A stretch of 60,349 bases of DNA, filler included, from Hausera hauseri (lineage: Eukaryota): assembly GCA_046269625.1 (NCBI GenBank). It is 12 parts of 12 records of this genome, joined end to end, with 100 filler letters (N's around TTAATTAATTAA, not from the genome) between each part and the next. Parts side by side here need not be neighbours in the genome. Positions count along the whole stretch, not along the records: positions 14,613 to 18,567 come from JBJURY010860299.1; 11 more parts are not named here. One strand, 5' to 3'. Of the stretch, positions 1-60,349 are shown piece after piece. The notes below the pieces were generated by a model. The model ran no database searches and was not told the origin of the DNA. It saw only the letters and a program-made list of their open reading frames with translations. Each line of letters begins with the position of its first letter. The stretch's first letter is position 1. The position numbers were made by a program, and so were the translations under genes.

Positions 1-1749
1 GCAATTATTAGAGAAGATTTATTCAAGATTACGCAGCAAAGGCCAATATATTGGAGCAACCATGCGGATTGAATTACAAGAAACTAATATGGACCGAGCA
101 ATGTAATGAGGCTTTAGAGTCAATAAAAAGAGCCTTAGCCACACCACCAATAATAGGTTGCCCTGATTTCAACAGATAATTTATCCTCGATACGGACGCT
201 AGCTTCGACACAATTGGAGCGGTACTGTCACAGAAGGATAGTTCTTGTTTGGCACAACAGTCACATCCTCAAGAAAGAAGTAAAATTTTTAGAGAGTGAT
301 CGCTTACGGACGACACGCAATGAACAACCATGAAAAAGGACACTGTATAATTCGGAAGGAACTACTGGCCATGTATTAGTTTTGTCAACATTTCAATCAT
401 TATCTATACGGAAAACGGATAGCATTGAGAACGGATTACAAGGCAATAACGTTCATGGTAAAGACAAAAAATACCGATAACAACCCAATTTCAGACGTGT
501 ATCAACTATCTATCCAGCCTAGACATCAATCTGGAATACAGAAAAGGTACAGATCATACGAACGCAAATATGCTATCCCGCACGACTTGCGAAACATGCA
601 GCCAATGTTTACAACAACATTACTACTCCAAAATGCAGAAAAGCAAGACTCGGAAGATAAACATCGTAGAAACAGCAGACATACACCAATACCAGAGGAC
701 AGCAAAGAAATCGTAGAAATAAAAGAAAGCATTTCCTGAAGAAAACAAGGAAGATTTATACTAGAAGATGGAATAATATAAATACGAACAGTTAAGAATT
801 GAATACCCGCCAACAGACAGTTAGAAATGACAACGCATAACCACGTCATGCTCTCTCAGGCAGAATCAGAAAAGGTAATAAAATATATTGACAGTAACTA
901 TGACATAAACAAGCTAGGAGCAGCAGTCCAGATAGTAGTTCGACATTGCGAAGCTTGTCAGAAAAGAAAAACCTTGACAACGAGCACGAAGGACGAAACA
1001 GTAAAACGAGGCATTGGAAAAAATATACATAGACATCTGTGGACCAATGAAGGAGACATGGAGAAAAAAAGGTACATTTTAGCAATGATAGATTAGTACA
1101 GTAGAAACCTAACGTTATTTCCTATAGCGAGGAAAGACGAAGCAACTATCAAAGCAGAGATAGAAACGAAATGGATCCTCAAATACGAAGCACCAAAAGA
1201 AATACATATAGACTACGGGAAAGCATTTGAGTTGAAATTGATAAAAAACATGGCATAATCAATTAATATAAAAATATGCTATTCGAGCCCATACCACCAC
1301 AACAGAAACGGTATTATCGAGCGACAATTCCGAACAATCAGAGAATACATAAGTGATACGGTAGCAGAAAAATTGAGAGTGGACTGGGAGGACATACTAT
1401 CAGAAATAGAATTTATGTTGAATGCGACAATCCAGAAGACGACAGGTAAGAGCCCAGCAGAGATAATATTTAGCAGGAAGATATATAGAGAAAGTTGGTA
1501 TTGACAAAAAGAGGGAACAAAAGCAAAGAACACAGAAGATCAGGAAGGAACAAGAGTAAAAAGGACGTTTGAAGTATGGGATCAGGTGATGGTACGGAAG
1601 AAATCCGGAACAAAGCAGAAAGATAAATACGAAGGTCCGTACGCGATCATTGGAGAGTACACGACAGACGGTACGTACTACGGCATGAAGATGGCAAAAT
1701 CCTAGAGAGAAATGTAAAGAAACTACGAAGATTCTTAAAAAGGGGAAAG
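1..1749 (+). mobile_element. Decayed Ty3/gypsy pol (RT connection, RNase H, integrase) ending in a polypurine tract
   Basis: Frame-broken motifs ILDTDASFDTIGAVLSQ, KELLA, LRTDYKAI, CEACQKRK, SSPYHHNRNGIIERQFRTI and KYEGPY. PPT AAAAAGGGGAAAG lies at about 1737-1749. Confidence 0.9.
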
Positions 1750-1980
1750 TGAGGATATAATCGAGAATTGAAATTATAACATTAAATTAAAAGCATTTTT
1801 AAATATTAAAATTCGACCGTGAATTTAAATTAAAATGTAATATTAAAAGTACAATTTAATTTTGGAATTGTCGGAAAATTTGTTTCCAAATGAGTATTTT
1901 GAGACGCAATAAAATTTTTAACAACTTGTCTTACTTTGCAATGAGTAATTACAAACGATCAAATTCTGCTTTAGCGGATA
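1750..1980 (+). repeat. Probable 3' LTR of the gypsy element (right end uncertain)
   Basis: Starts TGAGG immediately after the PPT and contains AATAAA near 1908. Confidence 0.55.
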
Positions 1981-2056
1981 TACTAGGGGCGGGGATCTTC
2001 TAACCATACCCAAACGGGAAACGAGGTAGGCGGCGCGGACGCGTCCGCGGCCTACG

Positions 2057-2440
2057 GGCATAACTGTAAACACTGTATATATTGCGTATGCGGGTAAAAT
2101 ACCATATGGAAAATTTATAGCTAAAATATAGGTAATGCGTTTTTGTGCGTGTGTTTATCTGTGTGTGTACATGTAAAATGCATGTAACTTAGGAAATGCA
2201 TGGCAAAATTATATGTCGTGTGTGCGTATGTATAGGTGCCCATATTATACATATCGCCTATGTATTACACATATATATGACATATTTTAGCCATGAATTT
2301 CATAACTTACATGTATTTGACGTGCACACACAGACAAACACACGCATACAAGCACACTTCCTATATTTAGCCATACATTCCCCGTATTGTATTTTACCCA
2401 CACACACACACACATTATATAAAGTGTTTACAGTTATGCC
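2057..2440. repeat. Long imperfect palindrome (foldback), about 380 bp
   Basis: GGCATAACTGTAAACACT (2057-2074) is the exact reverse complement of 2423-2440, and the arms keep pairing imperfectly toward a centre near 2250. Confidence 0.85.
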
Positions 2441-2612
2441 AGAGTTATATAGTTATGAAATAAATGTGTAATGAAATTAGTTGGCCATAACCTATATAGT
2501 AGTTACTTAGCCTTACTTCACCTTACCCTATATCCCACATTACTTCATCAAGAAGAAAATACTATATTTTTTATAAGATTTATTAATAAAACAAACGATA
2601 TTTACATAATAT

Positions 2613-3550
2613 TTACAATGCCACATGCCTGTGAGATAGTGTGCTTATTTTATCACCCAGGATCTGCCACTTATCGTCCATCCAATTTAGACTGTTCTGA
2701 AGCCTTACAGTTCGGATCTCATGAGCCCAAGACTGGATCATGCGAATCTCTGATATAATGTGGGTCTGTTCATGCAAACCTCTCACATAATTATCGAAGC
2801 TGATCTTCTTGGCCAAGGTCGCCCTTTGAACCCCTTTAACCTCTTCTTTACTTGGCCACATACGTCAGTTGCATACATTTTGGACCTAAGAGCTACAAAT
2901 CGCGAGATCACTGCTCCATTTACCTCATTTTTGAATTTCCCAAGGACCGTTTTGTTGGCGATTGAATAGTTGAGATGCTTATTCGGATAGTCAGACGTAT
3001 CCATATGCTGAGCCAACTTAGCAAAGTCCTCATAAATATCCTCTGTATGGATCTGATGGATGAAACTATTAGTATCCATGTACATCAGTTGTATGGACTT
3101 GAATGTTGACACCATGATGTCATAGTGGAATTTGTACATCAGAGTCTTTGACACATCCTGCCATGGTCTTGCCTAAAACGCTGTTGTTGTACAACTTGAA
3201 CTGGTCCTTCTCAAAGTCGTTCTTGGCATTGGTCCACAGCTTTGTATTGAGGTCTATATATGGCTGCAGCCAGTTGGACTGGCTGAACTGCAGGGCCCGA
3301 TGGATCTCAGTAATGCGGAGTCCATTTCTGACCACCTGCTGGAGATTTATACAGCGGACTACATACCTCTCCCTACTATCCAGATGGCAGAGCAGCTTTC
3401 TATGCTTTCCATGGGGCAGTGGCTTGCTGTCAAGGAGAATAGGAACCTGTTCATACCTTGTGTGGATTCTATGTGGATATTCCACATCCACCTGCAGTAT
3501 GTAGTCTGTATGCCCACTGGGATCCACGTCCAGTATATGGATGTCTTCAG
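2613..3550 (-). pseudogene. Polinton/adintovirus protein-primed DNA polymerase B, C-terminal fragment with an internal deletion
   Basis: Motifs KNDFEKDQFKLYNNSVLGKTM, LMYMDTNSF, LGKFKNE, VALRSKMYA and KGVQR. Closely similar to 42030-42780 but lacking about 180 bp near 3155. Confidence 0.9.
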
Positions 3551-3759
3551 GATGCTTTTAATGAATCCTGAAATATATGATTTCTTATTCCACCGTTTAC
3601 AACTATAATTAGATGACGAGATAGACACAAGTTAATTCCAACATAGATTAAGTGAATTTCAGTATTTAACTGCACTGCACCAAATATGACGAAATTATGA
3701 ACGACATAAACAGGAAAACATGTATTTAGAGCAAAACTACAGATGCAAATTATGTATAA

Positions 3760-4311
3760 TCTTAATTCAAATTTTTTCTTCACGGAATTGGAATTCATCC
3801 AAAAATCTATGATAGCATTTATTGATGTCCGGTCATGTTCAGATGTTATTCTGCTGCCGTACAACATGTCGGTCAGAAAAGATCTTGTCATACTCCAGCA
3901 AACTGACGGTTTAGAACCGAACCAAGTGCAAATATTATTGGCGGCTTCCATAGCAAGCATGGGATTTAAAACGGATTCGATGACACCAGCATTGTGGAAA
4001 CCAATGGAAGGAAGTGCACATCTGGATCGAATTATTGACATCAGTAGGCAAAGGTCATGGATAACTGGTAAAATATCTGGAGTCAGCTTGTCTAATTTAC
4101 TTGCCACATTCCAACCGATTTGAAAGAAATGGATCACCGAATCTCGGACAGTAAATGGGAATTCTATTGTGATCACTGTTAGATCAGTTTGCGATTGAAG
4201 ACCTTCGTAATTTACCAAAGTGGTATCGGGGGGTGTATAAAAGATCCGATAAACAACTGATTTCTGATCATACAGCTTTTGAGATAGATCATCTGAATGC
4301 CTTTTAGGGAC
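3760..4311 (-). CDS. Exon of a divergent dynein heavy chain-like gene (AAA6 end / AAA lid region)
   Basis: VCWSMTRSFLTDMLYGSRITSEHDRTSINAIIDFWMN matches the dynein lid pattern IPW..LRY..GE..YGGR.TD..DRR.L. Putative acceptor AG at about 4312. Confidence 0.65.
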
Positions 4312-4801
4312 CTAATTTATGCCCGAAAATGTTGTCGGTTGAATCATCAGCAGCTGGTCAATGAAAAATAAATCTGTTGTAATAAAAATAAGAAGTCCCA
4401 TATTAGCGTGAGAGTTTGACAATGGAAATTTAATGAATAAGTATTCGGAAGAGATTTCGTTTTTCAGTTGATTATAGAACGTTTTCAAAGAGGTACTCGA
4501 AGAATCACTGACCTTAAAATTAAGGGACTTTGATTTTTTTTCTTAAGTTGTAAAAATATGTTACATCACAATTATCGGTTTTGTATTGAATGAGTATTGT
4601 AAACATAAAAGTCTTATAGAAAAAGATGTAAATCTGAAAAACCATAAATTTAGAATTAGGAAATTTCAAACTGAGAGGATGTACCAATAAAAAACAACTG
4701 TGGGGTGCCCCAAAGACAACAACCAAACTCACCCGTATAATTCTGTATCTGGGGGCCCGGCGAAACCGTGCATGTAATACAACAGAATCTGCACTGTTAT
4801 T

Positions 4802-4821
4802 CTTCTGACACCAATTGTAGT
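4802..4821 (-). promoter_or_regulatory. LTR end plus primer binding site (ACTACA-AT-TGGTGTCAGAAG)
   Basis: TGGTGTCAGAAG is a common gypsy PBS and follows a CA LTR end with a 2-nt spacer. Confidence 0.55.
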
Positions 4822-5489
4822 ATGTTGGTATAGTTCATATGTATCGTCCGTTGGTCCTTGTAAGTAAATAATAACGTGAAAAGGTATAAAATTTATAACC
4901 AAGATTTGTTGGTGCATCTAAATGTCATTTGTCAAATTTCTTTGCACCAACAACATTACATCAATTTGTTGAAATATGGGAATTTTGTAATTCATCATCA
5001 CCAATAACGAGCTACTTTGTCCACTGTTTCCTAATGTATCATTGAAAAGACAAAACGAATTAATCCGTTTAATTTTATTTTAACCATTTAAAAAAATAGT
5101 AATCACTTTTGCTCTCAGTTATCGTGCGATTCAAACAAAATCCATGACATCGTAAAATTGTAAAATCAAGAGAATTTGGTTGCTATCTAGGAACCCCCAG
5201 CAGTTGTTACATAAAATAATTTTCATATTACTAAACAGCATTATTAAGCATAAGCAAAAATTACATAAGCCTATACACACGTATAGGGTAAGAAATCATT
5301 GTGAACAAAAGTGAATTCCTAACACAAAATAACGACATAAAATATGTTACAAACTACATACAAACAAATCATTTACAACACTTTTTCTCATAAAATTATG
5401 TACATGAACCTTACATTAGTAACGCATATAAAAAATAAAATTGCAAGAACAAAAGATAGTTTGTGATAGGCACTACAGTCACAATATAG

Positions 5490-5879
5490 CCATGATAGTG
5501 CATCAGCGTTTCCATGTTTAGTTTAGTACTATACCATGTGAATTCACACTTCTTATTATTCCAACTTTTCCATTTCTTTTATATTGCTGTGAATGTGATT
5601 CTGTAACTATACTGGTTGTCGTTGTACTAGTTTTTATTGCAATACGTCTTGATGTAGTCAGCATTTTATGCTTAAGTAACTTTGTGAAACCGATATCCCA
5701 TTTATGTTTCATGAACGGTTGTGCATATTCTGTTAGTAAGTTCATTAGTATTATGTCCGACACTACGGGTAGCATATTTATCGTTATTTGTAGATATACT
5801 ATTTATCATGCTTTTACATTTCAATTCAATACCAAATTTTTGCAATAAGTCTATTCCACCAATAATATCTGAATTGATT
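5490..5879 (-). mobile_element. Internally deleted gypsy pol remnant
   Basis: Protease C-terminus IIGGIDLLQKFGIEL, RT linker KHKWDIGFTKLLKHKM, then the RNase H end KHGNADALS almost immediately after. Confidence 0.65.
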
Positions 5880-5979
5880 NNNNNNNNNNNNNNNNNNNNN
5901 NNNNNNNNNNNNNNNNNNNNNNNTTAATTAATTAANNNNNNNNNNNNNNNNNNNNNNNNNNNNNNNNNNNNNNNNNNNN
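5880..5979. other. Artificial contig linker N44-TTAATTAATTAA-N44 (11 copies in the window)
   Basis: Identical 100-nt spacer with stops in all six frames, starting at 5880, 10376, 14513, 18568, 26596, 32965, 37108, 41827, 46323, 50387 and 55547. Confidence 0.99.
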
Positions 5980-6141
5980 CCATCAGTATACTACCACTTC
6001 TCTTACACCTACGACAACCGAACCCAAAGATTATGCCATTGGATGAACCCAGTGAATGACGCGACTTTGACGATTAAACCCAGAAACCTCAGTTTTGTCG
6101 ATGTCAGTACCTAGAGTGATCCGGAGGACCGAATCCTTTTC

Positions 6142-6300
6142 AAAAGGGGGAGAAATGTTGAGACACTTTAATTGACTAGACACTTTAACTTTAATTGACT
6201 TAACGACCTTTTGAACACTTTGAGACACTTTAATTGACTTGATGACCTTTTGAACACTTGGAGACACTTTAACTGATTTGAGACTTTAATTGACAAATGT
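6142..6300 (+). mobile_element. PPT and start of an LTR with short internal tandem repeats
   Basis: AAAAGGGGGAGAAA followed by TGTTGAGACAC; repeated GAGACACTTTAA(T/C)TGA and GACCTTTTGAACACTT units. Confidence 0.6.
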
Positions 6301-6483
6301 TAAGCCCCCGTGATGGGAATTTTTATTTTCCTGATTTTTGTGAGTTACCTGTGAACCCACCAACAAATTTTAAAAAGTACAAATGTTAAAGGTTACAATT
6401 TATTTGTTATTTTGGACTCGTCGCATTGAAATCTAATAATCACCATATGCAATCACTCATTGAATTCCCACTATTTGCATAAA

Positions 6484-6628
6484 TTGACGATAAGAATTTA
6501 CAAAATGATTTTGGAAATTACCGCCTGCGCGAATTGACGGCGCATGAATTTTGGTTTGACGATAAGAATTTAAAAAATGAATTTGGAAATTACCGTCTGC
6601 GCGGATTGACGACACATGAATTTTGGTA
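6484..6628. repeat. Direct tandem duplication, 2 x about 73 bp
   Basis: TTGACGATAAGAATTTA..GGAAATTACCG..ATGAATTTTGGT occurs twice. Confidence 0.85.
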
Positions 6629-8859
6629 ATTGAATTCGAAAATTACCATCTGTATAGTAAACTCTGAGTATAAATACGCAACACCATTCGTGAACAACAA
6701 CAACTTATAATTAACCTACTTACATATTCGTTCTCGTATAATTCTGAACGTGAAACCAGTCTTGGACTCAAGGTAGTAATTTGATCACTGGTTACTTAAA
6801 GTGTTTTAAAGATAGAAAACCACTCGTTATTATTTCAAGAAGCGTCGCCATCACTCATTCAAGAATGACTTCTAATGCCAACCATATTCCAGTAGGAGAT
6901 GCGAATGGTAAAAAATTTTGTTAATCATTTTAAATTTTGATTTTATTACTCGACGGTCGTATGTGCTTGTATATGAACATTTATGTAAATTTATGTTTAA
7001 TAAATTTTAATATTCTAAATTACCTCTCCAATTGACAACTGTGAATGGTGAGAACGTCGTAATCTTAATCTGCGGACGAAGAAAATCAACGATATGGTGG
7101 GAAAGTATTCGTCGATTAAGATAGGAAATATCCTCGAATCATCGAACTACATGTGAAAGATGGAAAAGATAAGTGTATCATATCATGATGATACACGAAC
7201 TGTATTCAAAGTGATGCATTCCGAGCATGCAAGGATCTGCCAAACGATAAACGGGGAAATCAAATTGACTTACGATCGAATTCAGCATATACCTTGGAAG
7301 ATACCATGTTGATTAAACTCCATTCCCCAAATATATCTTGGAAATCCCTGCAATTCAATGTGTGAAGAAGGAACGAGTTTAGTGATCGATTCAGAGACAG
7401 AATTTTCATTGAAATAATGATGCGAACGGTCATGATTCTAGACATTGATTTTAGTATAGTGTATTATTGTATGTTGACGAATTTCGTGTGCGAATGATGT
7501 GCGAACCAAAGGTCCACTGAACAACGAATTACGTTTATTAATCGTCGAGATTTTAATAGAACATTTGATTTAAACGGATAGTAATATGTAACATTTTGTA
7601 TAAAACCTTGTTATTATTGTTATTATGAATCTCATTTTATATTCTGTACGTCCGGAATAGCAACTTAATAATTGTCTATTGCGAAAAATATACTTCGACA
7701 CCTCCATGCTGAAATTAACAAAATCTTTGAGGGAATTCCGGTATTTCGCTTATGGAGATTTGTATGATGGATTATAACCAGGGGTGTTTGGTGGAGTCAG
7801 TGGGATCATGGGTTCAATGAATATTCTTTGTGATATAAAGTGCATAAGTAAAGAGTTGCCCCACAAACTATGTAATATATATACCCTTTCCAAAGATATA
7901 GAAATAAACCTAATATTCGGAATTAGTAAATAACACGATCTATTGTAAAGGAAATTACTGTTGGAATTTTTATGTAATAATGCGATCAATTTATTCGAAT
8001 AAGAATATACGTGACAATGTCAGTATCTGCGGAATGGAAAACTTTTTCTCATTGTTGTGTGTTTAATACCGACCAGCATTACAAAGGGTTTTGGAGCGAT
8101 TTGGGGATGGCAGGATAAGTAATTCATATATTTTAACATCAACTGGACAAAGAAAAACATCGTTGATTGCGTAGAATTAATAGGAACTTAAAATTTAAAC
8201 AGGTAGACATCAAATAGGTAGGTAAATTACTTTGGGTCTATATATAGAATTTACGTTAATAACATACTGAAAGACTGGACTACTTACGTTTAGAGGAAGG
8301 AAATTGTTGGTCCATAAATATGATTGAGACAAGTTTTACATTAAACCAAAAAACCTAATCAATTATGAAGAATCAGTAAGTAATTGGTTAAGGTCCGTAT
8401 TCTGGTCAATTATGAAAAATCAGAGCAAAAGTCCGTATATTGCCATGATCTTGAGGAAAGTGACAAACGTGTTTTAGATATGGTGGACTTATATATTTCT
8501 GAAAAAATAAAATCATAATACCTAAGTTTTCGAAATCACACATGAACGTATGTCTTCAGTTTGAATTGAGATCCACACCATACAATTATTACATTGGATA
8601 TATACCTTGGTTTAAAGTGAAATGCGTACAATACGATCTTTCATAGTACATGTGTATGTTACTCATATGCAGAATCGAAGGTTACTGCCTATATATGGAA
8701 TCAGAGGCGCAGGTATTCCATATACCGAACCGCCCTCGGACTCCCCCTTCAGGTTCAATAAAAATTTATTTATATGTTACTATGGAATCCTATGAAGCCC
8801 CAAAATGTCTCAATATTTCGTCTACCTTGAATTCGATACAAAATAGTAACAAAACATGG

Positions 8860-10375
8860 AAAGGATGCTGAAAAAACAAAACAGTTTGCTATTTCCCTGA
8901 AACAATTGTTTGATATTGGTGCTTGACCTGCAAGCGTCCCGTTGTGAGAAAGAGTTTAGAGTTCCTGAACGAAAACGAAGTTTCTCATAGATTAACGAAC
9001 GACTCAAAAAATGGCAATTGGTGGAGTAGACCATGCGGTAATAGCGCAAATGAAACGAAAGAAGGCAAGAGATGACAGATTTAAACAAAGGCAAGATGAC
9101 GAAAAGAAGAGGAAAACTGAGATCGCGACTGATTTGGAATCTACATCAACTGTTGGTAGCGATGAAGCACTACAAACTGAATCTGATCGCAATTTTGAAA
9201 ACGACGAAGAATGGAAAGCAGAAGGAATGGGCACGCCGAAGGATCGAAATATGACTTCAATTACAAATGTTGCCCGAAAAGTTGATAGATATGGCGTGTC
9301 GAACATGGCTGCAGCTGCTATATGCACTGATACTCTAATTGACTATGGAATCGTGGATGTCGACGATCACAATTGTATTGTAGAATATCACAAGATATGA
9401 TGAGCGCGAGAGAAGTTGAGAATGAGTCTGAGGAACGAAGGAAATGTGAAGGATGAAAAAATAACTGCCTTATTTGTTGATGGACGGAAGGACAGGACGC
9501 GGATAAAAGAAAATATCGGTGGAAAATGGTACGGAAAGTAGGAGGTGCATGATCATTATGTTCTAGTCGGAGAACCTGGAATGTCTTAACTAAAATATTA
9601 CCGTGCACTATGGAACTGGCGCTGAAATTACAAGAGGATTAAAAGAATCACTGGAAGAAATGAGAATTGACGAGACTGTCCAAGCCATTGTGATTGACAG
9701 CACCGTTGTAAACACCAGAAAACACAGTGGAGCAATTCGCTTGCTTGAATGTGTATTGGGTAGACCACTTCAGTAGATCATGTTACTTACATTTGAACGA
9801 ACCCCTTTTTCGACGCTTATGCAAAGCGCTCCTGAGTTTATCCGAAAGTCCTACTCAATGGAAAGGAGCAATCGGGCAGGTGTTACCATCGTGTGGAACT
9901 TTATTTCTCACTGCTTTAGGATTTAAGCGTATCACTGTCGGTGATCCACTACCGACCTTGGAATTAAATGAGCTGAGTCGTGACCAAGCTTATCTGTATC
10001 AAATAATAATTGCAATTAGAATTGGCAAAATCGAAGAAAACCTCATTCGAGAAAAACCAGAAGTTATGACAATGGCCCGATGGGGTACCACTGCCAACCG
10101 AATTTGCCGACTGTATGTGGCAACGGCAAAACCAAGTGACGACTTGTATATCCTCATCAGATTCGTTGTATGCTATTACGGACCCATGTGGTTCTAAATC
10201 AAGTGTCACAGTAAGTGCACCGATGGATCAAACTACTTGCTACAACAAATTAAACTGACAACATTCCTTACTAATGCAGAGAGATCAATCGTTTAGTCCG
10301 TAGTACAGAAAATTGCATATTTTGGTCACCAGGAACATGTTTTGCTTGCAATGCTTGGAGACATATTGAACAAAC
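8860..10375 (+). mobile_element. Decayed DDE DNA transposase (CxxH-type, Cc8K15.2-like family)
   Basis: Frame-broken motifs GVSNMAAAAI, DGRKDRT, DSTVVNT..HSGAIRLLE..LGRPLQ, LHLNEPLFR, LSRDQAYLY, ARWGTTANRICRLY, YGPMWF and AYFGHQEHVLLAML. Confidence 0.75.
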
Positions 10376-10475
10376 NNNNNNNNNNNNNNNNNNNNNNNNN
10401 NNNNNNNNNNNNNNNNNNNTTAATTAATTAANNNNNNNNNNNNNNNNNNNNNNNNNNNNNNNNNNNNNNNNNNNN

Positions 10476-13400
10476 TATTTAATGTTTTCAATTTAAAGTT
10501 AACATTTACTTTAATTTGTTTAAATTTAGAAATGTTCACAATATCCCATGTATTGCATCTCTCGCATACATGGGGCGGCAAATCAGTACAATCAACAGAT
10601 GGCGAAATATTACAGTGTCGAAATGGACACATACCTGTGTCCGACGTGTAATATTTCAGCCAAATGTCCGCACCCCGATTTTTATGAGATGCACGAGCAT
10701 TATCTCAGACCGTTTACACGGTCGAAGAAGATGATGTAGTGCATTGCTCCGTGTACCCACGGTACTGTAAAAGTACAGTGCACGATGTCAGATCGTACGT
10801 GGATATAAAAGCGAACATGTCGGTGGCAAAAACAAAAACAACGGAATTGAGACATGTTCTGCAAAATGTGCTCAACCGGTTGGAATTAGAAGTGGAGAAA
10901 TTCAAACACCGCCACCAACACCATCACTGCAAAGTACAATATTATGCACTTGTAGAATTTGAAAACGTTGAAGGTGAAAGGAAACAATAGTTCCTGTCAC
11001 ATCGAGCTGTACTTTATACCAATGATTTTATTGCCGACGTTGGCAAAAAGGTCGAGGAAAAAATCGCCCACTACACGGAAAAGGGTAGTGGGTGGCGAAT
11101 TATACAAATTGTCACCCTCGGTATTATCATAACGAAGTCCAGTGATATAATATATTTGTCCGGGCGATCATTCAGACCGACACCTGCAGCTCTGAAGCAA
11201 TCTCTGGTGGTAGTGAATGTAAAAAATACTAACGATGAATACTGTTTTCTTTACAGTATTCTGGCGGTATTTAAATATGACAAAGTGGACAGACATAATG
11301 CATCTCCAAATAAAAAATATAAAAATATGAAAATATTTTTCCAAATTGCATTTCTATGAACGCTGGATGCAGACGAAACTCAAGAATATTCCGACTTTTG
11401 AACGGCGTAATCCGACATTGGCAATCAACGTGTTTCGGTACCACACAATAGTAGAAATACCAGTGGATGAAGAAATTTACAAAAATCTTCATGTGGATAT
11501 AATCTATAGTAGTCGGAACCCAAATGGCCGCTCAGTAAAATTGTTGCTACTAGAACGAAAAGAAAAATACCATTACATTGCAGTGACAAATCTGGACAGA
11601 CTACTGTACATGGAGAATGACCATTTTCTCCAAAAACGGATATAGTGTAAATGGTCTCCTGTATGCCTTCATGGATTCAGATCGGAAACAACATGGGAGA
11701 AACATGTGACTCTGTGCAGACAAAATTCGTCAGGAGCCACCAAGTATGTCATGCCCGTCAAAGAGCATCTCAGGTTCACTGATTGGTCAAAAACACAGAG
11801 TCCATCATATGTAGTATATGCCAATATCGAAGCTGTCTTTCCACGGCACAACATGTTCCAATAGCCGCCTGTATGTTGGTTGTCCCAATAAAAGCCGCAG
11901 GTCGTCAACCTCAATAATATGTTTTCCACGGATGGAATTGTGTACGCAATTTCTTGCAGCAGTTGCTAACCACAGTGGAAAGTGAAATCGCACCCTGGTA
12001 CAGTAGAAATAGCAATAAACCCTTGATGTGGACAGATGAGGATGAAGTCCTGACGTTGGCAGTCACAGATGCATGTTACCTGTATCACAGAATATTACCG
12101 TTTGATGCACAGGAACGGCTCATAACAGATCACGACCATTTTACTGGTCGATATCTCGGAGCAGCATGTAATTCATGCAATTTGGCAAGGCGTGTGCGGC
12201 CATTCCTGCTTGTGGTATTTAATAACTTCAGGAGTTATGATTGTCACCATATTTTGAAATGGGCAGTAAACGGATTTCCGCACTGGGAACTATCCATAAT
12301 TCCAACTACGATGCAGAAATACCTGTCACTGTCTGCTCCTATAAACAGGCTCCAGGTAGGCTTTCTTGATTCATTGCAATTTCTCAATAAATCTCTGGCA
12401 AAGTTGGTAAATGCATTGCTAGATGTGCCGATAGAACTGACACAGTTCCCCGCACATATTGCACGCAACGAAGGCATATTTCTTATGACTTTGCAACATG
12501 GTATAAACGACTCTGGACAGCAGAGGAATTACCGCCGCGATGGACAGGTATTACAGAAGATAATACCGAAAAGCACGAAGGCCTTGGACAGAACTCGGCT
12601 GTACAAACATGTTGGATTACATGCTGCAGTATCTTAACTGGACATGTACCTGTTGGTCGATGTGTTCCAGGCGTTTTTGGCGAAGGCGTTGGCTGAAGAT
12701 ACGTTGGAGCCACTCAACTTTTATTCCATATCGGGAATGAGTTAGAGGTCAGCTCTAATGTCACTGGACCGAAACATTGAGCTTCTTCAAGGTCCATAAA
12801 TGTACCGGCTGTTTGATGTTGTTATTGGAGGCGGTATGACGTTTGTCAAGAAGCATCATGTCCGTGCTACCGATGCCACATCACTGCTGTATATTGATAT
12901 TAGTAACCTGTACGCGCTTTCGCAACCCTTGCCGTATAGTTCATTCGAATGGGTTCTCGACAGACAAGATCTGGATGACATAATGGCCAACCTGCCACGA
13001 GCTGACATTTCAGGCTTATTCGTATACCTGATGGAGGTCGATCTCGTGGCACCAGATGAGCCGAATAACGTTTTGGACAATTTACCGGTCGCATTATTTA
13101 ACCAATGTCCGCAAGGCTCAAAAGTAAAAAAACTGCTCATGACGCATAAACCGAAGCTGAATTACATAGTCCATTGGCGTCTGATACAGTTTTGCATGCA
13201 GCACGGTGTACGCGTCACACAGCTGCATCGTACAATCAGATTTTCTAAGGCTCCGATATTCAATGCGTGCATAGATGGGAATTCCGAGAAACGAGTTTCA
13301 GCTTGTACAAAGTTCAAAAAGGATTACTACAATTTGAAAAACAATTCTCTGTACGGAAAAACAGTGGAAAATCTGAAAAGGTGGCTAAATGTGCGCCTAT

Positions 13401-14120
13401 GCAATAGCGAAAAGCTGTTGGTCACGTATACGAGTAAGGCGCAGTTTCGGAGGTCAATGCACATTGCCGATGGATTGGTTGAGGTGCTGTTAAACCGGGA
13501 AAAAGTAGTTCTTGACCGGCCAAGTTTCATCGGACAAGTGGTATTTGACATGAGTAAGTTGCGAATGTACTAGTTTTAGTATCGCGACTTGGCACGTTAC
13601 CGGCAAATATTCGACGGCTGTGAAATCAGTATCGTTGCCAGTGACACAGACAGCTTTTTCATTGAGCTGAAAAACGTCAATCGCGACCAACTGCTTCGGC
13701 AAATGACAGAGGATTGACTACTGGACACGTACAACTAACCACCGGATTATCCATTGTACAGCAGCGCGATTACCAACAAAATCGGCTGCTTACAGTATGA
13801 AAGTGAATGTTGCGTCTAGTATCGGAAATTGATATTCCTACGTCCAAAGTGCTACAGTCTTCTGACGGACTCTGGACCGAAAATTCGGGCAAAAGGAGTC
13901 TTGCTGAGACAGATGGAAATCGACCACAGTGATTATCGCCGCACCTATGAAGAATGAGGAGAATGAAAGGTTGTTGTGTCACAAATGATTATACGATCGA
14001 TTGAGCACAAGAAGTACACGTTGGCCGACACAAAAGTCGCTTTATCATGCGATGATGATAAGCGTAAGTGGGTGAGGCGAAATAAGAGTGTGGCTTACAG
14101 ACATTGGCATTTGAAATAAA
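10476..14120 (+). pseudogene. Near full-length decayed Polinton/adintovirus pPolB with an endonuclease VII/HNH-like insertion
   Basis: Motifs GSGW, VVNVKN..DEYCFLYSILA, DHDHFTGRYLGAACNSCNL, FLDSLQFL, LLYIDISNLY, NLKNNSLYGKTVEN, DTDSFF and DDKRKWV, with many stops and frameshifts. Confidence 0.92.
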
Positions 14121-14612
14121 ACACGCACACGCATGCAGAATTCGGTGCAGACAGACAGAGCAAATTACTGTGACAATTCATTGTGATCTGTTTGTATTGG
14201 ATAAATAACGTATATTGTTCGAAGTTTTCGCCTTTTGTTTTATTATCATTTAATTTATTTATATATATTCATCTATTTAGCTTCGTGTGACGAGACACAA
14301 TATAAAAAATCAATAAAAATTATTAATCGTCATAAGCTAAAATCAAAAACAAAGTAAGTCAAATAAGCGTAAACTTTCCCGGCTTCCATACTGGTGATTT
14401 AACGCCATGCAGATTCTTGTACCCATTCAACTTCAAAAGTATATGACCTTTAGCTCCTTCCCGTGGCAAAACAGCTGTTGCTGCTGCTGTTTCTCTGCCA
14501 TGTACACTGACANNNNNNNNNNNNNNNNNNNNNNNNNNNNNNNNNNNNNNNNNNNNTTAATTAATTAANNNNNNNNNNNNNNNNNNNNNNNNNNNNNNNN
14601 NNNNNNNNNNNN

Positions 14613-15350
14613 AAGGCTCAAACCATTGCTCAGGCATTTGTAGAAGAAATTGTGTTTAATTATGGAGCTCCTACTAAACTATTAACAGATCAGGCTCCGA
14701 ATTTTACAAGAGAAGTAATGGCGGAGATTTCAAAGATATTCCATATATTACAGTTGAAAACTACTCCATACCACCCACAAACAAATGGAACAGTAGAAAG
14801 ATTCAACGGAACCTTAACCAACATGCTTGCAACTATGGTTAACGAACGACAAGATGACTGGGATGAATACATTAAACCATGTTTATTCGCCATAAGGAAT
14901 ACAATCCATCCTGCGACAAAAGAAACTCCGTTCTATTTAATGTATCTTAGAGATACGCATATGCCAGTTGATATAGACTTTAAAATGCCCGTGTACCATC
15001 TAAAGGACATGGAGTATAGAGAGTTACTAGAAGAAAAACTTGGGTACGTGTGGAACCTAGCTTTACGACACATAAAAATATGTCAAAAAGAGTATAAAAA
15101 TAGATATGACAAGAAAGCTAAGTCCCACAGTTTTAAACCTGGAGACAAAGTTATGTTACATACACCGTTGAGTAAGAAAGGCAGAACACCAAAGTTAGAC
15201 AGACCATACAAAGGTCCATATATGATCCAAAAAGTAGATGAAACAAACATCTACTTAAATAAAAACAGAAGAAATAAAATAGACCCAATAAAAGTGCACG
15301 TAAACAGATGTAAGCCGGCACCAATAGGGTCAAGGATTAGGAGTGAAAAC
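14613..15350 (+). CDS. Ty3/gypsy integrase core and C-terminal (GPY) domain, 5'-truncated by the contig edge
   Basis: Motifs YGAPTKLLTDQAPNF, TTPYHPQTNGTVERFNGTL, DWDEY, ETPFYLMY, KLDRPYKGPY and VHVNRCKP. Frame is open from 14613. Confidence 0.95.
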
Positions 15351-15353
15351 CCT

Positions 15354-18290
15354 AATTTATTATTGGTAACAACCTTTATGATATTAAGTTTAATTACTTG
15401 TGTATCAACTCAATCTCTGGATGTCAAGTATAAAGCTGTACAAGTGGGAAAATACCCATGTATAAAAATTATAGCTAACCGAAACTTAACAACAGACGAA
15501 TATATACATATATTCATATCGAAGTTACCTATTGTGGAAAAAGCCACACCAGAAAATTGTGATTTGTACCACAATCATTCAATACATATTTGCTGCGGAC
15601 TTTCATTTGGAGAAACGTACAGGATTCAATACGCAACGGAAAAGAGCGATTAGAGCTATAGAACGTATTTCTCATACCCCGGCACTACGCATTATTTTTA
15701 TCGACCCTACTTTCTTATTTTATTCTATTCCAAGATCATAAAAAACGGACCTTGTGTAACCGCGGAACCAGATGTTGTAATTACAGAGTATATAAAATTC
15801 AAGTATATAATATTTGATGGAATTAATAGTATACATTGTGAACCAAATTATCAGAATCCATATATGTGTTGCCCTATTGTTTTTGATAAACAGTATACGA
15901 TATATTACTGGACCACGTATGATGGTTATACATGGTCAAAGACAGCGGATGGTCCAGAAATAATAGTAAAATCCCCGGTAAAAGTAATTTCTACGTCGAA
16001 AATAACCACTTTGGCAACTCAATCAGGTACATTAACTACATCACATAAAATGGTAACCAGTCCTATTACAGAACCTAAGAAGAGTATTAAGGAACTGGAC
16101 ATAATTATTCAATCAACAACTTACTCATTAATTATCACAGTGTCTGACTTAAAGAACACGAATATAAAGTTTGAATGTCACTTCAACCATAAAATTATAA
16201 GCGAAGGAGTTTTAACCCCGGAAGAACCAACATCAGTTTGTATGCCCTTAAAGGCCGACACGAATTATAAAGTTGTTATAACGGAATTAGATGAAGATGG
16301 GCAGACTTTACAAGTTGTTAGAAGAATGGAGAAAACATTAAAACTATTAACGGTTACCACGACGAAAGTTATAAAAACAACCACCACACAAACTTTATTA
16401 GAAATTTCCAATAGATATCTCTGGATGATTATTACTCTAGGAGTCCTTTTAATTTTAATAATCATATTGTTACCAATAATAATTTATTGTAGTAGAGTAA
16501 GACATAGAATGCGCAAGACCAACAAAATTATACAACAACTAAAATTATTGAGGGAAGGACCCCAAGACGAGGATTTAATTGATAATATAAATGCGCCCTT
16601 CCAAGCTGAAAAGCTATCAGAATATGAACGGCGATCTCGACCGTTAACAGATGTTACACTATGTATGTGTACATATATATGTAATAAGGCTGCAAAATTT
16701 TTAGCAACCTACCAAAATAAAGATAATTATAAAAAATCACAGGCTGCAAAACCTTTCGCAACCTATCATAAAATTATTTACAGAAATTTTCCATGGTTAG
16801 TATTGATATCTTTTATTTCAGTCCAAGAAGGAACCGAAACAGCCCAAAGAGCAAAGTCTTTCTATTATAATATCGCCTCCCATCTTAATTCCACTGAACA
16901 AAAAGATTATATGTATTACGGGAAAGCATCCCTAATACCCAATAATCTGAAAGGACACCTTGTCACTCAAAGGGCTGGTCTCATTATTAAACTTCCTAAT
17001 ACGTCTACTAAGTTATCGGATCTAATTGATATCTCAACCAAAACGACTGCGGTCTATATATCAGTCGTAAGAGCCAGTCTACAGTTAAAGAGCAGGGCCC
17101 ACAAAACCAACATTACAGATGTACTCGACGTGGTCCCCTTTTCTACTATTAGGATAGATCAGCGCCTTTACAAAAACGTCACAATCATATTACGGACATT
17201 CGGAGGGCCAAGCCCTATATTATATATCGAAGTCACAAGAAGAGAAAAGATCCCTCACCCAGAATCCGACATACCAATTTTCAATCTTCCTCTTCCGAGT
17301 AAAGACCAGCTAGAAAAAGGATGTTCCTTCTCCAGAACTCCTATAGTTCCAAGAGACCAAATCGTTATTGTCTCCGTAAACGTTGCATACCTAACAAAGG
17401 ATAATCGTTCGGAAGCTACCCTTACAGAAATTACCATCATGGATTTAGATAAAAAAATTATTGTCGATCAACTCGTCGTACCTCGAGAACGTGTAGATAA
17501 TTACAATACCCAGATAACTGGAATACGTGAGTTAGACTTAATCGGCCAAGCCGACCAATACCAAATCTGGCCCACGATCAGACATCAGCTCATAGGAAAA
17601 ATGATTGTAGCGATGGACATATTTAAAATTAACTCTCAAATCGCTCTATTTAACATGGATAGAATAATGGGTATTCGAGATCTGTATTATAATGATCAGA
17701 TAAACCCAGGAAAAGTATTGACCCAGAAACAAATCTACTTGAAATTTAACGATATTAAATATCCAACAAGAACGAAGGACAAAGCGTTAGTCATGCTCAA
17801 TATGTATAATTCCCTCAAAGAATATCAACGTAACAATACAAAAATAAAATATGAATCAACAACTTATGAAGTCTCGAATTTACAATCCATCGACGAAACC
17901 TCTGTAACAACTCTTGAATCAATGGATATCGACGATCTCGTGAACATAACAGAATCAGAACCACAGACAGTAATCGATATCGATCAACATATACAGCCAT
18001 CATCTATCCAATCAGGATCCTCAATAAAAGTAAAACATGAACCTTCGTCAACTATTGTATCCAACAAACCAGTAACTGTTGACCTAACAAAAAACAAGAA
18101 GAGAAAAGTTCCTAAAGATCAAACCATCACCCTCAAACTCAAATTCAAAAGAAAAGGACTATGGCGTCACTATGAATCGTCCAACTATCGTGTGGAAAAT
18201 GGTACCCTAGAAGTTTACCCAGCGATGCTGAGGACAGCATCGACTGAGGGGGGAAATATTGGAACAATTGACATCGATAACAGTCAATAA
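15354..18290 (+). CDS. Env-position cargo fused in frame to integrase: signal peptide, 3 FN3-like domains, Thr-rich linkers, TM helix, and a cytoplasmic region with a REX4/ISG20-like pseudo-exonuclease; one in-frame TAG at 15651-15653
   Basis: Hydrophobic NLLLVTTFMILSLITCVSTQS. FN3 strand-F-like motifs GLSFGETYRIQY, PIVFDKQYTIYY and PLKADTNYKVVI. TM YLWMIITLGVLLILIIILLPIIIYC followed by RVRHRMRK. DEDDh-fold pattern at about 17361-17820. The 70 codons at 15654-15863 are stop-free and in frame with both listed ORFs. Confidence 0.8.
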
Positions 18291-18567
18291 TGACATTATT
18301 ATTTTGTGTCGACTGATCCACGCTCCGTCTAGTGAATTAAATTAACTTGAATCAATCTACACTCATTGATCTGCACTGACTTAATGTCATCTAATATATT
18401 TATGTAACCACAAATTTAACATTATTTATTTTGATCGTATTTGCAATTTTTTTTGTGTCATTAACATTTTTCTATATGTAATCTCATTTTTCTGTTTTTG
18501 CATGGAATTACATACGTCTGAGAAGGGACTATATAAACCCTTGTAATACTGTTGTGATATGACCAAA
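18246..18567 (+). repeat. PPT and 3' LTR (truncated by the contig end)
   Basis: GAGGGGGGAAA at 18246-18256, followed by AT-rich non-coding DNA with TATATAAA near 18530. Confidence 0.65.
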
Positions 18568-21292
18568 NNNNNNNNNNNNNNNNNNNNNNNNNNNNNNNNN
18601 NNNNNNNNNNNTTAATTAATTAANNNNNNNNNNNNNNNNNNNNNNNNNNNNNNNNNNNNNNNNNNNNAATTCTAATCCTATTCCACTGATTTTATAAAAT
18701 ATTTATACAAAATTAAAAATCTCAACGTCACACGAAATGATAGTACTCGAAAGTATAATCGTAATAAAATGAGAAAATTAAATCGTACTACTTCAACTTT
18801 ATATGCTATGTCAATGCGATACTAATATATTGTTCAGTATCATGAAAATCGTTGTTGGCCTTGGCAATTAAACTGATTTAACGACAGCTTTTTACAGTTA
18901 ATGCCTCATTTTATGATAATATTTCGTTGTTTTTAAACAAGCAATGCGGTAGGCAAATCTGTTGTATACAAATCTTCTCGATGAAGAAAAATTCCTATGA
19001 ATTCATCGTTAAATCATCAAACTTAATATTAGCCTGTTTGTGGTAGGTTTTAATTAGTGTACAAAAAGTTGTAAAAGTATGCGACTGGCCAGAACTTCAC
19101 TGGAAATCGCTACGAAAATTACAATTCACATGGAACGATGCGTAGAACTGAATTCTTCAGCCAAAATACTAAATATGGATTTGTGTTTTAGAATTTGTTA
19201 TGTATTTCATTGGAGCTCTCAGTATGAAATATTTTATTTCGCTTCAGTGACAAGTAATTCAAATGTCGTTTAAGATATAGATAGTTTAACGATCACCGGC
19301 AACCTTAAGCAAAATACAAATATTACGGCTGAAGATGATAGTATAGCTTATTTCAACCATATCCAGACCATTTATGGTAGTGGTTATCAACTTTTTTTAG
19401 GGCGCGACCCCCTTTGTCTGCCAATTATTTTTCGGTGACTCTACCTACTTTTTATATAAAAACAAATGAATAAATTCAAAATCGAAGGATGACTTCGTAT
19501 TTTGCACTGTATTATATGTAAGCAAACATTAAATATCACAACTATTAATTTAAACGAATTGTTAATGAAGCAAAATAAGTCATTAATAACAAATATTTGT
19601 AAAAAATATTTAATTTACCAACACTCTGTAGGGTCTTTTCATGAAAACCAAAGTTTATTTACTCTTCTCAATCCCCAGATATAGCTGCCGCGATCTCCAA
19701 TTTTTATTCTGTATAGTTTTCTCTACTGTTATGATGCATTCATTTCAATTGTTATTTTTTACCAAAACGCATTATTTTTAAACAAAAGACTTGCGAGGTT
19801 GAAAAAGGCAAATCAACTAAAAGAGTGGATAATATTTGATGCATTTGTATTACTACTCATTAATGTTTTAATACTCGTGTATAACTGAAATAGAAAACAA
19901 TAATTTTTAATTACTTTGTATAATGGAACAAAGAGTTTGTTTCAAAACTTGAGTTATAAAAATAATAATTCCATCATAAGTCAAATACGAGTTTTGATTA
20001 AATAATTCGTCTTTCTCATGAATAATAAAACGAATTCATGAAATTGTACAAAACTCCCCTAAATAAAAATCAAACAAATTTAAATTGACCGAAAATATAG
20101 ATGTATAAAAAATACTACCACAAAGTAAACTGTTGTGCCGACAGTCACTTAAGGTTGATGATTCACTAATAGTACACATGGCTGACAAGATATTAGAATA
20201 AAGTACAGCTAGTGGTGACTTGAGCAAATGTGCTGTTTATGAAAGGAAACTGTCAGATTTTAAATTGCGCTTTTGGTAATGTTGATGCAAATATATTATT
20301 TAAATCAGGTTTTTGATTTTAACAGAAAGTTCGTTTTGATACGAATGATTCCATGAGATTACTCTCGACACTAGATTTTTCGGAAGGCTTCGTTAAATAT
20401 CTAGTGTGAAGAAGTTAATAGATGGTAATCAATTGACGATATATGAGGTGAATATGAGAGATGGAACAAAAATTATTAATCTAAATTTCAGACCGTTGTC
20501 TAGGTCTTGTACCCCGGATATTAAATCATTTTCATCTGAAATTATTCTTTTCAAGTGAAACAAATATTCCTCTTACTCTATACTTGGAAGAGATTGAGGA
20601 ATTCAATGATTTAATTGCGATGAAAAATGATTTTCAACCCAACCACCTAATTTACTTAATTTCGTCCTCTGGTGAACATTTTCCTAAACGGAATACAAAA
20701 GTGAATTAAGTTACTCTGATGGTTCCTCGGCGATCTGACGAGAATCAGCGTGATTCATAATGATGTATAATTAAGTAATAATTTTCTCCTTGGTAATAAG
20801 AACTAACGGTAAAACATCTCAGTTTTTGCTTTAATTTGATCGAATTTGAGCCGATGCATTTAACTACTACTTTTAACTAACTTTCCGGAGGAGTGTATTC
20901 ATTTTCACCACTAATGTTTATTCTGTGGAAAAGTAATCCGCAACAGACAGTTTAATCTTTTTTACCATTCAAGAGCGTTGCCTGGTAAAAGTTGTACTCG
21001 TCCAATTCTACATCATCATAGGGCTCTGTATGCAAGAGCTTACAACTGCTGTCAACATGCTGGTATCTGCATTTTTACCAAAATTTATAATTCTGTCGTT
21101 ATAAAAATTACAAATGGTAAAACTCGTAAGAGACGAGGTGTTTTTTAAAACATATATCCTTGTATGACCTAACTTTATATGCTGTCATGAAAGTGGCCTT
21201 ATAACGGAGGTCGTTATAACAAAACCCTAAATGAAATACAATAAAATAATCAATTTAATGATTATTAATTAACATAAATCATACAAGAATTA

Positions 21293-21470
21293 CCTGTAAG
21301 CTAATTAATAGACTGTGACAGCTTTCCTTAATATCATCATATGGAGACGTAACTAACAGCCGTAATAGATCGGGAAGAATCTGCTCAAATAAATAATGTA
21401 ATGAGGTGTTGTAACTGGAATACGAATCACTTGAGCTGTAAACAACGGATAAGTTACAAATATTCATATG
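21293..21470 (-). CDS. Possible sestrin-like N-terminal exon
   Basis: ILPDLLRLLVTSPYDDIKESCHSLL resembles LP..LRLS..CPF.DVRE.C..LL and ends at a CAG|GTAAT donor. Downstream exons could not be phased. Confidence 0.35.
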
Positions 21471-23554
21471 AGTAACGAAACGAATTGTTATTTAACTGAA
21501 TACAATGATTTTGAACCGTTTCATTTTAGCATCTGAGACTAATGTTGAACCAGTGGCCATTTAAGAATGTCCAGTATTTTAGTTTGATAAACATGCACAA
21601 CATAATCGTTATTAACCAACATGGAAGCCTTGTGTACTAATCAAAAGATAACTACTGTGTGCATGAATGGATTCCAAGAGTCATTTTTAAAGGTGTTCTT
21701 CCACATAAACATATCTCGTCATTATTGAAAAAGAAAGCATTGCTATGCTTGACGCATGGGTAATTTGATATTTGAGTTGTTATCCTGATAAGAGTGCTTA
21801 TATTTAGAGCAAACTTCGCCTTGAATCTTTGGAACATAAAAGTACTGACCTTATCGGTCTTGCTTGGGATGCTTAATTAGATTATATGACTTAAGGCCAC
21901 ATTTGAAATTTTTTCCAGTCGATGACATTTCAGAGACAACTTGTTAAAATTTAATTAGCCAATAGTTCTTATTGGTAAATTTTTTTCGCTAACTTCGAAA
22001 TAATTATGAAATTTTCAACCTTTAAGATCAACATTTGATGTACAGATATATAAAATTTTCCTGTGAACCAACATAAAGTTCTTTATTTGAAAATTTTAGA
22101 ATGTATAATATAATTTATTAAAACGCAACACTGAAATAGTCTGTAGGGCCATAACATAAAATGTACTGAAAAGTCGGTCACAAGGAATTATTCGTTGGAT
22201 AAATTATAAACAGTCCACCAATTTCGTTCATAAAAACATTATCACAATGTTGAGAATTAAACCACTATAATTTCATTTAAATTTTTAATTGATCACACAT
22301 GTTAGAGGGTATATGCAAAACACACCCTTTGTATATCCTTTAGCGTTTTTGTATTACGCGTTGGGTTCATTAATGCTATGCTTAGCATTGACCAATTCAG
22401 TTATGCTTTTTTTCACGGTATTTAACGTTAATAAACATCCCCCGGTAAAGGATGATGTACATTCATTGCCTTCACATATAATTTTGTTGTAATATGGTTT
22501 AGCAATAGGTTAATAGCATTAGGCAAACGAAATATTAACCCTGTGATGGTTAATGCATAAGTGCCGTATGGTCTAGACTTCATTTTTTCTATGACCATTT
22601 TGTACCCAAAAATAGCTTATTTTCTCTGCACCATTTTCTACCACCTTTTCTAACCGTTACTTAGAATAGCAACATTTTCTTAATAGAAAATGTCACCAAA
22701 AATAGATTCTCTCTTACCGATACTTTTAATAGAAACATTTTATTCATAGAAAATGTTACCGAAAATAGTTCTTCAGGTAATCACTGTATTCTTTCTTACC
22801 TTTTTCTTCTTCAATTGTTCTACCCTCAATTTGTGCCCAAAAATAGACCAAGTTCAGCTATAAATACTGAACTAAAACTTGGTATTCTCGATCATTATTT
22901 TTCGGAAGAAAAGCCATGTAGTTTTTGAAGCCATAAAGTTTAGGACAGCCGTTATCTTCTGAACATCTTATCATTCCATTTTCAATTATTATCCTAGTTT
23001 GTAGATTGATTGGCTAACTAATCCTACAAACTTTGATTTCGTTTTATTTGGTTCGGAAAGCAGTCGACAGTTTTGTAAGTCTTATTTTATTTGTGTCGTC
23101 AAGGTTTCAATATATTTGTTATACTTTGTTATTTGTTTTCTAAATAACATTTGTGAACTGCGATTAGCAGAAAATCGGAGATAAGTAAACAATTTCTTAT
23201 TCCACATACATTTCACAAAATTTTGACATAAAATTAACTTTGTTTAACCCTCAGAAAGGTTTTATTTGTTTGCTAGCTAACTTCGAACATATTCGTAGAA
23301 ATACATCTTGCTTTTGGCTAATTGGATCTAGCACGCAAAACAATTTTACGTTTGCGTTTACTTGATATAAACAGAGTTGCGTGGAACTCGGTAACAATCG
23401 CAAATAATTCAGCTGAGTGACTCCTTCATGGTATCCCTGACGCCCCGTAATAGCCTCAATAAATCAATGAAAGAAGGATTATAAAATTGTGAAGATCAAC
23501 GCAATTAAAAAAATGAAAACATATATTGATTATACAATTTTTTTGTGAATTTTC

Positions 23555-25171
23555 CTAATCACAGTGATTCTTAATCTTATTTAAAAACGATACCAATTTT
23601 TTCTTCGTCTGTTCATCAAAACATTTGCTACGTTTAGCCAAATCTAATTTTTCGCTTATTAAACTTTTCATATGTTTTTTTATACCTGATATATTTTTCT
23701 GAAATTCTTCAATGGCTCTATTGTTTGTTTTAATGTCATTTCCTTCGATTTCTAGAAACGTTTTAAGTCGTAGAAATGCTTGTAAATGACTGATAAACAA
23801 ACGGCATAGTTTTTCAAGAATCTCCAAAAATTCATAAAGCACATACAGAGTAACCGATGAGTCATCCGGTAAATTGTTCAACAAATTTGTGTAACTTACA
23901 CTGTTCCTGTGGATCAGAAGTATTATATTCTGTCTATAAAGGACCAACTGCTGATCATTCAGTTCACTGATACGGGACGGGATATTCAACTTCTCGAAAT
24001 CAACACAAATCAGTTGAGACTTGGTCATCAATCTTTTTTTCCATCGTCCAATTATCGTATCCAAATCCTTTCTCAGAAATTTTCCCACCTTTCTCAGTTC
24101 CTTCATTGAACTGCAAAGTTCATCGGTGAAATAAACAAAGATATCTTCATAAATTTTCGCCGTATCATCTGCTGCTAATATCATACGTTCACCTGTTGTC
24201 TCGTCATACGAGAAATGAGTGTTGAACGGACATCGGCAGTTGTTGTAGAACATGATTTGTCGACACGATCTACATAATCGGTGCATGTAGCAATTCGGGA
24301 AGATGAATGGATCATTACTCGACAAAGGAATAACACACACAATACACTGATCTGGTGATGAGTTCAAATATTGTGAAATATTATCGAACTTATTCGAATA
24401 GCTGAGCAGAATGTGTCGAATACCAAATATATCATTTTCAATGAACATGATCTCTTTGTGAATTTCATCGTTCGATAGAATATGTTTATTAACAAGGTCA
24501 TGTATTGGACCAGGATCATGAGTTCCGGAAAATAGTTTGTCTAATTGATTCAACATAAATTTGATATTATTAATTTTACTATTGAACATTATGAGAACGT
24601 CTGCCAGCTGCTGCAATTGTTTGATGAGATGCAAATTAAATAGATAGCTCGCTTTTCGATAATCAAAATGTTCATGGAGACTCGAAAAATGCCCATTCAG
24701 ATCGTCAATATCGTCAGAAATTTTAGCCAAAGACAGGAATTCCTCGTTACCATTCTGTAGTAATTGATCAAGGATATTTTTGAACGTGTTTATTTCGTCT
24801 TCATTTGTCAAATAATCGGGACTGTTGTTCTGTAAAATGTCCTTTAGCATTCTATACGACTTCATCAGCGTTTCCAAATAGCTAAGTTCGATTTGAAAAT
24901 ATCCGACAAGGAAATTTTCACAGGATTCTGTCACCGATATTTTAATGTATTCCTTGTAATTCATCGTTTCCGTAATGGTCAGATCTGTTGAGTAGATCTT
25001 TATCGATTTTGAAATTAGTCGATCCAATGGGCAAATGTAACTTGTCTCATTCCACTTTTTGAAACACTCATAGCAATAGACATGACAACATGGCTCTAAT
25101 TTTACCCTATCTTCAGATAAACTGTAGCAGAAGACACATTCATCCACTGCATTTTGTTCCATATTTTGCAA
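23555..25171 (-). CDS. Intronless protein with two RING-type zinc fingers, each followed by a long helical region (probable E3 ligase)
   Basis: RING1 CVFC..PCCHVYCYEC..CPLDR; RING2 (degenerate) CIVC..NCYMHRLCRSC..CPFN. Uninterrupted 538-codon ORF. Confidence 0.8.
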   Translation of the reverse strand: MQNMEQNAVDECVFCYSLSEDRVKLEPCCHVYCYECFKKWNETSYICPLDRLISKSIKIYSTDLTITETMNYKEYIKISVTESCENFLVGYFQIELSYLETLMKSYRMLKDILQNNSPDYLTNEDEINTFKNILDQLLQNGNEEFLSLAKISDDIDDLNGHFSSLHEHFDYRKASYLFNLHLIKQLQQLADVLIMFNSKINNIKFMLNQLDKLFSGTHDPGPIHDLVNKHILSNDEIHKEIMFIENDIFGIRHILLSYSNKFDNISQYLNSSPDQCIVCVIPLSSNDPFIFPNCYMHRLCRSCRQIMFYNNCRCPFNTHFSYDETTGERMILAADDTAKIYEDIFVYFTDELCSSMKELRKVGKFLRKDLDTIIGRWKKRLMTKSQLICVDFEKLNIPSRISELNDQQLVLYRQNIILLIHRNSVSYTNLLNNLPDDSSVTLYVLYEFLEILEKLCRLFISHLQAFLRLKTFLEIEGNDIKTNNRAIEEFQKNISGIKKHMKSLISEKLDLAKRSKCFDEQTKKKLVSFLNKIKNHCD

Positions 25172-25681
25172 ATGATAAATACCGATAACATTTTAGCTAA
25201 TATACGGAAAAATATTACATAATGGAATATTACGTATTATAAAATATTTACATAATATAAATTTCCGCTTTATTATTTTCGCATAAACTTCATTTCTTTT
25301 CCTCTTTAATTATTCGTTTTCAATCTAACTTTATTTGTCATTCATTCCGTTGTCAGAATTCATTAGCAACGTATACTGGATACAGAATTTCATTTTGAGT
25401 AAAGTCCAAATAACGCAACTGCAGCATTCACATGTAGAAATGTGGCCATAAACTTGAACAATTGTTCATTCACCCCCTCCCCATATGCACACAAATTTTG
25501 AATTTCCATAAACTTTCCGCTAATTTTATTCATTCGAATTATCGAATTAATATTCCATATCCAATATGTAGGGTCATCGATTTTTTTACGCGGCAAGGTT
25601 TTTCGATTTCCGCGGCATATAAGCAATTTTATAAGGGTTTCCGCGGCGCGAAGTAAATCATAGATTTTAGAAGAAAAAACA

Positions 25682-26595
25682 TTCACCGGGGAAGGGGATT
25701 TTATGAAAATAAAAATCAATAATAGAATAACGAGCAGTAGGTCCGCAAATTGGGCTTAGAGGGAGAACTATGATGTATTTAATTTAATTTATTTATTTAA
25801 TTAATTTATTATTTATTTAATTAATTTACCTACTGCTCGTTATTCTATAATAACAGCGCTTAATAGTTTTATAACTTATAAATTATAAGTCTCTGCATAT
25901 TGGTATAGAAAATGAAACGCATTTGAATTTTTATGTCATCAACTGAACTTTTTTGTTGATTTTTATCGTCAACTGAATTTTTATGTCGTGAACCCATTAA
26001 CTTGAGTTACTGAAATTTTATTGTATTTTTTATTAGTTGCCATAGCTTATTATGTAAAAAGTGTGTGATCAACCAGGTATAAATACCTGGTCATTTTTAC
26101 TAGAAACAGAACAATTGATAAAGATTGTACCTTCACGATTATTATTTGACTCTTAAGTTGATCAATCCCTGTAAGTTTTCATGAACATTTCTTATCATTT
26201 TTGGATTATTATATTATTTTCCCCCATTTTGTTATATTCTGATTCTAACTAATTAAGTAAATAAGTAATTCTAAGTAAACGATTGGAAGACTCAGCCGTC
26301 CAGGTCAAACTCTACCTGACGGCAGCACGTTTAATATTAATTAAAACAGTGTCAAATAAAACCGTAGTAAGTAAAACCAAAAGAAAGGGCATAAATAGCC
26401 TACTAGACCCTGACATATAGACATAGGATAGTGCTAGGTAGGATTCTAGCATCTGTCCCACCCACACATTATAAAGTTATTTGTTCGCCCATTAATTCGT
26501 ATAAGGTATAATTAAAAGTCCCTCCGAAATTGAATTATTGGGAACTGAACAATATTATTGATTTTTATTTCCATAAAATCCCCTTCCCCGGTGAA
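25682..26595. mobile_element. Non-autonomous inverted-repeat element with a nested 127-bp mini inverted-repeat element
   Basis: 42-bp inverted repeats with 1 mismatch at 25682-25723 and 26554-26595. Inner 21-bp inverted repeat ATAGAATAACGAGCAGTAGGT at 25722-25742 and 25828-25848. Confidence 0.75.
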
Positions 26596-26696
26596 NNNNN
26601 NNNNNNNNNNNNNNNNNNNNNNNNNNNNNNNNNNNNNNNTTAATTAATTAANNNNNNNNNNNNNNNNNNNNNNNNNNNNNNNNNNNNNNNNNNNNT

Positions 26697-27296
26697 CAAG
26701 GAGATAGGCCTACAGGTTTTTTACCGCAGTTTAACAGAGATAGAGAATTAGGTAGAACAGTACAACCTATTCCGAATCATCCTGAATTAAGACCTGGAAA
26801 TGATCAATGGTTCCCACGTGAAAGAGTTCAAGGTAATCCTTTAGGAACAGACACTGAACGCGACAAATTATTTTTAGAAACCTTGCATATTTATAAGACA
26901 GTTAAGGATTTGCAAGTGGGTCGATATGGTGATTTGCAAAGAGATGCCGACCATTATGATGGTATGCATCATGATCACTGGCCATCTGCGGCGGCAATCA
27001 TTAAACATATAGAAGATAGTAGACGCATAGAATTATCTCGATCAGAAAGGAATGAAATTATAAAAAATACAAATGCTATTGTTATTGTGGAAGAGTTACA
27101 TTTAAAAAGTAGAACATTTGGTGGAAGGAACACAGCAGTCCAAATAGAAACTGATTCAAAAGATTTGGCTACTGCTGCCGCTAAAGATGCCGAAGTATTT
27201 AGGGAAAATGCTTTGAAAAGAGGGTATGAACCTGAAAAAATTGAGGAAGCAATACGAAAAATGCACGATCTAAATAGAAAGTGTGGATTATATTGA
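26697..27296 (+). CDS. C-terminal part of a polymorphic toxin; nuclease domain of the type found in S-type pyocin (S3-like) and Rhs C-termini
   Basis: Frame is open from the contig edge. Motifs VGRYGDL..DGMHHDHWPS..AIVI..LH..SRTFGGRNT..DSKDL..IEEA..MHDLN..GLY. Confidence 0.7.
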   Translation, partial: QGDRPTGFLPQFNRDRELGRTVQPIPNHPELRPGNDQWFPRERVQGNPLGTDTERDKLFLETLHIYKTVKDLQVGRYGDLQRDADHYDGMHHDHWPSAAAIIKHIEDSRRIELSRSERNEIIKNTNAIVIVEELHLKSRTFGGRNTAVQIETDSKDLATAAAKDAEVFRENALKRGYEPEKIEEAIRKMHDLNRKCGLY

Positions 27297-27299
27297 TAG

Positions 27300-27809
27300 G
27301 TGAGTAAAATGAAAAATATTACATTTGAACAAAAATTGTTGAACATTCTTGGAAAAGATAATGATGATGATGCGGTAAAAAAATTTGTTGAGGATATTGA
27401 CGAAAAGCCTACAGTTGGAATTGAAGAATTTGAGCTACCAAATGATAGATTGTATTATGAATTCTCAAATTATGGTCTTGCGTTAATGTTTAATAAAAAA
27501 GGAAAACTAACAACAATATATGTACACATAATTGGTAGCAAAGGATTTAATAGATTTAGCAAAGATTTTAATTGGTTCATTAATCAAGAACGTGATTGTG
27601 ACAGGGTAAATATTATAAATAACCTTGGAAAACCTTCTGATGAAAATAATGAAGAGTATTTTTATTATGGGTATTTAACGCCTAAATGGATAGTATACGA
27701 TTACAAAGACTATACAATTCATTTTACATTTTATGGTGCAAGAGATAAATTGGCACAAATAACAATAATGACTCCAGACGTTGCACCTGGAAGAAAAAGT
27801 GCCGCTTAA
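27300..27809 (+). CDS. Cognate immunity protein (DUF6392-like)
   Basis: Starts 3 nt after the toxin stop. About 169 aa, acidic/aromatic, with an L..LGK..YY....GL.L.F....L..I pattern and LGKP..WI.YDY. Confidence 0.6.
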   Translation: MSKMKNITFEQKLLNILGKDNDDDAVKKFVEDIDEKPTVGIEEFELPNDRLYYEFSNYGLALMFNKKGKLTTIYVHIIGSKGFNRFSKDFNWFINQERDCDRVNIINNLGKPSDENNEEYFYYGYLTPKWIVYDYKDYTIHFTFYGARDKLAQITIMTPDVAPGRKSAA

Positions 27810-27818
27810 ATTTCGATA

Positions 27819-28067
27819 TTAAGCTACCAGGTAGTTAAGTTCTTTTTTTTCTTCTAGTTCATCATAAAAGATATCAGGACGGAGATCTTTTTCAGTGACT
27901 TCGCCTTGTGATATGGCTACCAATTTTCTAACAACAGATGGTGATATTGCAGTTCTTCCTTTTAACCAATCAGTTATATTCCCTCTGCTGACGCCAATTT
28001 TACGAGCAAGTTCAGCCTGAGACCCAACCTTATTAATTATTTTAACTAAATAACTTTTTCTATCCAT
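27819..28067 (-). CDS. Cro/YdaS-like HTH regulator
   Basis: GSQAELARKIGVSRGNITDWLKG...GEVTEKDLRPDIF is a classic Cro/YdaS signature. Confidence 0.9.
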   Translation of the reverse strand: MDRKSYLVKIINKVGSQAELARKIGVSRGNITDWLKGRTAISPSVVRKLVAISQGEVTEKDLRPDIFYDELEEKKELNYLVA

Positions 28068-28099
28068 AACTTTATCTTAACACATATATTAAAAAAATG

Positions 28100-28182
28100 T
28101 TGACATTGTACTTAAATCAGTACAAACTAGAATTGTTTTGAAATGTACTGCGATGCTCAGAGCTTGGTACCTCTGGCATCGC
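28100..28182 (+). promoter_or_regulatory. Divergent promoter region with an operator palindrome and a leader hairpin
   Basis: TTGACA at 28100; perfect 7-bp palindrome TTGTACT-N6-AGTACAA at 28106-28125; TAGAAT at 28128; stem GCGATGC..GCATCGC at about 28150-28182. Confidence 0.6.
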
Positions 28183-28216
28183 TTATCACTAACGCCACGC
28201 AATAGGAGCCAATGAA

Positions 28217-28486
28217 ATGAGTACTTTTTTAAGTATACCCAAACCAAAAAAGTTTAGCAACACACATAAACCACCAACTAACCAGCCTGAACGACAAGAA
28301 CTTCACGGATTGATCCGTTCTATTCTGCAATATCGCCCACCTCAGGATCACTTATACCCAGACGATGGCTTTGACTGCTTAGCCTTTGAGTATCCTTACG
28401 GCCATTCAACATACATTCGCGATCTCACCTCGGAAGGCTGTTTTTTCGATATGGAGCAAGGAGCAGAACATGAACACATTCAATAA
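28217..28486 (+). CDS. Phage hypothetical protein
   Basis: AGGAG RBS upstream; first ORF of the operon. Confidence 0.5.
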   Translation: MSTFLSIPKPKKFSNTHKPPTNQPERQELHGLIRSILQYRPPQDHLYPDDGFDCLAFEYPYGHSTYIRDLTSEGCFFDMEQGAEHEHIQ

Positions 28487-28691
28487 GGAACAATTTAAGG
28501 ACGAGTTGTACGAGTTCATAACAGCCAGAATTAACGCTGTGTATCCCGACTTAGTGAGAACTGGTGGAGATGTCGGGAACTTTCATAGGGAATTTCTACA
28601 AGCTGTTTTCTTCATAGTGGAGGAGACTGTTGTCCAGAACTTTCATGGTTGGAAGTGGTACCTAGAAGCCAAGTACAGGGGAGGTAAATAA
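28470..28691 (+). CDS. Phage hypothetical protein (MNTFNKEQF...)
   Basis: AGGAG RBS before the ATG at 28470; overlaps the preceding ORF. Confidence 0.55.
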   Translation: MNTFNKEQFKDELYEFITARINAVYPDLVRTGGDVGNFHREFLQAVFFIVEETVVQNFHGWKWYLEAKYRGGK

Positions 28692-28692
28692 G

Positions 28693-29874
28693 ATGTGTAT
28701 ACAACTAAACAAAATTGAGGTGACAAAAACCTACAGACTTCCTGCTTTTAGCAGGGAGTTTGTACTAAACGACTGTATAATAACCAGTACCCGCATGGGT
28801 ACAACCCTTAATGATAAATTTAATTCCTTCAGTTACTGCGTAGTAGAAGGAATTTACGTTATGAATGGTATTAGTGGATTGCAACAAGAAGCACAAAAAC
28901 TTGCTCTTAAAAAGGCAGTAAACGAATTGGGCGGAATAGATAATTTTGCCGCGGAAGCAGATGTATCAAGGTATACAGTTAAAAATATCCTATACGATCC
29001 AACTAAATATGGTACTTTAAGATGTGCTATTCTGGCGGTTCTAAAATGTGGTGTTGATATAAGTATAGTATCGCCAGGAACGTCTAAATTAAACGCTCTT
29101 TTTAAACAAGTTATCTCACCGCATATAAAGCACATTCTTCTAAAAAACATCATCTTTAATCCAAACATTCATTATCTAAATTGCTGTCATGATGAGCACG
29201 AGTTTATGCTCGTTGATGATCGTAATGAGATCATATCTGGCAAGCAAAAGAAGTTGGAATCAGAACGAAAAGGAGAACTGATAACAGTCGTAAAACATAT
29301 CAATTTGGACGATTTATGGGATGGAAGGACGGGTATTTATAGCTATGGTATTTGTATCAACGACATCCGAAAATGGGAAATTGGAGTCAAGTTATTTGAC
29401 CGATACACTAAAGGATCGGGTTTTAGGAGCGATATTGAAAAAAATATCTTAGAAAATTGGTCAAAAAGTAGTCAACCTACGCAAAATTTTGCGCAGGTTA
29501 AAACTCCAAAACGGCAACCAGAAACATTAGATAAGGTGTGTGACATAGTTGAACTCAACAGAACAACTTTTCGCCAACTCAACAAAATATGCCTTTCTGA
29601 AACTCATCCACTAATAGGTGCTGTTGCCAAAGGACTTTCCGTAAATAAAGCCACCGATGCATTAAATGCATTTTTTCACGAAAACTCCGCACAACGTGAA
29701 TCAATACTTCACAGATTGTTGAATGGTGAAGTTGACGACTCGCTATTGCAAGAAATTAAAGCAGAGGCAAGGCTCCAAGGCTCCAAGGCTCCAAGGCTCC
29801 AAGGCTCCAAGGCTCCAAGGCTCCAAACAATGTTAACGGAATATGGGGAGAGGCGACATGAACATACACACTAA
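28693..29874 (+). CDS. Cro-like HTH plus ParB-N-like protein (start may be 28861) with a C-terminal 8-bp repeat tract
   Basis: HTH LKKAVNELGGIDNFAAEADVSRYTVKNIL; ParB-like MLVDDRNEIISG; GAAGGA before the ATG at 28861. Confidence 0.6.
   Translation: MCIQLNKIEVTKTYRLPAFSREFVLNDCIITSTRMGTTLNDKFNSFSYCVVEGIYVMNGISGLQQEAQKLALKKAVNELGGIDNFAAEADVSRYTVKNILYDPTKYGTLRCAILAVLKCGVDISIVSPGTSKLNALFKQVISPHIKHILLKNIIFNPNIHYLNCCHDEHEFMLVDDRNEIISGKQKKLESERKGELITVVKHINLDDLWDGRTGIYSYGICINDIRKWEIGVKLFDRYTKGSGFRSDIEKNILENWSKSSQPTQNFAQVKTPKRQPETLDKVCDIVELNRTTFRQLNKICLSETHPLIGAVAKGLSVNKATDALNAFFHENSAQRESILHRLLNGEVDDSLLQEIKAEARLQGSKAPRLQGSKAPRLQTMLTEYGERRHEHTH
29771..29826 (+). repeat. (GGCTCCAA)7 simple sequence repeat inside a CDS
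   Basis: Seven exact 8-bp copies. Confidence 0.95.
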
Positions 29875-30049
29875 CCCATGTGTTTTAGTCAGAGCGGTAC
29901 GAGTTCTTGATTATTGCTTGGGAGATCAAGGGAACGCTTTAGTAAAAGATGTCATTAACGGACACGTATTTAAGACTTCGATATCCGATATCAAGCGTTA
30001 TACCTACCAAGGAGAAGAACTATTACTAGTAACGGGAGACATACAATGA
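29858..30049 (+). CDS. Phage hypothetical protein
   Basis: GGGGAGAGG RBS; ATGA overlap with recT. Confidence 0.55.
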   Translation: MNIHTNPCVLVRAVRVLDYCLGDQGNALVKDVINGHVFKTSISDIKRYTYQGEELLLVTGDIQ

Positions 30050-30921
30050 GTGCAACAATTATTCATCAACAGTCTCATGGAATCATGGACTTTAGCAAGT
30101 TTGAGAACGCATGGAAGGCTTGCGAGTTTATAGCAGGTTCTTCTTTCTGTCCAAAAGAGTTTAGAAGTAAACCTGGTGATGTGCTTTGTGCCATTCAATA
30201 TGGCACAGAAATTGGTTTGCAACCTATGCAGGCTTTGCAGAACGTTGCGGTGATTAATGGCAGACCGTGCGTGTATGGCGATACGTTGCTTGCTTTGTGT
30301 CAGTCTTCTCCTGAGTGTGAGTACATTCACGAGGAATATGACGAGAACACAGAAACAGCAATTTGTAGGGTCAAGCGTAAGGGGCATCCTGAACTTGTAA
30401 GAACGTTTAGCAAAAAGGAGGCTGAGGCTGCTGGGCTTCTAAAGCGAGAAGGGCCTTGGCGTACTTATATGAAACGGATGCTACAGATGCGCGCCAGGGG
30501 ATTTGGTCTAAGAGATGCGTTCGCTTTCCTTTTAAGAGGCATCATCACTGCTGAAGAAGCAAAAGACTATCCAATGCCACAAAAACAGTTTCAAAAAATA
30601 ACACCTATCAATTCGAGCATTCAAGTAATTGAGCAACATCAAACAATGACGGAAGAAACCAAGCATCATTTATTGAGTTTAGTTAAAGCTGTCAATTTAA
30701 ATAATGAACGAGTTCAAAAAATTACGAAATTTGCAAAAGTTGAACACTTAGAAGATATAAGCGAAAAAATAGCTTTAAAGGTGATAGGACAGCTTGAAAA
30801 AGAATTTTCTAACGTTATGAATCAAGAAGAACCTTGTGAGCTTTGTGTAGAAATTCAGCAAGTAACTGAGGAAACCAAAAGTAGTGATGTCGCAAGCATG
30901 ATGGAGATAAAACAACCATGA
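30046..30921 (+). CDS. recT: RecT/Red-beta family single-strand annealing protein
   Basis: KPGDVLCAIQYGTEIGLQPMQALQNVAVINGRP...GPWRTYMKRMLQMRARGFGLRDAF...EEA. Confidence 0.9.
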   Translation: MSATIIHQQSHGIMDFSKFENAWKACEFIAGSSFCPKEFRSKPGDVLCAIQYGTEIGLQPMQALQNVAVINGRPCVYGDTLLALCQSSPECEYIHEEYDENTETAICRVKRKGHPELVRTFSKKEAEAAGLLKREGPWRTYMKRMLQMRARGFGLRDAFAFLLRGIITAEEAKDYPMPQKQFQKITPINSSIQVIEQHQTMTEETKHHLLSLVKAVNLNNERVQKITKFAKVEHLEDISEKIALKVIGQLEKEFSNVMNQEEPCELCVEIQQVTEETKSSDVASMMEIKQP

Positions 30922-31136
30922 ACAAAGAAAAAACAAAAAAAACCATAAATTACAGTTTAACCATTCATGAAAAAATGAAGGATCGTATTTACTTAATTGA
31001 AGATACAGTTACAGAAATAAGAAAAATGATAGATGAAATTGATAATAAATTAGAATTAATCAAGAAACATATATGGAAAATAGATGACGATATTAATGAT
31101 TCTAGAGAAGCACTTCGAGGAGAAAATAATGCTTAA
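30918..31136 (+). CDS. Small coiled-coil phage protein
   Basis: ATGA overlap, GGAG RBS and heptad pattern. Confidence 0.6.
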   Translation: MNKEKTKKTINYSLTIHEKMKDRIYLIEDTVTEIRKMIDEIDNKLELIKKHIWKIDDDINDSREALRGENNA

Positions 31137-31389
31137 TGAAGAAGATGTTCTCAAAAGTTTAAACGCTGCGTGCTCTGCATTTGGAGCAATAACAATCCAC
31201 AGCAGTGCAGCCTCTACGCGCTGTACAAAAATGATTGCCGATAAGCTTTGCAAAGACATAAGCAATTGGGAGATTGGCAAACGAATTTCCCAATATCGTT
31301 ATAAGATTGAGCAAACGTTGAACTGGATAAAACCGCTTGAGGCTGAGTTTTTGAAAAGGAGGGAAGCAAATGAGCAAGAAGGTTGTTGA
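31129..31389 (+). CDS. Phage hypothetical protein (MLNEEDVLKS...)
   Basis: GAGGAG RBS; overlaps its neighbours. Confidence 0.55.
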   Translation: MLNEEDVLKSLNAACSAFGAITIHSSAASTRCTKMIADKLCKDISNWEIGKRISQYRYKIEQTLNWIKPLEAEFLKRREANEQEGC

Positions 31390-31672
31390 TTATGAGATTT
31401 TAATATATGCCGATATACTAGTTACCATCACATCCTTGAATGTCACTCAGCAGTTATAGAATATCTGCCTTTCATGGATCCATCTTTTGTTCAAGTCCTA
31501 GGTACATGACAANNNNNNNNNNATAGAAACCTTTGAGGAAATAATTAAAGATAGCCTTGAAGATGGTTATGAATTATATGGATTTCCTTGGTCAAATATA
31601 GATGAAAACAAGAAAGAATGGTTTTACCAAGCAATGGTTAAGTATGAGGAATGCAAGGAGGATTCCAAGTGA
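31370..31672 (+). pseudogene. DUF1737-like small protein interrupted by an insertion and an assembly gap
   Basis: MSKKVVDYEILIYAD before the insertion and IETFEEIIKDSLEDGYELYGFP...FYQAMVK after the 10-N gap. Confidence 0.55.
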
Positions 31673-32011
31673 ATTTTTTTCTAAAAGATCATCAAGAAAC
31701 CCATCGTTACGAGAAAAACAAAAAGCGTATATCCATATTGGAGCTTTTACGAATTGCAATATATGCAGCAATTGTAATGTTCGTAATTCATTTGATTTAT
31801 AAAGGGTCTTCTTACTACGACAAGAAGAGTGAACCAACGAAAGAGGTCTTAAAAACGGAGGTGAGAAATAGTTATGTTTAAAAGTGATGTGTATTTGTTA
31901 ACGATGTTATTTAGTTTGAGTTTGTGTGTGTTTGGAACTGGAATACTGGTTGGTCAGCATATTGGTTTAAATTCCACACATGGTTATGAACGTTTATTTA
32001 GTAAGGAGTGA
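31669..32011 (+). CDS. Two small single-TM phage proteins (31669-31881 and 31874-32011)
   Basis: Hydrophobic segments IAIYAAIVMFVIHLIY and YLLTMLFSLSLCVFGTGILVG; RBSs and overlaps. Confidence 0.5.
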
Positions 32012-32460
32012 ACAAAATGGCAGCACAAGTGAATGAAAAGCAATTTGAACTAGCAAAGCCTGGAAGGTATGAGTTTTATATCTCAGGCGTTATTGATACT
32101 AATAAGGACGGAATACCATTAACTTTAAGCAATGGACATCCTTATAGACGTATTAGATTAACTGTCATAGACAAAGATGATTACTGCACTGATATATACG
32201 ATGTTGTGTTTGATTCTGACAGGGTAAAAGAAATATTTGAGTGTGTCGGAAAGCCCGTATCATCCACCACAAAAATTGATTTAGACCATCTTTACGATCT
32301 AAGAGGGCATAGAGGTTATTGCATGGTTGGGATCAGGAAAAGTAAAAAGGAAGACTATAACGACCAAAACGACGTTAAGTGCTACATCCCTAAAAGCGTA
32401 TGGAGCGACAAAAGTTCTAGTGGAGACAGCATCAAGTGTGTCACAAACGGGTATGTCCAT
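32008..32460 (+). CDS. DUF669-like phage ssDNA-binding protein, with its 3' end replaced by non-phage DNA
   Basis: FELAKPGRYEFYI..IYDVVF..DLRGHRGYCMVGI..YNDQNDVKCYIP. The listed ORF tail (IHFNFNKSFHLLF..) is read from the AT-rich foldback. Confidence 0.6.
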
Positions 32461-32470
32461 TACAACATAC

Positions 32471-32964
32471 ATTTCAATTTCAATAAATCATTTCATTTAC
32501 TTTTTACATTTTTGCATATTTTAGCTATTTTTGATTACTGCTTTGATTATTTTAAATTTAGAATAAAAAGAAGGTAAATATGAAATGGAAGCCGAAAAAA
32601 GGAACTGATGCTATTCTGAAAGAATGTAAGTAACTGGTTAAACTCTAGAAACTTGTTGAAATAACTGTGACATAAAAATCATTCATTTTACAGTACCAGA
32701 GGATTCTTCACGAGTTGGAAACAAAGTCATTAAAAATGAAACTGTAAAATAAATGATTTTTATGTAACAGTTATTTCGACAAATTTTTAGAGTTTAACCA
32801 GTTACTAACATTCTTTCAGTATAGCATAAGTTTCCTTTCTCCGGTTTCCATTTCATATCTGCCGCATTTTTATTCTAAATTTAAAATAAAACAAAGCAGT
32901 AATCAAAAATAGCAAAAATGTAAACGAAAATTTAAAAAATAAATGAAATTATTAAAATTGAAAT
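32471..32964. repeat. Imperfect inverted duplication (arms 32471-32694 and 32741-32964) of eukaryote-like DNA
   Basis: Arms align at roughly 85% by eye. The left arm contains a canonical 68-nt intron-like segment GTAAGT...TTTTACAG (32626-32693). Confidence 0.85.
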
Positions 32965-33064
32965 NNNNNNNNNNNNNNNNNNNNNNNNNNNNNNNNNNNN
33001 NNNNNNNNTTAATTAATTAANNNNNNNNNNNNNNNNNNNNNNNNNNNNNNNNNNNNNNNNNNNN

Positions 33065-33522
33065 CGCGCAATGTTCGATTAAATCGTTCAACAAGTGCAG
33101 CCTTGTATTGGGAAAACACCGAGTAGTGGTTTACGCCGAACTGTTTCAATATCGCTGCAACGTGGGCGTTGTAGAATTCCTTACCCACATCCGTTTTTAA
33201 ATGCTTCGGTTGTTGTTGTTGTTGCATCAGTGTCTGAACAGCGTTGGCAATCTCTTTACTGGATTTGATTTTACGGCAAATGCAAAACGATGCTGGCGTA
33301 CGGAATCATTTCCATCAGATCCATTTGCCATACATTATTTACACCGGCAACATGGTATGCACGAGTTTGAAACCGCCTTCTTATCGGTTTGTTTAGGTTG
33401 TATGCTAACTGTTTCCCGGGCCAACGTTGGGTCTGTCTCCGACTCTGTTTGACAGTCTTTGCCAGTTTGTCGACGGCAGTATACCCGACGGGATGATGCG
33501 AGTCGAACCACACGTCGCCCAT
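33065..33522 (-). pseudogene. Polinton/adintovirus retroviral-like integrase fragment
   Basis: Motifs WFDSHHPVGY, AYNLNKPIRRRF, VWQMDL, PKHLKTDVGKEFYN and KAALVERFNRTLR. Confidence 0.88.
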
Positions 33523-33665
33523 TGTTGTAGTTGATGGTGTCGGTTTTGCTTGAATTACAACAATTCGAACGAAACGTAAATGAAAGATTCTGTAAACTGG
33601 AACAGAAAGATGAAAACCATGTACCTATATCGCCGAATCATATATACTTGCCGTCATTGTTTATA

Positions 33666-33989
33666 CTAAACTGTTCCAACAATGAGTCCATCCAGTAATG
33701 ACTTGACAATCGGTAGAATTGCATCAAGGAATCCACCGCCTTGCTGGTACATGACCTTTCGTTTCAGTTGTTTACTACGGGCGTTGGCAATGTCAATGAG
33801 TTGTTTTTAATACTTGAGTAAATTCCACTTCCCACTACCAATGTCAACGTGACCCACAACGACATTGCATAAAATTTCCATAAAATCGTCTACTAAAAAT
33901 TGCGAGAATGATCGCAGCATGTTTCGCTTATGTCTCGTAGGTGCCTTGATCAAAGCAATAAAGTACGGCTGACTATGTTTGAATCGCAT
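33666..33989 (-). pseudogene. Polinton/adintovirus small conserved virion protein ending QQGGGFL plus an amphipathic helix (one in-frame stop)
   Basis: EILCNVVVGHV..LLKY*KQLIDIA..KRKVMYQQGGGFLDAILPIVKSLL; lies directly upstream of the integrase. Confidence 0.7.
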
Positions 33990-34160
33990 TTTTGGACGTA
34001 TCGATGCTGATGAGACGCAGTTGTTTATGACCGTTGCCATTGTAACAGTAATATTCTTCTAGCTGCTGCTTTTGTTGTTCGAAGCACACAATTGATTAAT
34101 CACTTGACTGTAGCGGTTCGCTTTAATACACGTTTCTTGCTGGACATCCGCTTGGTAGGT

Positions 34161-34643
34161 TCAGGTTAAACAATCGTTTTTCAAAAATTCTTTATTTTTG
34201 TTATAATCATGTTGTCGATTTTCGAATTTCTTTATAGACACATACGGAGAATTTATAGTTAATTGGTATAACAAATTCATTACACTATTATACATCTTCT
34301 CCACTGAATAAAAAACCATATAAATTAATTCATTAGTTGTGTAACGTTTTGATAATACCTTCACCAATCTCTCACCGGGCCCATATATTTTACCTACTAC
34401 CTTATATCTCCTCCCTCCACCAATCAAACATCTTTGAATCATCGAATACTCTGATCCCTCAGCTAATTCATGTCGGTTCTCCCCCATCATTATTAAGATA
34501 ACACAATTATTAACAATTTCATTCCACCCATATCTCTTCCCAACTTTCCCGATCAAGCATACATTCCTCACCACAGACGCACTCTTGGAGTCAGAGAGAA
34601 GGAAATAACCACAAAAAGTATTATTAAATTCATATCTAACCAT
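34161..34643 (-). CDS. Unknown 160-aa ORF downstream of the BEL/Pao element
   Basis: Open frame only; no recognisable motif. Confidence 0.3.
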   Translation of the reverse strand: MVRYEFNNTFCGYFLLSDSKSASVVRNVCLIGKVGKRYGWNEIVNNCVILIMMGENRHELAEGSEYSMIQRCLIGGGRRYKVVGKIYGPGERLVKVLSKRYTTNELIYMVFYSVEKMYNSVMNLLYQLTINSPYVSIKKFENRQHDYNKNKEFLKNDCLT

Positions 34644-35229
34644 AGGAATTGAAAATTCTCTGTTATCACATCTCTCACGAAAGCGGCGATAGTAGCATAG
34701 ATGATTTAAGACAGAATCACCGTCCAGGACTCCCGAGCTTTTCGTATCATAGAAGTGGCTTCAATGAGTGAACAAAATTTGTCGTAAAGAACGATTGGAA
34801 ATATTTATATCTTCTTGCGCGAGGTACCTTGTTCTCTTTTTTATCGTCTCTTGGTCATTTTTCGTTTTTCCATCTCCTTGAGTTAATGTTTCACAGCGAT
34901 GAGCAAATTGACTAGAAAGAATTTTGAAAAATTTATAACGAGATCTCAACGATTTCAATTATCCTTTTGGAAGATATTTAATGTCACAACATTTGATCGT
35001 ATTTTGAACTGTTAATATCAAAGTTTCACGATTCTGGCGATTTTCACCACCAACACGATTTCTTAGATTTATACGATTGAATTTCGAATAACACAATCTC
35101 CACAATTCTCTTTCATATGAAATAAGCTTTGGAAGCATTGGTTTTTGTTTAAATTTTTCACAATAATTCCCGTTCATCTGTTTCGTAGAATTACAATCTT
35201 CAACGTACAATTAGCAGAATTTTTTAACT

Positions 35230-37107
35230 TATTATCTTGATTATTATATATTCAAATTTTAAAATAATTTAAAATTTTATTTTATCAATAATAATATTTA
35301 TCATTATAAACTATACACATGTACATTCATACACTTATATATAAATGCACACATACACAGCCCCTTCTCTCTGTCTCCTTGAATCTCTACACACACACAC
35401 ACCATATTAACATTATAAACACAAATCTTATGTACAATATAATATATATAAGGTCAACATACCATACCTATTCACGCACACACCCCTATGTACAAATACA
35501 TCTATTTACACACATTCATCTTTACACACACCCTTTCATTTACCCTGATCTTAATTTCTGATTGGATCGTTGCTGAATTTCCCAACTAACAATCGGGTCC
35601 CAGCTTTTACCCCCTCCTTGGGGCAATCCAGCTCATAGATTTGTCTTCCACGGTATCAATCCAATCCAACTCATTTTCTATTTTACACAGCTTATGCACT
35701 GGCCTTTTATACGTTTCCCCATTCAGCCTTAGCTCTACTACTGTTATAACGTTGTCTGTCCCTGAGAAAACCTTCGTTATTTCTGCGACCGGCCAGTGAT
35801 TTAACTTTTCATTTTCCTCTAATAGCCACACTTTGTCTCCGATTTTCAATTCTATTTTTTCTCCTTTTATTCTGTCATAAATTCGCCATTCGGATAGGAG
35901 TTCACTTCTCCAGCGATCCCAATATTCGTTGAGTAATTTTTGTATATATCTCCGCCTATCTGCCAAGCTGTTCCTCCTCGTTCCGGTTATCTCCGAAAGA
36001 GATTTCACCGTTGTGTCCAGCTATTATAAAATGGTTTGGAGTCAAATCGACATTGTTCTTACTGTCATCAACGACTGTAATTAATGGCCGGCTATTTATT
36101 ATTCCCTCTATTTCTATTAGTAATGTTTCCAGCTCTTCGTCTGTCAGGGAGGTTTCCGGAAGTAATTTGTTTAGCGCGTTCTTTACTGATTTGATCATTA
36201 TTTCATAGACTCCCCCGAAATGAGGGTTGCAGGAGGGTTGAATATCCACCTTATTTCAGTGTCCTTCAATTCTCTTTTAAGACTATATGTATCTGTTTGA
36301 AATTCACATATTTCTCTGTTCGCTTCTATAAACGTTCCTCCGTTGTCGGTGATTATCAACGAAGGTCTTCCCCTCCGACTTATAAAATGCTTGAGCGCCT
36401 TTAGGAAAGAATTTGTATCCAATCCTGTCAACATTTCTACGTGCACCCCTTGACGGAGCAAACACGTGATTAGACATATGTACCTTTTCTCATGTATCAA
36501 ACCTCGTCTTTGTCATTTTTTCACCGGTCCTGCAAAATCAATTCCGACCTTGTCGAAAGCTTTAAGCGGTAGTTGTGCCCTAAGCGTCGGTAATGGTGCC
36601 CTTTTCGTTCGTATCCCTTTGCATTTGACCTTCTACAAACCATACAGTAGTTCTGGTAAGCTTTGATTAGCTTCTTCATCCTGGGGAACCAATACCTACT
36701 ACTTAACTCCGCAACTTGGTGGTTGACTCCCGCCGCATGCCGCAGATTCAAATGTATATCTTCAATAATCTCTTTTGTTACAATGCTCTTCGGTGACAGT
36801 ATTATTGGGTATTTTTGTTTCCAATTTAATCAAGAAGTCGTTATCAACCGGCTACCCGATCACAATATGTCTTCGTCATATAAAATGAGATTCATCTTGG
36901 CATTAACACTTTTAGTACTAATTTCTCCCTTAAATAATAAACTTTTTATTTCCGCATGAAGCTCTTTTCTTTGATCCTCCTTTATTATTTCCAGTCTTGC
37001 CTTCTTTCTCAGTTGTACTTCACTTAAGTTATTGGTTTTATTTCTTAATGTAACTTCCTTACCCTTTGTTTAATCACCTCCTCCCAACGGGACTCTGCAC
37101 CTTGTTC
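35230..37107 (-). mobile_element. Decayed BEL/Pao retrotransposon: integrase, DUF5641-type C-terminus, PPT and LTR
   Basis: Motifs HAAGVNH, YWFPRM, DFAGP, RRGRPSLIITDNGGTF, PHFGGVYE, INSRPL, LTPNHF, WPVAEITKVFSGTD and RPVHKLC. PPT at 35604-35619. Confidence 0.92.
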
Positions 37108-37207
37108 NNNNNNNNNNNNNNNNNNNNNNNNNNNNNNNNNNNNNNNNNNNNTTAATTAATTAANNNNNNNNNNNNNNNNNNNNNNNNNNNNNNNNNNNNN
37201 NNNNNNN

Positions 37208-38270
37208 AATGAGGCAGGAAAAAGCAGACAACGAATTGAGAAGGAAACAGCAGGAGGCAGAATTTGAGATGATGAAGGCGGAGAGAGATGCGAAAATACG
37301 AAGGGAAGACGAAGAATTAAAGGCCAGAATAGACAGGAGGATACCGACCAACGGAAATGAGACCATAACTAAGACAAATGACCACTTGGGAAATGTTCAA
37401 ATGATCTTAGATGATATACAGAAGAAATATGAAGACATGGTGCGAAAGGCAAAAGAGTATAGAAACAAGGCTATTCTTGAGTTGAAACAAGACTTCCCAG
37501 ATTGTGAACTTATGTCTATATTGGAAGATCATAGCTTAGAAACAGTTGTTAGTAGTCATAGGGTACACCAGAGGGACAGATGTGTAGGTAGTGATATTGT
37601 ACATCAGAAAGACGTGGGTGTAGGAAGTGATGTGGTAGTCAAGAAATTAGATTGGGCTGAGGAGATGAAAGATACTTGGGAAGCAGAAGATAATTATGGG
37701 TTAAGACAGAATAAGGATTTGCAGAAGGGTGAAAGTGACAATATTAAGAAGATAGGAACAGTTAAGACTAGTCCGAAATTTCAGGCTAGCAGAGAGGGCA
37801 GTATAAGCAGGAAAGGTAGAGATACTGTGGTAGACAACCCGACCAGAAAGGTAATAGTCATTGTCAAGAAGGACAATAGTTACCGGCCAGTGAAGCGGTA
37901 TGATAGGCCGAGACAAAGCGACAACGAAAACATAGGCGTGAGTAATGGAAAATTTAAGTGGGGAACAGGTCAGACTGGTAGAGTCAGTGACCAGGAAAAT
38001 AAGTGGTTCGGTGGTGGTGGACCGAAGCCACGGGTGAATCGGCGAGACTACTGGGAAAGTAGCCGCAGGAGGATTCATAATAAATATGGGTTAGGGCACG
38101 TAGAACGTGACCTAGAGAGCCCATGGAGACCCCAGATGTTTGCCTATGCTAGACTTAGACCACTGGAGAACAGTGAAGATATGAGAACGTTGATTCGCAT
38201 TGCCGCACAAGCACAGGGAAATCCGAGGTGCACGAGTTTAAATTTAGGGTTGCTTAAAGTTATTGAATAG
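37208..38270 (+). CDS. Gag-derived/coiled-coil ORF of a non-autonomous LTR element (copy 1, 5'-truncated)
   Basis: Coiled-coil N-terminal part; homologous to ORF 41495 (LELKQ.FP.C, HQRD.CVGSDIVHQKDVGV). Followed by PPT and LTR with no pol. Confidence 0.6.
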
Positions 38271-39210
38271 TTCCAAGGTCGAATTTGTCATATGTTATTG
38301 TTTGAATACAATCACCCAGAATTTTATTAGATTTGTTGTCTTAACGCCACTATTCAGTACTTTCATTTTCATGAGTTAGCTACCCCAGGTAGCTAGCGTG
38401 CGATACCAGATGTGTTATTCAGACCGTGACACAGTAAATAATAATACCATCACTCAAACTAAAAAGTTCACAGAGTTCGGGCGAAATTTGTGGGTGTGGA
38501 AGGTGACGTAGCAAAATAGTTCACCATTATCACCATGTTATCATTGTTATGTGTCTCAGTTAAAAGTTGTGTGGATGTAGCGCAGTGTCCAAAAATATCA
38601 TTCTATTTAGTTAACAACTATTTATGGAGGAATTCTTAATTTGACGATTAGAATGACAGACTATCATTAATTACAGAATCCACACAAGACGATGACGAAA
38701 CAGTAATATTGTAAGACACTACTGTAAATATGGACAGAAAGAGACAGAAAAAAAATATTAGGGAAAATATACGCAGGTGATAAACAAATACTGTCCACCC
38801 ATTTATTTTATTATTTCAGCCCTTGACCTTTACCTGAACTATTACTGATGAACACGTGAAGTCACTACCCTGAAGACCAGAGTGTACACAGACAGAACCA
38901 GACCATGAATATAACATTTTAGTTAGACGTTTTGTAAATGTTTAAATAAAATCTCATATTGTTTTGTATAATATATATGTTTTTTGTGGAAACACAAATG
39001 AATCATGTTATGAAGCATATTGAAAAAAAAAAAGGAGAAAGAAGTTTTATAAGTTATGTAATATTTGGTTGAAATCTATCCATCGAATCCTAAGATATTT
39101 TATAATCATCGTTAACATGTTATGTATTTTAAAAAGTTATTTAAGTTGGGATAGAGCACGTTCAACCCCCATGGTATGGTACCCGCTTTTTCAGGGAAAA
39201 AGCTTCTTGT

Positions 39211-39776
39211 GGGGGGGGGAGGTGTGATGATTATAAAAGGGAAACAAATCAAGTATTAGTGGAACCGGATATGTACAATAAGGGCAGATAACTCTAGTAG
39301 GGTTAGAACACGAACAGGAAGTAAGACTGAACAGAATTCAGGAGAGAGGATATAAAAAGGGGGTGGTTTGAGAACGAGGGACTAGCGAGGAGTATTTTGA
39401 CTAGCGAGTATTTTGTGAGAGCTAGTAGTTTTGAGATTGATGCCATTCCTTTGGGCTAGTGAAGAGTTTGTTTAGGGGAGGAGATTGTAGGGCTAGATTT
39501 GACGGTTATCGTTTTGGTCCTAGAGCCCGTGTTGAGACTTAGTATATACTCCTGATAAACTCAGTCAGAGTTTGACTTGAAAGAGAAGTCTTTTGGCTAG
39601 CGTAATGTAGCCGTATTTTAAAGTCATTTAAAGTTGTTGTAATATTATCAATGGTGAAATACGTGTCTTCGTATTTGGAATAAATATCTACCGTTGTTCG
39701 AGTTGGAACAAAGCAGTGTTTGTTTGTTGCTTTGTTGAGAAACTAATTAGTCTTAACATACACAAGGACCATCACA
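39211..39776 (+). repeat. PPT (39211-39222) and complete 554-bp LTR (39223-39776)
   Basis: GGGGGGGGGAGG followed by TGTGATG...CATCACA terminal inverted repeat; TATAAAA near 39351; AATAAA near 39679. Confidence 0.9.
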
Positions 39777-39780
39777 ATTC

Positions 39781-39830
39781 TGGTGGAGCAGCAGTCGTGT
39801 TTACCATCCACCATCACAATTCTGGTGGAG
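39781..39830 (+). promoter_or_regulatory. Duplicated primer binding site TGGTGGAG (complementary to the tRNA-Ala 3' end)
   Basis: CCATCACAATTCTGGTGGAGCA occurs at 39769 and 39811. Confidence 0.75.
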
Positions 39831-40265
39831 CAAGCAGTTGTTTTTCCTCCACAACAGTTTTTTGGATTTTAATATTGATCCCGTAGAACCGTCAGCAGTT
39901 GTGTTGTTCACAACATTGTTTTGGATTTTGTGAAGGCCCAGTGACTGTAGTTTTTGTAAGGACTTGTTACAGTTCGAGAACCACTGGACTCTGGTATTTA
40001 GAGTATTTTACAGCGTTTGTAAACGCGATATTTCAGAACTGTTCAAGTGCAGTTCCCGTGGATACTGAGGGAACGGAAGTGTTATTTTCCTTTTGAGTCC
40101 ATTTACGATTACTACTTATCGTGGAGTCAGTGACTATGTTATTTTTGTGTAATTTTGGAGGCTCCAGTGACTATAATATTGTGTGGTAGTAATTTTACGG
40201 ACTCAGTTAAAGAACGGGTTCTGTCAGCCTTGTCGGAGTATTGTAGAAGGCTTGACACCCTCGAA

Positions 40266-40575
40266 AGCAGCAGAATTAGGGTCACCACCCGACCCCTATC
40301 GACGACCAGCAGCGGAGAGAATTAGGGTCACCACCCGACCCTATCGGCGACCAGCAGCAGAGTGAAGTAGGGTCACCACCCTACCCTATCGGCGACCAGC
40401 AGCGGAGAGAAGTAGGGTCACCACCCGACCCCATCGGCGGACCGCAGCGACGAGAAAGGAGGGTCACCACCCGACCCCCCTACCAGCAGCAGCGGAGAGA
40501 AAGGAGGGTCACCACCCGACCCCCCTACCAGCACCACCAGAAGAGCGAGGAGGGTCAACGCCGACCCCCTTACCG
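40266..40575 (+). repeat. Seven ~45-bp GC-rich tandem repeats, each with a GGGTC-loop-GACCC hairpin, in the retroelement leader
   Basis: GGGTCACCACCCGACCC or a close variant near 40279, 40325, 40370, 40415, 40461, 40506 and 40552. Confidence 0.9.
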
Positions 40576-41494
40576 ACGTCCGACAGAGGAGGAGCAGCAC
40601 GAGACAGCAGAAGCGACTGATCCCCTTACGACCGCAGACGGATCACCTGCTGGACAGACTAAAAGTTAAGTTTTCCTCCATATTTTTTTTGTAGCTAGAA
40701 CACGTCGGCGTTGTGCTGGACATTTTTTTTTTCTATTTTTGGACATTTGTGTCTGCATCCACGCAGTTCACATTTGTTGTGTAAATATTTATGTTGTATT
40801 GTTAAAAGGGAGGACGGGAGGCGAACCACTGGTTACTTTTCCTAAGTAATCCAGGCGGTTGTTTCTATAGGGCTTGTGTGTGATTTTTGGTTGTGGAGAG
40901 CGCCTCAGTTTATAGGGCGTGTTTACACGTTAGGTCTCCATCACCAAAAAGAACCATTTTAAGTGTTTAGCTGTGTTCGACTAGTTTGTGAGCGTTATTT
41001 TTTGTATTTCATCTTGTAGGTTTTGTCATTGTTTATATAGTGTACGCCTTTGTCTTTTTCTTCTATCGTGTAAATACGTTAAATTTTTTCTTCCAACTCT
41101 TGTTTACGTCAATGTTTTTGTGAGTTCACCGTAATTTTTTTTTTTTTTTTGTGTTGTGAGTTATTTTCATTTTTTTTTCCTACACCAGTTTTGTTTTGTT
41201 TGTATAGTCCATTTCATTCATTGAACATACTATTTTGCTACCGTAACAATAATTGTTTTTCTTTATTGACTTTTACACTGGATGATGTTGTTATTTGTTT
41301 ACTCTGAGTTAAGTTAAATTGGTATATATTTTAACTCCTTAGTTGTTTATACGAGGACTTGTAGTTTGATATTTTTTCACATTTAGAATTATTCGGCATA
41401 AGATTTGGTAGTGTCACCGTTTCTTGTTTTTGGGTTTGTTTTATTTTGAGAGTTCCGATTTTTTCCCCCGAGTATAAAGAGATAAAAGTAGAAA

Positions 41495-41826
41495 ATGGCA
41501 GACGAACCTAACAGACTCATGAAAGCATATGAGATAGGAAAAATGATTGGAAAATCAGGCGACGAACTCGATCAGTGGGTTAACGTGTATCTGATCTTAG
41601 ACGGTATAGAGGAATCTTTCGAAAAAGACGTTAGAAGGGCTAGAGAATATAGAGATAAGTATACTCTGGAGTTAAAGCAAGAGTTCCCAAATTGTGATTT
41701 TAGTTCTGTGTTGGAAGAGTATAGGCGAGAAACAAGGCGAGACATAGGTGTAGAAACTGATATTGTACACCAGAGGGACATATGTGTTGGCAGTGACATT
41801 GTACACCAGAAAGACGTGGGTGTAGG
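41495..41826 (+). CDS. Gag-derived ORF of the LTR element (copy 2, 3'-truncated)
   Basis: AAAATGG start after a long leader; homologous to the ORF at 37208-38270. Confidence 0.6.
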
Positions 41827-42027
41827 NNNNNNNNNNNNNNNNNNNNNNNNNNNNNNNNNNNNNNNNNNNNTTAATTAATTAANNNNNNNNNNNNNNNNNN
41901 NNNNNNNNNNNNNNNNNNNNNNNNNNAAAAAGGTCAATTTGGAATTCTGATCGATTTTTTGATTTTTTGATTCAGATTTTTGGGTAATTAAGAGATCCTA
42001 ACAAACCTTATAAAAAACAAACTCACT

Positions 42028-45000
42028 AAAATCCATATGCTGCGCCAACTTAGCAAAGTTCTCATAAATGTCCTTTGCATGGATCTGATAAATAAAACTA
42101 TCAGTATCCACATACATCAGCTGTATGGACTTGAATGTGGGAACCATGATGGTATAGTGGAATTTGTACATCAAGGTCTTTGACAGGTCGAGGATTGCCA
42201 TACCAACATATATGGGCTTGCTAAATTGCAAGGATGTTTTCAGCATATGGATGCTGACCAAGTTCTCCGCATATATGATGCTGCTGTGGAAGTTGGGCTT
42301 GTCAATGAGCTTCTTTGCCCGCTTTTACTCAGAGACCAGTTCGATGATGATCCTGTTGTGATTATTCTCCATGATCTTGCTAAAAACGCTGTTGTTGTAA
42401 AGCTTGAACTGTTCCTTCTCAAAGTCGTTCTTAGCATTTGTCTACAGCTTGGTATTGAGGTCTACGTAGGGCTGCAACCAGTTGGACTGGCTGAAATGCA
42501 GGGCCCAATAGATCTTTGTAATACGGAGTCCATTTCTTACCGCCTGGTGGAGATTTTTGTAGTGGACTACATACCCCTTCCTACCATTTAAATGGTAGAC
42601 CAGCTTTCTATGCTTTTGATGGGGCGGAGGCTTGATCTCAGGGAGAAAAGGCAGTTATTGATGCCTTGTATGGATAGAAGCTGGATATTCCATATCCAAC
42701 TCCAGTATGTATCCCGTATCTACAGTGGGACCCAGGTCTAGTATAGGGATGTTTTCAGGATGTTCTACCCACTTGAAGTTGTCATATGGCAATGGGGCGC
42801 TTATTGCCCATGCATACAGTTTGTTGGCATCCAGGCATGATATATATGAGGATTCCTAGGATGGATCATACTAGGCCATATAATTGTTGTTGGCCTTGCC
42901 ATATTGGCGAATGGCCTGGCATATTCCGCCCCTATGCCTCTTTCGATCAAGCAAATCATATCGTAATCCTTCATGATCTGCAGCTTAATACCGGTATATC
43001 TTCGCATTGCTGCCCAGCTCATACCTGAAACCGTAAAGAAATGAGCTGGATCCAATGCATGGCTCTTTATCGTAACATCTATGAAACTCTCAAAGATATC
43101 TGTCAGAATCACACATCCGTCTTGAAGTATATGCCGCTGTATTCTCCTAATGTTCGGCATTGGAATGCATGCCAGACGTTCTGAGAATGAAGGTAGTCCT
43201 CATTATTGTTATCGCAATCAGAGAGGATATTGTAAAAGTTCTTCTTGTCCGGCATGAGGTCTCATCCAGTGTTTCCCATGATGTTATGTAATCACAGGGA
43301 AACAGCCTTTCCTCTTAACAAGGTCAAATGCAGTGGGGAAGAACCGCGTCGTCTCCTTGAGTTCTTCTGCAGAGAGGCTTTTCACTAGTGTCAAGTGAAA
43401 ATGACATGAAACGGAAACTGTCTACGAAGCAAAGCCTGATTTTCTCAACATGCTTGGTAAAGGTGACGTACTTTTACTCACTATTAGGGATCACATCAAT
43501 GTTCCCTTCAATTCTTCCCAGTTCCCGAATAATGAAGTGGAAATCATATCCACTGAAGTTGCGAAACACTACAGGCACACATATACATGTTTTGCAACGC
43601 AGATTGCAGTTGTTACATGCCGCGCCCCGATATGTGCCTGTAAAATGGGAATAATGCCTGGCTTTATAATTCTCCTTAGTGAATGATTTGATGCACAAGT
43701 AACATGCTGTTTCCTTGTGCCATTCTTCTTCTTGCTTCTTCGACATGCACATGATATCCTTCTGCTGCAGCAGCATATCTCCAATCCTATGAGCCATACT
43801 TTCAAGTCGTTTCATGAAATGAGCTGCTGCGCCTGGACTCCTAAATAGAAGTGGTTCACTGTCCAGTCCTTTCGCATACAGGCAATATGATGAGAATTAA
43901 TTATATTGGTATGCCGTTGTGCTGCTATGTTGGAGGTTAGGGCTGCAGTTGTGAACTGGACGCAGGATAGCTTCAAAGTTGCAATAGGTAACAATTGGGA
44001 CCTTGATCTTCTTCCAGAACTCTTTAAATTCATTGTAATCCTCCTTCGGAAATTCTGGCCAGATACAATAATTATTGTTTCAGTACATCTTGTGTTCTTT
44101 CAGCTTCTCCATTGCTAACTTGCTTCTGAAATGGGACAAGAATCGTTTGCATATTTCGATTCTTTCCTAAGGTTTGGTAATTTCTGTTCTGACTAACCGC
44201 TCGAAGTCTTTGATCCAAACATAATCTTTCTTTTCTCCATCGTCTAGTAGGAGCAGATCCCTATAATCTTTCAATTCAGCATCACATATTTGCAGGGGGT
44301 AGAATTTGTCCTCCTCATATAGAATTTGTCCTCCCCAAGATATTGATGGACATGTTGTTGACTTTTCCAATTTTTTTGACTTCATCAATAGATGGTGGGA
44401 AATTGATACATTGGAAGTCGTAGTTGTGCTGCACATCCTTATATAGCCAAACCTGTGAAGCATGATTTTGATCCCTTATGAGTTTTGATAGAATGGCATA
44501 CATGAAACACATGTTGCCGTTATTATGGACATTAACGCATGCTTTTTTATTAGCGATCCAATCCGGGAGCTGAATATATGAACAGCCCCGCATGGGAGAG
44601 TATTGTGCACATGTACAAGCAATCTCTTTACTGTTGCCACAGTCAAGCCGCTCTTCTTCTCCTGGCTGTCCTCGGCTTCATGGATCAGCTTCCTATGTTC
44701 TTCATGCGACCATTCTGTTATATTGGTGTTTCCCAATATGGGTCTATTTTTGGTCTTGAAGGCCCAATTGGATTCTTTGCAATCAACTTTGATGTATGTG
44801 GCCACCAGTTTCATATTCACTTCAAGGGCTTTGAGCTCAGCCATGTTGTCCTGGAGAATTCCCTCTGTTTGTCCCTTTTTATATTCCAGGAACTCATGGA
44901 GCGTTGTTTGGTTAGTTGCAACAATAACATAGCTGCGGCATTTTTTCTTTAATGTTACCGCCTTAACTGGCCGCTGTATTTGGCTTTTTGGTGGAGCATC

Positions 45001-45267
45001 TCGTGCTGCTATGCGTTTAAGCCTGAATTGGACCTTGCAGCCAAAGCACGATGTACAACTGGCTGTGCTGCAGAAGCAGTCTCTGCTGCCAAAGCAGGCT
45101 GCTGCAATGTAAAAGTCTTCATATTTGGTCTGACACACTACCTCATATGTACGGCATATATAATACTCAACCCTGTTGTATAGATGGCTGAAGTATTTCT
45201 GCATAATATTGTGGCAATTTTCAGGCTCGTGAATTTGAGCCAAGCACTGTTTGTATAGATTACACAT
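42028..45267 (-). pseudogene. Decayed Polinton/adintovirus pPolB with an endonuclease VII-like insertion
   Basis: Motifs RGCSYIQLPDWIANKKACVNV, HYSHFTGTYRGAACNNCNL, SGYDFHF, LDPAHFFT, KPIYVGMAILDLSK and YVDTDSF. Confidence 0.92.
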
Positions 45268-46422
45268 CTAAAAGTCAACCAAATAATGAAACATAGCAAT
45301 ATCAATGCATATTGCTCATTTATGAATCGAAAAATCGACTTTTTTATTTAAGCCGCTTTCTGAATATCGGACGTCATATTCGGATTCTCCATATATGGGT
45401 TTTTATCCGTTTACGCTTTTAGAATTTTCCATTTTTGCTTCTATTCAAATAAAATATCAATTATTCGAAAAGTTCGGTTTGTATTCGAGTTTTCGAATAT
45501 CTGATGTCATAATCGAATACAGCACATGTTAGTTTCCATGTGTGTACGCTTTTACATTTTTTGATTTCTACTTGCTTGTGTGCTAAAATCAACGTCAAAG
45601 GTTTAATCGGAAAATCGTTATTATTTATTAAAGCACACATGCACATGTGCAACTCATCTGAAAAGTGGTATATAGATGCATTAATACACGGAGAATCGAC
45701 TGTCGCTCTCAGATTTCTCAAAAAGTTTATGGGTGTCAAGATATTTGATACTATTCTGTGAAAATCGATATTTATTCGAGCTGTGCACGGAATTTCGGAA
45801 ATCTGAGATGGAAGACCCGGGTTACAATGTGGCACTTTCTACCTGTTCCCGCTTAAACATTTGTCGAATTTTGACCCCTTGGGATCTAAAAAAACTATGG
45901 GAAGTCTGCACAAGTTGCTATTTGGATCGATATTAATCAAAATCGACTCGGTCGATTTAAATTCTAATTGCACATTCACATAGTGCATCATATTTCCAAC
46001 CGATTGTACCCAGTCACACGTGCTAATTATCAATAATGAAAATATCGAAAAACCGATATTATTGATTTTTGTTCACTTGTACATGTGCTGCGCATCTACA
46101 CAGTGCATATCAAGATGCATCTCGACATGCTCTATCCACTAGCACTTGGCCCCGATCAATTCCAATCCTAGGCTATACAACTACAAAAATGTGAAAAGTG
46201 TAGAAATGCTTTGGCAACGGTGCCTAACGCACCTCTATAATGAGCATTTCCCGATCGGTAGTGCACCGGGTGCACTACCGACTAGTACATGTCAAGTATC
46301 GAATCTATCGATTTTTATTTTANNNNNNNNNNNNNNNNNNNNNNNNNNNNNNNNNNNNNNNNNNNNTTAATTAATTAANNNNNNNNNNNNNNNNNNNNNN
46401 NNNNNNNNNNNNNNNNNNNNNN

Positions 46423-49374
46423 ATACGCTTTAATCATTTTTATCACTAGATTCCAATTTCAAATCCTACATCATTTCTTCTTGTTTTCGCATACTCAAAA
46501 AGGGCTCTAGTTTTAAGCCCCCGTCAACAACTTATCACCATATTGTCACCCAAAACCAAAGACCTATCAGACAAAACGTGAGACCATTGTCACCTCGCAG
46601 ACGAAAAGCCGTGGAATTAGAGTTTAACGAACTCGAAAAATCTGAGGTTCACCATTACATGTAGTAGCAAAAATGTAACAATGTAACCGTCATAGATGCT
46701 TACCCATTGCCGCTCATAAAAGACATCCTGCACATTCTTAACAACACCAATACGTATTGAACAATAGATCTGCACAAAGCTTAACATCAAATTCCCTTTG
46801 CACCCGATGACATTCCAAAGACTGCTGTCATCACTCCATTTGGCCTTTAAGAATACATCTTTATGTCATTCGGTTTACGTAACGCAGCCCAAACCTTTCA
46901 ACGCCACATCGACACCGTTCTCTCAGTCCTTCGTTTTGCTCATCCTTACATCGATGACATATTAGTTGCCTCCAACTCCGTCAAACCACACCATGAACAT
47001 CTCCGAATTATTTTCCACAGACTACATCATAGCAACTTACAAGTTAACTTTTCCAAGTGCAACTTCTTTCAGAAACGTGTCAATTTCTTAGGCCACATCA
47101 TCACTCCTAACGGCTACTTTCCACAACCTGATCGACTACAGCAATTGAAAAATGTAATACTACCAACGACCACTACAGATTTGAGGAGTTTTCTTGGCAC
47201 ACTACTTTTCGTCCATAAATACGTACCGCATTGCTCCGAGCTTACAGCACCTTTCGCACACCTCTCATCTGGAAAGAAAAGACAGTTAATCCAATGGACT
47301 CCCGATTTAGTCACCAAGTTTGATCACTTACGTGAAGGCCTAAAAACCGTCGAAATACTGGCTTATCCAAAACCCGACGTGGAGCTAATACTTACCACCG
47401 ATGCCTTTACCACAGCTACTGGTGCAATACTACACCAGATTTCCAACGGCGTAGATAAACCTTTGGAATTTTACTCTCAAAACTCACACAGCTAGAAAGC
47501 CGATATTCAACATTTGATCGTGAGCTACAAGCCATAGTTCTGGCAGTAAAACATTTCAAGCATCTTCTCCTCTCGCGTCCATTTATCATCCAAACAGATC
47601 ACAAGCCTCTGCTGCACAACATGTCACTAAAACAGCCATAACCGAGGCAGGAACGACAGATATCGTACCCATCTACATTTAGTTTTGTCATAAAGTATAT
47701 TTCAGGTACTGAGAATTTGGTCGCGGATTTCCTGTCGCGGTCGATCGGCTCAATTACGGTTGAAACAATATTTTCTACCGAAATTCTAAAGCTTAATCAG
47801 CCGTCTGCTGATATTCTTATGTGTTTTAAATCCTTCGAAATCATTGAAGGCATTGTATACGACACATCTAACACCGGTAATAAAAAATCATTCTCGCTCC
47901 TTCTTTGCAGAAACCAGCTTTCCTTCACACGCATTCACTTCATCATCCAGGCTCGAAAGCCACGTTTCGTTTGCTCCAAGGGCATGTAGTTTGGCCATTA
48001 ATGCGCACAGATGTGCAGCGTTGGGTCAAGGAATGCGTCGCCTGTCACAAATACAAAGTCAACAAACATCTTAAACTGCCGCTTTACCATTTCCCATGTA
48101 CATCACGTTTTCATACCGTCCATTGTGATCTCGCTGGACCCTTACCCTCTGATAACGAGTATCAACATATTCTCACTATGATGGATCGTGCTTCTCGATG
48201 GCCTGAAGCCATTCCTCTCCGTTCAACAAACACTGATTCAGTAGCAGATGCCTTCATTAAAATATGAATCAGTCGTTTTGGATCCCCACGGCTCATCATA
48301 ACGGACCAAGGTCCGCAGTTCGAATCCGAATTCTTTAAATCGCTTGTTAAATGCTTGGGGATATCATATTTCCATGCAACACCGTACCATCCACAATCAA
48401 ATGACCTTCTTGAAAGGTTCCATCGAAAAATTAAAATTTCTTTAAAAATTTTGGCAGACAATCATCGCAATTGGACGTTTATCCTACAATTTGTTCTACT
48501 CGGATGGCGCAACACTCCTTCCACCACCATGGGTTGTGCTCCAGCCGAGGCACTTTTCGACCTCGACGACAATCCGACAGACAAAAACATTCGCGCGGCA
48601 TAGTCTCACTTTGTTGAGGTAAGCTCAGACTCGTTATGCAGCCTATTTAACAATAACAAATCGTACATTCCGAAGGATTTATACTCAATCAAGTTTGTGT
48701 GGCTGAAGGATCAATCACCTTCGGGTTTTCGACCTCAGCATGTTGGCCCATACAAACTGCTTCACCTCTCATCTCATACAGCTACCATCTTACGCCAAGA
48801 CAAACCCTACAACGTTTACATATAGAATCTTAAGCCCGCTTTCTTCGTTGACGACAAGCCGGATGCCGATTCTACTTCCAACCCTAATTCAACTCTCACT
48901 CCTTCCATTCCTTCCTCAAACTTTCTCCACGACTTCTCTCCGTTGCAGCAACCACTTTTTTCTCACACTAAATCATCCGCATCTTCCGCACCGCTTACAG
49001 TGCCTACATCGCTTCTTCCGTTTTCTCCGCCCACCTCTCTCCCCCTCTTTCACCATCTCCACCGCTTTCAGTTTCTTCGCCTCTCTTGCTTGATTTATTC
49101 TCTTCACCATGTTCAACGTCTTCATCACAAGAAACACAGCATATTGAATTAGAAAACCTTACAAAACTTTTACCAGAAAATATCGTTCAACAGCCAAGCA
49201 TAAATCAATCAAATAAGGCATGCAGAGTGACATTTAGTAATTATAGCGGGGAAAAATACGTAGACGGAATACAACGCCTCAAACACACCAAAACCCAATA
49301 GGCACTAAACATTTTTCTTTGCATTTCGCCTCCTTCTATTTTGCTTTACAGTTTCTTTTATGCCACGGGGGTGA
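46423..49374 (+). mobile_element. Decayed Ty3/gypsy pol (RT, RNase H, integrase)
   Basis: Motifs MSFGLRNAAQTFQR, YIDDILVAS, FLGH, LTTDA, TDHKPL, VADFLSR, HPG..CVAC, VHCDLAGP, TDQGPQFES and YHPQSN. Confidence 0.95.
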
Positions 49375-49560
49375 TGTAGTGCCACGGTCTAGGACATGGC
49401 CCTCAATTTTTGGAAATAGAGTCACCGTTTGGTGCAGCTAAGCCGGCACGGTTTTCGTTCTGCCTTTTACCTTTTGTCCTGTATTTGTTTGGCAGCCGAA
49501 CAGTCCATATCAGTGTCAAATAAGATCAATATTCTTATTTGGTGGTTTAGCAGGCTACCA
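49375..49560 (+). repeat. Probable short 3' LTR
   Basis: GCCACGGGGGTGA followed by TGTAGT; the same junction motif recurs at 53272-53290. Confidence 0.55.
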
Positions 49561-51599
49561 ACTATTCTATCTTCTAATTTTGACCGTTTTTTCATAATCA
49601 TCGTTAAAAAGCCTGTACTGAAGTTGGAAGTAATGAATGACAATACAAGCCCAACTAAAGCATATGGAGTACATAAAAATACCCACTGAATTCATTGGTT
49701 TTGCATAGCCTTGCAAAAAAAAACAAAACACGGAAGTTAACTTAAGTTCCGTAAAATTTCTGGGTTTTTTACGGAAAGAGATTGACATGTGTCATTATCA
49801 CGATTTCATTACCACAATATCTTAGTGCTCATCACCAATTATCGATCTGATGTAAAACATATCTCAACAACGTTACGTTAGAAAGAATTACTTTCCTATT
49901 CGAAATTTAATCTAAAATATTGTGGATATCATGAATCTCGTACAGTTCAGTTAAATTGTAGTAAAAATGCCGGATACATCAAATGCAAAATTTATCTTGA
50001 ATATTATCAAATAAGAATAAATTATCTAAGTCAGGAAGTCGATGTATATAATGACTAAATAAACACCTGTGAAGAAACAAGTAACAAAAGGCAATTATTT
50101 TTCATTGAATATATTTTTGTACAGTTTCCGTTAGAATTTAGTATTATTTTACCAATAGTTTAAAATTTGAAGTAACAGATTGATGTAAATTATTCAGTAT
50201 CACCAAACCCGAATTATTTAGATAAATTTGCACATTCAAAATAAAAAAGAATATTTTTGCAAATCTGGAATATGTCTTATTCTCAAAATTCTTTAAAACG
50301 GCGTACCACATCAAAAATAACGGAATCGTGAGGTGTTAGTGAATGATAGTCTGATTCACCCGACCTTTTTTATTTTGTTGGTTTAANNNNNNNNNNNNNN
50401 NNNNNNNNNNNNNNNNNNNNNNNNNNNNNNTTAATTAATTAANNNNNNNNNNNNNNNNNNNNNNNNNNNNNNNNNNNNNNNNNNNNAATTAAGAAAGTAC
50501 TCATAGTAAACATAGGATTATATATGTCCTTTATCAACCCATCGTGATTTAATAAATCTACCTGTACTCGCTTCAATCATGTATATCTATTTAAATACTA
50601 TATCGCCCCATAACAGTGGTTAATTTTAATTGTATTTGTACGGTAATGGCAGACCAACACCAGGAATGTATACTAAGTTAAAATTATAGACCATAAGGAG
50701 AAAAGAACGACGATAAATAGAATATCCTAGTAACACTAATGAAATCTTATGATGTTTTTAAATGCATAGATATAAAAAGGGGTTAAATTACGAGCATAAT
50801 ATATTGAAAATTTGGATTGTTCAGAATTGGAACACGGACCATCCTCAATAAGTCTACATCAATGGTGAGAGATAGGTCTGGTTAATGGAAAAGGATAGAT
50901 ATGGTTGATGGAAAAATGGTCCTTGATATTAATCACAATTGCAATGTAAAAATAAATAGGTTTTGTAAATACCTGTATACAAGAAGATTAATATATCAAA
51001 GAATCTTTATAACTAATTGTAACTCAGCCGATGTTATTGTTAAAATTAATTGAAGATATGAAGACTCACGTACCCTCAGATATTGAGACAGGTTTATCTA
51101 ATAGTGGGAACTCAATTGGATTATGAACAAGTGTTTGCAAGAAGGGTTTCTTAAGAAATTGATTTTATATGTTAGGTACCATCTAAGGTTGAATAACCCC
51201 TGTACCATCAACATCATGAAATTTTGCATTTCCTTATTTGTTAAGGAAATCATGTATAGGTACTGCAGTTTCACCTAATCGCTGCACCTCGGGTTGACTT
51301 ATGTACATTAATAAAACCTTAATTTATATACTATCTGAATTGTATTAATATTTAATTTACAGATGTTTTATGAACCTTGTATTATTCACCCAATGGAGAA
51401 TAGAATAAGAGACAGACTGTAATGCAAGGGCATTGATATGTTTACCACCTCTAACTTCTTATTTAGTTGAGTTATCATAACATGTTTGTGTCACCTCTCT
51501 AGCAGCAGTCACAAAATCTTCAACATTATCGAAATAGACAAGGTGAATCAGTAGCATTCATTCGAAGGATAATAGATTATAGTAAAATGAGTGGCAGAT

Positions 51600-51874
51600 G
51601 ATTCTATGAGAAGGGCCAAAGCAAGGAAAATATTGTTTTTAAGTCACCCAAACGAGCCTATACCTGTGAATTAGCTCAACTATATGCAAATACTGGATTA
51701 TATCGAGTCCCAACCGGACAAGTAAAATGCTTATTTTGTCAAGGAAAATTCCTCTCGGAAACCACAAAATATCAATCAAAAAGGGTTCATAAGAACTTGT
51801 ATCATAACTGCCCTTACCCGCTAAATCTTAATAGTAATAACATACATTTAACAGAGTTTTTCCAAACAACCTAA
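51600..51874 (+). pseudogene. Frameshifted BIR (baculoviral IAP repeat) domain
   Basis: MRRAKARKILFLSHPNEPIP / frameshift / ELAQLYANTGLYRVPTGQVKCLFCQGKFLSETTKYQSKRVHKNLYHNCPY gives the exact C-x2-C-x16-H-x6-C spacing at 51728-51811. Not in the ORF track. Confidence 0.75.
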
Positions 51875-51986
51875 TTTAGACGAGGATACTGAATACGATA
51901 GAACAATAAAAGTACAAATTAATTATCCAATATATGACAGTTGAGAAACATCTATGCCTAGCCGTGGATAGGAAGAAACTTTACCT

Positions 51987-53283
51987 TTGGAGAAAACAAA
52001 AATGTCAAACGTACATGATTTGATTAAGCAATATGCGGCTTGCCAAAGGTTTAAGGTATCTAAACATCTCAGGCCATCATTATTTCACTTCCCCTGTACG
52101 TCCCGCTTCGAATCTGTCCATGTAGACATCTTCGGCCCTTTGCCATCCAAAAACGGCCATCAGTACGTTCTAACACTGATGGACGACTCATCTCGCTGGC
52201 CCGAGGCCATTCTTTTTCGGCCAATTAACACGAACACTATCGCCGACGCTTTCATTAGGATTTTGGTTAGCATGTTCGGTTCGTCATGCTATATCATAAT
52301 AGATCAAGACCTCCAGTTCGAATCGAACTTATTCAAATCTTTAGATAATCGACTGGGCATAAGCCACAACCACACAACTCCTCAGCACCCACGTCGAACG
52401 GTTTGCTGGAGAAATTTCACGAGGCACTAAAACCTTCCATAAAAATTCTTTCTGAAACCCTTGAGAATTAAACCACCATCCTTCCTTTCGCACTACTCAG
52501 GTGGCGCAACACGCCGTCTACTACCACGGGTTGCACACCTGTAGAAGCACTTTTTGCACTACAATACGTGCGTTTTTTTGAACAAACTGACCTGGACAAT
52601 ACACCGACCGACAAAACAATAAGATCCGCGCTAAATCATTTCGTCCAGCCAAGCCAGGATTCCTTTGGTAAAATCATGCATGGTGACAAATAATACCTAC
52701 CTGAATCACTATTTAACGCCAAATTCGTATGGTTGAAAAATCCAACACCACCCGGATTTCAACAATACTACTTAGGAACTTTTAAAGTGTTAAATGTAAC
52801 ATAGCAAACTGTCACAATATTTAAGAACGAGAAAGAACAAAGTTCATATAACTAATGTAAAACCGGTATTCCTTGTCAATGACGCACCTGACTCCTCTAC
52901 TAAGTCCGCACAATCTTTCTTGATTCTTTCAATCTATCATCTAAAATCAATTCTTTTTACAGCCTGCCGGCATATCAATCTTTTATTTAAAAATCTACGT
53001 CAACCCAAACTGGTACATTAAACAACTCGCCGACCAGTTCCAAATATGCTGACATCTCAAATCACAATACAAAATCACCTCGAAAACTTCAGCAGACAGT
53101 TAAAAGACCAACCACAACGCAAGTCACTTACTTTCAGAAATACAGTAGGCAAAATATACTGAAGGAGTACAACGCTTCATACATACAAAAACAGAATAAG
53201 TCATAAACACTGTTCCTTTTTCGTGAATTTTTCCTTTTTAGTGGTTGTTTACTTATTACAATGTCATCTTTGCCACGGCGTGA
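51987..53283 (+). mobile_element. Gypsy integrase fragment and 3' end, same family as 47900-49374
   Basis: KVSKHLRPSLFHFPCTSRFESVHVDIFGPLP, RWPEA and WRNTPSTT; matching PPT/LTR junction. Confidence 0.88.
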
Positions 53284-54822
53284 TGTGGTTCCAAAGGTTC
53301 ATGCGCGACCTCGACTTTCTGCAGAACGGCTATATCATCGACCACCAGCAGGCCGACGCAGACTTCTAACGTGATTACCACCCTTTAGCATATATTCGTC
53401 GGTAACCAAGTGACCGCCAGCCAAACATGATTTCTACCTATATATAACATTCCAATAATTCGCAAGTACTCCAAAAGATAAAAAGTAATTCACACTATTG
53501 GGTAATGAGCGATTATAAATATGAATACTACTTTGCAACACTATTTCCAACAAGCACAACAAATTGTGCATAACCAGATTACCCGGTTCTATTTTTTTGA
53601 AATCCAGTCACACAAAATCAATAAACTAAGGACTATTTCTTTCAAATAACAAAAAATTCTAGAACAAAACTTGAAAAAAATTCTTGAAGATATTTCTAGG
53701 GCTCAATTTCGCACTTCTTACTACGAAAGCGATCAGTGAATATCACTTAAATCGTTAAGACCGTTTCTCACAGAAATATCAAACGCGATTCCAAAACCCT
53801 AAGTTTTACCACGCCGAAAATTTGATTATAATCGAAACCAGTTCCTATACGGGGTCCGTCCTAAATAGACTACGCCATTCAACTGCTGCCTAAATCTATA
53901 TGTTTACCTCGAAAAACGCACACAAATAATTCCATATATTGCTTTTGTTATACGTTTACAGATAATTCCGTTCGGACAGAAAATTCGCAATTATTTAATA
54001 GTTTATTCCCTGAAGTTCCAAACATTTCGATCGTTCGTCGGTGGTTAAATTATTGTAGATATTTACTTTTATTCAAACGGTTTATTACATTTTTTGATTA
54101 TCCTTAAAGATGTTACATTCTATTAAACATTTTGGTTTAAACTTCGGTCGGTACTATTTGTTGTCGTTTTACTACGTTTGATAAATAATTGCCGTCTAGA
54201 TTATACAAAGAACTGTGAAAGCTAATTGTTTTCTTTATTTCAGTATTCGTCAAATGAAGTATCTTGATTTCGATGTTTGTGACTTTTCATTTTTATTACC
54301 CACGATTTATTACCCACAACAAACAAAAAATCCCAATGCATCCAAAGCGATATTCCATTCGGTGTGTTGCAATATCTACTATTCTAAATTGGGTTGCGGC
54401 ACACCAAAAAGTCGGAGATTATTTTTGTCAAATATTTTCTTGCTAGTACTCTACAGATTGAAGATATTGTAACAACAACATAACAATGGTGTCAGAAATT
54501 GCCGGTAGCGCCAGATGACGGCCGGCCTATGAACCCCAAGCTATCTATTCACGGGCTTTCGAGCTGGGAAATTCAATTTTCCAGCGCGCTGCCGATTTTT
54601 CTGGTTCAGGATACGAAACAAGGTCGGTGAATTTGGTGTATGCAATTTGTTTTAAAATCATCTTTAAAATATTAGTAGTAGGATGTGAGGACTTCGAGCC
54701 ACTACCCCCCCCCCGGAAGGAAAGAAACCAATGGGAAGAGGACACGTCATCGGGGGAAGTGACCAATCAGGGAAGAAGTTGGCTCCAAGTGGGTTTCACT
54801 ATTCCCACCCCTAATTTGTTTT

Positions 54823-54996
54823 GAACAAAGGATTCTGGCGCCGATTTCCCGGAACAAAGGAAAGTGGCTCAGCTGTGGTTTCCCAGAACAAAGCATTCTG
54901 GCGCCGATTTCCCAGAACAAAGGATTCTGGCGCCGATTTCCCGGAACAAAGCATTCTGGCGCCGATTTCCCACCCCGGAACATACCCTGGAACAAA
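54823..54996. repeat. Tandem ~29-bp repeats GAACAAAG(G/C)ATTCTGGCGCCGATTTCCC
   Basis: Four near-exact copies plus partial copies. Confidence 0.85.
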
Positions 54997-55005
54997 GCAT
55001 AACAT

Positions 55006-55521
55006 TTACAAATCTTTATTTATCCAAATAGCAATTGATGAAATAAGGTGATTCAGTTTTGTCACCATGGAAGACAATTCATATGACAAATACGTTAAAT
55101 GTCGAATTCTCTTTTCCATTGGTGTTTCTTCTGGTATCCATTCAAATTGGACTCGTATCATGTCATTTGTTAAGTATTCTAATGGGTAAAATTTTGGAAA
55201 GCCAGTTGGAATGTTGTGTTCACTTTCAGGTTTTATATAACTAAGCGGACTGCTGTCTGTAGTTATTTGGTTTGAACATATACAATTGCCTATTTCATTA
55301 AGTAGTGACAATTCTACTTTTCCACGTAAAGGCCAATCTAAGTTGTGATCATTTTCTCCTTTGACCAAGGCAACAAATATCGATAAATGTGTGTTTCTTC
55401 CAATACCAAAACCATAAGGAAAGACTATAATGCAGAACTGATACCCGCAGATATCGAAAGTGTCACTGGTAAATACGTCCTTGTTTGAGAAATTAGGTAT
55501 TTCGTAAATGTAGGTATTCAT
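55006..55521 (-). CDS. Intronless TRAF-type MATH-domain protein
   Basis: YIYEIPNFS, GYQFCIIVFPYGFGIGRNTHLSIFVALVKGENDHNLDWPLRGKVELSLL and GFPKF. Confidence 0.88.
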   Translation of the reverse strand: MNTYIYEIPNFSNKDVFTSDTFDICGYQFCIIVFPYGFGIGRNTHLSIFVALVKGENDHNLDWPLRGKVELSLLNEIGNCICSNQITTDSSPLSYIKPESEHNIPTGFPKFYPLEYLTNDMIRVQFEWIPEETPMEKRIRHLTYLSYELSSMVTKLNHLISSIAIWINKDL

Positions 55522-56572
55522 AATGAATGAAAGCAGGATATATGTANNNNNNNNNNNNNNNNNNNNNNNNNNNNNNNNNNNNNNNNNNNNTTAATTAATT
55601 AANNNNNNNNNNNNNNNNNNNNNNNNNNNNNNNNNNNNNNNNNNNNTAATCCATGCAGTACACGTGCTTGTGTGTATCACTTTCATAACTGTCTCCTATG
55701 TACACCTTATTAATCGTGTGTATCATTTTTCTACCCCATGAGTCATCCGCGAACCACATCGATTTTCCTCCGCGGGGAGGGGGGAGTTGGTGCTGTGTGC
55801 TCACATCCCTCTACTGACATTTTCAAAATCACAAATCGTTTCGTTGTCGTGATTTATCATTTTTCTTGCAACAAAACTAAAATTTGCCGATATCAAACCG
55901 GATTGATTACCGGAACTGTTTATCCACAACGAAATTTCATCCATATCTTTAAAATATGTTCCATTTGGTCCGACATAATAATCTGAAATAAGCCTTGCAC
56001 TACTGTTTTCTTTTACAATAATTCTTTTGAAATCTGTGTCCAGAGCAATATCTAACTTTCTTAAGTTGTATGCCCATTTCCGACTTTCTATGGTAGGAAT
56101 AGGTTCGTGAATTCAGATTAATTTTTACACAAAATTTCAACTGTTTAAAAAATGATATATTAAACTATTGGAAATCTCTTCACTTCGCACTAAAGTCAAA
56201 AAAGACTAATTTTTCAAATCAGGAATTGGTAAAAACATTTTGATTACAGAACTTTGACAATTTAGGTCACTCAATTTGCATTTGGTAAATTAAATAAGTA
56301 TCATACCACCAAGTAATTTCATACCAACGTAATTTCTACGGCTGGAGCACAAAACAATTTTTAAAGAATGTTGTGTATAACTTTTTATCAATCTCAATTA
56401 CAAAACTGAATATTAAAAGAAAACAAAATTTTTTTAATCTGCATAATTGTCCAAATTTTGATAGGTCAATATGGGCATCACAATAAGGTTTCCTATGCCA
56501 CGTTTTCTTAAATTGGTAATATTTGATAAAATTATTTATAAGTACTCTTTCTGAATTAGCATTTTATTTTAG

Positions 56573-57287
56573 AAATACGGTATGCCAAATAAATACAGAT
56601 AATCCAGACAATCTTCCTTCGGAGAGAAAAGTTCATCAATGTTCTTTGACAAATAATCAATTTGCTTTCAATGTTATTCCCGGCAAAGGCTGGGATAATT
56701 TAGAAAATGTTGAATTAGGTCAAGTGTTCAAAGTTAGCTACGATAAATGCAAGTCGTCATTTGACGGAAAATTCCTGATTCCGGATGATACAATTATGAT
56801 TCCTCGGAGAGAATCGATAATACGTCTGGATTCGGATATTTTCAGTCATTATTCAAACTACACATCGTTGACGTCCAGGTCCATAAATGTGGAAGCAAAC
56901 TACGCGACACCACATTATCAGATCAGTGGTACGTTTTCGTGGGAAAATCAGGCAATTAAGAACAACCAGGTTCAGAGTTGTTATTAATGTTCTCCGTTTA
57001 TTTTAACTATTTAGATAAGAGCGAAATCTTCAACATCCAGAGTTGAAATTCGTTACAGTATGTACACAGTATCATTTCAGCCGGATGCGGAACTTTCATC
57101 TCAATTTAAAAACCGTCTTCTTGATATCGGTGCAGCTATCTACGCCGACAAAGACAGTTTGTATCCGGAATACTTAGCTGAAATGCTGGTCAGAGATTTT
57201 GGCACGCATGTCATCCGTATGGTAGAAGCAGGAGCAATTTTGAGTAAAACCGATGTTCTATCAGAGGATTATATGTTAAACCATAAG
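56573..57287 (+). CDS. mpeg1: MPEG1/perforin-2-like MACPF protein, two exons (56573-56969 and 57015-57287) with a 45-nt intron
   Basis: VIPGKGWDNLENVELGQV..Y..C....DGKFLIPD, SRSINVEA, ISGTFS, SRVEIRY..YTV, LAEMLVRDFGTHVI..VEAGA; GT-AG sites in phase. Confidence 0.88.
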
Positions 57288-57362
57288 GTAAGTAGCAAAC
57301 GGAAATTAACATTAATTACTAGGCCAATGATTTTAACCTAGCACTCATTTTTATGAAAATTA

Positions 57363-58117
57363 CAGTAAAATCTTGCGCATAATGCGCAAACGCGTATAAT
57401 GCGCACTCTGTTTGAATCTCTTGTTTCCAGCAAAATTAGAGTTCTTACGCATAACGCGCACTGAAAATTTAAAAAAATGTAATCGAAATATTTGAAGGCT
57501 GAAAACACCGACCTCGTTATCATTCCAGGAGGAATGACAAAATTTCTACAGCCATTAAGCGTCTGTATCAACTAGTCGCTGAAGGACTTTCTGCGACGTA
57601 AGTTGTCCTTCTTTGCTCCTATAAGGGCAACTAACTTTCACTGTTGCCGATAACATGAGAGCACCGACACTGGAAGACATTGTAGAGTGGATTTCCGATG
57701 CATGGAATGAGCTAGACCCGGTCATAATTCAAAAAGCCTTCCTCAAATGTTCCATTTCCAACGCTCTCAATGGAACTGAGAACGATTTATTGTAATTGGA
57801 GCCCACAGGAAAAGCGAATAAAAACAATGATTCCGACTTGGATGAAGAAGGGGACGAAAGGGACTATCCTATCAATCCAAATGAAATTGCCACTGACAAT
57901 GTGATTCGGGAATTACTTTACGGTGATAAGTGATATAGCAAGGTATGAGAAACACCTAATAAAAATTTTCTGCATCCTTTGGTCACTCACAGATGTATGG
58001 AATTTCGCTTGGGATACATTGTTATCGAACATGCAATGATTATTATTTGCGTTTTACCCACGCATAATGCACCCCCACAATTTTGATGTAAATTTTTAAT
58101 AAAAAGTGCGTGTACGG
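57363..58117 (+). mobile_element. Internally deleted pogo/Tigger-like transposon
   Basis: TA-CAGTA... and ...TACGG-TA ends; motifs IIPGGMTKFLQPL, EWISDAWNEL and AFLKCSISNALNGTEND. Confidence 0.8.
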
Positions 58118-59955
58118 TAATACACAAATATAAACGTTGTACATGTACGCATATGATACTTCATTTTGATCATTTTTCAATCATCCTAATATGTATAAGA
58201 ATTGTAAATTTGGATAACATTTTAGTTCCTTTTCCAAATGATATTCGACGAATATTTTAACGTCAGTCTATTGTAGATGTTATGGCGACCTAAAAGGTAA
58301 AAAATGAAAGCGGAACACGGTTCAACTGTGAATAATTATATTCATCTGCATCAGAACATGCCTCAGTTATCTTATTAAATAAATGTGTTACCACAAAGAA
58401 TGAAGTACTTTTTATTTAGTAATTAGACCTAAGGTCGAATATTATAATGATCGTCATGAATAACAGATGCAGACGTATTAGGAAAGTGTCTACAAATTCA
58501 ATCCTAATCACTTTCTTTTACTAATCGATTTTTCAGTGATGTGATCGACAGAAATTAGCTTAATAGATTCACACAGGGTATTGTTGCTTGAAGAATGGTC
58601 AAGTTTTGAGAGTGCCCTTTGATGTGGTTGGCCTTGTTCAATGATCTAAAGTGATGTAGGAGTCTTCTGTAATTAGACCAGAAACAATATAGGAATCAAG
58701 GGGAGTTCTACACAACTACTGATCGAGGTTGTTGTTCGATTTGTTCATCTGAGAATTTCCCTTCTCTTACTTTAATAAAAGCTGGTAGCAACTAACTCGG
58801 GCCATGTTATGACACCGGATCTTCGTGGGTTTCTAGATTTTATATCCCTCGGCTTTGATCATCGCTTTACGAAATGTTGAACGGTTTTCTTAGTTTATAT
58901 GATATCCTTCTGAGAAAGAAAGCTGGCTTTAGATCTCATCACTTTTGAATACCGTGACGCCCATCATGTCGTATATTTGGCCATCATTTGCAAATATCTC
59001 CACCAAATTGTCGTTACCTCTGGAATGATGATGCTTTGTGTTCAATGTTTCTCTAAATTATTCGGTATTCAACAATATTTCAATCACATTTGTGACACCA
59101 ACAGGCGTTTTATGCTATGTATTCGATGTTTTGGGAATGAAAATAAACATAAAAACCTTAGTTAAACAGTGATTGTTAATATACTAACAAGGAACGCGAG
59201 ATTTGATTAAAATTTCGCAATCTCACGTTATTTTTTTTACACTGATTTCGTATATTTGAACTTATTTTGTTCTTATCCACAAAATTATGTAGTGTGTCCC
59301 AAAACTATTGTAACACTTAACATCGTCGAATGTGACAATATTTTAGAAGCACACAGCATTGATAACACAAGTTTATTGTCAATTGCCAAGGAAATTCTGG
59401 ATAAGAGCAAAATTCGTTTAATGATGCTTCCAGGATGTTCTGTCAGTCTAAAATGTATTGGTTTAATTCACATTAGCATATTTCCTCGTGTATATATTTT
59501 GGCTATGCACATAATTGACCACAGGCTTAATTCGGTGGATATTTTTTATTTCGTCAGAACATAAAGGAAACACTATACGCTCGAGGAAAGTAATGAAAAT
59601 GTTTTTAAAGTTTAAAATTTCTAAACATAGTGGGAGAGATTTGAACAAGTGCAAAGTGCGGTTATATTTAAAGGCTCCAAATGCGTTATTTTGGCTTCGT
59701 TGGCATAAATTTTTTCACATTATTAACCAGCATTTTATTTTGAACTTCTCTGACTATTTCTTATAAAAATTTCAGATTCACAATAAAATTCTCCAAACGT
59801 TCTCTATTCAAACCAATTTCAGTTCAATTAAAACTCTTTCGGTGTCGGAAACTAGTTTTAAACATCTACTGAACATTTGTTGTTTGAGCGTCTAATTTTT
59901 GTCAAGACTTTTCAGAACCGTTTAAATGTTTTTTTAAATCCTCGTTGCTGTTCAG

Positions 59956-60349
59956 ATTCTGCTGAAATCCAGAAGAGGAAGCTTTGTGAGGCCATAAAGA
60001 ATAAAGATACTGCCAAGCTGATGAAGATCCTCCAGCCTCAGGATGTTGACCTTCTCCTGGACGGAGGAGGCAGCCTGCTGCACCTCGCCATCTCCTTGGG
60101 AAACGAGGAGGCGGTTAAGTTCCTGCTGTTGAACCATGCCAATGCCAACCTCGCCAATATGCATGGCTCCACCCCACTCCACCTGGCTACAGAGAAGCAC
60201 CAGAAGTCTCTGGCTGAACTTCTGTTGAACCGGCGCAGCACCAACGTGAACGCCAGAGACGAGGACCAGTACACGGCCCTACACTGGGCGGCGCAGAACG
60301 GCGACGAGGCCATGACTCGGCTGCTGCTGGACCGAGGCGCGGCCATAAA
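59956..60349 (+). CDS. ripk4: Vertebrate (probably teleost) RIPK4 ankyrin-repeat exon
   Basis: After a TTCAG acceptor: [85 protein letters not shown] is a RIPK4 hallmark. GC is much higher than in the flank. Confidence 0.88.

Follow-up and report, generated by a model that had tools for sequence, protein, structure and literature searches.

When invertebrate LTR elements are infectious, the property is usually linked to viral fusogens that they have captured or, as recognized recently, to tiny FAST-like proteins; the locus considered here raises the question of what an adhesion- or receptor-like membrane protein might do in the env position of such an element. The locus is the contig JBJURY010860299.1, contained as a whole (3955 bp) at positions 14613-18567 of the window, that is, of the entire 60,349-nucleotide stretch analysed, in which 12 unlinked contigs are separated by N-spacers; the contig carries the finding on its own. 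What it holds is the 3' half of an animal Ty3/Gypsy LTR element that is present in multiple copies. Frame +1 from 14613 comprises 1225 codons with one internal TAG stop (15651) and a TAA end at 18288-18290, as the preliminary description had stated, and its open part of 878 codons (chance probability ~4e-29 at the contig's composition) is the longest open frame among the 12 contigs, the runner-up having 545. The order within the frame is integrase, signal-like segment, three FN3-like domains, Thr stalk, transmembrane (TM) helix, AlkB-like domain and catalytically dead ISG20-like DEDDh fold. The features are as follows.

14613..15323, + strand: Ty3/Gypsy integrase, represented by the C-terminal stretch of its core and the GPY/SH3-like C-terminal domain, the 5' portion being lost at the contig edge (Pfam rve_3 E 1e-4; rve and SH3_Tf2-1 weak)
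15357..15410, + strand: internal signal-peptide-like segment, h-region followed by small residues as expected at a signal-peptidase site, predicted to be cleaved (KD scans; relatives have a similar segment in this position)
15423..15686, + strand: FN3-like repeat 1, Cys-patterned, holding the internal stop 15651-15653 (likeness to repeat 2; Pfam Fn3_Dep-1_3rd weak, E 0.04; low-confidence all-beta model)
15735..15974, + strand: FN3-like repeat 2 (likeness to repeat 1, model; low confidence on its own)
15975..16082, + strand: Ser/Thr-rich linker, 39% Ser+Thr (composition)
16092..16343, + strand: FN3-like domain 3, sharing homology with ectodomain repeats in relatives (pLDDT ~58-81; fold search; repeat profile)
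16335..16403, + strand: Thr-rich stalk, 43% Ser+Thr (composition)
16416..16526, + strand: TM helix (16416-16490) and basic stop-transfer segment (KD max 3.41; weak likeness to the TM/juxtamembrane region of L003, E 2e-4, Z=1)
16527..16800, + strand: cytoplasmic tail and linker, with internal LTDV (16644-16655), 31-nt direct repeat at 54-nt spacing, Met 16665 and short hydrophobic patch near 16788-16823
16800..17246, + strand: AlkB-like double-stranded beta-helix (DSBH) domain without the conserved metal-binding HxD motif (AF2 pLDDT 84.5, pTM 0.81; structure matches)
17358..17858, + strand: catalytically degenerate DEDDh 3'-5' exonuclease fold, ISG20/REX-like (ISG20 Z 17.1, ISG20L2 E 1e-7, SDN1 E 0.008)
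17859..18290, + strand: acidic, Ser/Thr-rich low-complexity C-terminal tail with basic KKRK patch (stop 18288-18290)
18246..18256, + strand: candidate polypurine tract (PPT), G-rich purine run without canonical TG after it
18257..18567, + strand: candidate 3' LTR start, AT-rich with a TATA-like motif at 18530, truncated where the contig ends

With KGPY visible, the integrase is of the retroviral type with a GPY/F C-terminal module and groups with Gypsy Pol, as is characteristic of Metaviridae; it is 48-52% identical to Pol polyproteins of PR-RT-RH-IN order. An integrase tree of 29 rows, for which 25 of 120 hits were used, places it within a 10-member clade at support 100/98. The PR-RT-RH-IN order is seen in clade member P0035 and RT-RH-IN in P0033 and P0038, the window contig itself starting inside IN. 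Linkage of integrase and cargo in other copies, which the preliminary description had called for as a check, is found in seven of the nine relatives (P0033, P0034, P0035, P0037 and P0038; L033 and L034 at the DNA level), where the integrase runs in frame into a signal and FN3-like repeats; the frame is therefore understood as a lineage trait, and a misassembly is unlikely. P0039 is a clade member without such cargo. There are elaborations of the scheme: P0033 has an extra protease and ankyrins between integrase and signal/FN3-like part, in P0035 a second signal-FN3-TM module precedes the protease, and extra proteases adjoin the signal in P0033, P0036 and L005 (L004 and L005 being one element). 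The last 22 residues of P0036 are the first 22 of the signal-ectodomain-TM ORF of L003, by which Pol is tied to that membrane ORF and to the AlkB/DEDDh ORF downstream. Neither gag nor an LTR pair was seen in any clade member, and no LTR pair is visible on the 3955-bp contig. As had been proposed, the window frame ends just beyond a purine run, but no TG follows that run; a search past the 3' end of the accessory ORF in 10 related loci gave no G-rich PPT. The FN3 profile is absent from the 97 loci L014-L110 except L033, and a search of viral_contigs returned only distant integrases (24-37%). Such elements also turn up inside bacterial MAG records (L033, L034).

The membrane module is delimited by the only two peaks at which 19-residue windows exceed a KD of 1.6, the signal-like segment (windows starting 15348-15363, maximum 1.88) and the TM (windows starting 16404-16449, maximum 3.41), the latter followed by SRVRHRMRK; the signal, the TM with basic stop-transfer and the Thr-rich linker and stalk thus stand as first described. 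The two Cys-patterned repeats are likewise real, their mutual score of 49 being reached in 0/1000 shuffles. Of the three FN3-like domains claimed, domain 3 is substantiated by model and fold search (fibronectin, VIA Z 8.4, rmsd 2.4, 76 aligned, a Z near the range of common folds; CD45 Z 8.3) and by a profile of 17 relatives' repeats, which scores it at 15.5 bits; the models of domains 1-2 are of low confidence individually (pLDDT mostly <50), and the whole ectodomain model, ~335 aa after the internal signal, aligns to tandem FN3 (Foldseek E 4.5e-6) and matches FN3 in three structure libraries. Compared with relatives by whole-ectodomain phmmer, the likeness is marginal (4/500 shuffles as high), the single-repeat profile alone being clear. 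Ectodomains of relatives are 14-24% identical to that of the window versus ~50% for the integrase, and L003/L005 have a different, Cys-rich type to which the FN3 profile finds no match. Asked whether the ectodomain resembles a fusogen or a described env, the model answers with FN3: no viral fusogen is among the structure matches listed, with domains 1-2 of low confidence, and between signal and TM there is neither an R-x-x-R furin site in the sequence as read nor a KD window >1.6 that could mark a hydrophobic fusion peptide. Structure-atlas matches stayed below 0.9 and serve as leads only (FN3 0.83; RNase_T 0.86), the word-indexed search with the 878-aa cargo gave no match, and the A1 profile search gave 3 proteins only. 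Pfam RIFIN and DUF matches on the TM region were set aside as compositional. Sequence and models together make it very probable that the element represents a Ty3/Gypsy lineage with a host-like type I glycoprotein, and not a viral fusogen, at the env position, in keeping with the preliminary view of a Gypsy integrase in frame with such a protein.

Contigs 85-99% alike number in the thousands and cover all 30 bins in two of three runs. Among the listed differences in the signal-ectodomain-TM part, 17/26 lie at third codon positions (p 0.0008) and 15/26 are synonymous against 33% expected (p 0.008), the variants having been chosen by support (top 40 of 781, of which 39 entered the test) and not at random. 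The membrane protein is supported as element-encoded and under purifying selection. Of the suggested recent activity or selection, the synonymous bias favours selection; activity would hold at most for the family, since the stop at 15651-15653 is private to the window copy and absent from nearly all other aligned contigs. Among the contigs listed, none bridges the IN-to-signal or the TM-to-AlkB joint with 31 letters on each side, and no single read or contig among those aligned spans the whole element. No RNA dataset was listed as containing the sequence. A contig of a second run matches 16653-16957 without gaps and with 2 differences, and the joints among aligned contigs suggest that the linker differs in other copies.

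At the tail and linker position, relatives have a stop and a non-coding spacer. The consensus for class I PDZ binding is [ST]-x-V, and the complete membrane ORFs of relatives end in it in 8/9 cases versus 8/113 of the other integrase-bearing hits; counted as distinct elements, seven of eight have a class I PDZ-binding-type end and the eighth a class II. The window copy is without a free PDZ-type end.

The part following the TM had been described as ending in a pseudo-exonuclease, and this is corroborated: the best folds are the DEDDh enzymes ISG20, Pan2 and SDN1 (162 residues aligned to ISG20 at rmsd 2.7), and no position of the catalytic set (D-x-E, D, H-x4-D; RNase_T, PF00929) is kept. The AlkB-like domain ahead of the nuclease had been overlooked; its model has the DSBH fold of the AlkB family (ALKBH6 Z 11.8, rmsd 3.0, 135 aligned; Ofd2 10.8; ALKBH7 10.4 and, by Foldseek, E 3e-5). 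In a sequence-level test, none of 23 sequences with the domain start has H-x-D/E at a shared position, and 8 have one, scattered. The AlkB-like/DEDDh unit constitutes a 30-member family, the 29 relatives of which carry the nuclease intact in 16 cases, H-x4-D included, degenerate in 11 and incomplete in 2. Repeated loss of nuclease catalysis is likely, for the dead and intact states require 4 changes on the tail tree, which has long branches. The family is absent from loci L014-L110 except the nuclease-only L014-L016, and the viral_contigs search found no tail relatives. These relatives are 160-684 aa long and none of their matches extends into ectodomain or TM; wherever DNA context is available the unit is a separate downstream ORF, preceded in 7/13 loci by a TTTGTGAY element at -139 to -154 that is missing in the window, and both modules are separate ORFs in all four loci showing both (L003, L004, L005, L012). 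Since relatives hold the accessory apart, the membrane module and AlkB-like/DEDDh unit in one frame represent a derived fusion, seen only in the window copy. The idea of a surface module coupled to an intracellular RNA-binding module as the system itself is weakened.

To account for this architecture, we propose that the internal signal directs the polyprotein into the ER, where signal peptidase releases the glycoprotein; Pol would remain attached through the signal stub until cleaved by the retroviral protease, at the place where some relatives have extra aspartic proteases. The PDZ motif would send the glycoprotein to cell contacts, where it may serve as a non-fusogenic attachment protein while particles pass to neighbouring cells, for example from somatic into germline cells. 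The accessory could trim or bind host silencing RNAs or element RNA, with an active form in about half of the relatives and a binding-only derivative in the window. Because both ORFs share one frame in the window subfamily, the dead module would there either face the cytoplasm as an appendage of the membrane protein or arise as a product of its own starting at Met 16665. This reading as a whole, in which an adhesion-type protein synthesized with Pol stands in for the envelope without being a fusogen and an accessory counters RNA-based defence, falls just short of an even chance in our estimate. The adhesion and spread function of the membrane protein is possible rather than probable, in that FN3 domains serve many uses and that entry into the next cell without a fusogen requires some other route.

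The same anatomy could serve counter-defence with no role in transfer, the FN3-TM protein posing as a host receptor of the cytokine or immune kind, either as a decoy or with dominant-negative effect (or blocking superinfection), the PDZ motif hijacking signalling scaffolds and the nuclease removing defence RNAs. Fold matches to CD45, gp130, IL-12 receptor and LAR besides fibronectin speak for it, as do the fast divergence of the ectodomains and their swapping between members, and the neighbouring gene for an ISG20/SDN1-like nuclease. DEDDh nucleases that blunt RNA sensing have viral precedents in arenavirus NP and coronavirus ExoN. We nevertheless hold the idea to be rather unlikely: fusion to Pol couples expression to particle assembly and better fits a structural role, the mucin-like stalk is typical of adhesion or attachment proteins, and no host ligand was found. 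A purely intracellular scaffold, with the membrane module anchoring Gag-Pol to ER or vesicle membranes within one cell or a syncytial germline and luminal FN3 domains for folding or sorting, draws on P0035, whose Pol would be anchored twice by modules on both sides of PR-RT-RH-IN, and on the extra proteases adjoining the signal; it leaves the 2-3 fast-evolving, exchangeable repeats, the stalk and the PDZ-type ends unexplained, and is improbable.

Still harder to uphold is a single signalling or RNA-tethering receptor composed of ectodomain and dead nuclease. The 878-codon open frame, the gapless second-run contig and the missing TTTGTGAY element would suit it, but the separate ORFs in 4/4 loci, the tail relatives reaching neither ectodomain nor TM and the hints of a differing linker in other copies argue against it. 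Misassembly, or a host gene taken up by chance, could be suspected from a short contig that no read or other contig spans; with the architecture shared by 7/9 independent clade members, multi-copy cover, synonymous bias and lack of introns, it is extremely improbable. Extending the proposal of a non-fusogenic envelope substitute, we offer tentatively, and as a somewhat doubtful generalization, that an adhesion-receptor module, captured and open to exchange (of FN3 or Cys-rich type, or of Ig type in a separate integrase clade), took the place of the envelope and is PDZ-steered to junctions for fusogen-free hand-over, while the AlkB-like/DEDDh unit disarms small-RNA defence; the window merger might then have given rise to an RNA-binding protein anchored in the membrane and able to carry element RNA to where cells touch.

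Regarding known systems, the comparisons below, except that with the rotifer elements, refer to the available portions of the papers cited. Errantiviruses with F-type or HSV/gB-type env (PMC13524379) likewise encode a signal-ectodomain-TM protein after Gypsy Pol, in the place of env, but the window ectodomain is tandem FN3-like, fused to Pol and without RxxR or internal hydrophobic peptide; the available main text of that paper makes no mention of fibronectin, exonuclease, DEDD or immunoglobulin. The MDG1-group sORF2/FAST-like insect elements (bioRxiv 10.1101/2025.03.14.642691) lack Env, have a single-pass membrane protein and provide a functional precedent in direct cell-to-cell transfer. The window protein, with its ~335-aa ectodomain folded in the model, lies outside the range of sORF2, which is an ORF of 60-210 aa with a 10-50 aa ectodomain, often N-myristoylated, and fusogen hallmarks, and fibronectin, PDZ or adhesion find no mention in the accessible text. 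Juno/Vesta of bdelloid rotifers (PMC5408684) share a 3'-5' exonuclease accessory ORF downstream of pol; theirs (ORF3) is RNase D-like DEDDy with intact catalytic residues and no TM, whereas the nuclease here belongs to the ISG20/REX-like DEDDh type, is linked to an AlkB-like domain, is frequently inactive and in the window degenerate, and comes after an FN3 membrane ORF. In orchids, Ty3/Gypsy elements that encode an m6A demethylase of AlkB type (PMC9289625) resemble the window in bearing an AlkB/2OG-oxygenase fold, but the plant enzyme is reported as functional and the window domain has no conserved HxD and is joined to a nuclease fold. The comparison with giant flatworm elements that had been recommended holds in part: Burro of planarians (PMC6431247), compared by description, also has many accessory domains in frame with Pol, recalling the ankyrins of P0033 and the gag-pol-interval membrane module of P0035, but its set is BIR, BCL2, MATH, SUMO, dUTPase and a fusogen-like env, with no mention of fibronectin or AlkB in the text at hand, and Pfam found no BIR or BCL2 in P0033-P0039. 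Tor elements of Oikopleura (PMC4402516) also have an ORF for a membrane glycoprotein, with an internal promoter driving accessory expression, yet their Env is furin-cleaved, has fusion-protein features and forms a separate ORF, in contrast to the membrane protein in the Pol frame here. The literature searched yielded no description of such a Gypsy lineage with an FN3-type membrane protein, in agreement with its being regarded as undescribed from the outset.

If the reading is true, a lineage retaining a host-like adhesion- or receptor-type ectodomain and a PDZ-type tail where env would sit adds a third solution to captured fusogens and FAST-like proteins, or else carries a transposon-borne receptor decoy. 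The naturally intact relatives P0035 and P0038 make it testable how env-less elements cross cells and reach the germline, and the AlkB-like/DEDDh unit, with its repeated loss of catalysis, becomes a candidate anti-silencing factor. The system hints at a retroelement that moves between cells, or deceives host defence, without a fusion protein.

The element under study is a single 3955-bp contig within the window of 12 concatenated contigs (14613-18567), and its frame +1 runs from the contig edge to the TAA at 18288, open apart from one stop at 15651. The 878-codon open stretch cannot be chance (4e-29). The initial 237 codons comprise the C-terminal half of a Gypsy integrase; they are followed by a signal-like segment, two Cys-patterned repeats resembling each other (0/1000 shuffles), a Ser/Thr linker, a third domain and a Thr stalk, then by a strong transmembrane segment (TM) with basic stop-transfer and ∼600 residues of tail. 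The anatomy given in the preliminary description, single internal stop included, is thus borne out. Judged by its integrase and the domain order of clade members, the element is Ty3/Gypsy; neither LTRs nor gag came to light.

Search of the integrase part against longer proteins gave 459 matches; among the best 120 examined, seven were set apart from the rest (42-52% identity, one 38% over full length). A careful 29-row tree, including the window, these seven proteins and two DNA loci (L033, L034), placed the window and its nine relatives in one 10-row clade with support of 100/98 (98 in a quick 121-row tree). In seven of the nine (P0033, P0034, P0035, P0037, P0038, L033, L034), integrase continues in frame into a signal-like segment and window-type repeats, with one internal stop in L033 and the L034 frame leaving the contig end. 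These relatives prove the linkage of integrase to cargo (signal-like segment through TM). A profile made solely of 17 repeats of relatives scored the window ectodomain at 18.1 bits, mainly from domain 3, and 1000 shuffles reached 10.9 at most. No such cargo was seen in the clade member P0039. P0036 carries integrase and two extra proteases, and its C-terminal 22 residues are the start of the membrane ORF of locus L003, whose Cys-rich ectodomain gave no match to the FN3 profile; in P0035, another signal-FN3-TM module precedes the protease.

Extra aspartic protease domains lie downstream of integrase in P0033 (together with ankyrin repeats), P0036 (two) and L005. A motif RYx(L/F)R, reminiscent of the foamy-virus Gag nucleosome-binding motif, directly follows integrase in P0033, P0034, P0036, P0037, L033 and L034 and occurs in 5/113 other integrase matches (rest of the best 120 of 459); the window copy is without it. 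In a separate integrase clade (100/99, careful tree), P0042, ending in a class I PDZ-type motif, and P0052, with a weak Ig-like match (Ig_3, E 0.024), also run from integrase into signal-ectodomain-TM, possibly a parallel capture. Eukaryotic Gypsy integrases in bacterial/archaeal MAG records (L033, L034, many of L035-L110) are host contamination of those bins.

Three public runs with three coded organism labels carry the stretch (4512, 771 and 73 contigs matched at 85%; 30/30, 30/30 and 22/30 bins covered); the run that matches best may be the source itself. These thousands of contigs, differing from the window contig predominantly by transitions, indicate a multi-copy family. The stop at 15651 is absent in essentially all depth (20, 11 and 4 contigs), so the stop is private to the window copy. 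Among the best supported 40 of 781 differences (39 used, break site excluded), 26 fall at third codon positions; in signal-ectodomain-TM, 17/26 do so and 15/26 are synonymous versus 33% expected, while all 4 in integrase are synonymous. The cargo is under selection, one of the two options raised earlier for the intact frame. No listed run contig bridged integrase-signal or TM-AlkB with 31 letters per side, and the integrase-cargo-tail linkage is therefore unproven from reads alone.

The ectodomain AF2 model (7-row alignment, X placed at the break; mean pLDDT 46.5) is reliable for domain 3 only, which matches FN3 of fibronectin and of CD45 (Z 8.4 and 8.3; rmsd 2.4); the whole model aligns with tandem FN3 fragments (E 4.5e-6). 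Of the three FN3-like domains proposed earlier, the third is well supported by modelling and domains 1-2 are probable. The remark that fusogen features were not obvious also stands: the ectodomain sequence lacks R-x-x-R, a hydropathy scan of it showed no hydrophobic peptide inside, and the viral structure library matches listed were FN3/Ig-like repeat proteins.

The last four residues of complete membrane ORFs are GTVV, STLV, ETIV, STLV, ETLV, VSEV, ETEV (two records of a single element, counted once) and GVWV. By the PDZ consensus, 7/8 distinct elements have a class I end versus 8/113 other integrase matches (of the best 120 of 459); several are close pairs, leaving about four independent lineages. 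PDZ motifs occur in the viral proteins HTLV-1 Tax and Env and HPV E6. The window copy has LTDV ∼55 residues past the TM, but its frame reads on, so either the subfamily lost the free end or the frame is a local fusion; contig joints in matching runs indicate that other copies differ over the TM-AlkB linker.

When 1.84 billion representatives were scanned in full with HMMER, 28 matched, every one to the tail, and another search gave one more. In the tail model (AF2, 22 rows, pLDDT 84.5, pTM 0.81), a beta-helix resembling AlkB (ALKBH6, Z 11.8), with no conserved HxD motif across the tail family, makes up the first domain, and a DEDDh fold like that of ISG20 (Z 17.1) the second. Of 29 relatives, 16 keep the DEDDh catalytic set intact, 11 have a degenerate one and 2 an incomplete one; that of the window copy is degenerate, agreeing with the pseudo-exonuclease of the preliminary description. 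The unit is present in 13 of 16 loci (L001-L013), with no RT or integrase within any of them, and what ties it to Pol is the window contig together with the overlap between P0036 and L003. In L003, L004, L005 and L012, which reach far enough upstream to include the membrane ORF and TM, it is a separate downstream ORF past an AT-rich spacer. The suggested coupling of a surface to an RNA module thus holds for the one frame here and not for these four loci. Because of analogy with ISG20, SDN1 and dead DEDD folds like Maelstrom (PMC5408684), the accessory is best read as a putative RNA-trimming or RNA-binding counter-silencing factor.

TTTGTGAY, a candidate internal promoter or splicing element, lies at -139 to -154 (∼145 nt) from the accessory ATG in 7/13 loci (L002/L003, L004/L005, L006, L008, L010; the L013 ATG is mis-set), is repeated in L002/L003 and is not in the window linker. 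Duplicated short coiled-coil ORFs separate membrane and accessory ORFs (L012:1773-2204, 2669-3058; L013:588-1166). A short hydrophobic patch precedes the AlkB-like domain at window 16788-16823 and at the N-termini of the nuclease-dead relatives P0002 and P0023. L011 resembles an internally deleted copy of L007.

The host is judged an animal from unlinked neighbouring contigs only, by these features:
55006-55545, minus strand, TRAF/MATH ORF
56520-57341, plus strand, MACPF-like ORF
23555-25192, minus strand, RING ORF of 545 codons
3547-4311, minus strand, dynein AAA-lid ORF

The gene-dense, phage-like contig 26696-32964, with a RecT-like ORF at 29974-30921 (E 0.009), is probably bacterial. Decayed Polinton-like sequence occupies 10476-14512 and 41927-46322 (DNA_pol_B_2 and endonuclease VII matches at 11918-12637), and pol fragments of broken Bel/Pao (DUF5641) and ordinary Gypsy elements lie at 35607-36829 (minus strand), 46851-48603 and 51972-52430. 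An ankyrin-repeat-like ORF (59862-60349), in a 59% GC stretch closing a 36% GC contig, is possibly a chimera or DNA from another organism.

The tested features of F-type env and sORF2 elements are not found in the window element, nor those of bdelloid DEDDy ORF3 in its nuclease-fold domain or of active AlkB in its AlkB-like domain. Each component has loose precedent: a retroelement nuclease ORF3 (PMC5408684), AlkB in an orchid Gypsy (PMC9289625), multi-domain Burro elements (PMC6431247), Tor env (PMC4402516), errantivirus env (PMC13524379) and sORF2 elements (bioRxiv 10.1101/2025.03.14.642691). Among the papers listed by literature searches, none described an FN3-TM-PDZ cargo joined to Gypsy Pol or an AlkB-like/DEDDh cassette, although an annotation may exist in Repbase, GyDB, Grohme 2018, subscription journals or supplements.

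Around the observed domain order, folds, lineage-wide integrase-signal-ectodomain-TM fusion and separate accessory ORF of relatives, a course may be proposed in which the polyprotein would be inserted co-translationally at the internal signal, the membrane protein released by signal peptidase and Pol freed through the element's own protease. Displayed on the surface at PDZ-scaffolded contacts, the membrane protein might then help particles reach neighbouring cells by non-fusogenic attachment, a reading we favour tentatively, at somewhat under even chances. The chief rival, a receptor-decoy or exclusion role, is rather unlikely, and an intracellular anchor considerably more so. Slightly less credible again is the single receptor of the preliminary description, with ectodomain and dead nuclease in one system, against which stands the two-part nature of what is conserved. 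An artefact is highly improbable, since the fusion recurs in frame in seven of nine clade relatives. The cargo is real and lineage-wide, and apparently undescribed so far; the conserved novelty is a Pol-fused FN3/PDZ membrane protein together with a separate RNA accessory, not one receptor.

Follow-up and report, generated by a model that had tools for sequence, protein, structure and literature searches.

An element of the eukaryote Hausera hauseri (GenBank assembly GCA_046269625.1), very likely of the Ty3/Gypsy LTR type, carries a REX4/ISG20L2-type DEDDh exonuclease domain that has lost its catalytic residues and that follows a predicted membrane protein in the same reading frame. We found the domain in a 60,349-nucleotide stretch of 12 genome parts joined end to end, hereafter the window, together with an N-terminal partner domain shared with an unnamed two-domain family. 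A sequence-only reading of this DNA had recognized the dead REX4/ISG20-like domain, a part of that reading that stands, but had missed both the partner domain and the in-frame fusion behind a membrane protein.

A REX4/ISG20L2-type domain without its catalytic residues

The motifs from which the sequence-only reading had proposed a REX4/ISG20-like DEDDh domain are all present, in place and in frame, within the ORF 15654-18290, and profile, profile–profile and structure-database comparisons bear the assignment out. We fetched REX4-type reference proteins by motif (127 loci, 76 domains, 71 unique) and compared a profile of the 71 domains with 664 ORFs of the window: this ORF scored 25.2 bits (i-E 4.7e-7), the next-best ORF reached a full-sequence score of only 2.5 bits, and none of 2000 shuffles attained the domain's score. 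HH-align gave 95% over 141 columns, the ESM Atlas returned RNase_T clusters (0.94; 22 of 30 matches), and a PHROG DnaQ-type model matched the domain at E 1.2e-4. Taken alone, the window domain matches Pfam RNase_T under the cut-off (E 0.063), and its PDB matches at E<=10 are limited to SDN1 (E 0.0078) and ISG20 (E 0.27). Its C-terminal half is not significantly similar to cellular REX4 (1120 of 2000 and 105 of 500 shuffles reached its score) but scores 17.5 bits against the closer family described below, with 0 of 2000 shuffles as high. Both single-sequence AlphaFold models have a pLDDT of 30. From its sequence, 17355-17822 is related to the REX4/ISG20L2-type DEDDh fold, and the matches are in line with the single cluster that REXO1/3/4, ISG20 and PAN2 are described as forming (PMC3985635).

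The loss of catalytic residues, also part of the earlier claim, holds when the domain is aligned with intact relatives, whose five catalytic columns are occupied here by S17373 and N17379 (ExoI), I17628 (ExoII), and T17766 and K17781 (ExoIII). ExoI D-x-E is replaced by S-V-N at 17373-17381, and the ExoI strand (17361-17399) contains no acidic residue in any register. ExoIII lacks its His-x4-Asp, with T17766 in the His column and D17778 one residue ahead of the Asp column. The ExoII column is ambiguous against REX4, where HH-align places it at S17634 and MAFFT at D17658, and is fixed as I17628 only by the closer family. Each catalytic replacement is 2-3 base changes away from the family residue, in a count that took ExoII at the HH-align column 17634. 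The conserved Gly-His ahead of ExoII, the His of which we take to touch substrate in ISG20, is Ala-Met in the window domain; relatives have ~11 more columns in the stretch before ExoIII, and the domain carries a net charge of just +2. Two-metal catalysis is described as depending on the acidic residues (PMC13659232), and 17355-17822, as read from these columns, is not an active DEDDh enzyme.

The carrier element and its predicted membrane-protein part

The contig holding the domain comprises 3955 bases (window 14613-18567) with a gap on either side. One reading frame spans 14616-18290, interrupted by a single in-frame stop at 15651-15653; the ORF 15654-18290 has 878 codons and ends with the stop at 18288-18290. 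In order, the frame encodes the tail of a Gypsy-type integrase, a signal-like segment, Cys repeats, a TM helix, ~280 residues without a match in the domain libraries, the DEDDh domain and a tail (Table 1).

Table 1. Element features on the contig, in window positions
Feature	Position	Strand	Basis or remark
Ty3/Gypsy-type integrase, C-terminal part (core, GPY motif, SH3-like)	14616..15347	+	5' part lost in gap
Hydrophobic, signal-peptide-like segment	15348..15419	+	In frame with integrase; Kyte-Doolittle (KD) 19-window peak 1.88
Predicted ectodomain: two, perhaps three ~80-aa Cys-containing repeats plus Ser/Thr-rich stretch	15411..16337	+	Shuffle tests
Predicted TM helix, then basic residues (positive-inside, type I)	16404..16505	+	KD peak 3.41
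Second, weaker hydrophobic 12-mer, upstream of N-domain	16788..16823	+	KD12 2.21
N-terminal partner domain (N-domain), IPN-x-x-K motif	16833..17258	+	~150 aa; common to family; HMM match
REX4/ISG20L2-type DEDDh pseudo-exonuclease	17355..17822	+	Profile, HH-align, PDB, ESM Atlas, family alignment
Low-complexity Ser/Thr/acidic tail with basic KNKKRK	17823..18290	+	Composition, motif
Polypurine tract (PPT)	18246..18256	+	Only G6 run on contig
Putative 3' LTR start	18257..18567	+	Position after PPT; runs into gap

The integrase is of the Gypsy type with a GPY/SH3 tail and matches PFV integrase (E 2e-11) and Ty3 Gag-Pol (E 3e-8); its Pfam matches (rve_3, rve and SH3_Tf2-1) all fall under the cut-off. 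The PPT-like GAGGGGGGAAA at 18246-18256, which is followed by the letters TA, not TG, and a TATA-like box at 18530 together suggest that a 3' LTR starts near 18257; of the 12 indel rows among those listed in the comparison of copies, six fall at 18329-18447, inside this putative LTR. No RT or 5' LTR was found on the gap-bounded contig 14613-18567. The integrase matches, the PPT and the presence of many copies in three sequencing runs agree with the earlier claim of a retroelement carrier and make a Ty3/Gypsy LTR type very likely, with a Ginger-type DNA transposon as a possible alternative.

The segment behind the integrase would, we infer, act as a signal peptide. Ectodomain repeats 1 and 2, which flank the stop at 15651-15653, are related (their score was reached by 3 of 2000 shuffles), and the similarity of repeat 3 is not significant in the shuffle test. 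The sole basis for calling the repeats 'Fn3' is a weak match to Pfam Fn3_Dep-1_3rd (E 0.004, under the cut-off), and sequence searches of the ectodomain against Pfam and PDB gave no match to an F-type or gB-type fusogen. A signal peptide, ectodomain and TM helix downstream of integrase are likewise described for env-carrying Ty3/Gypsy elements (errantiviruses), whose Env is an F-type or gB-type fusogen, whereas the window ectodomain consists of short Cys repeats without a fusogen match (PMC13524379). In the text of that survey, the words 'exonuclease' and 'fibronectin' have 0 occurrences. Past the TM helix, the second hydrophobic segment at 16788-16823 could leave the topology of the module ambiguous. 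Between the TM helix and the module, window 16690-16790 carries a short imperfect tandem duplication (AAKFLATYQ / AAKPFATYH), which lies near a step-down in contig coverage and is a possible module boundary.

Decayed, Polinton-like pieces of a protein-primed PolB with endonuclease VII occupy window 10688-14100 and 43474-45267 (the second block identified by eye), with Pfam DNA_pol_B_2 and Endonuclease_7 on 11918-12634. A Polinton identity for the element was considered and dropped because these PolB pieces are decayed and lie on a different contig. Other Gypsy-type RT/RNase H and integrase fragments are found at window 46851-48516, 51972-52430 and 1175-1477; two of them are 24-31% identical to the element's integrase and thus belong to different families. 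The window is animal-like in its dynein, MATH and RING matches, and its minus strand holds an uninterrupted 545-aa ORF at 23555-25192 whose only clear domain is an N-terminal RING finger. A gap-bounded block of bacterial or prophage-like genes at 26652-32964, possibly symbiont DNA or mis-scaffolding, was also seen; within it lie a RecT-like annealing protein at 29974-30921 (phrog_561, E 1.6e-36) and a long inverted repeat at 32518-32919. Minor repeats comprise an inverted pair (25682-25724 and 26553-26595), a dispersed pair at 84-88% (2999-3460 and 42031-42668), and short tandem arrays with 45-nt and ~29-nt units (40294-40533; 54823-54982).

Copies, relatives and the loss of catalysis

The element stretch is multi-copy, with 5190, 888 and 106 matching contigs in three runs from three studies; we compared only copies at least 80% alike and read residue changes at the ExoI codons. 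Nearly all matching copies differ from this copy at 15651-15653, and the stop is therefore peculiar to it. ExoI is covered by six contigs (four in X1, two in X2), each with 0-13 other changed letters, and among the differences listed for these six none changes either ExoI codon, while the codon between them varies. Near ExoI, 13 places vary and 10 of them fall at third codon positions (p=0.0016); of the 16 difference rows there, 13 are silent, compared with 26% of possible changes. Over the whole frame, 23 of 39 places are at third positions (p=0.0009; 39 of the 40 best-supported rows listed, with 963 further). As read from these copies, the ExoI loss is not decay of this copy, and the dead domain appears to be kept by selection. 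The sequence-only reading had staked its claim on the family consensus not being intact, and here the outcome is divided: ExoI is absent in all close copies compared, but 18 of 26 members of the wider protein family are intact. Because the wider family is mostly intact, the dead state would belong to a sub-lineage.

That wider family emerged from a HMMER search of 1.84 billion representatives, which gave 27 matches, 26 of them kept as relatives; the one dropped, P0027, is a 2157-aa protein of Ig repeats whose match covers 49 residues. Word-indexed homologue searches returned no relatives. Assemblies of ENA, JGI, Logan and MetaClust are the source of the 20 relatives that we looked up, and P0009, P0016/P0033, P0018 and P0026 sit on 14-30 kb contigs. 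The family profile matches ISG20L2 (E 3.4e-27), ISG20 (7.4e-17) and SDN1 (9.7e-15) in PDB, and Pfam recognizes only RNase_T in the 26 relatives, above the cut-off in 13. The N-domain is present in 18 of 26 relatives, as an extension of at least 150 residues upstream of the DEDDh domain; an HMM of 18 relatives, built without the window, scores the window N-domain at 55.6 bits (0 of 2000 shuffles), and at 45.2 bits when P0002 is also left out. Searches of the N-domain against Pfam, PDB, PHROGs, NCBIfam and the ESM Atlas gave no match apart from a weak Csx14 in NCBIfam (E 0.016, far under the cut-off). A PC4-like fold, suggested by eye, was unsupported by searches.

All five catalytic columns are intact in 18 of the 26 relatives, six lack ExoI, and two keep ExoI but are truncated. 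The closest relative, P0002, is also dead, and aligns with both domains in register at 27% identity over 339 columns (E 2e-31). Under either tree, catalysis must have been lost at least twice: a tree with the catalytic columns and REX4 rows puts six of seven dead rows together (90/89), and one without the motif columns puts five of seven together (93/95) and needs three changes, with neither grouping starred and with long branches meeting. In neither tree does P0018 join the window's group. A 100/100 branch separates 10 REX4 rows from the window and its 26 relatives, those 10 being motif-selected, narrowly sampled and without ISG20L2; on the rows sampled, the domain is not a cellular REXO4/ISG20L2 orthologue. 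Among near-full-length rows, an upstream hydrophobic segment is present in three of the six dead and in none of the 13 intact (p=0.021 in a post hoc test on rows that are not independent). Without the window the association has p=0.065, and the segment is missing in three of the five other near-full-length dead members. KD12 reaches 3.11 and 3.18 in the dead P0002 and P0018, above the window's own value, and is <=1.08 in the 11 intact relatives with usable sequence. These figures hint at a link between catalytic death and membrane anchoring.

None of the 26 relatives matches the window integrase or ectodomain, and that the relatives ride on retroelements is inferred from this one locus. Scans of viral contigs, metagenome contigs and prokaryote genomes found no relatives of the element or family, and a phage tblastn gave nothing below E 0.5.

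Possible roles of the dead module

Our preferred reading, which we hold tentatively and with somewhat less than even confidence, is that the dead REX4/ISG20L2-derived domain is tethered to a membrane and binds RNA, holding and shielding that of the element. An ancestral mobile element would have captured a REX4/ISG20L2-like nuclease bearing an added N-terminal domain; the enzyme may first have served the element as an active accessory, and the window lineage would then have lost catalysis and kept binding. The signal segment and TM helix would place the module on the cytoplasmic membrane face, where it could bring together RNA or particles of the element, for assembly or transport, and keep RNA 3' ends covered; the element's protease might also set free a soluble, nuclear form, or such a form might be translated from an internal start, for which the ATGs at 16509 and 16665 are candidates. 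Exuperantia, PML-1 PXL and Maelstrom share with the window domain a DEDD fold without catalytic residues and use theirs to bind nucleic acid, as described for PXL and Exuperantia (PMC13659232) and for Maelstrom (PMC7968707). Unlike the window module they are host genes with SAM-like or zinc-site additions, none was retrieved by any sequence search here, and the likeness is one of functional analogy. Counting against a membrane-tethered RNA binder are the low net charge, the Ala-Met in place of Gly-His, the columns missing before ExoIII, the second hydrophobic segment and the weakening of the hydrophobic association once the window is removed.

A soluble counter-defence factor, released by proteolysis or made from its own start, which in the nucleus or nuage would shield against host 3' exonucleases or small-RNA silencing or act as a decoy for them, is in our judgement unlikely, if still a serious contender. 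Most near-full-length relatives are stand-alone ORF calls that start 170-240 aa ahead of ExoI without a hydrophobic segment, a distance that ATG 16665 matches; host DEDDh exonucleases reportedly restrict retrotransposons; and of 16 family tails, 10 contain the NLS-like motif K[KR]x[KR], where 4.0 would be expected. The KNKKRK of this tail, noted in the sequence-only reading and located at 18090-18107, is such a motif, but NLS-like motifs are equally common in intact members and are therefore no mark of a decoy. As for viral precedent, arenavirus ExoN keeps its catalytic residues, which tells against the parallel. In its favour, ExoN is described as suppressing innate signalling (PMC7968707). 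An internal signal at 16788-16823 would instead leave the dead module lumenal or secreted, where it would serve an envelope-like protein as a structural or surface domain. We consider this improbable: the dead P0002 and P0018 do start with strong signal-like segments upstream of the N-domain, and the module has 8 N-glycosylation sequons against 4.9 expected, but the window segment is short and its hydrophobicity lower, sequons are only slightly in excess, and the basic motif and disordered tail are like those of soluble relatives.

The low net charge, altered Gly-His, shorter C-terminal part and long branches of dead members would also suit a protein-interaction scaffold that binds no nucleic acid, which we judge quite improbable given that the PR and GxRD motifs and the beta2-beta3 core are conserved with intact members and that described dead DEDD folds are mostly RNA binders (PMC13659232). 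That the module is a functionless relic in a polyprotein, its frame kept open only by fusion or recent amplification, is very improbable in view of the silent-site bias inside the domain and of a dead relative at 27% identity that keeps both domains in register. The upstream stop in this copy points towards a relic, as do two coverage observations: fewer matching contigs over the module than over the integrase, although contig depth cannot rank genes, and one contig that joins across 16788-18136, a multiple of three, with just 20 letters on one side and so not relied on. Run X3 leaves 6 of 30 bins uncovered, every one of them from 16726 on, and this proves nothing. Least credible of all, to the point of being nearly negligible, is a still-active nuclease with a rearranged site, for example D17778 with D17658; acidic residues do lie near two motifs, but the ExoI strand has none in any register, and two-metal catalysis needs them (PMC13659232).

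Extending the preferred reading of a tethered RNA binder, we regard it as a distinctly unlikely but conceivable scenario that a mobile-element exonuclease family switched more than once from soluble active enzyme to membrane-anchored dead RNA binder, the dead module here forming the inner face of a non-fusogen repeat-ectodomain membrane protein, an envelope/matrix-like device that would link retrotransposon RNA to the membrane for cell-to-cell or germline delivery. If the tether is real, an integrase, signal, repeat ectodomain, TM helix and pseudo-nuclease in one frame is an arrangement absent from the literature searched, and it would bear on membrane use by fusogen-less elements or on resistance to RNA-level defence. 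Within the family, one scaffold comes naturally in active and dead forms, in which cutting would be separable from binding.

Most accessory genes of animal LTR retrotransposons lack an explanation, and known exonuclease captures such as the rotifer DEDDy ORF3 are without tested function. Bdelloid-rotifer Juno and Vesta (LTR) and Athena/Terminon carry, as here, a DnaQ-superfamily 3'-5' exonuclease downstream of pol; their ORF3s are described as RNase D-like DEDDy proteins that keep the catalytic DEED and, in the part of the source available, as lacking TM or coiled-coil domains (PMC5408684). The window element differs in having a DEDDh, REX4/ISG20L2-like domain that is dead, equipped with a new N-domain and placed downstream of a predicted membrane protein in the same frame. 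Among solved structures, those closest to the family profile, ISG20L2/ISG20/REXO4 (PDB 7yw5, 1wlj) and plant SDN1 (5z9x), are cellular, with an intact site and no match to the IPN domain. The literature searched showed no capture of a DEDDh REX4-type domain, whether dead or fused; such elements may occur in supplements or Repbase, outside that scope. Exonuclease captures by elements are mentioned in two reviews (PMC6338049, PMC6431247), and Dada DNA transposons are reported to carry intact DEDDy domains (PMC3706591). We also observed an intact REX4-type exonuclease encoded on a giant-virus MAG contig (L008:235-1125).
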